Origin: Ranitomeya imitator
Lineage: Eukaryota
Length of the DNA: 64,000 nucleotides
Assembly (NCBI RefSeq): GCF_032444005.1
Contig: NC_091283.1
Coordinates: 811,580,001 to 811,644,000, forward strand
Direction of reading: 5' to 3'
This document shows, piece after piece, positions 1 to 64,000 of the stretch. The notes under the pieces are model-generated. The model did no database searches. It was not told the origin of the DNA and saw only the letters and a program-made list of their open reading frames with translations. Made by a program: the position numbers and the translations under genes. Numbering within the stretch: the stretch's first letter is position 1; each line of letters opens with the position of its first letter.

Positions 1-16
1 TTGTGTTATGTCACAG

Positions 17-189
17 GCTCCTTGTCTTGCTCCGGTGATTCCATGACGGTTATTCTTAATCCAGATTATATTAACGGACTGGGATATAATGCCCTTGATC
101 TGACACTGATCGATCCTTCCTGTGTGGCTCAGTCAGCAAAGCCTCTAGTGTTCGAGGTGCCATTCTCAGGCTGCGGCACAGTTAAAAAG
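17..189 (+). CDS. CUZD1: CUZD1-like internal exon, start of ZP-N domain (gene begins upstream of window)
   Basis: Acceptor cacag ends at 16; donor AAG|gtgaga after 189. Encodes SLSCSGDSMTVIL...EVPFSGCGTVKK, matching recalled human CUZD1 SLTCSSDRMRVII...GCGTIRK. Phase 0 joins next exon. Confidence 0.88.
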
Positions 190-1603
190 GTGAGAAGACG
201 AGGTGTACAAGTACACAATAAGCTTATCATTTCATTTGCACTAATTAATAATCATTATTTATATTTTTGCTCTTATCATCTGTTCACAGGATCGCCAAAA
301 CCTCTAGGTTTGTTTTTTTTTAAAGGGGTCCAAAGACCCGCGTGTAAATGGAGTGGTAGTGCGCATGCATAGTCGCCATTCTCTTCAGTTTTATGGGACT
401 GATGTGCATGCGCACTACTATTCAATGCTCTCAGGGATTGCTTGGAACCTCAGTAATCATACCTGTACTCAGTCTACCCATTGGCTAGAATCTGGCCTTA
501 AAGGGATGCCCTCACCGTAGTACTTGTAGAGCACACGGCTTACCCTACCTCTCGGATTTCTACTTGGACATCGCCAAATTGTGCACTCTCTAATTCTGTA
601 AGCAGAAGCAGCTGTTCCTTGCCTGGGAAACCGACCACCTCTGATAAGACCGCATAGGTGGATGGTAATCAAGGTAAAGGGCAGTAAACTAAAAAAAACT
701 AAAAAACAAAACCCTCCCTCTATTTTTGAGAAATTAGACATTTTAATAACAAGTAAATTACAAAGATGCTTGTGTTAGTGTTGAGGACAACTCTTTAAAG
801 TGTCTATCTACTAAAAATGGCAGCAATTCAACTGCTCAATTTTGTGCTTGTTTTTACAAAACTGTTCACTCTAACATCTTGCAGAAAATCCTGTAGACTG
901 ACCAACAGTACGGTCACAATTTCCATGTTACCTTTTATCTCTTTTCTTGGTTTATGGATATGTGCAAAGAAAGTTTTTTAGAGGAATCTTAAAAAAACAC
1001 TTGAAAAGTTGCTTTAACACTAGAAAGTCTTTTCCTAATCATTATTCATCTTTTCCTAATCAGTTATTCAGTGTTTTGAGTGTTTCTTTTTCCCCCCCCC
1101 TTCCTTTTTTTGAAAAATTCCTGGTGGAAAAAAAAAAGAAATCAAAATTTTTTTTAGGTTGTTTTTGAGGAGTTACTGATGCAATCCGCTCAAATTTGGC
1201 ACTGTCTAATCAAAAGGCTGCTAAAATAAAAATTGCTTCATGGGAAAAAAAAATCTTTTCCAAAGTGCTTCAAAAAACTCTTTGAATCTGCTTCTGGAAA
1301 TGAAAAAAAAATGCTCCAAAAATTCTCCAGAATAAGGAGCATTTACTGAAGCAGTTTCTAAATTGAAAAATAAAAATTGCTTCATGGGAAAAAAAAAATC
1401 TTTTCCAAAGTGCTTCAAAAAACTCTTTGAATCTACTTCTGGAAATGAAAAAAAAATGCTCAAAAAATTCTCCAGAATAAGAATTGCCATTGTGCAAATA
1501 GGCGGAGTGTTTCTTGGAGTGACCAACAGAGTTCTGATAAAGAAACAAATTGAAAAAAAAAAATACTCAATTTCCTTCACATTTTTCGGTTCCCTTTCTC
1601 CAG

Positions 1604-1989
1604 GTTGAGGACCACCTCATTTACTACACAAATACAATCCATGGCCGTCCTGGTGGTGGAGTGATCACAAGGCACAAAGAGCTGCAGTTCATTGTGACCT
1701 GTGAGCTGGACAGCGACTCTACAGCGGAGATCATGTACATGACCACGGACGACGTCATCCACGACCAACAGGAGAGCGGGAAATATGACGTCAGCCTGGC
1801 TTTCTACCACACCCAAGACTTCAACTCTCCAGTACTGGACTCTCCTTACTTCATTGACCTTAACGACACCGTATACCTCCAAGCTTCAGTAGGAACCCAG
1901 GATCCAGACCTGACTGTATTTGTAGATACCTGCTATACATCCCCGCAGTCAACTTTCCAAGCACCCAATTATGATCTTATCAGAAACGG
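1604..1989 (+). CDS. CUZD1: CUZD1-like exon, ZP-N/ZP-C
   Basis: Polypyrimidine tract + cag at 1601-1603; donor GG|gtaaga. Encodes VEDHLIYYTNTI...VITRHKELQFIVTCE...SPYFIDLNDTVYLQ...DTCYTSP...YDLIRNG. Confidence 0.92.
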
Positions 1990-2267
1990 GTAAGAAGGGG
2001 AAACGCCAAACCCTTACAAGTTTTATTGCTCATAGATATAATTTAAAATAACAATTTGGCTATTTTTGCATTCTTTTTGGGAAACAGCTCCGCTTCTGTC
2101 TACCGGTTGAGTCTGGTATTGCAGTCCATGCCTAGTTACTTGAGTGTGATAATGATGTTATACCAGACAGAACCTATAGACAGGGGAGGCGCTGTTTCTA
2201 GGAGAAAAATTTTGTTTGCAAATGAAAAACTCCACTGACTACTTAATCTTTTTTTTTATTATTACAG

Positions 2268-2533
2268 ATGTACAAAAGACGACACTTACCACAACTTCCC
2301 TTCCGGCAGTGGATATGCCCGGTTCAGTTTCAGCGCCTTTAGGTTTCTGAATGCACACACCTCTGTGTATCTCCAGTGCCGGGTTGTAATATGTGATATT
2401 AATGATCCCGGCTCCCGCTGTAATAAGGGATGTATCACTCGTCAGCGCAGAGATCTGAACTCCAAGGTTTGGAAAACCCACGCTGTGCTCGGACCAATCC
2501 GTCTGAAGCGCCATAGTGAATCGGAAGCGTCAG
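2268..2533 (+). CDS. CUZD1: CUZD1-like exon, end of ZP-C with furin-type site RQRR and external hydrophobic patch
   Basis: Acceptor attacag ends 2267, phase 2 completes Gly; encodes CTKDDTY...RFSFSAFRFL...VYLQCRVVICD...SRCNKGCITRQRRDL...VLGPIRLKR; donor G|gtgaga. Confidence 0.92.
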
Positions 2534-3030
2534 GTGAGATACCCTACAGCAGGGGTGGGCAAACATTTCTAGCACGTGGGATACTTCTGTTTTTTACAAA
2601 CCCAAGTCACGTAATCTACCAGCAACCGATGTTGTGGAGCCTCAACCTGACTGCAGACCTCAACCTGGCTCCCAACCTCACATGATGTGGTCACATTTTT
2701 AGATACGTTATTATTGACCACAGTTTGGTTCAGACCAATGTGGTTCCCAGTTTGTCAACCTCAGATGCCCATATTGCCGATTGTACCACAGTACAGCATT
2801 AGCATCAACCAATAGTAGAATATACCCTACCACAACAATGGTTGCCAAACATGACCTTCTTCTCTTGGTAGCCCACTTCTGTCACACAGCCTGCGATATC
2901 TTTACTGTCCTCCTCACATCAAGGTTATGGCAGGTCTATGTCCGTCAACTTGTTGATACATGAACAATATTACACAAGGTTCCACAGCGTAACAACTACG
3001 ATGATCTCCTGTTTTTGGCTCTTTCGACAG

Positions 3031-3200
3031 GTTCGTTCAATGAAAAGAAGGATGAAGTTATCAAAACCGATCAAGGCAGCTTGTATGTTGTCGGGATCCC
3101 TGTTCTGGTGGTCAATGTTGCCATCTTCGCCCTGGTGCTATTGAAATATTACAGAAAGGAGCCGACCGGATACAGATACCTCCCAGTGGCCACACAATAA
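3031..3200 (+). CDS. CUZD1: CUZD1-like last coding exon, transmembrane helix and short cytoplasmic tail
   Basis: Acceptor ttcgacag ends 3030, phase 1 matches; encodes LYVVGIPVLVVNVAIFALVLL-KYYRKEPTGYRYLPVATQ, TAA 3198-3200. Tail resembles CUZD1 (YKYQKL) rather than DMBT1. Confidence 0.88.
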
Positions 3201-3260
3201 CCTATTACTCCATACATATCTGCACTTCAGTGCTTCCCCTGGAGCAGAACACCTTCTGAA

Positions 3261-3266
3261 AATAAA
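3261..3266 (+). promoter_or_regulatory. Polyadenylation signal of CUZD1-like gene
   Basis: First AATAAA, 60 nt after the stop codon. Confidence 0.6.
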
Positions 3267-5911
3267 AGCACAAAACCATGAATTCCTCTCTAATAATTTC
3301 TGGGTGGCTGAGATACTGGACCACACAGTAGTCAACTAGTTTTATTGTGTGTGAAGCGGCATTATACCTGGTATACGGAAGCATTTAAAGGAAACATCTG
3401 CATAAGGCCGGATACATATACTGTATACAAGTTTATACATGTGCAGTCCTGGATTTCCAGACTGGTCGTGGGTAATTCAACAACCTCCTAGGCATATGGA
3501 CTGTTGAGTTCAGGTCAGAAGACCCATAGCCAGTTCAATAATTGTGGTTCGTACATGGACTGTAAAACTCAGACAGGTGAAACCAGTCTATAAGAAACAC
3601 TAATAGTTAAGAAAGTTGGTTACCGCTATCCACAGGCAGTAATCACATGCGGGGAAGCACCCTGTCCGAAATAAAAGGTGCACGCCCCAGAGGTTGAGCC
3701 CTATCTCCAAAACAGAGGTTCTTCTTGCAAGTGTGCTCCTTTCCATCAGCGGTGGAACCAGTTCAAATGTTAAATCAAAAGTACCCTTGTTCGGGAGATA
3801 GATACTTGTCCCACCTCTGGGACTAGTACATATCTTTACGGCTCACCCTAGATCTGCCATAAATAGATGAGACCACACCTTTAAAGGGTTTGTCATTCTT
3901 CAACTAAGTTAGCCCATAGGCTGTTATCCTCTTGGGGTCAAGTGCGGTTTCTCTGCTGCCCCAATTTTTTTTTCCAATGCAACGGTAATGTGATGTTGAC
4001 AGCGCTGCAGCCGATCACCGAGCTCAGCAGTTGATGCCACCTGCATAGGCAGAGCAGCTGTGGAGATTAAACACTGGACCCAGTTTATGACTGAGCCTAT
4101 AGGCTACACTTTAGTGAACATTAGTTAAAGGCGGTTGAGCCTGAATCATGGAAAGAGATTCTATTCTCCAATAAACTTGGCAAAAAGCAGAAATGTTAAA
4201 CACTACAGAAAAAAAAAACTATAAGTGACCGACTTCCACATTGTCCTGCTTCAGTATTTACTAAAAAAAAAAAGACAATTCTCTGAAAATACATTTTTTT
4301 TAATCGAGTTCTCACAATACACAAGATGAACCATTGAACAAATTAATGGCTGCTACATTCGTTACTGAGCCGCCTCCGTCCACTCACAATGTTATAATTA
4401 GGATATAATTAAGACTTATGTATGTTTGGGTTGGCATGAATGATACCAAGTTAATGTGTAAAAATTAAGTGCATTCACATGTGGCAAACAAACTTTTTTT
4501 TTTTACTGCAATTTTCATGGCAAGACCACATTATTTTTGCCAACGTTTTGGAAACCTGTGGCAAAAAAGTGCGCCACAAAGAACCTGAAACCAACAACCA
4601 CTGGAGCAGTGTATATCATCTCATGACAATGGCACTCCTCATCAGTGGGAAATATTAGTCTGGAATTGATGAGTCAGTCCTCAATGCAGATGTGTTGGAA
4701 GAAAAAAAAAATTTTTTAAAGGGAAAAGTGTAAGATTCTGAGCGACAGAGCCCAAATTGCAAATTGTTTCTTCAGAGAGTAAGAGGACTAGAACTCCAGT
4801 GGCATGTCAGGCTTGGCATGTCACTCTCTGTTACCCTTTGGATCCTAGAGCCCAAATTATGATGGCTGTATGACCAGGTCCGAACATCTCCAAACAATGT
4901 CTTGTCTTAGATTTCTTAGAAGCCCAACCTGTAAGCTTAGTGTACGATCATGGGCTCATTGATACACCTGTGAAGCGAGGCTAGCCTGCCTGGCGTAATC
5001 CCACAGCCCAGAAGTGCTACTGGTGGGAAATTACTGGAAAAGGTAATGCTATGGTAGAAAGAGGTCAGAACACACAGTAGCACAGTTTGTGGCTGTGTAA
5101 CCAGGGGCCGGTCACAATGTCTAGTGCATTTCCATCTTGCACATTTAAAGTATATCTACGGGTTCTACCAATGGGACGTGAATCTATCTTGAGAACGTAG
5201 CCCATTGCAAGCAGCTTCCAGGGAGAAGTGATTGGAAAGCCCATGTAAAAGAATTTTGCCCAGTTGCCTGCCCACCTCTCCAAAGACAGAGGTGGGTATT
5301 AAGACCCCGTTTTGGAAGTCACATCGATGGGATGAAGACCTGTTGTACAATTTATGGCATGTCCTCTGATTATATGCTGCAAATGTACAAGATGGAAATA
5401 CTCTTTAAAAAATAAAATTGGTCTATGCAGCAATGGAAAAAGGTAGTCTGGTCTGATAAATCAAATTTTCAGTGGAAAGCCGGGTGAGTGTGCATGGTGG
5501 CTGTGGAAGAGATGGCACAGGATGTACTAGGAGAACTACTGGTGAAGACTGGCATTGTTCTGCTGGGAAGTCTGGAGTCCTGGACTTCAGGTGGATTTTT
5601 TTTTTACCACTACCACCATCCTAAATATTGTACAGATCAAATACATCCCTTCATGGCACTGATGTTCCGTGAATGGCAGGGGCATCTATCAGCACAGCTA
5701 TGTCTCTGTCACACGGCAAGAGTGAATCAGGAATGGTGGGAGGAACACGATGGAGATAAAGGTGATGACTTGTTTCCAAATTCTCCAGACCTCACTCTGA
5801 TAAATAAATAAAAAAAATAGCTGTTGGACGTAATGGAAAAATATATATAAATCTGATCCATGGAGACATAACACACCGGACGAGATTTAGAGGATCTATT
5901 GCTAATATGCA

Positions 5912-7941
5912 CAGTGCCTTAAAAATGAACATTTCCACAAAACACCCACAAACTTACATGTATTTTATTTTGATTTTATGTGATATACCAACACAAAGTA
6001 GCCAGTATTTGTGAAGTATAAAGAAAATGACACATGGTTTTATAATTAAGTTAAAAATATAGATCTGAAAATTGTGTTCAGCCCCCTGTAGTCTGATTCC
6101 CCTAAATACCATCCCGAGTGACTAATTGTTTCCAGAAGTCACATAATTAGTAAACTGAGTCCACTTGTGTTTGATTGATTGTTTCTCAGGATAACTACAG
6201 CTGTTCTTTGAAGGTCTCAGAAGTTTATTTGAAAACATCAGGGATCAAACAGCATCATTAAAACCAAGGAACACACCAGACAGGTCAGGGATAAAGTGAT
6301 AGAGAACAGTAAAGCAGGGGTAGGTTATAAGTAGTGAGGAACGAACGTGCTCAGATATGGTGTTATCTGGGCCTGCCTGGGTGCTGAGTGTCTTCGGCGT
6401 GCTCGAATAATATGTTCGAGTCCCCACGGCTGCATGTCTAGTGGCTGTTCTATAGCAGCATCATATATAGGGATTGTCTGTTTGTTAGGCAATCCCCTCC
6501 CCGCATGTGTTGCGGCTGTCAAACAGCCCTGAGATATGCAGCGGGGGACTCACATTTTTTTGAGCACACCAAAAACACTCGGGTAGCACCTTATCTGAAC
6601 AAGTTCACTCATCACGATTTATAAATAAAATAGCCGAAGCTCTGAACATCTTATGGAGGACTGTGCAATCCATCATCCAAAAATGGAAGGAGTATGGCAC
6701 AACTGCAAACCTACCAAAACATGGCTGTCCACCTCAACGGACATCCCAAGTAAGGAGAGCACTAATTACAGGAGCAGCCAAGAGGCCCATGGTCACTCTG
6801 GAGGCGCTGTAGAGAGCCACAGCTCAGGTGGGAGAATCTGGGAACAGGACGACTATTATGGCTCATAGTCACTTGCGAGACACTCAGATGAGTCTCGCAC
6901 GGCAATACCCGGCACTCAGGAGCGGAGTGTGCGGCTGCATAGCAATACATGCAGCCGCACGCTCCGCTCCTGAGTGTCGGGTATTGCCGTGCGAGACTCA
7001 TCCGAGTTTGTCGCAAGTGACTATGAGCCCTTAGTTATAATCTCCACAATTCTGGCCTTTATGGAAGAGTTGCAAGAAGAAAGCAATTTTTGAAAGCCAT
7101 AAGAAGTCCCGTTTCAAGTTTGCAAAAAGCCATATAGAGGACACAGCTAGCATGTGGAAGAAGGTGCTCGGGTCAATTAAGGCCAAAGTAGATCTTTTTA
7201 GGCTAAATGCAAAATGCTATGTGTGAAGGGAAACGAACACTGCACATCACCCTGAAAACACCATCCCCACTGTCACACATGGTGGTGGCAGCACCATGCC
7301 GTGGGGAGGCTTTTCTTCAGCAGGGACAGGGAAGCTGGTCAGAGTTGATGAGAAGATGGATGGAGCTAAATACAGGGCAATTGTAGAGGAAAAACCATTA
7401 AAGGCTGCAAAAGTCTTGAGACAGGAATGTAGGTTCACCTTCCAGCAGAACAGCAACCCTAAATCTAATTCCAGTACTTCAGGGCTTCAATGGATGGTTT
7501 AGATCAAAGCATACTCATGCGTGTGAACGGCCCGGTCACAGTCCAGACCTAAATCCCATTGAGAATCTGTGACAAGATGTGTAAATTGCTGTTCAGACAC
7601 CTCCATCCAATATCACTGAGTGAGAGCAAGTGTGCAAAGAAGACGGGGCAAAAAATGTCACCTAGATGTGCAAAGCTGATGAGACATACCACAACAATTT
7701 CACATTGCAGTGAAAGGTGGTCCTACAAAGTATTGACTCGGGGGGCTGAATACAAATGCACATCACAATTTTTAGATTTATATTTTAAAAACTATTTAAA
7801 AATCCTTGTATCATTTCCCCTTCACTTCACAAATACTGGCTACTGTGTGGTATAATCACAAAAAATCCCAATAACAAATATTTAAGGTTGTGGTGCAGCA
7901 TGGAAAAGTTGTAGGGGTAAGAATACTTTTTCAGGGCGCTG
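5912..7941 (+). mobile_element. Degenerate Tc1-family transposon with two nested MITEs
   Basis: CAGTG... start and ...CGCTG|TA end; transposase relics IIQKWKEYGTTANLPKHG (~6670) and TVTHGGGSTMPWGGFSSAGTGKLVRVDEKMDGAKY...FTFQQ (~7270-7450). Fold-back MITEs at ~6330-6615 and ~6857-7030. Confidence 0.75.
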
Positions 7942-10358
7942 TAGAGGTCAGATATCCCTGGAGACCTTCTCAGGTCTTGTGGATTCCAGGTATCACTGAG
8001 TTGGCGCTGTTTAGGCTGCTTTACACCTGTGAAGAAATATTAAGAAGGCAACGCCGTCACCTTGGAAAACTGTCACACATTGGTATTAGTTACTCTACTT
8101 ATCTCCTGTGATAAAACACAGATGTGACCATTCCCATCTAAATAGCAGAAAAAGTACAGACATTTTAACTCTTCAACTTATACCTGAGCGACGATAACAT
8201 GTCCAGAGCACACAAAAATAAAATGGATGCCTGTGCTAACTGTGACAATGACTGAAGTGACTGGGGGGGAGTGTAGACTTTACAGGTCATCCCCAGGGGT
8301 CAATGTGGCATAGTCTTCAGAAAAAAGAGGGTGAGGCCCTAAATCGCAGTATCAGACATGCCGGCTTCTGGAAATAGAAGTGTCGCGAATATGTTAAATA
8401 ATAAATGGCGCAGATCGCAAACTGTACAGATGGCATTATAGGTCGCTCACCATACGGTGAAGTATTGCTTAAAAAACTCTGAATGTGGAGCAAGGAAACT
8501 GCAGGAAAGACTGCTGCAGTGGTAGCAATGTGTAAGGATAGCAGAAATGGTAAATCGGCCGGGTCCACTGCACACAAGTCCTGTGAATCGCCTCCTAGCT
8601 GCCGGTGTCTGCGGCTCTTCTTTTGATAAGCCACCATGGTGCAAAGGTGTGTGTGCACCATTAAGGCTAATCAGAAGAGAAGCCATGGAGCCGGGAGGTA
8701 GAAAGAGATTTGCAAGCTCCAGTGCAACGGTTACGAGACACGGACCTGGCCGCTGGGTAAGGGTGCACCAAAAATGATGAATTCATGGCAAATTATTAGG
8801 AGTGCTTCCAAACGCAGTAATTTTCCACTTTGTGCTCCCAGGCCAAGTAAGTTTTGCAGGTCATTACAATCAGAATGCGGACACCATCTACACGGAGATC
8901 AGAACACATCGGTCAATGCAAATATTACACATTACATTATATACGGATGTAATAAAAGAAATATAGAGGGGGCACAATTTTGAGGACAGGCGACAACAAT
9001 AACAGTTTTAATAGAACGTTCGATTCTTTCACTGAATTAATTTGAACAATTAAAATCACAATAGCAATTTTAACAAAGGAACTGAAGACGTGTATGAATT
9101 ACCAAGAAGAAAAACCACATGCCTTCACTGACAACATGTCACATCAGCTGGTACGTAACGTTTCTTCTGCCAGTCCTGTGTAACCTGAAACATTTCTTCT
9201 CCGCTCCTATCCGAAGCCAAATTCCTAATTCTGCTGAAAAGATGGAAACAGAGCTCTGCAGACTGGTGACAGTAAGTTGGAAGGAGGGATGCAGGAGAAA
9301 TAACTAAGGATCGCAGTGAAATCAGTAAAACAAAGTATTTGCAAAGTTACACAAAGCAGAAAGGTTAAAACTAAAGGATTTTTCCCATTACAGTCAGGGT
9401 ATGTCATAACTTGCTGACAAAGGGGTTAATGCTGTAACCCTTTGTTGGAGTCGCTCAGATTACCAAATTATGGGCTATGACAAAAATTACAATTCCCTTT
9501 AATTCCGATTCAGTAGAGAATATATTACCATCCAGATAAGCAGCACCTAAGAAAATACCACACCATCTATAACCAAAATACTTGCAAATCAGCAAGGGAG
9601 ACTCCACAGCTGACGCGCTGGTAGTGAGTAATGTAATGTATACAGAACATAAGGGTGTGAGCTCCTCCGCAACCATTTTTGTGCTGTCCCAATACATCAA
9701 AAATGAAAAAGAGAACAACTTTACAATAGTTCTCCAAGGATTATTCCCATTTGTTCAAGATACCTGCATGATAATCGCTGAGTGCTAAGATATCTATGGA
9801 TCCAGAGAACTGCCCCCATGGAGCAAACGTCACTCCATTTACTGTCAATGGATGTCAACGGATGGGAATAGGCGATAATTTGGCCAATTGGGAATAACCC
9901 TTCAATTAAACATTTCCTATCATTTGGCGTCTACAGCTCATATGCAGACTGATGTGCGTCTATGGTAGAAGACCACAAATTCTGTGCAGAGTAATACTGC
10001 AGCCTCGTACTTCTGACTAACAGACAATTGCCAGCATGGAATACGATTTCAGGCTCAGACTACACAGAGATTGTTTGTTGTCTGTTACCATGGCAATGCA
10101 TCGCTCCGCGTAGTAACTGCAGAAAGAAAATTGATAAGAAATTTTAAAAACCTACTGCAAAGTTTCTTTATTCATTTTATAAAATGTTTTTGATGATGTA
10201 TGTTGGCTTTGGCGTCACGTTTGGATCTGTAGGTTATATTCCTTCCAAGTGAGGAAAACCGTTCGTGTCGAGAACCCAACGGTAACTGATGTGGAAAACC
10301 TAGAGACCACTAAAGTGTTCATGCAAGGAGTCGGAGAGAAGGATGGACATGTCACTAG

Positions 10359-10611
10359 CTAATCCATGGACAAGTCATCGTAGTCATAGTCTTGCTGATG
10401 ACAGTGTTCACTTTGGCCATTGACTAGCTTTTCAGTTGAGTTTTGGGATAATGAATTGCTTTGCATTAGATTTATTAATCGGTCCAGCCTGGTATCTAGA
10501 TGCTCCTGTAAACTTCTCATCCTCTTATCAATATGTGCCAAAAGTGTCCTCTCCACGCGCTCCATGTGTACGGACAGAAGCTTCTCTAACGCCGGATCCA
10601 TCTTTTCTTCT
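10359..10611 (-). CDS. PAAT: PAAT/C10orf88 last coding exon
   Basis: Acceptor tattgcag (AG 10613-10612), phase 2 matches; LEKLLSVHMERVERTLLAHIDKRMRSLQEHLDTRLDRLINL aligns to recalled human LEKILSKNMELMEKKLMDYIDQRIHELQEHIDDKI; TAG at 10361-10359. Confidence 0.88.
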
Positions 10612-11440
10612 CTGCAATAAAACACACAGACTTTAGCTAGATGCAAATGTCCTTCCGTTATTTATTATATTTTTTTTCCTTTTTGTGTTATTACTTTGTA
10701 TACTTTCCTTCTGACCATGAATCTGCAGTACGGCCAGCTTTGCACACTATTCTTTCATACAGTTCTTAGTGCACTAAACACAATAAAGGTCCAAATCCGC
10801 CGAATACAGACCAATATCTCTTACTATGAATGTAATTGACTCTGTGCGACAAGGTTGGGACGGCATTCTTAGCCTGTGAACGGAAACATTAAATGGGTTG
10901 TCCAGGCTTGGGACTCTGACTGTACTCTTATGAATACACACATTGCGCGCCGCCAGGATTCTCCGATGCCAGGAGCGGGCGGGTTTGTGACTGCAAGTAT
11001 GCAATTTCACACTTCTGGCCACATTCTGACTAGACATGTCCAGCCTTGCTCAATTCACTTATACTGAGCGAGGCCGTGCACGTCTAGTCGGCATGTGACC
11101 GCATGTATGCAAATTACATACGTTCAGTCGCACACCCACGCGCTCCCAGCACCAGAGAATCCTAACAGCATGCTGCAATGATTTACAGGTCTGCAGACAC
11201 ATAGGGTGAGACCCAAGCCTAGACAACCCTTTAAAATGCTTCTATTCACTGACCGTAAGCAGTCACCCTATAAGAAAACAAAACAGAAAACCTACTTGTA
11301 GAGTTGAGCCTAAAAGTTTGCAAGACACTGGTTTAGCATTCATATGGGTACTCCATGGCAGCCGAACCAGAGCCCTGCAAACTTCCTTTGCAGTCATATA
11401 GGATTATGTCATGTATAGGGCAACAGCAGAGGATACTTAC

Positions 11441-11763
11441 TTTAGTGCTGAGGATGGTTCTTGTCTGTTTTGTCCACATAAATTACGCAGGAGAGGCACC
11501 AAAGCGTCAGGACCCTGAGGACTGGCAGCCGAGCCTACAGTCGTTTGCAGTAGTGAAGACATAACGGACTTCATAGGATTCTCAGGACTTGTTTGTTGAA
11601 CGGAGGAGTGAGACGCAGACTCCTGACCTTGGTTTTCCACTTTTGTATCAGGAGTCGTGCTGGCGTTATGCTTATGTTGTCTGGCCTCCTCCCTGATCTG
11701 GTCTCTGCCATGCTGGAAACTGCCAAAGAGCTGCATTAACTGAGCCCCAAAAGGTGCCTGATG
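11441..11763 (-). CDS. PAAT: PAAT/C10orf88 exon 4
   Basis: Acceptor cttccttgcag, donor AA|gtaagt; HQAPFGAQL...DALVPLLRNLCGQ matches recalled human SELLPFLQNLCSQ; phases 0/2 consistent with neighbours. Confidence 0.85.
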
Positions 11764-12401
11764 CTGCAAGGAAGCAAAGAAAGAGGATTAGTGATAGCTG
11801 CAGACCAAAATCCATAGAAAACAGAAGATTCCGCTATTAATGAAAACATAGCAGAAGTGTATCCTAATGGGTCTGCCCACGTATAGGGAGTACAGATCTT
11901 GCAGGTTTGCACCACTGCATGTAAGAATTCAGTCCTCCAGAATGAGCTACAAGGGAAAGATAGTTACCTTTAACTAAAGAGATAATTTTCCTTTAAAGGG
12001 AGCTTATCTTCAGTTAAAGGGATTGTCCAATTTACATGAAAGTCTCTCTAAAGGCAAAAAAGTACAGTGTATGGAAAAAAAATAAAAAATAAAAGAACAT
12101 TCACCAGTCCAGTCACATGGCAGTCCGGAAGTCTCAGCTTGGATCGGAAACAGTGACGTTCCTCAGTTACCCGACTACTCAAGCATGTGACTGGCTGCAG
12201 CGGTCAGGTGCAAGTACATCATTTGATACATATCCCGTTACAGTCACCTGACCGATGCAGCCAATCACAGGACCACAGAGATCCGGTGACTGAATGAAGA
12301 GATATTATTGATACCAAGAGTGGCCTGCACTTGGGCGATGGGGGGAATCAAGTATTTGTTATTGAATACCAATATATGGCTTTGCAGAAACTTTTATTTA
12401 A

Positions 12402-13096
12402 AGGGAACCTGTCACCCCGTTTTTTCAGATTGAGATAAAAATACTGTTAAATAGGGCCTGCGCTGTGCGTTACTATAGTGTATGTAGTGTACCCCGATTC
12501 CCCACCTATGCTGAGAAATACATTACCAAAGTCGCCGTTTTCGCCTGTCAATCAGGCTGGTCAGGTCGGCGTGGTGACATCGCTGTTTCTTCCCCAGCTT
12601 TCCGTTGGTGGCGTAGTGGTGTGCGCATGTCCAAGTGCCAAATCCACTGCGCGCAGGTGAAGAAAAAGCGCGCGATCTGCGCTATTACCCTTGTCATCGG
12701 TGGGGGCGGCCATCTTCCTGAGGCCGCGCGTGCGCAGATAGAGTGCTCTGCTGCACGGGGCTTCAGGAAAATGGCCGCGGGATGCCGCGCGTGCGCAGAT
12801 GGAGATCGCAGCGGCCATTTTCCTGAAGCCGAGATGCAAACCTGCGCGCAGTGGATTCGGCACTTGGACATGCGCACACCACTACGCCACCAACGGAAAG
12901 CTGGGGAAGAAACAGAGATGTCACCACGCCCCCCTGACCAGCCTGATTGACAGGCGAAAACGGCGACTTTGGTAATTTATTTCGCAGCATAGGTGGGGAA
13001 TCGGGGTACACTACATACACTATTGTAATGCACAGCGCAGGCCCTATTTAACAGTATTTTTATCTCAATCTGAAAAAACGGGGTGACAGGTTCCCT
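12402..13096. mobile_element. Palindromic T2/Kolobok-type MITE nested inside another TTAA MITE (~12018-13114)
   Basis: TTAA|AGGGAACCTGTCA...TGACAGGTTCCCT|TTAA; whole 695 bp is a near-perfect inverted repeat, explaining the mirrored ORFs here. Outer element has AGGGATTGTCCAA/TTGGACAATCCCT ends. Confidence 0.85.
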
Positions 13097-13665
13097 TTAA
13101 GTTGGACAATCCCTTTAATGACAGTGTATGGAGCTGTGAGGACCCGGGCCGATCACCAATGAAGCTTGTAGCAGCTGATTGGCGGCGGCGCCAGGTGTTG
13201 AATCAGCATCGATCCGATATCAAAGTTGTAGACAGCCCCTTTAACAAGAGTATCCCTCCTGGCTGCTTAGATACAAAAGTATCACATAACCTGATCAACA
13301 GCACCTGTACAAGAAAAGATGATAAAGTGAGAGGGTGATCCAGCTCTGAGCTATACCTGTAGTGGACAGTGTGTAGTTCCAAACGCTCCAAAACCGTGCA
13401 CTTGTGTCCCCTGACTACAATACAACATATTATAGGACTATAGCAACGTCAGCGAGAAAAAGGTGAAGAAATACCGGTCCTGGGTGTCAACTGGGCAGAG
13501 ATTTATACACAGGGAGAAAATACAGAAAGTTTCTATCGCATGACAACAAGCAGAGATCCTGAAAACCATGAAGACTGACTGCAGACAGAATACTGGAGTA
13601 TTGTAGAACACTTAATAACAGAACGAATTACATTTATTTACATCTAATATATAAAGGTGTGTGTG

Positions 13666-13839
13666 NNNNNNNNNNNNNNNNNNNNNNNNNNNNNNNNNNN
13701 NNNNNNNNNNNNNNNNNNNNNNNNNNNNNNNNNNNNNNNNNNNNNNNNNNNNNNNNNNNNNNNNNNNNNNNNNNNNNNNNNNNNNNNNNNNNNNNNNNNN
13801 NNNNNNNNNNNNNNNNNNNNNNNNNNNNNNNNNNNNNNN
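13666..13839. other. Assembly gap (174 N) next to a (TG)n tract
   Basis: Run of n characters. Confidence 1.
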
Positions 13840-14319
13840 CGTCGCAGCTACAGCCACAACATTTTACACAGTCACACGTCTGGAACCCGAGAGCGTCATA
13901 GGCTATGTTGTGAGGCGAAATCTTAACCCTGCGCGTTCCAATTCACCAAACAATTTTGCCCCTATCCCTACATGGAAAAATTGCTACATGCACAAAAGTT
14001 GCAACACACAAAACTTGCACCTTCTCAAAACGCACCACACATAAAACTCGCCATGAGCAAAACTTGCTGCACACAACTTGCTACACTAATCAGGCACATG
14101 CAACTCGACACACAAAAAGTTGCTACACGCATGTTGCCACACAAAACTCAAAATACGGCACCTGTCAGTCACATGGCCTGTCTATTATGTGTATGTGTGA
14201 GCTAATATATACTGCCAGGGGGAGGGCTTCCTGTTGGCTGGGGATTTATCAGGCTGCCAATTTAGTTTACAAATACTGAGGTAAAAATACTGACTAAATA
14301 ACGTGTGAACGCGGTCTAA

Positions 14320-15830
14320 TACAGGAGGAGATGACACACAGATATATACTATATACAGGGGAGATGACACACAGATATATACTATATACAGGAGAGATGA
14401 CACACAGGTACATACTATTTACAGGGGAGATGACACACAGGTACATACTATATACAGGGGAGATGACACACAGGTACATACTATTTACAGGGGAGATGAC
14501 ACACAGGTACATACTATATATAAGAGGAGATGACATACAGGTATATACACTATATACAGGAGGAGATGACACAGGTATATACTATATACAGGAGGAGATG
14601 ACACGTATATACGATATACAGGAGCAGATGACACACAGATCTATACTATACACAGGAGGAGATGACATACAGGTAACTATATATAAGAGGAGATGACATA
14701 CAGGTACATACTATATACAGGGGAGATGACACACAGGTATATACTATACACAGGAGGAGATGACATACAGGTACATACTATATACAGGAGGAGATGGCTT
14801 ACAGGTATATACACTATATACAGGAGGAGATGACACAGGTATATACTATATACAGGAGGAGATGACACAGGTATATACTATATACAGGAGGAGATGACAC
14901 AGGTATATATTATATACAGGAGGAGATGACATACAGGTATATACTATATACAGGAGGAGATGACATACAGGTACATACTATATACAAGGGCGATGACACA
15001 CAGGTATATACTATACACAGGAGGAGATGACATACAGGTACATACTATATATAGGAGAAGATGACACGTATATACGATATACAGGAGCAGATCACACACA
15101 GATCTATACTATATACAGGAGGAGATGACACAGGTATATACTATATACAGGAGGAGATGACATACAGGTACATACTATACACAGGAGGAGATGACATACA
15201 GGTAAATACTATATACAGGAGGAGATGACATACAGATATATACTATATACAGGAGAAGATGACACATAGGTATATACAATATACAGGAGGAAATGACATA
15301 CAGCAGGTATCTACTATATAATTGTCTAAGGGTCACTTCCGTCTGCCCTCCTGTCTGTCTGTCACGGATATTCATTGGTCACGGCCTCTGTCTGTCATGG
15401 AAATCCAAGTCGCTGATTGGTCTCGCCAGCCGCCTGTCATAGCTACCGCGACCAATCAGCGACGGCCACAGTCCAATTAGTCCCTCCTTACTCCCCTGCA
15501 GTCAGTGCCCGGCGCCCGCTCCATACTCCCCTCCAGTCACCGCTCACACAGGGTTAATGCCAGCGGTAACGGACTACGTGGCTGCTATATACATATTCTA
15601 GAATACCCGATGCGTTAGAATCGGGCCACCATCTAGTATACTATATACAGGGAAGATGACATACAGGTATATACGATATACAGGGGAAATGACATACAGG
15701 TATATACTATATACAGGAGAAGATGACACATAGGTATATACAATATACAGGGGAGATGACATACAGGTATATACTATATACAGGGGAGATGACATACAGG
15801 TATATACTATATACAGGAGATGACATATGG
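14320..15830. repeat. ~30-35 bp minisatellite (TATATACAGGAGGAGATGACACACAGGTATATAC), interrupted at 15310-15636
   Basis: Tandem copies directly visible; source of the repetitive MTHRYILYTGE ORFs. Confidence 0.9.
15310..15636 (+). mobile_element. Second short Helitron nested in the first
   Basis: A|TCTACTATATAATTGTC start; CCCGAT-gcgttaga-ATCGGG hairpin at 15606-15625; CTAG|T end at 15633-15636. Confidence 0.75.
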
Positions 15831-16266
15831 GTGTATATTATATAAAAGGGAGATGACAAACATGTATATACTGAGGGGAAAATGAGAGGTGTGAGGTGAA
15901 AATGAGGGGTGTGAGGTGAAAATGAGGGGTGTAAGGTGAAAATGAGGGGTGTAAGGTGAAAATGAAAAGGTGCAAGTGCAAAATGAGAGGAGTGATCGGA
16001 AAATGACAGATGTGAGGTCGAAATGACAAGTGTTAGGGGGGAATGAGAGGAGTGAGGGGAAAATAAGAGGAGTGAGGGGGAAAATGAGAGGCGTGATGGA
16101 AAAATGAGAGAAGTGAGGTGCTATAACTAAGCACAGATACTTACTATGCCCAGGCAACGCCGGGCTCTTCAGCTAGTAAACAATAAATCTCAATACATTT
16201 TATATCCAACCAGAAATGTGAAAATAAGCAAGCATTGTTATTATATGCCGCATTATGTGCGCTCAC

Positions 16267-16473
16267 CTTCTGCTGTGCACGCACCATATTCATAAGTTGC
16301 TCTGCCCCGGGTGACATTTTCCCGCCCATGCTGTCCATAATGCTCTGCACACGATCCAGATTAATGGACGACCCCGGCACATATGGCGCTTGAGGACATC
16401 TATCAGGGACAGGGGTTATTTGTACTGAAATCTCGCTCACCAGGACACTGCACCGGCCGCCGAGTGACAGAAG
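16267..16473 (-). CDS. PAAT: PAAT/C10orf88 exon 3
   Basis: Acceptor ttttctgtcttcag, donor AAG|gtgagc, 207 bp, phase 0/0. LLSLGGRCSVLVSEI...INLDRVQSIMDSMGGKMSPGAEQLMNMVRAQQK matches recalled human LLSFGERQCVFISKV...IDLDKVQTIMESMGSKLSPGAQQLMDMVRCQQR. Confidence 0.92.
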
Positions 16474-16749
16474 CTGAAGACAGAAAAGTCAGTGAGTAAA
16501 ACTTCTAAATATTAGCCAGAACGTAAAAGATATAACCGACTGAAAGAGACATGTGGTTTTACCTAGAACAGTTAGCAGAATGGCATCCCCATACACACAC
16601 AGGCTTAATGTCAATATTGATATTTATGGGGCTTTTTAAATTAAAAAAATATATAGGCTGAACTCTGTACGTGCCCCACAGACAGGTTGACAAGAAGCTG
16701 CAACAACAAAGGTAGATCTAGTAGAAGCTTCTCCAGTCACTCTGATTAA

Positions 16750-17200
16750 CCCTGTACACGCAGCCATGTCCGCTTCCAGTGGATTAACCCTTTACAAGCA
16801 GCCGTCTTCCTCTAGATTAAACCTTTACAAGCAGCCATGTCTTCCTCTAGATTAAACCTTTACAAAAGCAGCCATGTCTTCCTCTAGATTAAACCTTTAT
16901 AAGCAGCCATGTCTTCCTCTAGATTAAACCTTTACAAGCAGCCATGTCTTCCTCTACATTAAACCTTTACAAGCAGCCATGTCTTCCTCTACATTAAACC
17001 TTTACAAATAGCCATGTTCTCCTCTAGTAGATTAACTTTTTACAAGCAGCCATGTCCACTTCTAGTGGATAAATCCTTTACAAGTAGCCATGTCTCCTCC
17101 TTGTAAATTAACCCTTTAAAAGCAGCCATGTCCTGTTCTAATGGATTAACCCTTTACTACCAGCTATGTCCTCTTCCTGTGGACCTGTGGATTAACCCTT
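16750..17200. repeat. ~35-37 bp minisatellite (TTAAACCTTTACAAGCAGCCATGTCTTCCTCTAGA)
   Basis: Tandem copies degrading toward the ends. Confidence 0.85.
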
Positions 17201-18082
17201 TACAAGCCAACCTATCCTTATCTATTAGATGGGCTGCATATTACAGAGACATCATATTACATGGCTGAAAAATAATATTCAGTTTGTGAAAAAGTTCAGG
17301 CTCCTGACAGAAGATGAGGAAAAGTTTTGCCTCATATGCGTTTTGCCGATTCGCTGCCCATTTGGATGCATAGGTGAATTCAAACCGTCATTTTAATTTC
17401 TATTACACAAATGAATAATACACAAGAAAGTAAGAAACTTTGTGATATATGTTATCAGGGAAATTTGCTTCTTTTCTCCTCCTGGACTGTGGTTACACTC
17501 GCAGTTCGTGGGTAGCATAGGTAATAAGTGAAGACATATTTTTGCATTACTGAGAAAGATGACAGTTGGTGTAGTTACAATAATATGGAAGGGGGAGGAG
17601 CTAGAGGCCGACACAGACATTCTGCTGCAAGTTCTCACTTCTCCATAGAACCTTATGAGCACCAACTATCATCTCCTCTCGGTAATGGGAATGTCTCTAT
17701 TCCCTGAAGACATATTTTTACCTTGAATTGAGAATTTTGAGAAAGAATGATCAGTATAGGAGGAGAAAGAAGATTTCTATAATAAACTTTGTAATATATC
17801 TTTTTATTTTCACATTTGCTATCGATTTATAAGAAAAAAAATTAAGTGACGGTTATAATTTAACATTGATAAAAACGTATAGAAAATTTACAAAACAGTA
17901 GTAAAATTTCAGTCGATTGGTTGTAATGCCAAATTGATTGAATTAACCCCTTTCCTGTGGTGTGAGGAACACATCATATCTCAGGTGCTGGTGTATGGAG
18001 TGGACTCAAGATCGACACCATATTTGCTCAATAGCATCTGTGAAGAACTCTCATCTGCTGCCATGTTTAGCCAAAAACGTAC

Positions 18083-18377
18083 TTTAACAATACAAGACGG
18101 CACCGGGAATTCGAATTTCAGGTGAGCTTTGTACAAAACTGCAGGACTTTCTTCTCCACTGCTCTCCAAAGTGCAAAATCTCTCCCCTCGACTGGTACCC
18201 AAGTACTCCTCTTCTTTGCCATTCTGCAACGCGCTGTAGATCTCAATAGTCCGGGCTTCACTATGGATCGTAATCCCCAGGATCCGATCCTTCCCTTGTG
18301 CTGCACACAGTAAAGACAAGGTGCATGAGTTGTCTCCTTTAGAGGGTGTCGGTAGCTCCAGAAGTACACAATGCTCC
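18083..18377 (-). CDS. PAAT: PAAT/C10orf88 exon 2
   Basis: Acceptor tttctttctcag, donor AAA|gtacgt. CTLSLLC...ILGITIHSEARTIEIY...EEYLGTSRGERFCTL...LYKAHLKFEFPVPSCIVK matches recalled human SSARNMEVY..EEYCGTSRG..LYKKNLKLE..ACKIK. Confidence 0.92.
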
Positions 18378-18546
18378 CTGAGAAAGAAACACAATGACAA
18401 ATATACATTAGTGACTTAATTCTTCTTCATATCTTCTGTCCAGATTTGTGAGGGGGGGGAGGGAGTCGCAAGTAGCATAAAAGTGGAGGAAATTTTGTAA
18501 AATAATATTTAAAAAAATCTGCAGTGGATATTGATGTGGATTTTAA

Positions 18547-19044
18547 CCCCTCCCTGCAATAGGACGTACTGGTACATTATATGTTGCGTCCAGGTGCATG
18601 TAGTGGGATCAGAAGTTGAGCCTGTAGCATACAGCACACGTATAGGGCGGCATTGGCCTCTAAAAGCAGCAACCAGAGCCAGCTCTCATTGCTGCAGTTT
18701 AACCATTTGAATGCTGCCATCAATATTTCAACTTTAATAAGTTCCCACTGCAATGAGATTGTGGGAAACCAATGAATTGTCATGTCATCTGGGGGGCTTA
18801 CTTTCCGTACCATCTTGGTGCTCCGATGAATCATAAGTAACTCCCTCTTAAAAATGCAATAAAAACATTGCATGTACACCAAATATTTTTTTAATTACAC
18901 AAATTTCTCCATTTTTTTTTTAATAAATAAATTTAAAAAAAAAGCAAGCCTACGTGTACACAAAAACTAAAAAGTTATGAACCTTAAAAAAAGGGGAGGA
19001 AAAATAAAAGTACAAAAATAAAAGACTGCCCTGAAAAGAAGGGG
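18547..19044. mobile_element. piggyBac-like TTAA non-autonomous element
   Basis: TTAA|CCCCT...AAGGGG|TTAA termini. Confidence 0.55.
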
Positions 19045-19448
19045 TTAAATCTGCCGGACGTCCCTTTAAGCTGTCGGTTTTGACCTTTGCGATGTGAAAT
19101 CTGTACGCACTGGGTCAAGTTTCGGCACAGACATCACTCACCCTGATGCAATGCAAAGGGCAATATGTGCACGTGATTATATCCTGGGGGAGGGGCGGGG
19201 GGGCACACCACACCATCACATTATATTCCAGGGGTCTGCAACCTGTGGGATTCCTGCAGCTGTGCAACTACAACTCCCAGCAGTCTGGGAATGGCGCCGA
19301 TTGCCGACCCCTAGTCCTGGAAAACACATGATTTTGGAGGGGGAAAAAAGACTATAAACTGGTTATGCTAATAATAAAATACCCCAATAATTGTAGGGGT
19401 GGCAGACTCCTTGCATGGGTGACAGACCCCCTTAAATTGAGTTCTCAC

Positions 19449-19600
19449 CTAGAGGGAGTCTCCTCGTCATTTTGGGCAGGACAGTCCGCGGCAGACAACT
19501 TCAGCACAGATGCCAGCTCAGCCTGGCACCGCCAGGAGCTAGAACACAGCATGGGAGGCTGAGGACGCCCGGCCAGCAGGTCAGACCGTGGTCCGGACAT
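19449..19600 (-). CDS. PAAT: PAAT/C10orf88 first coding exon
   Basis: ATG at 19600-19598, MSGPRSDLLAGRPQPPMLCSSSW... (human has the SSW motif), donor AG|gtgaga phase 2. Five exons sum to 1230 nt = 409 aa + stop. Downstream in-frame ATG (MLCSSSW) is an alternative start. Confidence 0.8.
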
Positions 19601-19699
19601 CACCGAGCAGACGCTGAGTGCAGACACCGGCCTAAGAGTGCGGTATACTACGGGGCCAGTCACAGGCAGCCATGACAGCAAGTAGGGGGGGACAACGAG

Positions 19700-19960
19700 A
19701 ATCAGTACTGAAAATCAATGACAGACGCGAAACCGGAAGTTGATGGATGGGAGGACACATTTTTTGATGCACTACTTCCGGTCCCAGCCTGAAGCGCCGC
19801 CTCCAGAACATTAAAAGACATTCCGGCGGCCATTTTGTCGTAGTCCAAATTGTGTGCAGCCAGTGGGCGGTCTCTGTGATTACATGTCACATGATCAGGT
19901 TTACTATGACTATGGCTCAGTAGATCCTGCTGTATGTATGTATGCGCATTGCGCATGTCT
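19700..19960. promoter_or_regulatory. CpG-rich housekeeping-type promoter of PAAT
   Basis: Inverted pair of ETS motifs (ACCGGAAGT ~19732-19740, ACTTCCGGT ~19773-19781), YY1-like GGCCATTTT ~19828, NRF1-like TGCGCAT repeats ~19943-19957. Confidence 0.65.
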
Positions 19961-21329
19961 GCAATGAAGGCTGCAGGGCGGTTATGCAGGACGTTATGCC
20001 ACAGTGTTAAAAGCAAAAAGTTGCAGTCAAATCTATTAAGCTGTTAAACTCGGACTAGATATTCTGAATTATTGGACTCTTCATGAGGGGAAAATGAAGA
20101 ATGCACTAAAACCATGGGGCAGCTTTATCAAAACTGAAACAAAAAAACTCTGCAATGTCCGTGGCAACCAATCACAGTGCAGCTTTTATTTTCAAGGAGC
20201 AGCTTAAAAGAGTGAAGCTGAGTCCTGATTGGCTGTCGGGGGCACCAGCGATGGTAGATGAGGCGCATTGACTGGTATTGGTCGACGTGCAAAAAACTGA
20301 CCGAAAATGCGTTTGATCTTGACCTTACTGCACTATTGGATGGCAGAGTAAAGGAGTGGTGGCACTACTGTGGTGCGGTCTATCTGCCCGTTAGGCGGAG
20401 CTCACACAACCGGTTTTCAGTCCGATTGATAGGATGACAGCACTTCGACCAATGTTCTTAAATGGGGCGGTGTGGGTGAGCGTTTTTTTTTCACAGACAA
20501 TCTGTGTGAAAAAAATCTCAGCCTGCACTAGTGTCTGCTTTATGCTGGATGAGATGCTCCCATTCAAGTCTATGAGTGCGCAGAAAAAAATCGGATTCTG
20601 TATGGGGACACAGCATAACAGCCGTATAGTATCCGATCGTTACAGATTCATTGCAAATCCTTAACCTAAGATACTGTAAATGGTCCTGTCAATTTTTTGG
20701 ATGAAACACTGACGATTGTTTTATACGCTGGTGTGAACGCAGCCTCCATGGGTTGTCTGGTCTCACGTACTGATGACCTATCGATAGGAGCACCCGCCGA
20801 CAGCTGTTATTTGCTCTGGTGGCCTCCGGATGGGAGCTGCACGGCGCTTCTTCAATGTTTCGCAGCCGCTCCCGAGTGCCGCAGATCAGCTCTTATTCTC
20901 ATTCTCTATAACAAAATAGTTTGCTGTTCTGCAGAGTAAGGCAATGGCCACTACACCTGGAATGGAGACGCATCTTGCCGCTCAGTTTAAAGTGTTTGCA
21001 TCCAGAGGCCGCCAAAGCAAACGACAGCTGATCGGTTGGGGACTACTATTGTTAGGCAAGTACGGACTGGGGCTGAATTCAGCCCTGGCATTTGAAATCA
21101 CACAGGCCCATGTTGTCTCCGTCCCCAAGCATCAGATGAGATATATTACTAATATTACCCTGGATGGAGGAAAGCAAGATTTACTACAAGACCAATATTT
21201 CCAATGATACCCATTGCCTGCTGGGGTAAGTGACGGAGTCAGCAACTTTGTGCTCCATCACAACTCTAAACAGTATGGGTGTCTTGAGAACACGGATTCC
21301 GTTAACAACATAGCAGACAAGGCAGCGAG

Positions 21330-21615
21330 TGATGAGCAAGTATACTCGCTGCTCGGGTGATCTGCGAGTATTTATGACTGCTCGTAGATTTAGTTTTTGT
21401 CCACACAGCTGCATGATTTACAGCTGCTAGATAGCCTGAATACATGTGGGGGTTCCCTAACAACCAGGCAACCCCCACACGTACTCAGGCTGGGTACCAG
21501 CCGTAAATCATGCAGCTGCGTCGACAAAAAGTAAATCTCCGAGCAGTCACAAATACTCGGAGACCACCCGAGCGTGCTCGGGAAAACGCGAGCGAGTATA
21601 CTCGCTCATCACTAA
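21330..21615. mobile_element. GTGATGAGCG-ended fold-back MITE (same family at ~6330-6615 and ~27838-28143)
   Basis: GTGATGAGCAAGTATACTCG ... CGAGTATACTCGCTCATCAC inverted termini. Confidence 0.7.
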
Positions 21616-21870
21616 AGGCAGCCCATGACCAGATAGGCCCTTCTGGCATTTGCCAGATGGCCAGTCCGGCCCTGCTCAGCGGTGGTCCCTCCCTGGAGAT
21701 TTCTTCTACTGTATGTTAGTCTCTCGGTACGGTGCTGTCATGGTGCAGGGAAAAAGTAATTGCTTACCGGTAGTTGGATTTTCCTGGACCATGAGAGCAC
21801 CATGCTATTTAGCTCTCTTTCTAGTGGTGGAATGTTTTCCCTCTTTTTTCCACTGGGTAAAATAATTATG

Positions 21871-24625
21871 AGGCTATGTGCACACATTGCGGATTTGCCT
21901 GCGGATCCGCAGCGTTTTTGATGCTGCGGATCTGCAGCAATTTCCCATGTGTTTTCCAGTAGCATGTTAACCTATGGAAAACCAAATCTGCTGTGCACAT
22001 GCTGCGGAAAAAAACGCGCGGAAACGCAGAGGTGTATTTTCCGCAGCATGTCAATCCTTTTTGCAGATCTGCACCGTTTCTCCACCCATTGACTTGCATT
22101 GAGTGAGGCACATCCGCAGCAAAACCGCAGATGTAAAAAAGATCTGCGGTTTTGCTGCGGATGAAACGCAGATTGGGAGGAGTGTGGGTGGAGCTATGTG
22201 CGTGTATGTGTGTGTGCAGGGTCTGCGTGTCAGTGTCTGGGGGTCTGCGGGGCTGTCCATGGGTGTGCAGGGGTCTGTGGGGCTGTCTGGGGGTCTGCCA
22301 TGGCTGTCCAGGGGTCTGCGGGGCTGTCTAGGAGTCTGCGGGGCTGTGTCATATTGTGTGTGTGTGTGTGTGTGCAGGCATCGTCCAATGGGACTACAAG
22401 TCCCATCCGGCTATGCCTGCTACAGTGACAGTAACTGACACATTAGCCAATGATGGGACAGTAGTAGTCCCATCATCCGGCTAATGTGTTGAATGTAAAA
22501 AAAAAAAACACATATACAGTACAGACAGTACATAGTTTCTACAGACTTGTTCACTGTGCAAGTAGCCCATGTGTTTTTGGTTCTATAATTGTTCTCTTGT
22601 TTCTACAAGACTGGGGAGTCCACCACTCCTCTGTGGGTCATTTGCATTGTAGCTGTTCCATCCAGCATGTCCACATGGATATTTTCTCTCTGAACCCTGC
22701 TTCTACAGGTACTATACAGATGATCAGGTTTTAAATACATCAGATAGGGATTATATACATTAGATAGGACTGCTCTATTATGGGTATACCTTGGCGATTG
22801 GTGGAGCAGCTTAACATACATTTTTTTGCAAAAAAACGTATTAACTAAATACCCTGTATTTTTTTTCATTTTTTGACTAGCACTTGCTTATTTACTGTGA
22901 ATTTTTTACAACAGAGTATTTTTCACTTCGCTGTGCGCTTTTGTGTCATACAGTACATATACAGTTCACATTCACCATATATAGTTCACATTCACCAATC
23001 ACCTTGTTCCCGAAGCCCACGCTCACCTGAAAAAAAATTAAAATAATAAACCAAAAATATACCGTACTCCCTGTGTCCGCAGTAATCCAATTAGAACGAT
23101 TGTCTCACGACGATCTCCCGTGGAGAGCTGCCACATTAGCAGATGCGACTACTCTCCACGGCCCTCGGGATACAATGACGGAAGGTATCCTTCGGCACTG
23201 TGTCCCTCCGCTGTGAGTACAGTATAGTTCATACTGTCACTTGCAGCACTGTTGCGTGGGAAAATTCCCACACAGCATTGCCATAAAGTGAGAGCAATGA
23301 ACTAAAGTAACCTCTTCAGTGATGCACTGCAGGAGCCATTGTCTCCCGTCAATGTGTCACTGGAGGCCCTATAGAGCGGTGACATCCCCCGATGTCACTG
23401 TTCTATAGGGGAGATTGTTGTGGGACATTCGTTATTAATAGGACTGCGTCGGACAGGGATTATACGGTTGGTTTATTTTATTTTTTTTGCAGGCGATCGA
23501 GGGCATTGCAGGAATTAGGCGTAGTTGTAAGCATGGTGAAATTAAGAATATTAAAATACTTTATTCTTATGTCTTTTTTTTACTCTTTCACTACTGTAGG
23601 ATTAGTAATGGATACATGTCTTATTGAAGCCTCTCCATTACTAACCAGGCTTAATGTCACCTTACAATACAAAGGTGACATTAACCCCTTACCCCATATC
23701 CCACCGCTACAGGGCAGTGGGAAGAGAGAGGCTAAGTGCCGGAATTGGTGCATCTTACTGATGCACCATTTCTGGGGCGGCTGTGGACTGGTATTTGTAG
23801 CCGGGGGGCAAATATCCATGGCCCCTCTCTAAGCTATGAATATCAGTCCACAGCTGTCTGTGTAGCCTTTCTGGCTATAAAATATAGGGGGACCCCACGT
23901 CTTTTTTTTGGGGGGGAAGGGTCCCCCTATTTTAACAGCCAGTAAAGGCTATTCAGACAGCTGCGGGCTGATATTCATAGCCTGGGAAGGGGCCATGGGT
24001 ATTACCCCCTTCCCAGGCTACAAATATAAGGCCCCCGGCCGTCGGCTTTCCCCCTCTGGCGCAGAAAATTGCACGGGAGCCCAAACCATTTTTTTTTTTA
24101 AATTAAACATATTGTTCATTAATAAACATCGGCCTTGCTATTATATATCTATGGATAGATGTAGATAGATATATGGTTAGATAGATATATGGATAGATAA
24201 ATCTATGTATCTATAGATATATCTATCTCATTCCTTATATCTATCATCTATCTCATTCCTTCTATCATCTATCTCATTCCTCCTATCTATAGAAGGAATG
24301 AGACAGATAGATCTATAGATAGATGGAAGGAATGAGATAGATAATAGATAGATCTATGCATAGATCTATAGATAACATGATCTATCTATCCCATATCTAT
24401 CTGTGTGTGTAATGGAGTGTGGGTTGGACAAATGAAAGAAAAGAGGAGGTTGGACAAGAAATTACATCACAAATCTTTTTTTTTTTTTGTTCAATAATAG
24501 ATCTTTATTAAGCTTTCAAAAACATACAAATCCGCATAAAAAAACACACCTGCGTTTTCTGCCAAGAGATGCGGACTCAGTGCGGAAAAATCTGTAGGCA
24601 AATCGGCAACGTGTGCACATACCCT
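21871..24625. mobile_element. ~2.75 kb non-autonomous DNA element with AGGCTATGTGCACAC / GTGTGCACATACCCT termini; contains (TG)n and (TAGA)n
   Basis: Matching inverted termini, no transposase ORF; short members of the same end family at ~43697-44037 and ~58812-59193. Confidence 0.55.
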
Positions 24626-24818
24626 AAAAAAGCCTTTTGGTATGTGGTGAAGACAAAGGCATGTTTGTGCATATGTGCAGCTACCTCGTATTCTCTGTGC
24701 ACACTGAGGACTATGGAGAGGTACCACCCTTTCATTTCAATAGGTTTCCTGTTCCTAGGTGTGGATACTCGGTACGGTACTGTCATGGTTTTGAAAAATC
24801 CAATTACTGGTAAGCAAT

Positions 24819-25956
24819 TGTGGCGCCCTAGGGTCCTGGTCATCACAGTAACGTTGCTTTCCTCACGGGGAGAGTGATGTTACATTTGGAAGCGTTGATG
24901 GATATCTTTTATCAGGTACCCACAATACACACAAAATGTTCACACTCCAGGCCACAAGGGGGAGCTTTTGATCCTATTTCCTAGGTGACTCCCCTATATA
25001 CAGTATATTGTGGTTTGGAGGGAAACAGATTAGATTGTCTGAGAGAAGGGAGCAGACCGACCTAGAGGGTCAGAACGTCTGAAGGGGCCGTGTAGTCTGA
25101 AGCACCACAGCTCCTGGAAAGAGACATACAGAAAGCCGAACATTGTTGAGTGAGCGTGCAGGAGAGCGAAGCACAGGAGAGTAACATCAGGGGAGCCTGG
25201 CTAAGAGCAGGCTGCCTCCCTCTGAGGTGCAGGTAACCGGTAGCCGGACCACTTAGGTTGTAAGGACTCTACGACTTACAGCAGAGACCGGCAGGACAGC
25301 TGAACTGCAAGTTACCTGTCCGCCTTAGTACCCAGGAGGCACGGTGACTCCTATAGAGCCCAGGGCGTGCTAGAGTCCCTGTAAAAAGGCTCAACACCAG
25401 TCATACGGGTTATCTCCTATCCTATATGGGGGAAAGAGAGAACTGTGAGGACCTTATCTGAAGCCATAGGCAGTAAGGGACAACACCACCACGCTAGAGG
25501 AAGGCTTTCATCTCTGCCTGGTAAAGGGGACTCTGGATTCTCTTCCAAGCCGGCCGGACCCTGCCTGCCCTGTGATCTGGTGCCCTGGACTGTGGCTGCC
25601 TGAAGACTTCAGTAAACCAGGTAAAGAGACTGCAAACCTGTGTCCTTGTTCTTTACTGCGCCATTCACCATCTTCATCTACACACCGGGAGCGCTGGGGA
25701 CATACTTTATCTGTGGGAAGTTATACCATCTAGCTGCCAAAACATCACCCCAGTGGACCCCTTAAAGCAGCGTCGGTCCCCACTGACTGAATACCACAGG
25801 TGGCGTCACGAACATTAACCCTATTCACCAAATCCCTTTAAAGTCTTTCCCCTTTTACATGGGCGCCCAGGGCCACGAACTGGGTCGCCACCGTGACATC
25901 CCACTGTGAACACTGGACCTGGTACCGGGTAGCCCACGGCCCTGGCGGGCGACTCA
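24819..25956. mobile_element. Solo LTR with 4-bp TSD CAAT
   Basis: TG start (TGTGGCGCCC), CA end (GGCGACTCA), CAAT on both flanks (24815-24818, 25957-25960), no internal ORF. Confidence 0.7.
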
Positions 25957-28593
25957 CAATTATCTTTTTCATGCTCATGATATAAAGTAGTAATTAAAGG
26001 TTAATTTACATAAACCAACTGGTGGCACGAAATGACCTCCAATCAGCAAACTACTGACTGGCAGCCATTTAGTGCTGCTGGTTAGTTTTTGTAAATGAAC
26101 CTTAAAGGGAACCAGACAGTTCCCCCATACCTGGCTAAACCCACCAGAATATGTTTATTCCTGTCTAACAAGCCCTTTCTACAATATATGTAACTGCAGT
26201 GAATGGCAAAAAAAATAAAAAATAAATGTTTGCTATATGCTAATTAGCATTCGACTAGACGAGGTGGTGTTGATTTTCCCAGACTAGTCGTCCCAGTAAT
26301 CAGTATTCTCCTTCCAGCTACTGGCCTTCGGCTCCTCTGTGGACGGCAGGATACTTCACCATGATGCGCAGTGGGCCTATGAGGGCAAAGAACGTACACC
26401 CGGCTTCGTTGTGCACTGACATGAAATGATGAAAGTCGCACCCATGGGTGAAACTTGCAGAGTGCCAGCGGGAATGACGGCTCTTGCAAAGCATGGGATC
26501 ACAAGCACAAGGGTGTGATAACAAGGTGAGTGGAACGACTAGTCTGGTGAAACCAAAGCCCCCTCGACTTAATGATTAATGGTACAAACAGAGTGGATGT
26601 GCTTTATAGACATCCCACGCCCACCGTGCTTCTATTTGACACTGTAAACTCATCCGGGGTGCGAGTTTATGAGCCGCGGCATGTGAATTACTTCCAGTGG
26701 AGACGCCAGTTTTAGTCTCACCCATAGCCATTCAATACATGCTGTAAATCCGCATACTTCAATCAACACATGCGGATTTACCGGCGTAATTAGAACGCAG
26801 CATTTTGGATGCAGCAAACTTACGCCGCGTCCAAAACGTTGCTATATCCTGATTGTGGGCACATAGCCTGACCGATGCACATAAGCCGCCATTGTTATCG
26901 GCAGCTCGAGTCTTGTTTACACAGGACAATGTGCTGTCGAAAATAATGGGCTTTTGAGCAGCACCAGACGAACAAGTGTTTTTCTCATTCATCGGTTGAT
27001 AATAATCGTACTATGTGAACAGGCCGCCTAGCTGGAAAGCAGCAATCCTAGGAACGCAGTATCGCGATAATCCTGCAGTGTACATGGACCCGTAGTCATG
27101 ATAATAATCAGATTAAACACCGGTATCAGGACGTCCCAATGTCACCGTGAGCTGTTCATTAAACATTAAACCATCATGGGACGTCATTCACACACTTTAT
27201 CCATAAGAGTAGATAAATGGCTGGCTAATTATTTCATTAACACAAGATTACGTTTTATTACAGGAGGAAAATCAATGTGGCAGTAAAAAGTCAGGCGGCA
27301 GAGGTATAAAATGTGTCTGGTCTGGGAAGTATATTCTACATTAGATATTACTGCCTGCTGACCTGACATTAATGGTGTAGGTAAAGGAAAATGGTCATTG
27401 CAATATGCAAGAAAAAACCAAACACTTTCCCTACGGCTCAGTTCCTACAATGGGCGTTTGTTGCACCAATTAGGTTACCGTACTGACTTATTCCATTGCA
27501 TTTTGATATAATTCTGCTGTGTTTTTTTTGTCTCATTTTAGTCGTTCACTTTCCACTTTGTTTTTGACACTTTCTGGTATTTGGCATTGATAAAACCTTA
27601 TCGATTAAAGGGAACCAGTCACCGGTTTTTGAGCCTTTGAACAAATGGCACCACCTTTAATTGCTCCTGCGCTGCAGCGCACAAATATGTCTATCAGCTC
27701 CCAACTCCCCGTGTATACCCCCCAAAATATGCTGTTTTATGCTCTGCTCTCAGTCTGGCAGAGATTGTGCCCCTCTGAGGCTCCGGGGTAGCTTCATGTG
27801 GAGTTCTGCTTAGGTATTCATACTGATGGCTTATGACTAGTGATGAGCGAGTGTACTCGTCGCTCGGGTTTTCCCGATCACACTCGGGTGTCCTCCGAGT
27901 ATTTTTTAGTGCTCGGAGATTTAGTTTTCATCGCAGCAGCTGAATGATTTACAGCTACTAGCCTGCTTGAATACATGTGAGGATTCCCTAGCAACCAGGC
28001 AACCCCCACATGTACTCAGCCTGGCTAGTAGCTGTAAATCATTCAGCTGATGAAAACTAAATCTCCGAGCACTAACAAATACCCAGAGATCAGCAGAGCG
28101 TGCTGGGGAAAACCCGAGCAACAAGTACACTCGCTCATCACTGCTTATGATGGATCCCTGATCCCTCACTGACCTGCTCCCAAATTTACATACTGATTAT
28201 ATTATGTATTGGAAAAAAGAAAATCACATTCAGCAGGCAGCGGCACTTGCGCTGTAGCATGATCACATCTATAATGTCCACTTAGTTATTTTATTTGGTG
28301 GTATAAATGTAAAAAAAAAAATGCTCTCTCAAAATGTCTCCAGCCACACCTGCACAGTAGCATCTATTGGCGATCCGATAGATGCTACTGCACAGGCGCT
28401 GCCATCTTGGTGGAGACATTTTTTTTCCTCTGGCAAAATTGCGCCGCCACAGTAGAATCTATCGAATTGCCAATAGACGCTACTACACAGGCACAGCTGG
28501 AGCCATTTTGAGAATATTTTTTAAAATTTATACCACCAAATAAAATAATTAAATGGACATTATAGATACAATCATCCTGCAGCGCAGGCACGG

Positions 28594-29575
28594 CTGATCT
28601 GGTGGCATACACTGTACCTCTAGACACCTCCCCTGATCTGGTGGCATACACTGTACCTCTAGACACCTCCCCTGATCTGGTGGCATACACGGTATCCCTA
28701 GACACCTCCCCTGATCTGGTGGCATACACTGTACCTCTAGACACCTCCCCTGATCTGGTGGCATACACTGTACCTCTAGACACCTCCCCTGATCTGGTGG
28801 CATACACTGTACCTCTAGACACCTCCCCTGATCTGGTGGCATACACGGTATCCCTAGACACCTCCCCTGATCTGGTGGCATACACGGTATCCCTAGACAC
28901 CTCCCCTGATCTGGTGGCATACACTGTACCTCTAGACACCTCCCCTGATCTGGTGGCATACACGGTATCCCTAGACACCTCCCCTGATCTGGTGGCATAC
29001 ACTGTACCTCTAGACACCTCCCCTGATCTGGTGGCATACACGGTATCCCTAGACACCTCCCCTGATCTGGTGGCATACCCTGTACCTCTAGACACCTCCC
29101 CTGATCTGGTGGCATACCCTGTACCTCTAGACACCTCCCCTGATCTGATGGCATACCCTGTACCTCTAGACACCTCCCCTGATCTGGTGGCATACACGGT
29201 ATCCCTAGACACCTCCCCTGATCTGGTGGCATACACGGTATCCCTAGACACCTCCCCTGATCTGGTGGCATACACGGTATCCCTAGACACCTCCCCTGAT
29301 CTGGTGGCATACACGGTATCCCTAGACACCTCCCCTGATCTGGTGGCATACACGGTATCCCTAGACACCTCCCCTGATCTGGTGGCATACACGGTATCCC
29401 TAGACACCTCCCCTGATCTGGTGGCATACATGGTATCCCTAGAAACCCCCCCTGATTTGGTGGCATACACGGTATCCCTAGACACCTCCCCTGATCTGGT
29501 GGCATACACTGTACCTCTAGACACCTCCCCTGATCTGGTGGCATACACGGTATCCCTAGACACCTCCCCTAATCT
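28594..29575. repeat. 39-bp minisatellite, left block
   Basis: Unit CTGATCTGGTGGCATACACGGTATCCCTAGACACCTCCC with linked variant CACTGTACCT. Confidence 0.95.
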
Positions 29576-30191
29576 CTCGAAATTAGGAGAACTTAGAGTC
29601 AAAACTGGCCACAAAATATAACAAAGATAATATTTATTAAATAAATTTGAAACAAAAATGCAGATAAATAATAATCACTAATAGCAAGTGCACAGCAACT
29701 GCATCCTAAGCTACATCCGTGTCACCCAGGAGCCGGACAGGACTCTTCTTTGAACACATGGGTAATTTATCCACTTGAACTTCTTCTGATGTGTATATCA
29801 TTATATTTGGCATAGGTGATGATCTTTATTTTATTATGTGGGCACTGCATGTAGATTCCTTCTAAGATCACCATATGTCTGAGATGGTATAGCCCATGTG
29901 TAGATAGTACTTTGTTCTTAATGTTTTTTCATCATATGTTCTGTTTGTTACATTTAATTTGGGCCCTGTCCTGCGTACCTGGGTGACACGGATGTACCTT
30001 AGGATGCAGTTGCTGTGCACTTGCTATTAGTGATTATTATTTATCTGCATTTTTGTTTCAAATTTATTTAATAAATATTATCTTTGTTATATTTTGTGGC
30101 CAGTTTTGAGTCTAAGTTCTCCTAATTTCGAGTAATTTGATTTTGAGTCGCCATATATGTGCACTTTGTATTTATCACTGACGCCTATTTT
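29576..30191. mobile_element. 616-bp insertion with ~166-bp internal inverted repeat and 14-bp TSD (retrotransposed, Penelope-like architecture)
   Basis: Arms 29576-29741 and 29965-30132 are reverse complements; ACCTCCCCTAATCT duplicated at 29562-29575 and 30192-30205. Confidence 0.7.
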
Positions 30192-31232
30192 ACCTCCCCT
30201 AATCTGGTGGCATACACGGTATCCCTAGACACCTCCCCTGATCTGGTGGCATACACGGTATCCCTAGATACCTCCCCTTATCTGGTGGCATACCCTGTAC
30301 CTCTAGACACCTCCCCTGATCTGGTGGCATACCCTGTACCTCTAGACACCTCCCCTGATCTGGTGGCATACACTGTACCTCTAGACACCTCCCCTGATCT
30401 GGTGGCATACATGGTATCCCTAGACACCTCCCCTGATCTGGTGGCATACACGGTATCCCTAGACACCTCCCCTGATCTGGTGGCATACACGGTATCCCTA
30501 GACACCTCCCCTGATCTGGTGGCATACACTGTACCTCTAGACACCTCCCCTGATCTGGTGGCATACACTGTACCTCTAGACACCTCCCCTGATCTGGTGG
30601 CATACACGGTATCCCTAGACACCTCCCCTGATCTGGTGGCATACACGGTATCCCTAGACACCTCCCCTGATCTGGTGGCATACACGGTATCCCTAGACAC
30701 CTCCCCTGATCTGGTGGCATACACTGTACCTCTAGACACCTCCCCTGATCTGGTGGCATACACGGTATCCCTAGACACCTCCCCTGATCTGGTGGCATAC
30801 ACGGTATCCCTAGACACCTCCCCTGATCTGGTGGCATACACGGTATCCCTAGACACCTCCCCTGATCTGGTGGCATACACTGTACCTCTAGACACCTCCC
30901 CTGATCTGGTGGCATACATGGTATCCCTAGACACCTCCCCTGATCTGGTGGCATACACGGTATCCCTAGACACCTCCCCTGATCTGGTGGCATACACGGT
31001 ATCCCTAGACACCTCCCCTGATCTGGTGGCATACATGGTATCCCTAGACACCTCCCCTGATCTGGTGGCATACACGGTATCCCTAGACACCTCCCCTGAT
31101 CTGGTGGCATACATGGTATCCCTAGACACCTCCCCTGATCTGGTGGCATACACGGTATCCCTAGACACCTCCCCTGATCTGGTGGCATACCCTGTACCTC
31201 TTGACACCTCCCCTCATCTGGTGGCATACACT
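30192..31232. repeat. 39-bp minisatellite, right block
   Basis: Same unit, orientation and variants as 28594-29575. Confidence 0.95.
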
Positions 31233-31251
31233 ATCTCTAGTCTCCATTTAC

Positions 31252-31541
31252 AGGGAAAAAATGGATACACATGGATTCACTCTGCTGCTGAATAACTGGA
31301 AGTCCGGGCGTATTATCAATATAGATTGTGGTTTTTATTCATTCAATGCGTTTCAGAATTCTAAGACTTCTTCATCAGGAAACACCACAAAAGGGACATT
31401 TTGTGGTGTTTCCTGATGAAGAAGTCTTAGAACTTTGAAATGCGTTGAATGAATAAAAACCACAATTTATATTGATAATACGCCCGGACTTCCAGTTATT
31501 CAGCAGCAGAGTGAATCCACGTTTACCCATTTTTTTTCCCT
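31252..31541. mobile_element. 290-bp fold-back element with a hammerhead-ribozyme-like motif in each arm
   Basis: Arms meet at loop GGGACA (31393-31398); CTGATGA 31413-31419, stem II GAAGT/ACTTT, GAAA 31437-31440. Confidence 0.7.
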
Positions 31542-33339
31542 TCGGTTGGTCAAAATTGGACCTGTGGATCTGCTGCAGCAAATACTTCTATAAGCTAAAT
31601 TTTAGCTCCATCTGGTGAGTACAATTCAATCATATTAAACTATTTGTATCCCGGATAAAACCCTATTTGCGCTATGTTCTCCAGCAGCACTCATTAGTTT
31701 CCATTTATAAACAGAGGCTTAGCTTGGCTTTATGACAAAATACAATGAGGGTGAAAATATTCTAAATGTGAATTATTTACAAAAGTCACATTTCAGTACT
31801 GATACGTTGTCTTCTTTACAACAAAGTGTCCTGATAAACTAACGGAACCTAAATACAAGTGATCAAATCTTCTGTGGTGTTATCACATTGGTGTTAAATT
31901 AAAAGGGTTTCCCTAAGAATAAAGATTATTGTTTAAAGGCCCAGAAGTAAAAAAAAAGAAAAAAAATCACTTGCACCCTTCCCTCATAGTTCCCATTCCT
32001 ACACTTACACTGTCCTCGCTGGTCTGTGCTTCCTAATCCCTTCTAGGGAAAGGCAGTGGTGACCCGTCTCAGCCCATGGTTGGCGGAGATGCTTTTCCCT
32101 TGTGTCGAGAAGGGGGATCAGAGAATATTATTTCAATGTTCTGAGGTCTTTCAACGATAATTTATATTTCCTAGAAACAATTTTTTTTAATTGTTTGTGC
32201 TAGCATTTGATCAGGAAATAACATCACGATCACATCAAGGTCCAAATGATGGGACCCCCTACGATCCTAAAAACTGTGCTCTACAAAACCCCAAATGCAT
32301 GTAACAGGTCGAGCATGTGCCCCTCCACGTCATTCATTCTCTATGGGACTGCTGGGAAAAGCAGAGTACGGCGGCTCAGCCATCTCCGACAGTCACAACG
32401 AATGCCTGGAGCAGAGGTACGCATGCTCGACCTCCGTTCCATTAAGTCGAGGCTGTTTAAAGGCCACTTACTGGGATCAGTGGGGGTCCAAACAATTGGA
32501 CCCCAATCAATCAGGAAATTATTCTCCCATTCAATGGATAGGGGATAACTTTAAAAAGTTGACACAAACCATTTTTTTTGCAATTTTCATTTACCGTAAA
32601 TCAATGCGCTGGATTGATTAGGCAATCACTCTCTGCCCTAATCAGTAGGCTAGCTCATGGTTACGTATTAGGCCATTTTCAAAGTAGCGTAATATGGGTA
32701 TGTTTTTGGCAGTATTATGACAGCAACACCCAGACATGTAAATGTACGTTAAAAACTGTAGGATTATAGCATTCTGTGGTGCTCTAGATCTGGATCTGAT
32801 AACTGGGAAAGTGTTGTGCCTTTATTATGGGCAGAAAAAAAACCCTTTATTAGACTCGCCTGAATGTGCTCATAGACTAAGGCTTCATCCACACATCTGT
32901 GTGAGATGTCTGTGTCCTATCCTACTTCTTCTCAGACAGCACATTGAAGCACAGAATTGACCGGATCTATTCACGCATCCGTGAAATTCACAGATCAAAG
33001 TGTGAAATCCACAAGACTCATAGCAGATCCTATTCTGATCCGTGGTTACAGATGAGGATAGAACACGCTCTTATTCCCACGGATCCATTACTAAAACCGA
33101 TGAGTGTGTGGATCAATGAAACTATGGGTCCGTGTGCTGTCCAAGAAAATGTGTGACTGCTGCCCAAGTTTGCAAAAACTGTATATAATTATATTTTCCA
33201 TTGATGTGAGACTAAATAGTGACCACAGGAGTAGTACACGGAGCGAATTGTGTCCTTTAAAATGCCAGAAAGTGCTGGAGACATTGCTTTTCAGCATTTA
33301 CCGATTCGCACTTTTTGGTAGCAGCGAGACCCATATATA

Positions 33340-33702
33340 TCAACAGTCCAAACAATAGCCGGCACTCATATCTTCTTAAAAGAATTGACTTATTGATCTA
33401 GTAGTATAAAAGGCACAAAAATGGTTGAACACAACTGAACAAAAATTAAAAAGTCAGAAAATAAATATCTGCTGCTGTCCCAGGCAATATGTTTCAGGCC
33501 TCCATGATCCTTTGTCAAGCCTAAATTGACAAAGGACAATTCAGGTCTGAAACATGTTGCCTGGGAGAGCAGCAGATATTTCTTTTCTGACTTTTTAATT
33601 TTTGTGCAGTTGTGTTCAACCATTTGTGTGCCTTTTTTGCTGCTGTATCAATAAATCAATTTATTTAAGAAGGTGTGAGTGCCAGCTTTAACTTGGACTG
33701 TT
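33340..33702. mobile_element. ~360-bp fold-back element with variant hammerhead-like motif
   Basis: Arms centred on CTTTGTCAA-gcctaaa-TTGACAAAG; TTGACAAAGG...CTGAAACATGTTG motif in both arms. Confidence 0.6.
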
Positions 33703-35300
33703 GCTATTACTGGAGTGTTTTGCCGTGCACCCGAAAAGATTAGATGATTGTTCCTTTCTCAAATTTTCTATTATCTAGTGATACCCATATGTTTGGCTTC
33801 TATGATCTCATATCACACTGCTTTGCAGTTTTTAATAAATTTATATCATTTTTAAAACTTACAATAAAGATACTGACAAAAACACTTCATTAGATATCTG
33901 ACATTTATCCACTCTGGTGTACAATGTCCACACAATTTCAATGATGAAAATGGCAATGCATCTGAGCAGTTTCAAACGTCTAAGATTATGAGAGTACTGT
34001 GCTGTAGATCACCAATGCTAATACATTCCTCTAAAAAAAAAAGGTTATCAGCCGGAGTTCCTGGAGGTATACCATAAGGCTGGAATCACCCACACAGTTT
34101 TTGGTGCAGTTCGGACTGGCTGCTTGTCTCTTGGCCTGAACTCAACAGCCTTATTCATGTCTATGAAACTGATGAGTTTGGGTCGGCAGATATGCGATCA
34201 GTCCGTGCTCCACAGCACTGGTCACTACTGAGCACGTGCATAGAGTGCGGCACAGATTCATCTCAACTAAAAGTTAAGATCCTTAGATTAGAAACAGAAC
34301 AGACATTTAAAGAACAATTCAGAACTTTCCTAAATTCTTATGAAAACATTTATAGCACATCCTGCATTTTATTACTGTATCCAATTTATTATATTTTAGG
34401 AGTCCGAGTCGGTCAATTTTATACTGACTCAGACTCCACAGCCCTGTGTGAAACCGGCCTAAGATTATGTGCACACGAATCTTTTTGCAGAGTTTTCGGA
34501 GTAGTACTTTCAAGTTTTTGAATAGGATTTGGGGAGTCTCCGCTCAGTTTCTACTCCAAAACCTCCTAAAAAAAAAAACTGTGTGCACATACCCTATGGG
34601 TGGATTTACACATGGTAGATGTATTGCAGGAATTTCTGCACCTGTTCCGCTCATGTAAATGGAACTTGCAGAAATCCATGCACTTGCCACCAAAACAATC
34701 CCATTCAAATGAATGGAAATAATTCTCTGCTGCAGAAACTCTGGCAACTAAATCTGCCACATATGGAGCCACCCTTCAGGTTTGTGCACACTAGACTAAT
34801 CTACTGCAAATTTTGTCATAGAAATGCTGAATATTTCGTCCTTTGTATTGCAAAGAGTGAAGTTAGCAGATAAGGTCGGATTCACACATCCACCGTTCAT
34901 GGTTCGAGTACAGATCGGCTGCAGGTCCTCTAACCAGAGCTCAAAAGCCTCATATATCCCTTTGACGCTGTCAGGAGACCTGTAACCAGTCTGTTCTCGG
35001 ACCGCAAATATCAGATGTACAAAGCCGGCCTAAAAGCAGCAAAATTCAAACCCACAGCGCCGGTTGATTTACATTACAGATTTTATCTGCAGAATGTGAA
35101 CTAAATTTCAGAAAAAACAAAATTCAACCTCAATACTGCCACTGTAATAAACAGATTTCCCATCCAAAACATCTGCTGCATATAAGACCGATGTGCACAT
35201 TCATACACTTATTCTCTCTGCTTGAACTTCGGGGGGGAAAAAAAAAGGGTCAAAAACTGCACATGTGATTCCAGCATTAAAAAGTCTTTTTTTGTCCCCT

Positions 35301-38024
35301 TCACTCTCGTGCTAAATGAGAAGGAAACGTTAAAGGCGAAGTTTTAGATTTTCCAGATTTGCGTTCGTAATTCACAAGGCGTTGGCCAACAAGGTACTTG
35401 TCATTCTTAATGTGTTCATAAAGCCGCTTGAACTGTCGGATTTGGAAAGACAGGACACCCATTAATATCACCACCATCAGCAAGAAGGGATAGATGCGTC
35501 GCTGGACTAGAGTCTGCATTTCGTAGGTGACACCGACCAACAGTACAATAGCGGCAGAAATAATGTAAGGTATACACAGCGACAGCAAAAGAACAGCAAT
35601 GACAGGAGCGGCCAGTTTACCAAGTATGAAGTGGAGATCGATGTTGCGTATTCCGTTAGCGTAGACCTGTTCTATCACAGTTTTCAACCACCACTGAGGA
35701 CCCATTAGAGTTATGGCCGCTATTATCTTTGCATGCAAAACGCCGAGGGCCCAGTCCTGCCACGGATAAAAAAGTGGCGTCTGATCCAGAGGAACACGAA
35801 GAGGTGCAACAATAATCAGTTCAAATAAAAGACCAAGGAGGAGAGGGACAACTCCGGCCAGAAGGAAAGCGACAATTAGGGTCTTCATAATTGTTAGCGA
35901 CCATTCTTTAACTTTTAGGAGGATCACATGACGTCCTTGTGGCATCCACGCGAACAGTACAGTTAGTGCTCTAATAGACAGCCAGCAAACATAGAGACCA
36001 CAGGCGGCCGTGTATAATTCATGGATTTTTGCAGTCCCAGTCCAAAATGACATCAACCAACGCCCTACAAAAACTGGGAGCGTCAGGCAAACTAAACTAG
36101 CAATCAGTAACGTGATGCACATGAAAATAATTAATAAAAATATCCGGAGAGGAAATCTGACTGGTTTATGGTACGGCTGGAATCCTACAGGTCCTCCTTG
36201 CTGTAAAATGGCTTGATGAGCAGCATGCAGACCTTCGCCAACCACAGGGATGGCATTATTTCGGATAAGAGGATTATTTGCGGCCTGTTGATTTGCTTGG
36301 TTGTCAGTATCCTCTTGGTCTCCGAGAAGATAAGAGTGCAAGTCTAGTAGAAAGCCAACTGTTACAGTCCAAGCCCTGACCAGTCCTTTCAGCCATTGTC
36401 GAGTATGTCCTTGCTCTAATAATGCCGGGAGAACAACCTGGAGAAGCAGCAGTTCTAGGGATAACTCGCTCACGGGGGCGTCGCTGTATAACATCACGTT
36501 GTACGGTAAGAAGGTCGGCAGCACGTGCTTCATAATACGAATGGGAAGCCAAAGCATCAGTATCACGATAGATCCAAAGACAATCACAGATAGTAAAAAC
36601 CTCCGGACGTGCCTATAGATCGGCAAGTGGATCATTTCCTGGACTGGGTTAAAATCTGGATCATTCAAATTTCGGAGAAACCAAAGGACCCCCGGTCTTA
36701 GCACTTCACGTAGAAGCAGGATGAAAGATGCAAAGTAAAAGACGTAAACCATGCCGACCAGCCAGTGAAGAAACATGGTTGTTCCCGGGGCGGACTGGAA
36801 GCTCAGTTCTCGATCTTTCAGAGAGGCGTCAAACATTTCCAACGAGCAAATGTCCAACCACCAGCCACAAATAAGGGGGAAAACGCCAATCTCCACAACG
36901 ACCAGTAGAGAAACCTTCACCACGATGTAGCAGATGCCCAATATTCGTCTGGATCGCTGAAACTTGACAACCGCGGCTAAGCTGTGGCAGAGGATCAGCG
37001 TGACGGCCAACAAGACGTAGCCGACTATGGTCGTAAGAAGCCCTTCAAAGTGTGAGGCCTTCACATAGCTGTCAAATCCCAGCCCGACTACGGAGAAGTG
37101 TCCAATGTGGTAAGGACAGAAGGCGAACACCAGGATGAAGAGGGTATTCAGCGACACCACCCAGAAGACGTGCTCCAGGAACACCAGCGACCCATCCAGG
37201 CCCAGCATCCGCTCCCAGGTCAGCTCCTCGGCAGCGCGGTCCCACTCTAGAGCGTTCCAGTTCATATCGTCCTGCGCGCCATTGTTGACATCGGCGGCAT
37301 CTTCGAGAACGGCGTCATCTTCGTTGTCTTCTTCCTCGTCTTCTGCCTGATCGGGATTTTCACCCACCACCACGTTCTCCACCGGAGGGATGGCGGGATG
37401 GTCCATAGCAGCGTTTTCCACCACGACGTTGCCGGCGCCTTGCGCTTCGTTTTGCTGGGCCGCGCCGTTCTGCGGCTGAGGGAAGTTTTGCTCCAGCCAT
37501 AGAGGCGCACCGCCGTGGACGATCTGTTCTCTCAGCCAGACCAGGCTTATGAACGCGCAGAGCGTGCAGGTGACCACGAAGACCCCCTGCAGACAGTCCG
37601 CCAGCAGGTTCTCCGTGGAGAGCATGTCCAGGGGGAGGGTGAGGAGGGAGCTGACCGAGCCGGTGAACAAGCACTTGTAGATGCGGCACGCCGTCAGCGG
37701 CACCACGCCCAGCCACGCAAACGCCACCAGGGTGTAGTGGAACCAGTAGCGGATGGCGGTGCCAATGCTGGTGACCAGTCCGGTGCAGATGTCCTGGATG
37801 GGCAGCCGGGAGGGCATGTCCGGGGAGTAGATGGGGGTGAAGGCAAATCTGTGCTTACACAGCTCGCAGTACTCCTTCCTGCTGTGCTTCAGCCATTGCA
37901 GCAGGCACTCCTGATGGATGAACTTTATACTGCCGGTGCACACGCACGGGTGGTACAGGGGCTTCTCCGCGGTGCCCTCAGAGCGACAGACCCTGCAGAT
38001 GTCTTCCTCTTCTGTCGCCTCCAT
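35301..38024 (-). CDS. MARCHF6: Intronless MARCHF6 (TEB4/Doa10-family RING-CH E3 ubiquitin ligase), 907 aa, probable retrogene
   Basis: Single uninterrupted ORF. True ATG at 38024 in strong Kozak context (agaATGG); the track start at 38042 is a GTG. RING-CH CRVC..CVC..HQEC..CELC, TD-domain region WLDICSLEMFD..FLHWLVGMVYVFYFA, and C-terminal YLVGQRLVNYE all intact and colinear with recalled human MARCHF6. Confidence 0.96.
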   Translation of the reverse strand: MEATEEEDICRVCRSEGTAEKPLYHPCVCTGSIKFIHQECLLQWLKHSRKEYCELCKHRFAFTPIYSPDMPSRLPIQDICTGLVTSIGTAIRYWFHYTLVAFAWLGVVPLTACRIYKCLFTGSVSSLLTLPLDMLSTENLLADCLQGVFVVTCTLCAFISLVWLREQIVHGGAPLWLEQNFPQPQNGAAQQNEAQGAGNVVVENAAMDHPAIPPVENVVVGENPDQAEDEEEDNEDDAVLEDAADVNNGAQDDMNWNALEWDRAAEELTWERMLGLDGSLVFLEHVFWVVSLNTLFILVFAFCPYHIGHFSVVGLGFDSYVKASHFEGLLTTIVGYVLLAVTLILCHSLAAVVKFQRSRRILGICYIVVKVSLLVVVEIGVFPLICGWWLDICSLEMFDASLKDRELSFQSAPGTTMFLHWLVGMVYVFYFASFILLLREVLRPGVLWFLRNLNDPDFNPVQEMIHLPIYRHVRRFLLSVIVFGSIVILMLWLPIRIMKHVLPTFLPYNVMLYSDAPVSELSLELLLLQVVLPALLEQGHTRQWLKGLVRAWTVTVGFLLDLHSYLLGDQEDTDNQANQQAANNPLIRNNAIPVVGEGLHAAHQAILQQGGPVGFQPYHKPVRFPLRIFLLIIFMCITLLIASLVCLTLPVFVGRWLMSFWTGTAKIHELYTAACGLYVCWLSIRALTVLFAWMPQGRHVILLKVKEWSLTIMKTLIVAFLLAGVVPLLLGLLFELIIVAPLRVPLDQTPLFYPWQDWALGVLHAKIIAAITLMGPQWWLKTVIEQVYANGIRNIDLHFILGKLAAPVIAVLLLSLCIPYIISAAIVLLVGVTYEMQTLVQRRIYPFLLMVVILMGVLSFQIRQFKRLYEHIKNDKYLVGQRLVNYERKSGKSKTSPLTFPSHLARE

Positions 38025-38039
38025 TCTGGGGGACGCAGC

Positions 38040-38340
38040 CACTTGCGACGTCTAACAGCGCGGCCCCTGCGGGCTTCCGTACCGCCGACAAGCAGCAACA
38101 GCGACTAAAGCGACCGAAGGTCCTCGGCCTGCGACCAAAACAACGGTCTCCGTCACAGATTGTCTCGCGATGTTTAGAAGGCGGAAGTGACGTAGGAAAG
38201 GAAGGACGCGGAGTACTTCCTGGTGCAGTCACGTGATCATTGCCACGCACGCGCAGTCTGTGTCTGACTGTGACCGCCTGGCCGGTGGTGCCTGCTGCTG
38301 CTGCTGCTGCGGCGCCATGCGGAGTCCGTAGTGGTGACTT
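38040..38340 (-). promoter_or_regulatory. CpG-island promoter / 5' UTR of the intronless MARCHF6
   Basis: CpG-dense. TCTCGCGA 38163-38170 (BANP/ZBTB33-type), GGCGGAAGTGACGT ~38180-38193 (ETS + CRE half-site), opposite ETS ACTTCC ~38215, E-box GTCACGTGAT 38228-38237, (CTG)n ~38292-38309. Confidence 0.75.
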
Positions 38341-39684
38341 ATTGCGGACTTTGCCACGGAATCTCACCCAGAGCGCAGGGAGAGGAGTACAGACTACTCA
38401 CTGAGGCTAATTACACTCCATTATGCGAAGGGACCTGTCCACACGGACACGTAGCTGCCTGCATAGACTATCACACCCATCCGTTTGGACACATTTGTGC
38501 ATGTTTCCGTTTTTTTGTATCCGTTTATTTACTACTAGACCACCGCTGCGTAATCTCTTGAGGACCCCATAGGGATTAGCAGCTTACACTCTGTCCCAGC
38601 GATGTCAGCACTGCTATTCTTGGCGGTGACCGCTGCAGCCAATCAGCCAGTGCATGTACCCGTCACATGACAGCAGCCTGCGAATACTGGCGCTGAGGGA
38701 AGTGGCTGTGCACTGATTGTATTATTTATGGGGTCCGGTAGTGGGAAACTCGGGAGCCGGAGAACAAAGTCTGCCGAACTGGTGTATTCTTTAAATAAGG
38801 GAAGCTACATGGATCCATTTGGGTTCACATTGTGTTAATAGCAGCCCGTTCAGCACATACGTTACCAGGCTGCTGTTAACGCAAGTGCCGGCATGGCAGC
38901 ACGCTAGCGCAGATGGAGCATTTGCTAGCTCTATCTGCTCTAGGGGGACGGACCCGGAAACGCTGCAGCCCGCGTCTCGGGGTCCGTCACACAATGACAG
39001 CACACCGCTAGCGCACACTCATTATTGGATTCAATGGCGGCGTTAACAGACCGCGTTATGCCGCGGTGTAACGTAGTCCGTCTAACGGACGGGTTTAATG
39101 CAATGTGAACCGGATTGTCGAAGACTTATTTTTCTGAAATATGGGCTTAAAAACAACAAGCAGGTCATCGACCGCTCCTGCCGGTGACTCAGCTTCTGCA
39201 CAGCAGCAGAGCAGCTCTTCCAGGCCGCTCTGTTGACAGTGACTGCTGATGTCATTCTGAGTGACAGCCGTCTCCCTGCTGTTAGGTAGTAGGGAGCCAG
39301 CTGTCAGTCTGCAGTCACTCAAAACAGCGGAAGAGAAGCCGCAGCTCTGTCAACGTGACTTCAGCGGAAGCCACAAAATAACCAGCTGTGACCAATCTAT
39401 GCGGCAGAGATCGGCGCGAAGCAGAACAGGCAGCTAGGTGGCAAATAACTGCTTGTTAGTTCTTAGGCCCATAGTAAACGCAATGAAATAGTCCCAGATA
39501 ACGCCTTAAAGATTAAATGAAGATTCTGAAAATCCTGTTCCTCTCCTGCAGTTTGTTTAAAAAACAAATTGGGCTTTACTCCCCCTTCCTGGGTCCAGCA
39601 TTAACTCCACTGCTGCTCCCGGTGACTGTTATTGTCTGCAGTGTTGATGCTACATCGACTGCAATTCAGCCAATCGATGAGCTA

Positions 39685-40960
39685 AGCTGCCCGTCACATC
39701 ACAGCTGCCCGTCACATCACAGCTGCCATCACATCACAGCTGCCCTTCACATCATAGCTGCCATCACATCATAGCTGCCCGTCATATCATACCTGTCCGT
39801 CATATCATAGCTGTCCGTCACATCACAGCTGCCCGTCATATCATACCTGTCCGTCATATCATAGCTGTCCGTCACATCACAGCTGCCCGTCACATCACAG
39901 CTGCCCGTCACATCACAGCTGCCCGTCACATCATACCTGTCCGTCATATCGTACCTGTCCGTCATATCATAGCTGCCATCACATCACAGCTGCCCGTCAC
40001 ATCATAGCTGCCATCACATCACAGCTGCCCGTCACATCATAGCTGCCATCACATCACAGCTGCCCGTCACATCATAGCTGCCATCACATCATAGCTGCCC
40101 GTCATATCATACCTGTCCGTCATATCATAGCTGTCCGTCACATCACAGCTGCCCGTCACATTACAGCTGCCCGTCACATCATAGCTGCCATCACATCATA
40201 GCTGCCCGTCACATCATAGCTGCCCGTCACATCACAGCTGCCCGTCACATCACAGCTGCCCGTCACATCATAGATGCCATCACATCATAGCTGCCCGTCA
40301 CATCATAGCTGCCATCACATCACAGCTGCCCATCACATCATAGCTGCCCGTCACATCAAAGCTGCCCGTCACATCACAGCTGCCCGTCACATCATAGCTG
40401 CCCGTCACATCACTGCTGCCCGTCACATCATAGCTGCCCGTCACATCATAGCTGCCCGTCACATCACAGCTGCCCATCACATCACTGCTGCCCGTCACAT
40501 CACTGCTTCCCGTCACATCATAGCTGCCCGTCACATCACAGCTGCCCGTCGCATCACAGCTGCCCGTCACATCACAGCTGCCCGTCACATCACTGCTGCC
40601 CGTCACATCACTGCTGCCCGTCACATCACAGCTGCCCGTCACATCATAGCTGCCCGTCACATCATAGCTGCCTGTCACATTATAACTGCCCGTCACATCA
40701 AAGCTGCCTGTCACATTATAGCTGCCCGTCACATCATAGCTGCCTGTCACATTATAACTGCCCGTCACATCATAGCTGCCTGTCACATTATAGCTGCCCG
40801 TCACATCATAGCTGCCAACACATAATAGCTGCCCGTCACATCATAGCTGCCTGTCACATTAAAACTGCCCGTCACATCATAGCTGCCCGTCAGATCTTAG
40901 CTGCCCGTCACATCATAGCTGCCTGTCACATTATAGCTGCCATCACATCATAGCTGCCTA
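39685..40960. repeat. 18-bp minisatellite (CACATCACAGCTGCCCGT)
   Basis: Dozens of tandem copies; source of ARHITA/DVTGSY repetitive ORFs. Confidence 0.95.
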
Positions 40961-41015
40961 TCGGCCGGGCCAATGTTGGTTTTGTAATATGGAGTTGAAT
41001 TCCTATAAAAATCTA

Positions 41016-42595
41016 CAGGTCCTTCTCAAAAAATTAGCATATAGTGTTAAATTTCATTATTTACCATAATGTAATGATTACAATTAAACTTTCATATATT
41101 ATAGATTCATTATCCACCAACTGAAATTTGTCAGGTCTTTTATTGTTTTAATACTGATGATTTTGGCATACAACTCCTGATAACCCAAAAAACCTGTCTC
41201 AATAAATTAGCATATTTCACCCATCCAATCAAATAAAAGTGTTTTTTAATAACAAACAAAAAAACCATCAAATAATAATGTTCAGTTATGCACTCAATAC
41301 TTGGTTGGGAATCCTTTGGCAGAAATGACTGCTTCAATGCGGCGTGGCATGGAGGCAATCAGCCTGTGACACTGCTGAGATGTTATGGAGGCCCAGGATG
41401 CTTCAATAGCGGCCTTAAGCTCATCCAGAGTGTTGGGTCTTGCGTCTCTCAACTTTCTCTTCACAATATCCCACAGATTCTCTATGGGGTTCAGGTCAGG
41501 AGAGTTGGCAGGCCAATTGAGCACAGTAATACCATGGTCAGTAAACCATTTACCAGTGGTTTTGGCACTGTGAGCAGGTGCCAGGTCGTGCTGAAAAATG
41601 AAATCTTCATCTCCATAAAGCATTTCAGCCGATGGAAGCATGAAGTGCTCCAAAATCTCCTGATAGCTAGCTGCATTGACCCTGCCCTTGATGAAACACA
41701 GTGGACCAACACCAGCAGCTGACATGGCACCCCACACCATCACTGACTGTGGGTACTTGACACTGGACTTCAGGCATTTTGGCATTTCCTTCTCCCCAGT
41801 CTTCCTCCAGACTCTGGCACCTTGATTTCCGAATGACATGCAAAATTTGCTTTCATCAGAAAAAAGTACTTGGGACCACTTAGCAACAGTCCAGTGCTGC
41901 TTCTCTGTAGCTCAAAAGTGGCTTTACCTGGGGAATGCGGCACCTGTAGCCCATTTCCTGCACACGCCTGTGCACGGTGGCTCTGGATGTTTCCACACCA
42001 GACTCAGTCCACTGCTTCCTCAGGTTCCCCAAGGTCTGGAATCGGTCCTTCTCCACAATCTTCCTCAGGGTCCGGTCTCCTCTTCTCGTTGTACAGCGTT
42101 TTCTGCCACATTGTTTCCTTCCAACAGACTTACCATTGATGTGCCTTGATACAGCACTCTGGGAACAGCCTATTTGTTGAGAAATTTCTTTCTGGGTCTT
42201 ACCCTCTTGCTTGAGGGTGTCAATGATGGCCTTCTTGACATCTGTCAGGTCGCTAGTCTTACCCATGATGGGGGTTTTGAGTAATGAACCAGGCAGGGAG
42301 TTTATAAAAGCCTCAGGTATCTTTTGCATGTGTTTAGAGTTAATTAGTTGATTCAGAAGATTAGGGTAATAGGTCATTTAGAGAACCTTTTCTTGATATG
42401 CTAATTTATTGAGACAGGTTTTTTGGGTTATCAGGAGTTGTATGCCAAAATCATCAGTATTAAAACAATAAAAGACCTGACAAATTTCAGTTGGTGGATA
42501 ATGAATCTATAATATATGAAAGTTTAATTGTAATCATTACATTATGGTAAATAATGAAATTTAACACTATATGCTAATTTTTTGAGAAGGACCTG
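41016..42595 (-). mobile_element. Tc1-family IR/DR transposon, 1580 bp, TA TSD
   Basis: TA|CAGGTCCTTCTC...GAGAAGGACCTG|TA; 200-bp TIRs (left 41016-41215) identical by eye; direct repeat AAATTAGCATAT at both ends of each TIR. Confidence 0.95.
41294..42266 (-). pseudogene. Tc1 DD34E transposase with one frameshifting deletion near 41913
   Basis: MGKTSDLTDVKK paired-like HTH N-terminus; FSDESK, FQHDLAP and SPDLNPIENLW catalytic motifs; frame break after QVKPLL. Confidence 0.9.
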
Positions 42596-44613
42596 TATGT
42601 ACCTGCAACCATAACCTTGTGCTGTGTGTTGTTTTTGACAAGATGATCCTTTGGGTGGTATTCCACAATTTGCCTTGCAGTAGGAAATGTTGCAGGCCTC
42701 CATGACAGAGGAAGGGGAGAAGTTTTTATGGGGGCATATAACTCCTGACTATTCTATGCAGAGAATAAATACAGGAGAGGAGGGCAATGAAGCTGCACAT
42801 AGAGGAGCCAGTGTCACTGTATAAAGTGGTGCTTTGTTTATAGGGGGATGTTGGCATTTTTTTCTCTGAAGGTGCGGCAGCTGAGAGGTAAGCAGGGGTT
42901 GTAAAGGGAGGACAGGAACGTTAGGCAGGGGTAACTCAGCTACGCAGCGGGAAAATGTAGCAACTGCCTGAAAAAGCAGTGTGCGGTACTCATCAGACCC
43001 ATAGAAAAGCACTTGGTTGTGGTCTAACATGAGCACTGATCCATTTTAATGGAGATGAAGTTGCCCCATTCTGCCGATTGGTGCAGATATCAGCGGTCAG
43101 ACACATACCAATCTAGAAGTTATCAACTATTCTGTGGATGGGTGATAATTTATCTTAACTGGACAATCCCTTTAATTCTTAACTGGACAATCCCTTTATA
43201 GGCTTTAATTATAGACTTTTGATTATTTTTTAGGGGACTATCCAAATAAAAATCTGGAAATATTGCAGTTGTCCTCCTAACCACAGGGTGCGATCAATAT
43301 ACTGACATTTCTTGGCCACTGCAGCTCTCCTGAGTAGGGATAAGCAGACCCGTGGAAGCTCTGGTTTGGTACCTGACTTGAACTTTAGTCCAAAGTTAGA
43401 GTACCCGAACTTGAACCAGAACCCGATCCCCATTAAAATGTATGGGAACCCAGATTTTGCAACTGGAAAAAACTCCAACAGACTTCCCCCTCAACTCCGA
43501 ACTTCAGCGTTTAGCCTCCGAACACTAAATGTAGAGTACAGAAATTGTCTATCCTCCTGAGATGAAAGGTCTTGCACTGAGATAGGTCGGGATAGTAGAA
43601 GTATGCCCACACATAAAGGCTCTGTGTGCAGCTCTCTTACCAGTCCTCGTCCTCTGGGGGAGAGGCTGTCTGTACTCCGTCAGCTCCTGAACTCTGTAAG
43701 GCTATGTGCACACGTAGAATGTCCTCTGCGGATTTTTCCACAGCGGATTTGATAAATCCGCAGGGCAAAAACTGCGTTTTTCCTGTGGATTTATTGCGGA
43801 TTTACCGTGGATTTACTGCGGTTTTTGTGCGGATTCCAGTGCGGTTTTACACCTGCAGTTTTCTATTATGGAGCAGGTGTAAAACCGCTGCGGATTCCGC
43901 AGGGTTTTTTCCGCAGCATCTGCACTGCGGATTGCGTTTCCCATAGTTTTACATTGTACTGTAAACGCATGGGAAACCGCTGCAGACTCGCAGCTGCGGA
44001 TCTGCAGCAAAATCTGCAGCGTGTGAACATAGCCTTATAGTCTGTTGACATTTCTACTACCTTTCATACATTTTAGCTGCCATAAAGCGCACGCACCCTG
44101 CCTCCCTGACAACATAGGCAGAATGGAAGTGTGTCTAAGGCTAGGTTCACACCTACATCGAAGTCTCCATCAAGAAGCTCCGTCACAATTCTGTTTTTTT
44201 TTAATAAAAAAACTGCTTAACATGTCACGATTTTTTTCACATTAAAATGACCAGAAACCAAATGAACCCCAATGTTAGTTAATGGGGTCCTTCTGGTGTT
44301 GTTTATGTCCATCACAGTATGGACCCATTTTTTTTGCAGGAGTTTTGTTTTTCTGTTACTAGAACGCTGGGGTGCACAACCTGTGTCCCGAGGACCACAA
44401 GAGACCGCTCATGCCATTTCTTTCCCCTAACCAACCTTCTTGTCTATATATGGCTGGAATATGCATGTATGGCAGATGTGTGTCCCATTATTATGGCCTG
44501 CATCTATCTCAAGAAGCTGGCCTGCCATACTAGAGGTAGTCCTTATTCTGATACATGTCCAGCAGTAGAGCGCAATGGGGCTCGGTTCTTCAGAGATATT
44601 TTGGATGCATGTG

Positions 44614-45425
44614 TGTTATGAAAGGTAATTCAGTACCACAATGGACATAGAGGTCAGCACACATACAGTGACCTGGCAATAACCCAAAAAACAAGAACGA
44701 GCTCTGAGACGTGGGAACTCTGTTGACCGCAATCCCTAATCCTCTCCAACCACACTAAAGGCAGCCGTGGATTGCGCCTAACGCTCCCTATGCAACTCGG
44801 CACGGCCTGAGAAACTAGCTAGCCTGAAGATAGAAAATAAGCCTACCTTGCCTCAGAGAAATATCCCCAAAGGAAAAGGCAGCCCCCACATATAATGACT
44901 GTGAGTTAAGATGAAAAGACAAACGTAGAGATGAAATAGATTTAGCAAAGCGAGGCCCAACTTTCTGAACAGAGCGAGGATAGGAAAGCTAACTTTGCGG
45001 TCAACACAAAACCCTACAAAAACCACGCAAAGGGGGCAAAAAGACCCTCCGTACCGAACTAACGGCACGGAGGTACACCCTCTGCATCCCAGAGCTTCCA
45101 GCAAGCAGGAAAAAACAAATAGACAAGCTGGACAGAAAAAAACAGCAAACTAATAGCAAAGAATAACTTAGCTATGCAGAGCAGCAGGCCACAGGAACGA
45201 TCCAGGAGGAGACAGGTCCAATACTAGAACATTGACTGGAGGCCAGGATCAAAGCACTAGGTGGATTTAAATAGAGCAGCACCTAACGACTTCACCATAT
45301 CACCTGAGGAAGGAAACTCAGAAGCCGCAGTACCACTTTCCTCCACCAACGGAAGCTCACAGAGAGAATCAGCCGAAGTACCACTTGTGACCACAAGAGG
45401 GAGCTCTGCCACAGAATTCACAACA
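44614..45425 (-). repeat. 3' LTR of the Gypsy element
   Basis: TGTTATG...CACAACA; about a dozen differences by eye from the 5' LTR. Confidence 0.95.
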
Positions 45426-45449
45426 GTACCCCCCCCCCTTGAGGAGGGG

Positions 45450-48388
45450 TCACCGAACCCTCACCAGAGCCCCCAGGAGGACCAGGATGAGCCATATGAA
45501 AGGCACGAACAAGATCGGGAGCATGGACATCAGAGGCAAAGACCTAGAAATTATCTTCCTGAGCATAACCCTTCCACTTAACCAGATACTGGAGTTTCCG
45601 TCTAGAAACACGAGAATCCAAATTCTTCTCCACAATATACTCCAACTCCCCCTCCACCAAAACCGGGGCAGGAGGATCAACAGATGGAACCACGGGTGCC
45701 ACGTATCTGCAACAATGACCTATGGAATACGTTATGTATGGAAAAAGAATCTGGAAGGGTCAGACGAAAAGACACAGGATTAAGAACCTCAGAAATCCTA
45801 TACGGACCAATAAAACGAGGTTTAAACTTAGGAGAGGAAACCTTCATAGGAATATGACGTGAAGATAACCAAACCAAGTCCCCAACCCGAAGTCGGGGAC
45901 CCACACAGCGTCTGCGATTAGCGAAACGTTGAGCCTTCTCCTGGGACAAGGTCAAATTGTCCACTACATGAGTCCAAATCTGCTGCAACCTGTCCACCAC
46001 AGTATCCACACCAGGACAGTCCGAAGACTCAACCTGCCCTGAAGAGAAACGAGGATGGAACCCAGAGTTGCAGAAAAACGGTGAAACCAAGGTAGCCGAG
46101 CTGGCCCGATTATTAAGGGCGAACTCAGCCAAAGGCAAGAAGGACACCCAGTCATCCTGATCAGCAGAAACAAAGCATCTCAGATATGTTTCCAAGGTCT
46201 GATTGGTTCGTTCGGTCTGGCCATTAGTCTGAGGATGGAAAGCCGAGGAAAAAGACAAGTCAATACCCATACTACCACAAAAGGCTCGCCAAAACCTCGA
46301 AACAAACTGGGAACCTCTGTCAGAAACGATATTCTCTGGAATGCCATGTAAACGAACCACATGCTGGAAAAACAATGGCACCAAATCAGAGGAGGAAGGC
46401 AATTTAGACAAGGGTACCAAATGGACCATCTTAGAGAAGCGATCACAGACCACCCAAATGACTGACATCTTTTGAGAGACGGGAAGATCTGAAATAAAAT
46501 CCATAGAGATATGTGTCCAAGGTCTCTTCGGGACAGGCAAGGGCAAAAGCAACCCACTGGCACAAGAACAGCAGGGCTTAGCCCGAGCACAAATCCCACA
46601 GGACTGCACAAAAGTACGCACATCCCGCGACAGAGATGGCCACCAAAAGGATCTAGCCACTAACTCATTGGTACCAAAGATTCCAGGATGACCAGCCAAC
46701 ACCGAACAATGAACCTCAGAGATAACTTTATTCGTCCACCTATCAGGGACAAACAGTTTCTCCGCTGGGCAACGATCAGGTTTATCCGCCTGAAATTTTT
46801 GCAGCACCCGCCGCAAATCAGGGGAGATGGCAGACACAATTACTCCCTCTTTGAGGATACCCGCCGGCTCAGATACACCCGAAGAGTCGGGCACAAAACT
46901 CCTAGACAGAGCATCCGCCTTCACATTTTTAGAGCCCGGAAGATATGAAATCACAAAGTCAAAATGGGCAAAAAACAACGACCAACGAGCTTGTCTAGGA
47001 TTCAACCGCTTGGCGGACTCGAGATAAGTCAAGTTCTTATGATCAGTCAAGACCACCACGCGATGCTTAGCTCCTTCAAGCCAATGACGCCACTCCTCGA
47101 ATGCCCACTTCATGGCCAGCAACTCTCGATTGCCCACATCATAATTTCGCTCAGCAGGCGAAAACTTCCTGGAAAAGAAGGCGCATGGTTTCATCCCCGA
47201 GCAATCAGAACTTCTCTGCGACAAAACAGCCCCTGCTCCAATCTCAGAAGCATCAACCTCGACCTGGAACGGAAGCGAAACATCTGGTTGACACAACACA
47301 GGGGCAGAAGAAAAACTACGCTTTAACTCTTGAAAAGCTTCCACAGCAGCAGAAGACCAATTGACCACATCAGCACCTTTCTTGGTCAAATCGGTCAATG
47401 GTTTAGCAATACTAGAAAAATTGCAGATGAAGCGACGATAAAAATTAGCAAAGCCCAGGAACTTTTGCAGACTTTTCAGAGATGTCGGCTGAGTCCAATT
47501 ATGGATGGCTTGGACCTTAACAGGGTCCATCTCAATAGTAGAAGGGGAAAAGATGAACCCCAAAAATGAAACCTTCTGGACACCAAAGAGACACTTTGAT
47601 CCCTTCACAAACAAAGGATTAGCACGCAGGACCTGAAACACCGTTCTGACCTGCTTCACATGAGACTCCCAATCATCCGAGAAGATCAAAATGTCATCTA
47701 AGTACACAATCAGGAATTTATCCAGGTACTCTCGGAAGATGTCATGCATAAAGGACTGAAACACTGATGGAGCATTGGCAAGTCCGAATGGCATTACTAG
47801 ATACTCAAAATGGCCCTCGGTCGCATTAAATGCAGTTTTCCACTCATCGCCTCGCTTAATACGCACAAGATTATACGCACCACGAAGATCTATCTTGGTG
47901 AACCAACTAGCCCCCTTAATGCGAGCAAACAAATCAGATAATAATGGCAAAGGGTACTGAAATTTAACCGTGATCTTATTTAGAAGGCGGTAATCTATAC
48001 AAGTTCTCAGTGAACCATCCTTCTTGGCCACAAAAAAGAACCCTGCTCCCAATGGCGACGATGACGGGCGAATATGCCCCTTCTCCAAAGACTCCTTCAC
48101 ATAACTCCGCATAGCGGCGTGCTCAGGCACAGATAAATTAAACAGTCGACCTTTTAGGAATTTACTACCAGGAATCAAATCGATAGCACAATCACAATCC
48201 CTATGCGGAGGTAGGGTATCGGACTTGGGCTCATCAAATAAATCCCGGTAATCAGACAAGAACTCAGGAACCTCAGAAGGGATGGATGACGAAATAGTCA
48301 GAAATGGGACATCACCATGTACCCCCTGACAACCCCAGCTGTTAACAGACATGGATTTCCAATCTAATACTGGATTATGGACTTGTAG
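45450..48388 (-). pseudogene. pol region: RT, RNase H, integrase, chromodomain (frameshift ~45708, stop at 45544-45546)
   Basis: RT YLDDILIFS and KIDLRGAYNL; RNase H DAS..NYDVGNRELLA..TDHKNL; integrase HHCC, ISMDFI, VSDRGSQF, QTERTNQ; chromodomain [10 protein letters not shown] in the shifted frame. Confidence 0.93.
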
Positions 48389-49486
48389 CTATGGCAACCC
48401 CAACACGACCACATCATGCAGATTATGCAACACCAGAAAGCGAATAACCTCCTGATGTGCAGGAGCCATGCACATGGTCAGCTGGGTCCAGTACTGAGGC
48501 TTATTCTTGGCCAAAGGCGTAGCATCAATTCCTCTCAATGGAATAGGACACTGCAAGGGCTCCAAGAAAAACCCACAACGCCTAGCATACTCCAAGTCCA
48601 TCAAATTCAGAGCAGCGCCTGAGTCCCCAAATGCCATGACAAAATACGATGACAAAGAGCAGATCAAGGTAACGGACAGAAGAAATTTTGACTGTACCGT
48701 ACCAATGGTGGCAGACCTAGCGAACCGCTTAGTGCGCTTAGGACAATCAGAGATAGCATGAGTGGAATCACCACAGTAGAAACACAGCCCATTCAGACGT
48801 CTGTGTTCTTGCCGTTCAACTCTGGTCAAAGTCCTATCGCACTGCATAGGCTCAGGTTTAAGCTCAGGTAATACTGCCAAGTGGTGCACAGATTTACGCT
48901 CGCGCAAGCGTCGACCGATCTGAATGGCCAAAGACATAGACTCATTCAGACCAGCAGGCATAGGAAATCCCAGCATGACATCCTTAAGGGCTTCAGAGAG
49001 ACCTCTTCTGAAAATAGCCGCGAGCGCACCTTCATTCCACTGAGTGAGTACAGACCACTTTCTAAATTTCTGACAATATACCTCTATCTCATCCTGACCC
49101 TGACACAGAGCCAGCAAATTCTTCTCTGCCTGATCCACTGAATTAGGCTCATCGTACAGCAATCCGAGCGCCAGGAAAAACGCATCGATATTACTTAATG
49201 CAGGATCTCCTGGCGCAAGGGAAAATGCCCAGTCTTGAGGGTCGCCACGCAAAAAAGAAATAACAATTCTCACTTGTTGAACTGGATCACCAGAGGAGCG
49301 AGGTTTCAAGGCCAGAAACAGTTTGCAATTATTTTTGAAATTCACAAACTTGGCTCTATCACCATAAAACAAATCAGGAATAGGAATTCTTGGTTCTAAC
49401 ATAGGCTTCTGAACCACCAAATCTTGAATCTTTTGTACATTTATAACAAGATTATCCAATGAAGAGCACAGACCCTGAATATCCAT
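48389..49486 (-). pseudogene. gag + aspartic protease, ended by a premature TAG in frame with pol
   Basis: ATG 49486 MDIQGL; capsid PDLFYGDR..FLRGDPQDWA; zinc knuckle CFYCGDSTHAISDC; protease DSGA; reading continues GLP*LQVHNPVLDW into RT. Confidence 0.9.
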
Positions 49487-49621
49487 GTCCACACCTGTGT
49501 CCTGAACTACCCAAATGTCTAGGGGAAAAAAAAGGCAAAACACAGTGCAAAGAAAAAAAAATGGTCTCAGAACTTCTTTTTTCCCTCTATTGAGAATCAT
49601 TAGTACTCTGGCCTCCAGTAC

Positions 49622-50433
49622 TGTTATGATTAGGTAATTCAGTATCACAATGGACATAGAGGTCAGCGCACATACAGTGACCTGGCAATAACCCAAAAAA
49701 CAAGAACAGCTCTGAGACGTGGGAACTCTGTTGACCGCAATCCCTAATCCTCTCCAACCACACTAAAGGCAGCCGTGGATTGAGCCTAACGCTCCCTATG
49801 CAACTCGACACGGCCTGAGAAACTAGCTAGCCTGAAGATAGAAAATAAGCCTACCTTGCCTCAGAGAAATATCCCCAAAGGAAAAGGCATCCCCCACATA
49901 TAATGACTGTGAGTTAAGATGAAAAGACAAACGTAGAGATGAAATAGATTTAGCAAAGCGAGGCCCAACTTTCTGAACAGAGCGAGGATAGGAAAGGTAA
50001 CTTTGCGGTCAACACAAAACCCTACAAAAACCACGCAAAGGGGGCAAAAAGACCCTCCGTACCGAACTAACGGCACGGAGGTACACCCTCTGCGTCCCAG
50101 AGCTTCCAGCAAGCAGGAAAAAACAAATAGACAAGCTGGACAGAAAAAAACAGCAAACAAATAGCAAAGAATAACTTAGCTATGCAGAGCAGCAGGCCAC
50201 AGGAACGATCCAGGAGGAGACAGGTCCAATACTAGAACATTGACTGGAGGCCAGGATCAAAGCACTAGGTGGAGTTAAATAGAGCAGCACCTAACGACTT
50301 CACCATATCACCTGAGGAAGGAAACTCAGAAGCCGCAGTACCACTTTCCTCCACCAACGGAAGCTCACAGAGAGAATCAGCCGAAGTACCACTTGTAACC
50401 ACAAGAGGGAGCTCTGCCACAGAATTCACAACA
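49622..50433 (-). repeat. 5' LTR of the Gypsy element
   Basis: Direct repeat of 44614-45425; TATA-like TATTTAA on minus strand at 50281-50275. Confidence 0.95.
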
Positions 50434-50618
50434 CATGTGGTTCCCTTACCAATGCCCTTTAAGGGTAATGAATGGGAAAGTTTCTATAACTTTTGCATCA
50501 GGTATAACCAATTTTGGCTTAGAGGATCACCACATGTAATCGGATATTACAGTATCAGCATGCCGAGGAACCTAAGAGCATTGCATGGTCTTCTCCCATG
50601 CCTTTCTTGAAGGCTTAA

Positions 50619-51360
50619 GGTACCTTCACACTGAGCAACTTTAGAACAATAACAACAACGATCCGTGACGTTGCAGCGTCCTGGATAGCGATATCGTTGT
50701 GTTTGACACGCAGCAGCGATCAGGATCCTGCTGTGACATCGCTGGTCGGAGCTAGAAGGCCAGAACTTTATTTCGTCGCTGGATCACCCGCTGATATCGC
50801 TGGATCGGCGTGTGTGATGCCGATCCAGCAATGTGTTCACTGGTAACCAGGGTAAATATCGGGTTACTAAGCGCAGGGCCGCGCTTAGTAACCCGATGTT
50901 TACCCTGGTTACCATTGTAAATGTAAAAAAAAAAAAACAGTACATACTTACATTCCGGTGTCTGTCACGTCCCCCGGCGTCAGCTTCCCTGCACTGTGTC
51001 AGCGCCGGCCGTAAAGCAGAGCACAGCGGTGACATCACCGCTCTGCCTTACGGACGGCGCTTACACAGTGCAGGGAAGCTGACGCCGGGGGACGTGACAG
51101 ACACCGGAATGTGAGTATGTAGTGTGTTTTTTTTTTTACATTTACAATGGTAACCAGGGTAAATATCGGGTTACTAAGCGCGGCCCTGCGCTTAGTAACC
51201 CGATGTTTACCCTGGTTACCAGGGTACTTAGGCATCGTTGGTCGCTGGAGAGTTGTCTGTGTGACAGCTCTCCAGCGACCACACAACGACTAAACAGCGA
51301 CGCTGCAGCGATCGGCATCGTTGTCTATATCGCTGCGGCGTCGCTTAATGTGATGGTACC
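50619..51360. mobile_element. Fold-back MITE with GGTACC termini at a TTAA-type site
   Basis: TTAA-GGTACCTTCACAC ... TGTGATGGTACC-TTTA with long internal inverted repeats. Confidence 0.75.
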
Positions 51361-53958
51361 TTTAGTCAAGTATGTTTTCCAAGACCTCCTTCCTAGCTTC
51401 ATGTCTGGGAAGGGGGTAATAAGGATTGTAATGAAGCTTGTAAGCCCCAATTCAAAATCTACAATAGTGCCTCCATCCATCACAGGCCTCTAATAGAATT
51501 GGTCTGATATGGGTCAAAGGGACCTTTTGGGCCCAACCTCTGCATTCTCTATAAATACGCCCCTGCCTACAAATTCCTTACGGCATGTCTCAGGTATCTG
51601 AAGTCGTGCTCTAGGTTTGGCCTTGTATTGTGTGTAGTTCTTGCGTATTCTGTTCTTCACAGTGTTAAGCAGTTGTATACACGGCGGCGGCATTATCCTG
51701 TATGTAAATAAGCCTTCTGTGCCTTACATGGTCTGCACACAGACTGAGTCATCTTTAGCTAATTCTTCTCCACTCCAGGGTTGTCTACAAGGGTCAAATA
51801 ACTTGTGAGACTGGTTCCTACACATACCTGAGAGCTGGGGAGCACTCCAGTGCAAGTTATCAGCAAACTCTCATTCTCCAACCTGCCAGGAAAGGGCTGA
51901 GACCTGGCTCTTCCAGTTTTGTGAAATGATTGTGTCACAGGACCAGGGTCTGTCTTCACAATGAGGAACCCAAAAACGCTCAAACCGCCATATTCAGATA
52001 TGGGGGAGAAGTGGCTGCTGCTGGGTTTCCTTTATCTTTCGCTGAACGGTGAGTAATTTGGGTGACAGAACGGTGCACATGTGGGGAGTGGGGACCTAGG
52101 AAGTCCTAGTAATACACTCGGCAGGGTGTAATATAACCATGAGAAAGAATGGGGATCTGATCCGTCAGGACTCAAAGTTCGGGATTACTTTGTCCTTTGT
52201 GTCTTTTGCTCCTTTTCTTACTTTCTTAGTGACCTGCAATACTTTTCCCATTCTCGTTTCCTATCGTCGACATTTATGGCTAAGGATTGGAGATAGGCAA
52301 CCTTAATCACTTCTGTCTCGCCATAGCTGATATGCTTTCTACCTTGGCATTGTTATGGAACCTGCCTATCCAGGAAGGTGACTGCTTACATACACGGCAA
52401 TCCTTATTATAATGTTTATTGGTATTAGCAGCCATAATATTATTATTACTATATTATTATAGCCCGAGCTCGGGGAATTTGTCTCATCCAGTCCATAACT
52501 ATACGTACAGAGGTGGCTATTACATTATGGGTTTGGCTATTATCCATGTGGTAGAGCTAGATACTGTAATAACGACCCCATTACCTGCTCTAGGTTCCTA
52601 CTGTTTTGTGCCTCTGATTTTATAGCTGTGGCAGGCCCCTTTGCGTGCTTTATTTTACAGGTATTCTCCACTAGAAATATCTCCTTCCTTGTAGATGAAA
52701 ACCGTTTTCACTCCATCCGTGAACAAGGGTCCGATTTTTCGGATCAGACTTTGATCAAAGCGGCATCAATTTTTCTAGAACGTAGAAAGAAAATGTCTCC
52801 ATTTTTGGACACGTGCACAGGCCCATATCATAGGCACAAGGCTATTCGTGAAAACCACAGATAGGACTCATCCAATATAATCGATCGCATGCACGAGTAT
52901 TTGCAAGTGAGGGGATATGCGATACACAATGAACATAGTAATAGTTCTGGACCATCATTAGGGGGTTTCAAAGTGCACCATGCGCAATCTAGAAGGACGT
53001 TGGAAGCTGCAATTTTGGACCAAAAGCAAAACAAGAAAAGAATGCACATCCCAAAAAATACATTTTTAAATATTTATTATGTATTCAAAAAAACGTCCAA
53101 CCAAAAAAAACATTTAAAAAACAACATTTTGAAAAGTACTACGCTAATAAAATAAACTGCTATCCCCCATATGGCTAGAACTAACACCACCACTATCATA
53201 CACACTGTATTAGGGTAGTAACCTTCAAAATTGTGTTTTTGAAAATGTCTGTGTCTTTGTGTTGAAAGTTTTAGATACACAATTAATATTTCAAAATTTA
53301 ATTTGCAGCCTTTTTTCGACACCTGCCTAGAACTTTTGCACATTATTGTACATACAGTAGAATGCTTTTAAAGGGTGGTTACACTAAATTTGGATGCATA
53401 TTGCCCTTTTACTCATTCGCGTTGCTGTCATATAATCAAATTAATAGAAGCCATGGTGAGATCTAGGGGAGAAAAAACATTTGAGGGCGCGTTTAAAATA
53501 ATATGTGTTGTACTATGGGTTTTACTTGGTTAGCAGCATACCTTCAAGTATAAGGCATTTTAAGAGCTCGTACATTGTGGTCATTATTAAGAAAAATGTA
53601 GTCTGGGCAAAGATTCTGTTTGCAGTCATAGCCCTGTATCTAATTGCCCTGATTGAGACTAAGTGTCTTTTTGGCTTTCACCACCTCTTTCCCCCATGTA
53701 TCCAGCGGAGACCCTCTCAAAGAAGTGTTCCATTTGTTCCGTATGGATGTATCAGGGTAATGCAAAGACAAGTCAGAAACATTCTAAACCAGACTTTAGT
53801 CAGAGTAAGGTCCTAACTTTGGTTTAGTTGAACTGTCGAGGTCAGTGTCGTGTCCTCTATAGAGAACATGAAACAATGCCATATTTTGAAGTATGAAACC
53901 AGAATAAAGAACTATATAAATGGTTGCCACTTTCCCCATCTACGTTTTTGTGGGTTTC

Positions 53959-54595
53959 TGTCACACTGTGACGGTCTTTGGTAAGGAAGAGGGGCGTCAA
54001 ACTGTCCCTGGAACTGGGAACCTAACTATCTCTGAAGGCAGAGGCCAAAGTCTTCGACCTTACTCCGCTAGTGTTAAACCATTATCTGTCCCCTCCCCCA
54101 CCCCATGAGGCATGGGACAGAAATGAAAGGTAAACAAGACACAAAGACAAAACAGGGATAACAGAAAACCTCTATCATACAAAAGTACTAACCAACAATA
54201 GGGAGGAGGATAGGGACAGGGAGGAATACACTGAATGGGAACAGGGACCAGAAGATAAACATACACGTATTACAGCAAACCACAGAACCCTACTACAACA
54301 ACTCTACCCCAACCACTTAGCTTTAGCACACAGCACAGGAAGACAAATCTTTCACCGGCATGAACCAGAAGGTTTTTATAGGAAGAGGAAATGACCAGGT
54401 CAGAAGCAGCTGAAATGGAGCTGCATGTTTCTAACCAGTAAAGAAAGGGTTGTTAACCTCTTCAGCACCTGAGTAAACCACATCGATTTAATATGGGACA
54501 CAAATCCCAATATCTCTAAAGAAGACCTCTGATTCATTACCCTACGTGACCATCTAACTCCAGGTCTTCCAGAGGAACGTGGATAAAATTATAGC
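53959..54595. mobile_element. Probable solo LTR
   Basis: TGTCACAC start and LTR-like composition, degenerate right end; no TSD confirmed. Confidence 0.4.
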
Positions 54596-54739
54596 AAATT
54601 CACTGCACTCCAGGAATAGGTGCTCAAGAAGGGTCCAATACCGGTAATATATAGTAGAAAAAACTTGGCTCTCAAATTGTAGTTTGAACAATATATATCT
54701 TTTAATTGAATAGCAGTCAAAGAAAGTGAGAGTAATACA

Positions 54740-55600
54740 TGTAGACATTTCGGTCCAATACTACCTTCATCAGTATACTCTATAGCAGTGTTCCCCAACT
54801 CCAGTCCTCAAGAGCCACCAACAGGTCGTGTTTTCAGAATTTCCTTAGTATGGCCCAGGTGATTTAATTGATGCCTGTCTAGATGATGGAATTCTCACCT
54901 GGGAAATGCTAAGGAAATCCTGAAAACATGACCCGTTGGTGGCTCTTGAGGACCGAACTTGGGGAACACTGCTCTATGTATAGAAAATTCTACAGTCAAG
55001 TCAATATATCTTAAACATCTGGCATCAGAGCCAGGATTAACATCTATGTGATGGTAGATTTAAAGTTATATCACCATGTACAAATACGGCTACCCTACCA
55101 GATGAGGGTGAGGGGGAAGGTACGATAGGACCCAGTGTCCTGTAAGAGATATTTCAATAAGGAGATATGGGAAGTACCAGCGAGTGATATACAGTTTAAC
55201 AGGCGTATATTTGACAAATGAGAGAACAAATGGAGCAGGATATGTCAGATTATGGAGCTTACTGTATGAAAGCGAGTAACTCATAATCTTTATTCAGGCA
55301 GTTTGGAGCCAGAGCTTGGAGGTCATAAGGCCTTCCTATGTATAAGATGGCGTATACGGTCACCACCTCGTCTCAGGGGAGGGACGTGCTCAGTGACTTG
55401 AAACTTTAGTTGTGAGACATTGTGGCCGACCGTGACAAAATGATGAGGTACAGGTAGCATCTATTAGTTGACCTATGTTTTGATATCCTGTCTTTGATGG
55501 GCTGAGTGGTCTTTCCTATATAAAAGTGTCCACACGGGCATTTAATCAGATAGATAAACTACGTAAGATGTGTCACAGGTGACAAAGTCTCTAATGGGAA
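54740..55600 (-). mobile_element. Penelope-like element relic: GIY-YIG endonuclease (55259-55598) plus downstream hammerhead motif
   Basis: Minus strand reads PIRDFVTCDTSYVVYL/IKCPCGHFYIGKTTQPIKDRISKHRS...HFVTVGHNVSQLKFQVTEHV...LNKDYEL; CTGATGA (54773-54767) and GAAA (54751-54748) on the same strand. Confidence 0.8.
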
Positions 55601-57159
55601 GCCTTTTGCCAGTCTCCTTATAGAAAAATTCAATGAATAGATATCTATTGTTCAGCTACACTTTTGCCAAGTTTATTCTACTATATATTGAAGAGGGATG
55701 TGACGACCTCGCGACAGTCTCCCAGGTACTCTGATTTCCATCCACACGCCAGAAAACATGCTAGTGAGTGAATATGAGAGCTGAAAATAGAACCAACATC
55801 CACTTACAAAACTTAACGACTGGTGCCAAAAGAACCGCAATGTTATGTTCCTTGTTGGGGTGGAGATATCAGCAGGTTACCTAAGCCGAAAGGCAAAAAG
55901 AACAAAAAAAAACATGTTCCCCTTGAGCAGATGTCTGATGGACAGCCTGAGTAGGAGGTGGTGTCCAACAGAAGTGTCTGCATCGTAGATAGCTTGTGGT
56001 GGGGGTGAGTAGCACTTACCTAAAATGGAATGACGCCATATGGGGTATAGAGAGACCTACAGAACATTAAAGCATGAAACTCCAGCCTTTACTGCTTTTT
56101 GTATAGTTTGTCCCAGGTGGAGACAAGTCCTCTTGCACGAGAGTGCCAGCATTACAGAGAGAGGGCAAGGAGGCTTATTCCTGAGAATCCTTTTGAGGTT
56201 TTGGTGGCTTTGTCCCTTCTTCTAGGCATGAAGAAAGGGGGAAGCTCCTAAAATGTAGTAAGTTATGTGCATAGTCGTTATGTTTGTATAACATTAGCCA
56301 GTTTTTATATACAGAACTGTGATTTGTATGTGTTTTTGATGCCTGAGTGTGACTGTTATATGGCAGCTAAGTGAGTAGGCCACAGGAGTGTGTAAGACTG
56401 ACACAGGGCATTGCTGTTTGGAGAGGTGACGGACAAAGAGGAGGGGAACTGCAAAGTGTGGCAAGTACCAGCCCAATATAACAAAGCCAAGCCTTTGGCC
56501 CTGTGAGTTTGTAACCACCAAGCACATTACCTCTTGAGAGACCCTATAACCATTAGGCTGGTTGCCTCTCTATGAGTAATGCTGTTGTTGAGCTGTCTCT
56601 GTTCTGTGCCCATCAGAAATTTTGACCACATCCCTAAATAGGGAAGCACTGAATGACCGTTGGGGCCATCCCGCATTTATATAAAGGGGCACCCTTCCAC
56701 CCAACAGCATGGAGGCTGTAATACCATAGGAAAATTGTATGCAACAGTTATGTCAGTGACCGGTAAGTGCATTGTCTGCACAGGACAGTGTTAGAGACAA
56801 GAGGAAATGTCATAAACCATAAATACCAAGTCATATAAATAATTAGTACATCCCTATTCATTACATGGAAATGGCACCCCGCAGAACACAATGGGAGATT
56901 GTTCACAGAATAACACAGGACTTTACAAGGATTTACTTGTTATACACGTCTGGATAATCTCTAAATCCCATAAATAGGAAGGAATTGAAAAGGGGACTGA
57001 CGTGCGCCAGTGCCGAGTCACAATGCGATGATAATCGACATTTACACACCTGTAACCTTTTACCTGTGCACTAAATAGAGAGCTGAGGATAGTCAGTATG
57101 TATGGAATGAGCAGTCAGCGTCTGTTCACACATTTTGCAACAAAAATACCTAACAAATG

Positions 57160-57330
57160 TAGAAAACAATGCATGTGAATGCAACAAATGCAGCAAGCAA
57201 TGCATGTGAATACAACAAATGCAGCAAACAATGCATGTGAATGCAACAAATGCAGCATGAAATGCATGTGAATACAACAAATGCAGCAAACAATGCATGT
57301 GAATGTAACAAATGCAGCAAACAATGCATT
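57160..57330. repeat. ~30-bp minisatellite (AACAAATGCAGCAAACAATGCATGTGAAT)
   Basis: Five to six tandem copies. Confidence 0.85.
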
Positions 57331-57764
57331 TCAATGAGGTTTTAGATGTTTTTGTTTGAATGAGAGTTTTTTTTAACCCTTTTCATCCCAATGTAAAAAT
57401 TACCCTCGGCTGCAAAATAATACATTGCTTGCTGTTATATACTCTGTAAAATCAGAATCCTGTTCATTAGTACGGATACAGACTATGGACCTACAGGCAC
57501 TTCATGTGCCGACTTATGTAGCTTCCATGAGGCACCATATTCTCCTTGAAGGGTGCACTATGTCCGCAAAGAGACATATCTGCAGTGTAAATTCCCCATA
57601 TCTGATGACATTGTTGCACTAAATTGTGCAGATTTAGTTTTTATTTGTTTATTCCATTGGGAGAAGTAAGCAGAAAATATCCCCAGCATAAACTGAAAAG
57701 CTGCTGAAAGGGAGAGGGAAGGAGGTTGTCACTCAGGGTTTTACGGTACATGGCTCCATCCATT

Positions 57765-58670
57765 CTCCCATTGACATGGTGAAGTAGTCCTGTGCCCTTA
57801 GCAGAGAAACGCTCTCAAAAGATAATGTTTCCACCTCCATGCTTAACAGTGGGGATGGTGTTTTTTTGGCCATAGGCAGCATTTCTCTTCCTCCAAACAC
57901 GGCGAGTTGTGTTTATGCCTCAATTTTGTCTCCTCTGACCACAGCACCTTCTTCCAGTCACTCACAGAATCATCCAGGTGTTCATTGGCAAACTTCAGAC
58001 AGACCTACACATGTGCCTTCTTGAGCCGGAGGACCTTGTGGGCACTGCAGGATATTAAACCTTTACGGCATAATGTGTTACCAATGGTTTGCTTGGTGAC
58101 TGTGGTCCCAGCTGCCTTGAGATCATTAAGTTCCTTCCGTGTAGTTTTAGGCTGATCTCTCACATTCCTCATGATCAAGGATTCCCCACGAGGTGAGATT
58201 TTGCTAGGTGCCCCAGATCAATGTCGATTGCACCAACAGTTGTCTCCTCACACAGCATCTTACTTATGGTTGTGTAGCCCATTACAGCTTTGTGCAGGTC
58301 TATGCTCTTTTCCCTGACATCCTTATAAAGCTCTTTGGTCTTGCCCATGTTGTAGAGGTTAGAGTCTGACTGATTAATTGAGTCTGCGGACAAGAGGTTT
58401 TTTTTTAAAGGTGACTATGTAAGGCACCTATCTTTAATGCAGTTAATGAGTTTATTAGGAGCGTCTAACTGGTCTGTAGGAGCCAGAACTCTTAATGGTT
58501 GGGGATCAAATACTTATTGCTCACTGCAAAATGCAAATAAATTTATATAATTTATACAATGGGATTTTCTGGATTTTATTTTTTATATTAAAATTATAGA
58601 CTGTTCATGTCTTTGTCAGTGGGCAAACTTACAAAATCAGCAAGGGATCAAATACTTATTTCCCCCGCTG
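57765..58670 (-). mobile_element. Degenerate, truncated Tc1 element
   Basis: [33 protein letters not shown]-terminus on minus strand; terminal ...CCCCGCTG|TA. Confidence 0.7.
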
Positions 58671-61359
58671 TATATGTATAGGGGGTTGATCAGTGGTAGA
58701 CAAACCCTTTAATGTGTGCTGCATATTTTCTCTCTGATTCACAGAATAGATTTCCTATAAGTTCCATTAATGAAACACGCTTAGAATGTGTTTGTGACCT
58801 ATGTGCACATTGAGGGTACGTGCACACGACGTCATTAATGCAGCAACGAAGCCATCAAAGTTTTATTCCACAAAGTCACTTCTGTAAAAGCCAGCCGCTT
58901 TCTTCCTGAAGCAGCTCCACCATTGATTTGTGGTCCCCAGCATCTTTTTTCACTGATTTATACTATAGCTAGGCAGCAGCATCCTAACAGAAGCCACCCA
59001 AAGAATGACAGTGCTGTTTCTTTTAAATACTTCAGTGTTTCTGAGCCCCGAAGCGCTTAAAAGAAGTAACATATGATGGAATATCTGCACAGCAAGGTTG
59101 GTTTTAAATTGCTGTGCAATATGTTCATGTTTTGCGGCGCTCTTTATGACGGATTGAAGGCAAATCTGCCTGAAGAGTCATTGTGCACATACCGACAAGC
59201 TGGGATCCATAATGTGATGCAGTTGTGTGCTGTTGTTGAATCTGATGATGTAGCCATAAACTGGTGGTAGTAATGGGGGATGTAGTCTTGTACTGTCAGT
59301 GGATCTGCTGATGTAGTTATGTACTGATGGTGGTTTTGGTTATGTAGCTGTGTTATGATGATGGTTCTGGTTATGTAGTCATGTACTGATTGTGGAAATA
59401 GTGACTCAGTGTAGATGTGGCAATCTTTTATTTATTAGATTTGATAGTAGATCATTATTAGGGTCAGAGTGCTGGACTAAAAATGCCGCCATCTGAATGA
59501 GGCGATATATGTCAGCGAAACAAAGTATTTGACTAAAACCCCCATATACTATAGACAACTGTCTGCACGCGCTGGTGAGTGTTCCTGTGTTCTCTATAAG
59601 AGCTGTTGCCAAAAATCTCTGTTGGCCGCTTATCACTTAAAAAAGGATCTGCAGTCTGAAATTGGACATGACAGATTCTTATCTTCTTCCGACATCATTA
59701 GTCTTGGGCACCTATGAATATTAGACTGTTGGCCATACCTGTCAATATCTCTGGGTTTGGCAAACTTTAGTATAATATGAATGAGTGCCTTTACTACTAT
59801 CTAAAGGATATGGGCACTTTTAGGGTATGTACATGTGATGTTTTTTAGACAGCTGTGAACCCTTCGAGTTTTTCAGGTGGAAGACGCTCCAGGTGACACC
59901 AGTGTCTTTTATTTATCCTGAAGCATCTTTTCTTGTCATTCATGTTTTCTGACATCTTTTGGCTGTTTTTTTATTTAAATTGTATTAATGAGTGGCTTCA
60001 AGGGGAAGCCGCCTGAAAAGTGGTCAGGTCACTTCTTTTACCACTTTGAAAACCTGAAGTGGTTAAAAGAAGATCAAAAGACAGAACGTATGCACAGCAA
60101 GTCGTTTTTAGACTCCAGTGCATATTCACATTCTTTTTAGCAATCGTTTAGTGCTTTTTCAAGTGGGTTACAGAGCAGACCTGTATGAATTAGACGGTGT
60201 GGGCATATACAATTGCTCTTACTTCTCAGTAGGTGGCGTGACCACTTATTATACCTAGGGCAGCATGAACGCCAAGTACGGCCCTGCTCAGGTGTTTTTT
60301 TTGTTTCTTTTATTCTAAAGTATTTTAGTTAATGTTTTGTTAATGTTTCTTGTTGTTTTGTTTTCTCTTTTTTATAGCACGATTTTTGTCATCCGTTAAG
60401 CAATGAATAAAATGCTGGAGTTTGTTCAGCGAAACTCTAATTGAAAAAGCACCAGCGTTTTTTTTAGCCTTTCTATTGACTTCGATTATAAAGTATGGAG
60501 CTTCTTCCTAGCAGAAAATGCCTGAATAATGTACACTACTTTAAAAAAAAAATGTTTTATGTCTTTAAAAGAACGTTAAAAAACCTTAACATATACGAAG
60601 AGTAAGTTGTTTTTGCTTGAAAATGAATAAGAAAATTATTTTGAGCACTTTTTCCAGCATTTTTAGGAGTGATTTGCTCAAAACACACCATAAACCAACA
60701 TAGTGCGAACATATCCAAAAACTCAAAAAAAAAAAACAGGAGTGTTTCTTAAAGGGATTTCTGCTTGAAGCACTCATGGTTCTTGACTGCGTAAATAAAA
60801 AAAAATATACATGAAAAATATACGTAAGACCTTCATATGAGGCCACTTTATTGAGCCACGAACTTTTGTCAGTTGGGCACGAAGAACTACCAACTTTCAG
60901 CTGGTGGATGATTTACCAATATACCCCTGTGCAAGAATTTAAAAATATCAAAAGTGTATTAGAAAGTTTCAAAATTTTTCATTATGCGATAAAAGTTAAA
61001 AAAAAACTCATCAATACACAACGTAATCATCGACAAACAATGAACATCCTTCACCTGTCAGTTCTGCCAGGCTCTGGTTGACAGCATTATCTCCATGGTC
61101 ATGTAATAATTTTGCCAGAGGATAAAATTCATACAATTCCGGTATTTCCAGTCCTGCTGTCACTGTACGTTCTGGGTTTAAGGACACACCAGCAACTTTG
61201 CTCTAATTATTTTAAAGGCATTGTTTTAAGAATAAGAAAAACTCCATGGGTTTGTTATTGACCTTTACTAAAAATGATGGCCGCTTATTTCCCTGCCACA
61301 GTTAGTACATGACTCTCACCCTCTCTCCTTCTACATTGCTCAGAAAAGAGCGCCATGCA

Positions 61360-62015
61360 GCAGCGGCTGGCACTGGGATACCGCGACCGAGTGGGGTCAG
61401 ACGATCGCAGCGGACTGTGACGCATACACCTTCAGTAGTCAGAACAGCTTCACCGTCCTATTAGCAGTTCTGACTTTCTTTGCTATGGTGCTACAAGGGT
61501 TAAACTGCTTAGTTGGACTCCTGGAGTTCTCTGTCTTGGGTTGTATCAGCTGTTCTGAGTTCTTTACTCCCAGCAGGTATAAACACCCTCCTCCTTGCTT
61601 CTGACCTTGCCAGTGATAGCTACCACTACCTGGTTTGGAGTTAAAGGAGGAGAGTTCAGTGTTTGGAGTAGATAGTTGGAGAGATTTTCAGGAGATTGCT
61701 GGGTGGAGTTGGTTTGCATGTTAATCCTTATCCTCTCCCATTTGGTTTTTTTCTTCCTATTCCTCCCCTATTTCCAACTTTGTTGTTCTGTCAGTGTATT
61801 TGTATGATTGTAGTTTTCTTTTATCCCTGTCTGGGTAGTGTTTTCCCATAGATGTTAGCCTCACACCTCCCTGTGTGGGGGAGGGAACAGATAAGGTAAA
61901 AGCACAGCAAGGTACATGACCCCAACATCTCCACCATCCGGGGTAATCCAGGGGACAGCAATAGCCTAGGGCGCCCCTAGTTTGAGGGATTGTGTATTCC
62001 CCTATCACTACGTGA
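61360..62015 (+). mobile_element. Probable solo Gypsy-type LTR
   Basis: TATAA-like box ~61578, LTR-like body, degenerate CGTGAC(T) end; boundaries approximate. Confidence 0.4.
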
Positions 62016-62061
62016 CTGTGGCCATGTGCCTGGAGCTGGTAGATGAACAGACAAGATCATG

Positions 62062-62580
62062 CAGTCATGGCCGAAAGAGTTGGCATCCTTGAAATTGTTC
62101 CAGAAAATGAAGTATTTTTCCCTGCCATAGTGTTTCATTTAATTCAAATGTCAATGGATAGTTTGCGCTGATGCACCCTGAGTCTGAAGGACAGCTTGCA
62201 TTTCTTTGGAAGTTGTTTGGGGCTGTTTATTCACCATCTTGACTATCCTGCGTTGCAACCTTTCATCAATTTTTCTCTGTAGCCCACGTCCAGGAAGATT
62301 AGCTACAGTGCCATGGGTTGTAAACTCCTTGCATATGTTGTGCACAATGGACAAAGGAACATCAAGATGGACTTGTAACCTTGAAATTGTTGGTATTTTT
62401 CATCAATTTTGGTTCTCAAGTCCTCAGACCGCTCTCTTCTCCTCTTTCTGTTCTCCACACACAGACACACAATGCAAAGATTGAGTCAACTTCTCCCTTT
62501 TTATCTTATTTTCCGGTGTGATTTTCATATTACCCACACCTGTTACTTGCCACAGGTGACTTTAAATGAGCATCACATGC
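62062..62580 (-). mobile_element. Tc1 transposase fragment
   Basis: IVHNICKEFTTHGTVANLPGRGLQRKIDERLQRRIVKMVNKQPQTTSKEM is a Tc1 HTH region; CAGTCATGGCC terminal-like sequence at ~62083. Confidence 0.7.
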
Positions 62581-63404
62581 TTGAAACATCACGCTCCCTT
62601 CGGCACACCCGTATCTTGACGGCGAAGGGTCTGCTGAAGACTACTGTGCCTGTCATTACGATCCTCCTGTGAACGTCGGCTCATTGCAGCATCAAGTCCA
62701 CTTAGGAAAAATTTAAAAAAAAAAACACAAAAGTTCAAATCACCCTCCTTTTGCCCCTTCAAAAATAAAACAATAAAAAATGCACATATTTGGTATTGTT
62801 GCGTTCATAAAAGTTCGATCTACCATTAAAAAAAATAATCTGATTGGTAAATGGCGTAACAAAAAAATTCTAAACTCCAAAATTTTTTTGGGCAAGTGCA
62901 ATAAAATGCAAATAGATGATCAAAAAATCGCATCTAAAATAAGCCTTCATCGAGCCCCAGATACCAAAAAATTTAAGTGTTACTGGTCTCGGAAAACGGA
63001 AACATAAGCAAGAAGTTTTTAAAAAATTTCTAGTTTTTTTTTTCACCACTTAAATAATGTTTGGTAGCTGCATACTCGTTCTAATGGCAGGTCAGTTTTA
63101 CCATATAGTGAACATGGTAAAAAAAAATAAACACAAAAAAAATAAAGAAATTGAATTTTTTGCAATTTCACTGTACTTGGAATTTTTTTTCCAGTACACT
63201 CTGTTGTAGAATGAATGGTGTAATTTAAAAGTACAACTTGTCCCGCAAAAAACAAGCCCTCACATAGCTATGTTGATGGAAAAATAAATATTTTATGGCT
63301 CTTGGAAGAAGGAGACAAAAAACGAAAACAAAAAAAAAGGAAAATGGCCTGAAGAGGTTACTACTATTTTGCAGTACATACAACATTATGATTTTTTTAT
63401 TGCA

Positions 63405-64000
63405 TTATACTACATGGCTGGGCAATATACTACGTCACTGGGCAATATACTACGTGACTGGCCAATATACTACGTGACTGGGCAATATACTACGTCACTG
63501 GCCAATATACTACGTGACTGGGCAATATACTACGTCACTGGGCAATATACTACGTGACTGGGCAATATACTACGTGACTGGCCAATATACTACGTGACTG
63601 GGCAATATACTACGTGCCTGGACAATGTACTACGTCACTGGGCAATATACTACGTGGCTGGGCAATATAGTACGTGACTGGTCAATATACTACGTGACTG
63701 GGCAATATACTACGTGGCTGGGCAATATACTACGTGGCTGGGCAATATACTACGTGACTGTGCAATATACTACGTGGCTGGGCAATATACTACGTGATTG
63801 GGCAATGTACTACGTGACTGGGCAATATACTACGTGACTGGGCAATATACTACGTGACTGGGCAATATACTACGTGACTGGGCAATATACTACGTCACTG
63901 GGCAATATACTACGTCACTGGCCAATATACTACGTGACTGGGCAATATACTACGTGCCTGGACAATGTACTACGTCACTGGGCAATATACTACGTGGCTG
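63405..64000. repeat. 20-bp minisatellite (GGGCAATATACTACGTGACT) running off the window end
   Basis: About 30 tandem copies with GTGA/GTCA/GTGG variants. Confidence 0.95.

Follow-up and report, generated by a model that had tools for sequence, protein, structure and literature searches.

The MARCHF6 gene of Ranitomeya imitator has no introns, and is probably a processed retrogene that has replaced its 26-exon parent. It lies in the window analysed here, a 64,000-nt stretch of contig NC_091283.1; intronless counterparts are found in frogs of several other families, while treefrogs carry a long, spliced gene. As judged from annotations, in which the parent is no longer found, a replacement (“orphan”) retrogene is the most likely description.

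The window gene and its product

On the minus strand, an open reading frame spanning 35301..38042 has its first ATG at 38024, and the MARCHF6 ORF runs uninterrupted from there to 35301: 907 codons plus stop, with no introns (ORF listing). Its product is a 100% match to the Ranitomeya protein P0123, and aligns to annotated vertebrate MARCHF6 proteins at 86-100% identity with 98-100% coverage. Full-length identity at this level, over 2.7 kb of DNA with 43-54% GC, excludes a chance ORF. Pfam places a RINGv domain (PF12906) at residues 10-56 (E 2.4e-15), with the C4HC3 ligand pattern matched, and MARCHF6_C (PF23113) at residues 700-873 (E 9.7e-54); the GQRLVNY C-terminal element is also present. 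The first-pass annotation had described a 2.7-kb open MARCHF6 frame with intact landmarks, and both the coordinates and the landmarks stand.

In its N-terminal RING-CH (C4HC3) domain, MARCHF6_C region, GQRLVNY element, and full length, the window protein resembles the MARCHF6/TEB4 and yeast Doa10 ligases. The window gene differs from these in gene structure only; the protein is of a somewhat diverged hyloid type (86-89% identical to other vertebrate MARCHF6) which is common to the multi-exon hyloid genes. A single 90%-identity cluster takes in MARCHF6 orthologues from coelacanth to frog. By homology, the product would be a complete ER-membrane RING-CH E3 ligase with the ordinary ERAD role of MARCHF6/Doa10; this homology, with the strong constraint described below, suggests a putative ubiquitin-ligase activity on ERAD substrates.

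Introns in other frogs

MARCHF6 is also intronless in four other assemblies (Phyllobates, Eleutherodactylus coqui, Engystomops, and Bufo bufo), where gene and CDS are of equal length. In Hyla sarda it is multi-exon and covers 119.7 kb; in Dendropsophus it covers 85.5 kb, with 26 coding exons and 25 GT-AG introns, in keeping with the more than 20 exons that had been expected of a vertebrate MARCHF6. The window ORF is collinear with all 26 Dendropsophus exons and is seamless, without any indel, at 25 of 25 junctions; between the two there is one indel only, in the acidic linker, where 4 aa are deleted. The former junctions, from alignment to the Dendropsophus exons, are as follows:

38006, 37906, 37832, 37688, 37615, 37446, 37271, 37209, 37176, 37124, 37065, 36984, 36915, 36840, 36705, 36585, 36484, 36346, 36144, 36074, 35892, 35757, 35667, 35534, 35398 (minus strand): 25 former exon junctions

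An isoform pair differing by one residue (±E) at the exon 1/2 junction is common to Rhinoderma, Hyla, and Dendropsophus. This shared pair implies that the Rhinoderma gene has at least intron 1, and it is very probably multi-exon.

Selection, phylogeny, and copy number

Pairwise dN/dS among the intronless copies is 0.024-0.035, at dS of 0.87-0.98; between the two hylid parents it is 0.042. The intronless copies are under strong purifying selection. The proposal that the window gene is a retrocopy kept by such selection is borne out by these ratios, which are far from ~1, together with the lack of introns in five assemblies and the multi-exon genes of hylids.

In the protein tree, all hyloid proteins of the intronless and untyped groups cluster together (support 95/94), with the hylids and Rhinoderma outside this clade. 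An AU test on the protein tree does not reject a dendrobatoid+hylid grouping (p = 0.106), and GC-driven amino-acid bias could be helping to group the retrogene copies. Relaxed or adaptive evolution after retroposition was considered as a source of the 86-89% identity of the hyloid proteins, and rejected: the multi-exon Hyla, Dendropsophus, and Rhinoderma genes are on the same long stem branch, and since the divergence, already remarked in the first-pass annotation, is common to all hyloid MARCHF6, retroposition is not its cause.

Exactly one MARCHF6 protein is present in each of ten assemblies, annotated or gene-called, from hyloids that are of the intronless type or untyped (two Bufo species, E. 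coqui, Engystomops, Leptodactylus, and five dendrobatoids), in a count made at the protein level, with all hyloid-type clusters enumerated. The annotation had left a choice between a second MARCHF6 and a relocated replacement of the parent gene; with a single MARCHF6 per annotated bufonid, eleutherodactylid, leptodactylid, and dendrobatoid genome, the relocated replacement fits better. It could still be argued that the multi-exon parent persists in Ranitomeya and the other intronless-type species, missed by annotation or assembly, and that the retrogene is a second functional copy: the count comes from a protein collection, where pseudogenes and unannotated genes do not appear, and long genes can be overlooked by gene calling when a frog genome is large and rich in repeats. 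However, multi-exon MARCHF6 is readily annotated in the hylids and in all outgroups, and purifying selection is no weaker on the retrocopy than on the parent, as expected for a sole copy. Together with the uniform count, this makes a surviving parent unlikely.

The 5′ and 3′ ends of the copy

The MARCHF6 ATG is in the Kozak context cccagaATGg. Upstream of it, the following features were located:

38025..38165, minus strand: 5′UTR, ~141 nt, homologous to the hylid MARCHF6 mRNA 5′UTR (alignments with hylid RNA-type contigs and other loci)
38162..38238, minus strand: proximal promoter block, present at every intronless locus and resembling the parental promoter (alignment)
38228-38238, minus strand: E-box GATCACGTGAC, within the promoter block
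38215-38222, minus strand: ETS-like CAGGAAGT, within the promoter block
38186-38195, minus strand: CRE-like CTACGTCACT, within the promoter block
38162-38170, minus strand: TCGCGAGAC motif, within the promoter block

The equivalent of the start site would be at the TCGCGAGAC motif. Homology among the retrogene loci begins at the E-box, which is likely the 5′ end of the retrocopy. Comparison of the parental gene (one species) with three retrogene loci over -150..0 gave a summed score of 72, where the shuffled null is 47±4 and none of 1000 shuffles scored as high (similarity was also scored pairwise against shuffles); the same test on a control region, -800..-400, gave no signal. On the 5′ side, parent-retrogene homology extends ~70-90 bp beyond the assembled hylid transcripts, which could reflect either an upstream start site or shortened hylid contigs; because the hylid mRNA 5′ end is taken from assembled contigs, the “promoter” block could partly be 5′UTR. 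The similarity suggests that the retrocopy carries ~70-90 bp of the parental proximal promoter. Retrocopies that inherit a parental promoter through an upstream start site have reportedly been described. The window copy would be like these in having, at its 5′ end, ~70-90 bp from upstream of the main parental start, with the same motif order; it differs in that the argument here is from sequence similarity in one parent species, with inferred start sites.

At the other end of the gene are:

33828..35300, minus strand: 3′UTR, with an ATTAAA signal within ATTTATTAAAAAC (33828-33840) (blastn; alignments)
33849-34072: conserved 3′UTR block, common to other retrogene loci and the parental 3′UTR
34075..35279, no strand assigned: 1.2-kb insertion in the 3′UTR, with 29-nt terminal inverted repeats and TAA/TTA ends

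Parent-retrogene homology ends at the ATTAAA signal and a short A run. There is no long poly(A) tail, as had been remarked from the window sequence; the retrogene loci have just AAAAA after ATTAAA. At a dS of ~0.9 a poly(A) remnant and TSDs are expected to have decayed, so that the missing tail is no argument against retroposition. An A16 run in the hylid 3′UTR was considered as a poly(A) relic, and rejected, as conservation extends ~25 nt beyond it in all sequences. The 1.2-kb insertion is present as a single copy in the window, is absent from the E. coqui, Engystomops, and hylid 3′UTRs, and looks like a non-autonomous DNA transposon. Further transposable elements occur in the flanks of the window MARCHF6.

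Flanking genes and the insertion site

The window locus has a gene on each side that is conserved at other intronless loci, and a third lies at the edge of the window:

51961..52050, plus strand: exon 1 of an ADAM-family gene (blastn and tblastx to annotated E. coqui and Engystomops ADAM genes; translation)
10359..19600, minus strand: PAAT (C10orf88), ATG at 19600 and stop at 10359 (Pfam PAAT-like; exon-by-exon tblastx to Engystomops PAAT)
1-1993, plus strand: ZP-N and ZP-C exons, candidate CUZD1 (domain match)

The ADAM exon, a signal-peptide exon followed by a GT donor, belongs to the immediate upstream neighbour, head to head with MARCHF6; the domains of this gene are known from its annotated orthologues. 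PAAT is downstream on the same strand as MARCHF6, with Pfam PAAT-like matches on exon ORFs 17984-18415 and 16147-16488. The neighbours proposed in the first-pass annotation, CUZD1 and C10orf88, are therefore partly right: PAAT is where it was said to be, and the ZP exons fit CUZD1, but MARCHF6 occupies an ADAM-PAAT interval and not a CUZD1-PAAT one. The annotation had also suggested dating the insertion from the CUZD1-PAAT interval in other frogs, salamanders, and caecilians. Intronless MARCHF6 is in the same ADAM-PAAT interval in Phyllobates, E. coqui, and Engystomops. ADAM exon 1 is upstream of it in Phyllobates and E. coqui; in Engystomops, exon 1 of the upstream gene matches the window ADAM exon 1, and PAAT is downstream. 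An interval shared across families points to one old insertion, which agrees with the earlier view that the retrocopy is not recent.

In the retrogene species, ADAM exon 1 and the PAAT exons are 3.5-14 kb from MARCHF6. The 10-kb flanks of the Dendropsophus parent have zero homology to the retrogene flanks, and contain neither ADAM exon 1 nor any PAAT exon. In humans, PAAT and CUZD1 are on 10q26 and MARCHF6 is on 5p15. The probable relocation of MARCHF6 rests on these non-homologous flanks and human map positions.

One could suppose instead that all introns were lost in place, by recombination of a cDNA with the original locus, and that ADAM and PAAT are the ordinary neighbours of hyloid MARCHF6. 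The sequence upstream of the inferred start does resemble the parental promoter, as if the two had never been separated, and no neighbour genes were seen within 10 kb of the multi-exon gene in Hyla or Dendropsophus. However, the upstream likeness to the parent is limited to ~90 bp and gone in the control region further up, the 3′ homology ends at the poly(A) signal, and the Dendropsophus flanks and human map positions both separate MARCHF6 from this neighbourhood; loss in place seems quite improbable. Although most retrocopies in general are pseudogenes, the idea of a non-functional processed pseudogene, or of cDNA contamination as an assembly artefact, with a frame open by luck can be dismissed, given an ORF that is intact at a shared syntenic site in no fewer than five independent assemblies from different families, a dN/dS of ~0.03 over a dS of ~0.9, and species-specific changes in genomic context (the 3′UTR transposon and the other transposable elements in the flanks).

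A probable history of the retrogene

The replacement retrogene probably arose as follows. The starting material would have been a full-length, spliced MARCHF6 mRNA of the +E isoform, reverse-transcribed in an early hyloid frog and inserted between the ADAM gene and PAAT. This mRNA apparently began ~70-90 nt upstream of the main start site, and would thereby have carried along the E-box, ETS, CRE-like, and TCGCGAGA promoter elements; it would have ended at the proximal ATTAAA poly(A) site. The inherited core promoter could have made the copy transcribable. The multi-exon parent would later have been lost toward poison frogs, toads, Eleutherodactylus, and leptodactylids, and kept in treefrogs and Rhinoderma. 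With the whole CDS now within 3 kb of the start site, there would then have been a strong shift of silent sites toward G/C at the expense of A/T, greatest at the 5′ end.

Replacement of an intron-containing parent by its retrocopy is known from other “orphan” retrogenes (Ciomborowska et al., 2013, PMC3548309; Carelli et al., 2016, PMC4772013). Like them, the frog gene is an intronless copy, apparently derived from mRNA, that probably occupies a new locus and is under purifying selection, with a parent no longer found in the same species but kept in relatives. It differs in what it encodes, a 26-exon, ~910-aa, 14-TM housekeeping ERAD ligase in frogs, and in that the loss of the parent is seen from annotations only, while its survival in sister families makes both states directly comparable. 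The literature searched held no relevant report of a MARCHF6/MARCH6 retrogene; the hyloid one appears to be undescribed, though of a known kind.

MARCHF6, an essential enzyme of ER quality control, is a single-copy, highly conserved ERAD ligase, here represented by an apparent sole-copy retrogene in species from four large hyloid groups. If the apparent sole copy holds, it is a clear non-mammalian case of replacement of a parental gene by retroposition. The sister families, with a spliced gene of 85-120 kb, allow one protein with and without introns to be compared in matched form, for its regulation and promoter inheritance as well as its CpG content and synonymous composition. For hyloid phylogeny, the insertion can further serve as a discrete presence/absence character.

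Base composition

GC at fourfold sites is 0.62-0.70 in the retrogenes vs. 0.28 in the hylid parent, which would suggest a rise in the retrogenes. Fourfold sites that are G or C in all three retrogenes and A or T in both parents number 76; the reverse pattern occurs once. Along the retrogene GC3 drops from 0.86 to 0.45, 5′ to 3′, and CpG o/e is 0.68-0.96 in retrogenes vs. 0.31-0.35 in parents. The promoter, 5′UTR, and first third of the CDS are covered by a CpG-rich zone:

37001..38500, no strand assigned: CpG-island-like zone, GC 0.58-0.62, CpG o/e 0.65-0.95 (500-bp windows)

Synonymous GC in mammalian retrocopies exceeds that of the parents, the median difference over 49 pairs being 11.5 points (Mordstein et al., 2020, PMC7181179). 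Recombination and gBGC are reported to shape GC peaks around transcription start sites (PMC11323403). The frog retrogenes are like these GC-enriched functional retrogenes and intronless genes in having synonymous GC above that of the parent, strongest at the 5′ end, in surroundings that are not GC-rich; they differ in extent, with GC4 higher by 34 to 41 points vs. the mammalian median (PMC7181179). Selection for export and expression may be the cause, or else a promoter hotspot of biased gene conversion. The size of the difference and its 5′-to-3′ gradient make the reason for the GC-richness of intronless genes directly testable; such selection could be told apart from biased gene conversion centred on the start site by frog data on polymorphism, methylation, and recombination.

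More tentatively, parent and retrocopy might have coexisted through the rapid early hyloid radiation and then been sorted reciprocally, and the rise in GC might reflect selection to express an unspliced mRNA, not biased gene conversion alone; this is conceivable, if on balance doubtful. Treefrogs and Rhinoderma may in that case have kept the 26-exon gene, and poison frogs, toads, Terrarana, and leptodactylids the retrogene. If so, the locus would serve hyloid phylogeny, whose backbone is disputed, as a rare-genomic-change marker, and would at the same time be a clean natural experiment: intron loss in a GC-poor housekeeping gene, followed by a large, 5′-weighted rise in synonymous GC.

Related hylid sequences

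No transcripts of the retrogene locus were retrieved among the RNA-type contigs found, which are hylid. Contigs of 3.4 kb from 67 sequencing runs (L002-L009) were considered as evidence of retrogene expression, and rejected: their CDS is close to that of Dendropsophus (dS 0.27), with a GC3 of 0.34, and the variants, 99.7-99.9% identical to one another, are hylid transcripts of the parental type. A Dendropsophus protein annotated as “LOW QUALITY MARCHF6-like” (P0127) was similarly considered as the relic of a hylid retrocopy, and rejected, since its gene is multi-exon, with a range of 63 kb, on an unplaced 110-kb contig. Its upstream sequence is the same as that of the main Dendropsophus locus over the ~90-nt stretch compared, and it looks like a duplicate or haplotig.

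The intronless gene and its multi-exon counterparts

A long minus-strand ORF, found once in the window (35301..38042), has its first ATG at 38024 and runs for 907 codons plus a stop, in exact agreement with the 35301-38024 at which the first-pass annotation had placed an intact MARCHF6. Landmarks of MARCHF6 were also found: Pfam matches RINGv (residues 10-56) and MARCHF6_C (residues 700-873), both well over cut-offs, and the protein has a C4HC3 ligand pattern as well as the claimed GQRLVNY element at its C-terminus. In a collection of 5.8 billion proteins, full-length vertebrate MARCHF6 matches were identical (Ranitomeya imitator) or had identities of 99% (Phyllobates terribilis), 95% (Eleutherodactylus coqui), 94% (Bufo bufo), and 86-89% (remaining vertebrates). 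The window protein is identical to a 907-aa member of the Ranitomeya cluster, with 5 residues differing from R. variabilis; the locus already carries the name MARCHF6 in RefSeq-type annotations.

Genes were called intronless where the recorded gene range in the assembly equals the CDS length.

Recorded MARCHF6 gene ranges
Bufo bufo: 2742 bp, equal to CDS length
E. coqui: 2736 bp, equal to CDS length
P. terribilis: 2724 bp, equal to CDS length
R. imitator: 2727 bp, equal to CDS length
Engystomops pustulosus (both assemblies): 2742 bp, equal to CDS length
Hyla sarda (very similar protein): 119.7 kb
Dendropsophus ebraccatus: 85.5 kb

The Dendropsophus gene was rebuilt as 26 coding exons with 25 GT-AG introns, the spliced CDS translating exactly to the annotated protein. 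All 25 junctions could be placed on the window ORF without an indel, confirming the proposed lack of introns; a deletion of 4 residues within the acidic linker accounts for the whole difference in length. Pyxicephalus MARCHF6 is likewise multi-exon. Hyla, Dendropsophus, and Rhinoderma each have a pair of isoforms, one with and one without a single glutamate where exons 1 and 2 meet, as an alternative (NAGNAG-type) acceptor would produce; Rhinoderma thus has at least this intron. The window gene corresponds to the form with the glutamate.

Among three intronless CDSs (window, E. coqui, and Engystomops), pairwise Nei-Gojobori dN/dS is 0.024-0.035, with dS of 0.87-0.98; the two hylid parental sequences give 0.042 by the same method. 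The ORF is intact in every species. The intronless gene is thus under strong, long-term purifying selection, as had been claimed, and this intact ORF and low dN/dS rule out both a processed pseudogene and an assembly or cDNA artefact. Direct evidence of transcription was not found: the 3.4-kb RNA-type contigs (67 runs, among SRR5149372-SRR5149537) were rejected as retrogene transcripts, since their source is a hylid, and represent the parent.

Hyloid MARCHF6 proteins have a long stem branch in the protein tree (0.079 substitutions per site), and this branch also leads to the products of the multi-exon genes in Hyla, Dendropsophus, and Rhinoderma. The protein differences from other vertebrates noted in the first-pass annotation therefore predate retroposition. 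All hyloid MARCHF6 proteins, from spliced genes or not, have 86-89% identity to any other vertebrate MARCHF6; by contrast, a single cluster at a 90% identity threshold takes in those of coelacanth, Ascaphus, Xenopus, and Rhinophrynus. The hyloid ancestor therefore went through a burst of change in this protein, before retroposition.

Insertion site and number of events

The window gene sits between an ADAM-family gene and PAAT/C10orf88:

1-1993, plus strand: ZP-N and ZP-C exons (Pfam)
ATG 19600 to stop 10359, minus strand: PAAT/C10orf88, downstream of MARCHF6 and on the same strand
35301-38024, minus strand: MARCHF6
41294-42377, minus strand: Tc1/mariner transposase ORFs
45677-49696, minus strand: Ty3/gypsy element, possibly recent, with long open ORFs for gag (435 aa) and pol (891 aa; RT, RNase H, integrase)
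51961-52050, plus strand: exon 1 of the ADAM-family gene, upstream of MARCHF6 and head to head with it

The ADAM exon matches an annotated E. coqui gene that is head to head with MARCHF6 there, and the Phyllobates annotation has the same arrangement. In Engystomops the upstream neighbor is an unannotated 783-aa gene whose exon 1 matches that of the window, and the downstream neighbor is annotated as PAAT; the window PAAT exons align exon by exon with it and have Pfam PAAT-like matches. The ZP-N/ZP-C exons would fit the CUZD1 named in the first-pass annotation. The ADAM-MARCHF6 spacer is 14 kb in the window vs. 3.5 kb in Phyllobates, in part because of the Ty3/gypsy and Tc1/mariner insertions.

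The recurrence of these flanks in four families favors one ancient insertion event, and bears out the suggestion that it was not recent. The protein tree agrees: all intronless proteins form one clade (support 95/94) together with those of Anomaloglossus, Bufo gargarizans, and Leptodactylus, whose gene structures are untyped; hylids and Rhinoderma branch outside this clade but inside a hyloid group that is itself strongly supported. An AU test did not reject a grouping of dendrobatoids with hylids (p = 0.106), so the MARCHF6 protein tree alone is indecisive. The parent may have been replaced once, on one stem, or parent and retrocopy may have coexisted for long before being lost reciprocally.

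Fate and place of the parent gene

The hyloid-type proteins form five clusters in the protein collection, all of which were enumerated. One gene each was found for Bufo bufo, B. gargarizans, E. coqui (two assemblies), Engystomops (two assemblies), and Leptodactylus, and, among dendrobatoids, for Anomaloglossus, Phyllobates, Dendrobates, and two Ranitomeya species. Beyond these there is just a second, incomplete multi-exon MARCHF6 in Dendropsophus (on unplaced contig JAQFWY010001725.1; a 635-aa model over a 63-kb range), with upstream sequence identical to the main Dendropsophus locus over the stretch compared; it is probably a haplotig or recent duplicate. Between the second copy and the relocated replacement proposed earlier, the protein annotations make replacement the better reading, because a functional multi-exon parent would have been picked up by annotation, as happened in every other frog. 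A decayed parent, or one hidden by an assembly gap, may exist in the intronless species.

Loss of introns in place, the gene never having moved, is less well supported than relocation. The 10-kb flanks of the Dendropsophus parent have no homology to those of the retro loci, and in human, PAAT and CUZD1 are on 10q26 and MARCHF6 on 5p15.

Limits of the copied segment

At the 3′ end, a conserved 3′UTR block (33849-34072) is common to the retro loci, Dendropsophus genomic sequence, and hylid transcripts. Similarity to the parent stops just past ATTTATTAAA (33828-33840), beyond which a short run of A is followed, in the retro loci, by ~40 nt common to them and absent in the parent. Such a boundary is expected if the copied mRNA ended at that poly(A) site. 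As claimed, no long poly(A) tract is left, which is expected at a dS of ~0.9.

Hylid transcripts have an internal A14-A16 run in the 3′UTR, and extend ~330 nt beyond the ATTAAA site that marks the end of the retrocopy, so that two or more poly(A) sites must be in use in the parent. The window 3′UTR also contains a 1.2-kb element (34075-35279) with 29-nt terminal inverted repeats and TAA/TTA ends. Since it is absent from E. coqui, Engystomops, and hylid 3′UTRs, it resembles a non-autonomous DNA transposon specific to this lineage, making the 3′UTR about five-fold longer.

At the other end, the 5′UTR (~141 nt) is homologous to that of hylid MARCHF6. Beyond the point where the transcripts begin, an E-box, an ETS-like motif, a CRE-like motif, and TCGCGAGA follow one another in this order upstream of every retro locus (38162-38238 in the window); the Dendropsophus parental promoter has the same motif order (GATCACCTGAC ... 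TACGTCACTCGCTGACCT ... CGCGAGA). The summed local-alignment score of parental positions -150..0 against three retro loci is 72 (null 47±4), reached by 0 of 1000 dinucleotide shuffles; the same test gave no signal for a parental control region (-800..-400). We infer that the template RNA started ~70-90 nt upstream of the main start site, which would have carried the core promoter into the new locus. Alternatively, the hylid contigs may be 5′-truncated, and the shared upstream block partly 5′UTR. Just upstream of the parental promoter, ~8 kb of the main Dendropsophus locus (1487-9719 of locus L010) has ORFs of up to 2263 aa and more than one open plus-strand frame, which suggests a long tandem repeat array.

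Composition shift

Composition of retro and hylid parental CDSs
GC3: retro 0.61-0.66; parental 0.34-0.35
GC4: retro 0.62-0.70; parental 0.28
CpG o/e: retro 0.68-0.96; parental 0.31-0.35

The comparison is between retro and hylid parental CDSs alone, so the direction of change is unpolarised. GC3 declines along the CDS of each of the three retro lineages, from 0.74-0.87 in codons 1-200 to ~0.45-0.55 towards the stop, and is flat (~0.35) in the parental CDS; a CpG-island-like zone covers the promoter and the first third of the coding sequence. At fourfold sites, 76 of 375 comparable positions are G/C in 3/3 retro lineages and A/T in both parents, and one has the reverse pattern. Many additional sites are G/C in just one or two of these lineages, suggesting that the drive is still under way. 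Flanking DNA is only 40-47% GC, so this is not drift to local composition. Retro-parent dS (1.5-1.7) is inflated, partly reflecting compositional non-stationarity.

Functional retrogenes in mammals are also GC-enriched, by a median of +11.5 GC4 points (PMC7181179); the frog shift is in the same direction and about three times this. It also agrees in direction with TSS-centered GC peaks, which have been attributed to recombination and gBGC and to hypomethylation (PMC11323403).

The intronless MARCHF6 most likely joins the "orphan" or replacement retrogenes already described (PMC3548309, PMC4772013), and it probably inherited the parental promoter. No description of it was found in full-text literature on MARCHF6 or MARCH6 and "retrogene", and on retrogenes in anurans nothing relevant appeared among the titles listed or in the frog-genome paper. 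Its interest lies in the persistence of both gene structures in sister families and in the extreme compositional contrast.

Repeats elsewhere in the window

Several frames are open on both strands at 28385-31295, with a strong negative GC skew (-0.2), suggesting tandem or low-complexity repeats; Pfam matches there were rejected as spurious, being due to low complexity. Short-period tandem repeats, with periodic peptide-like ORFs or directly repeated motifs, occur at 14200-16100, 39680-39800, and 63280-64000, and one such block lies in a PAAT intron, adjoining the N run at 13666-13839.
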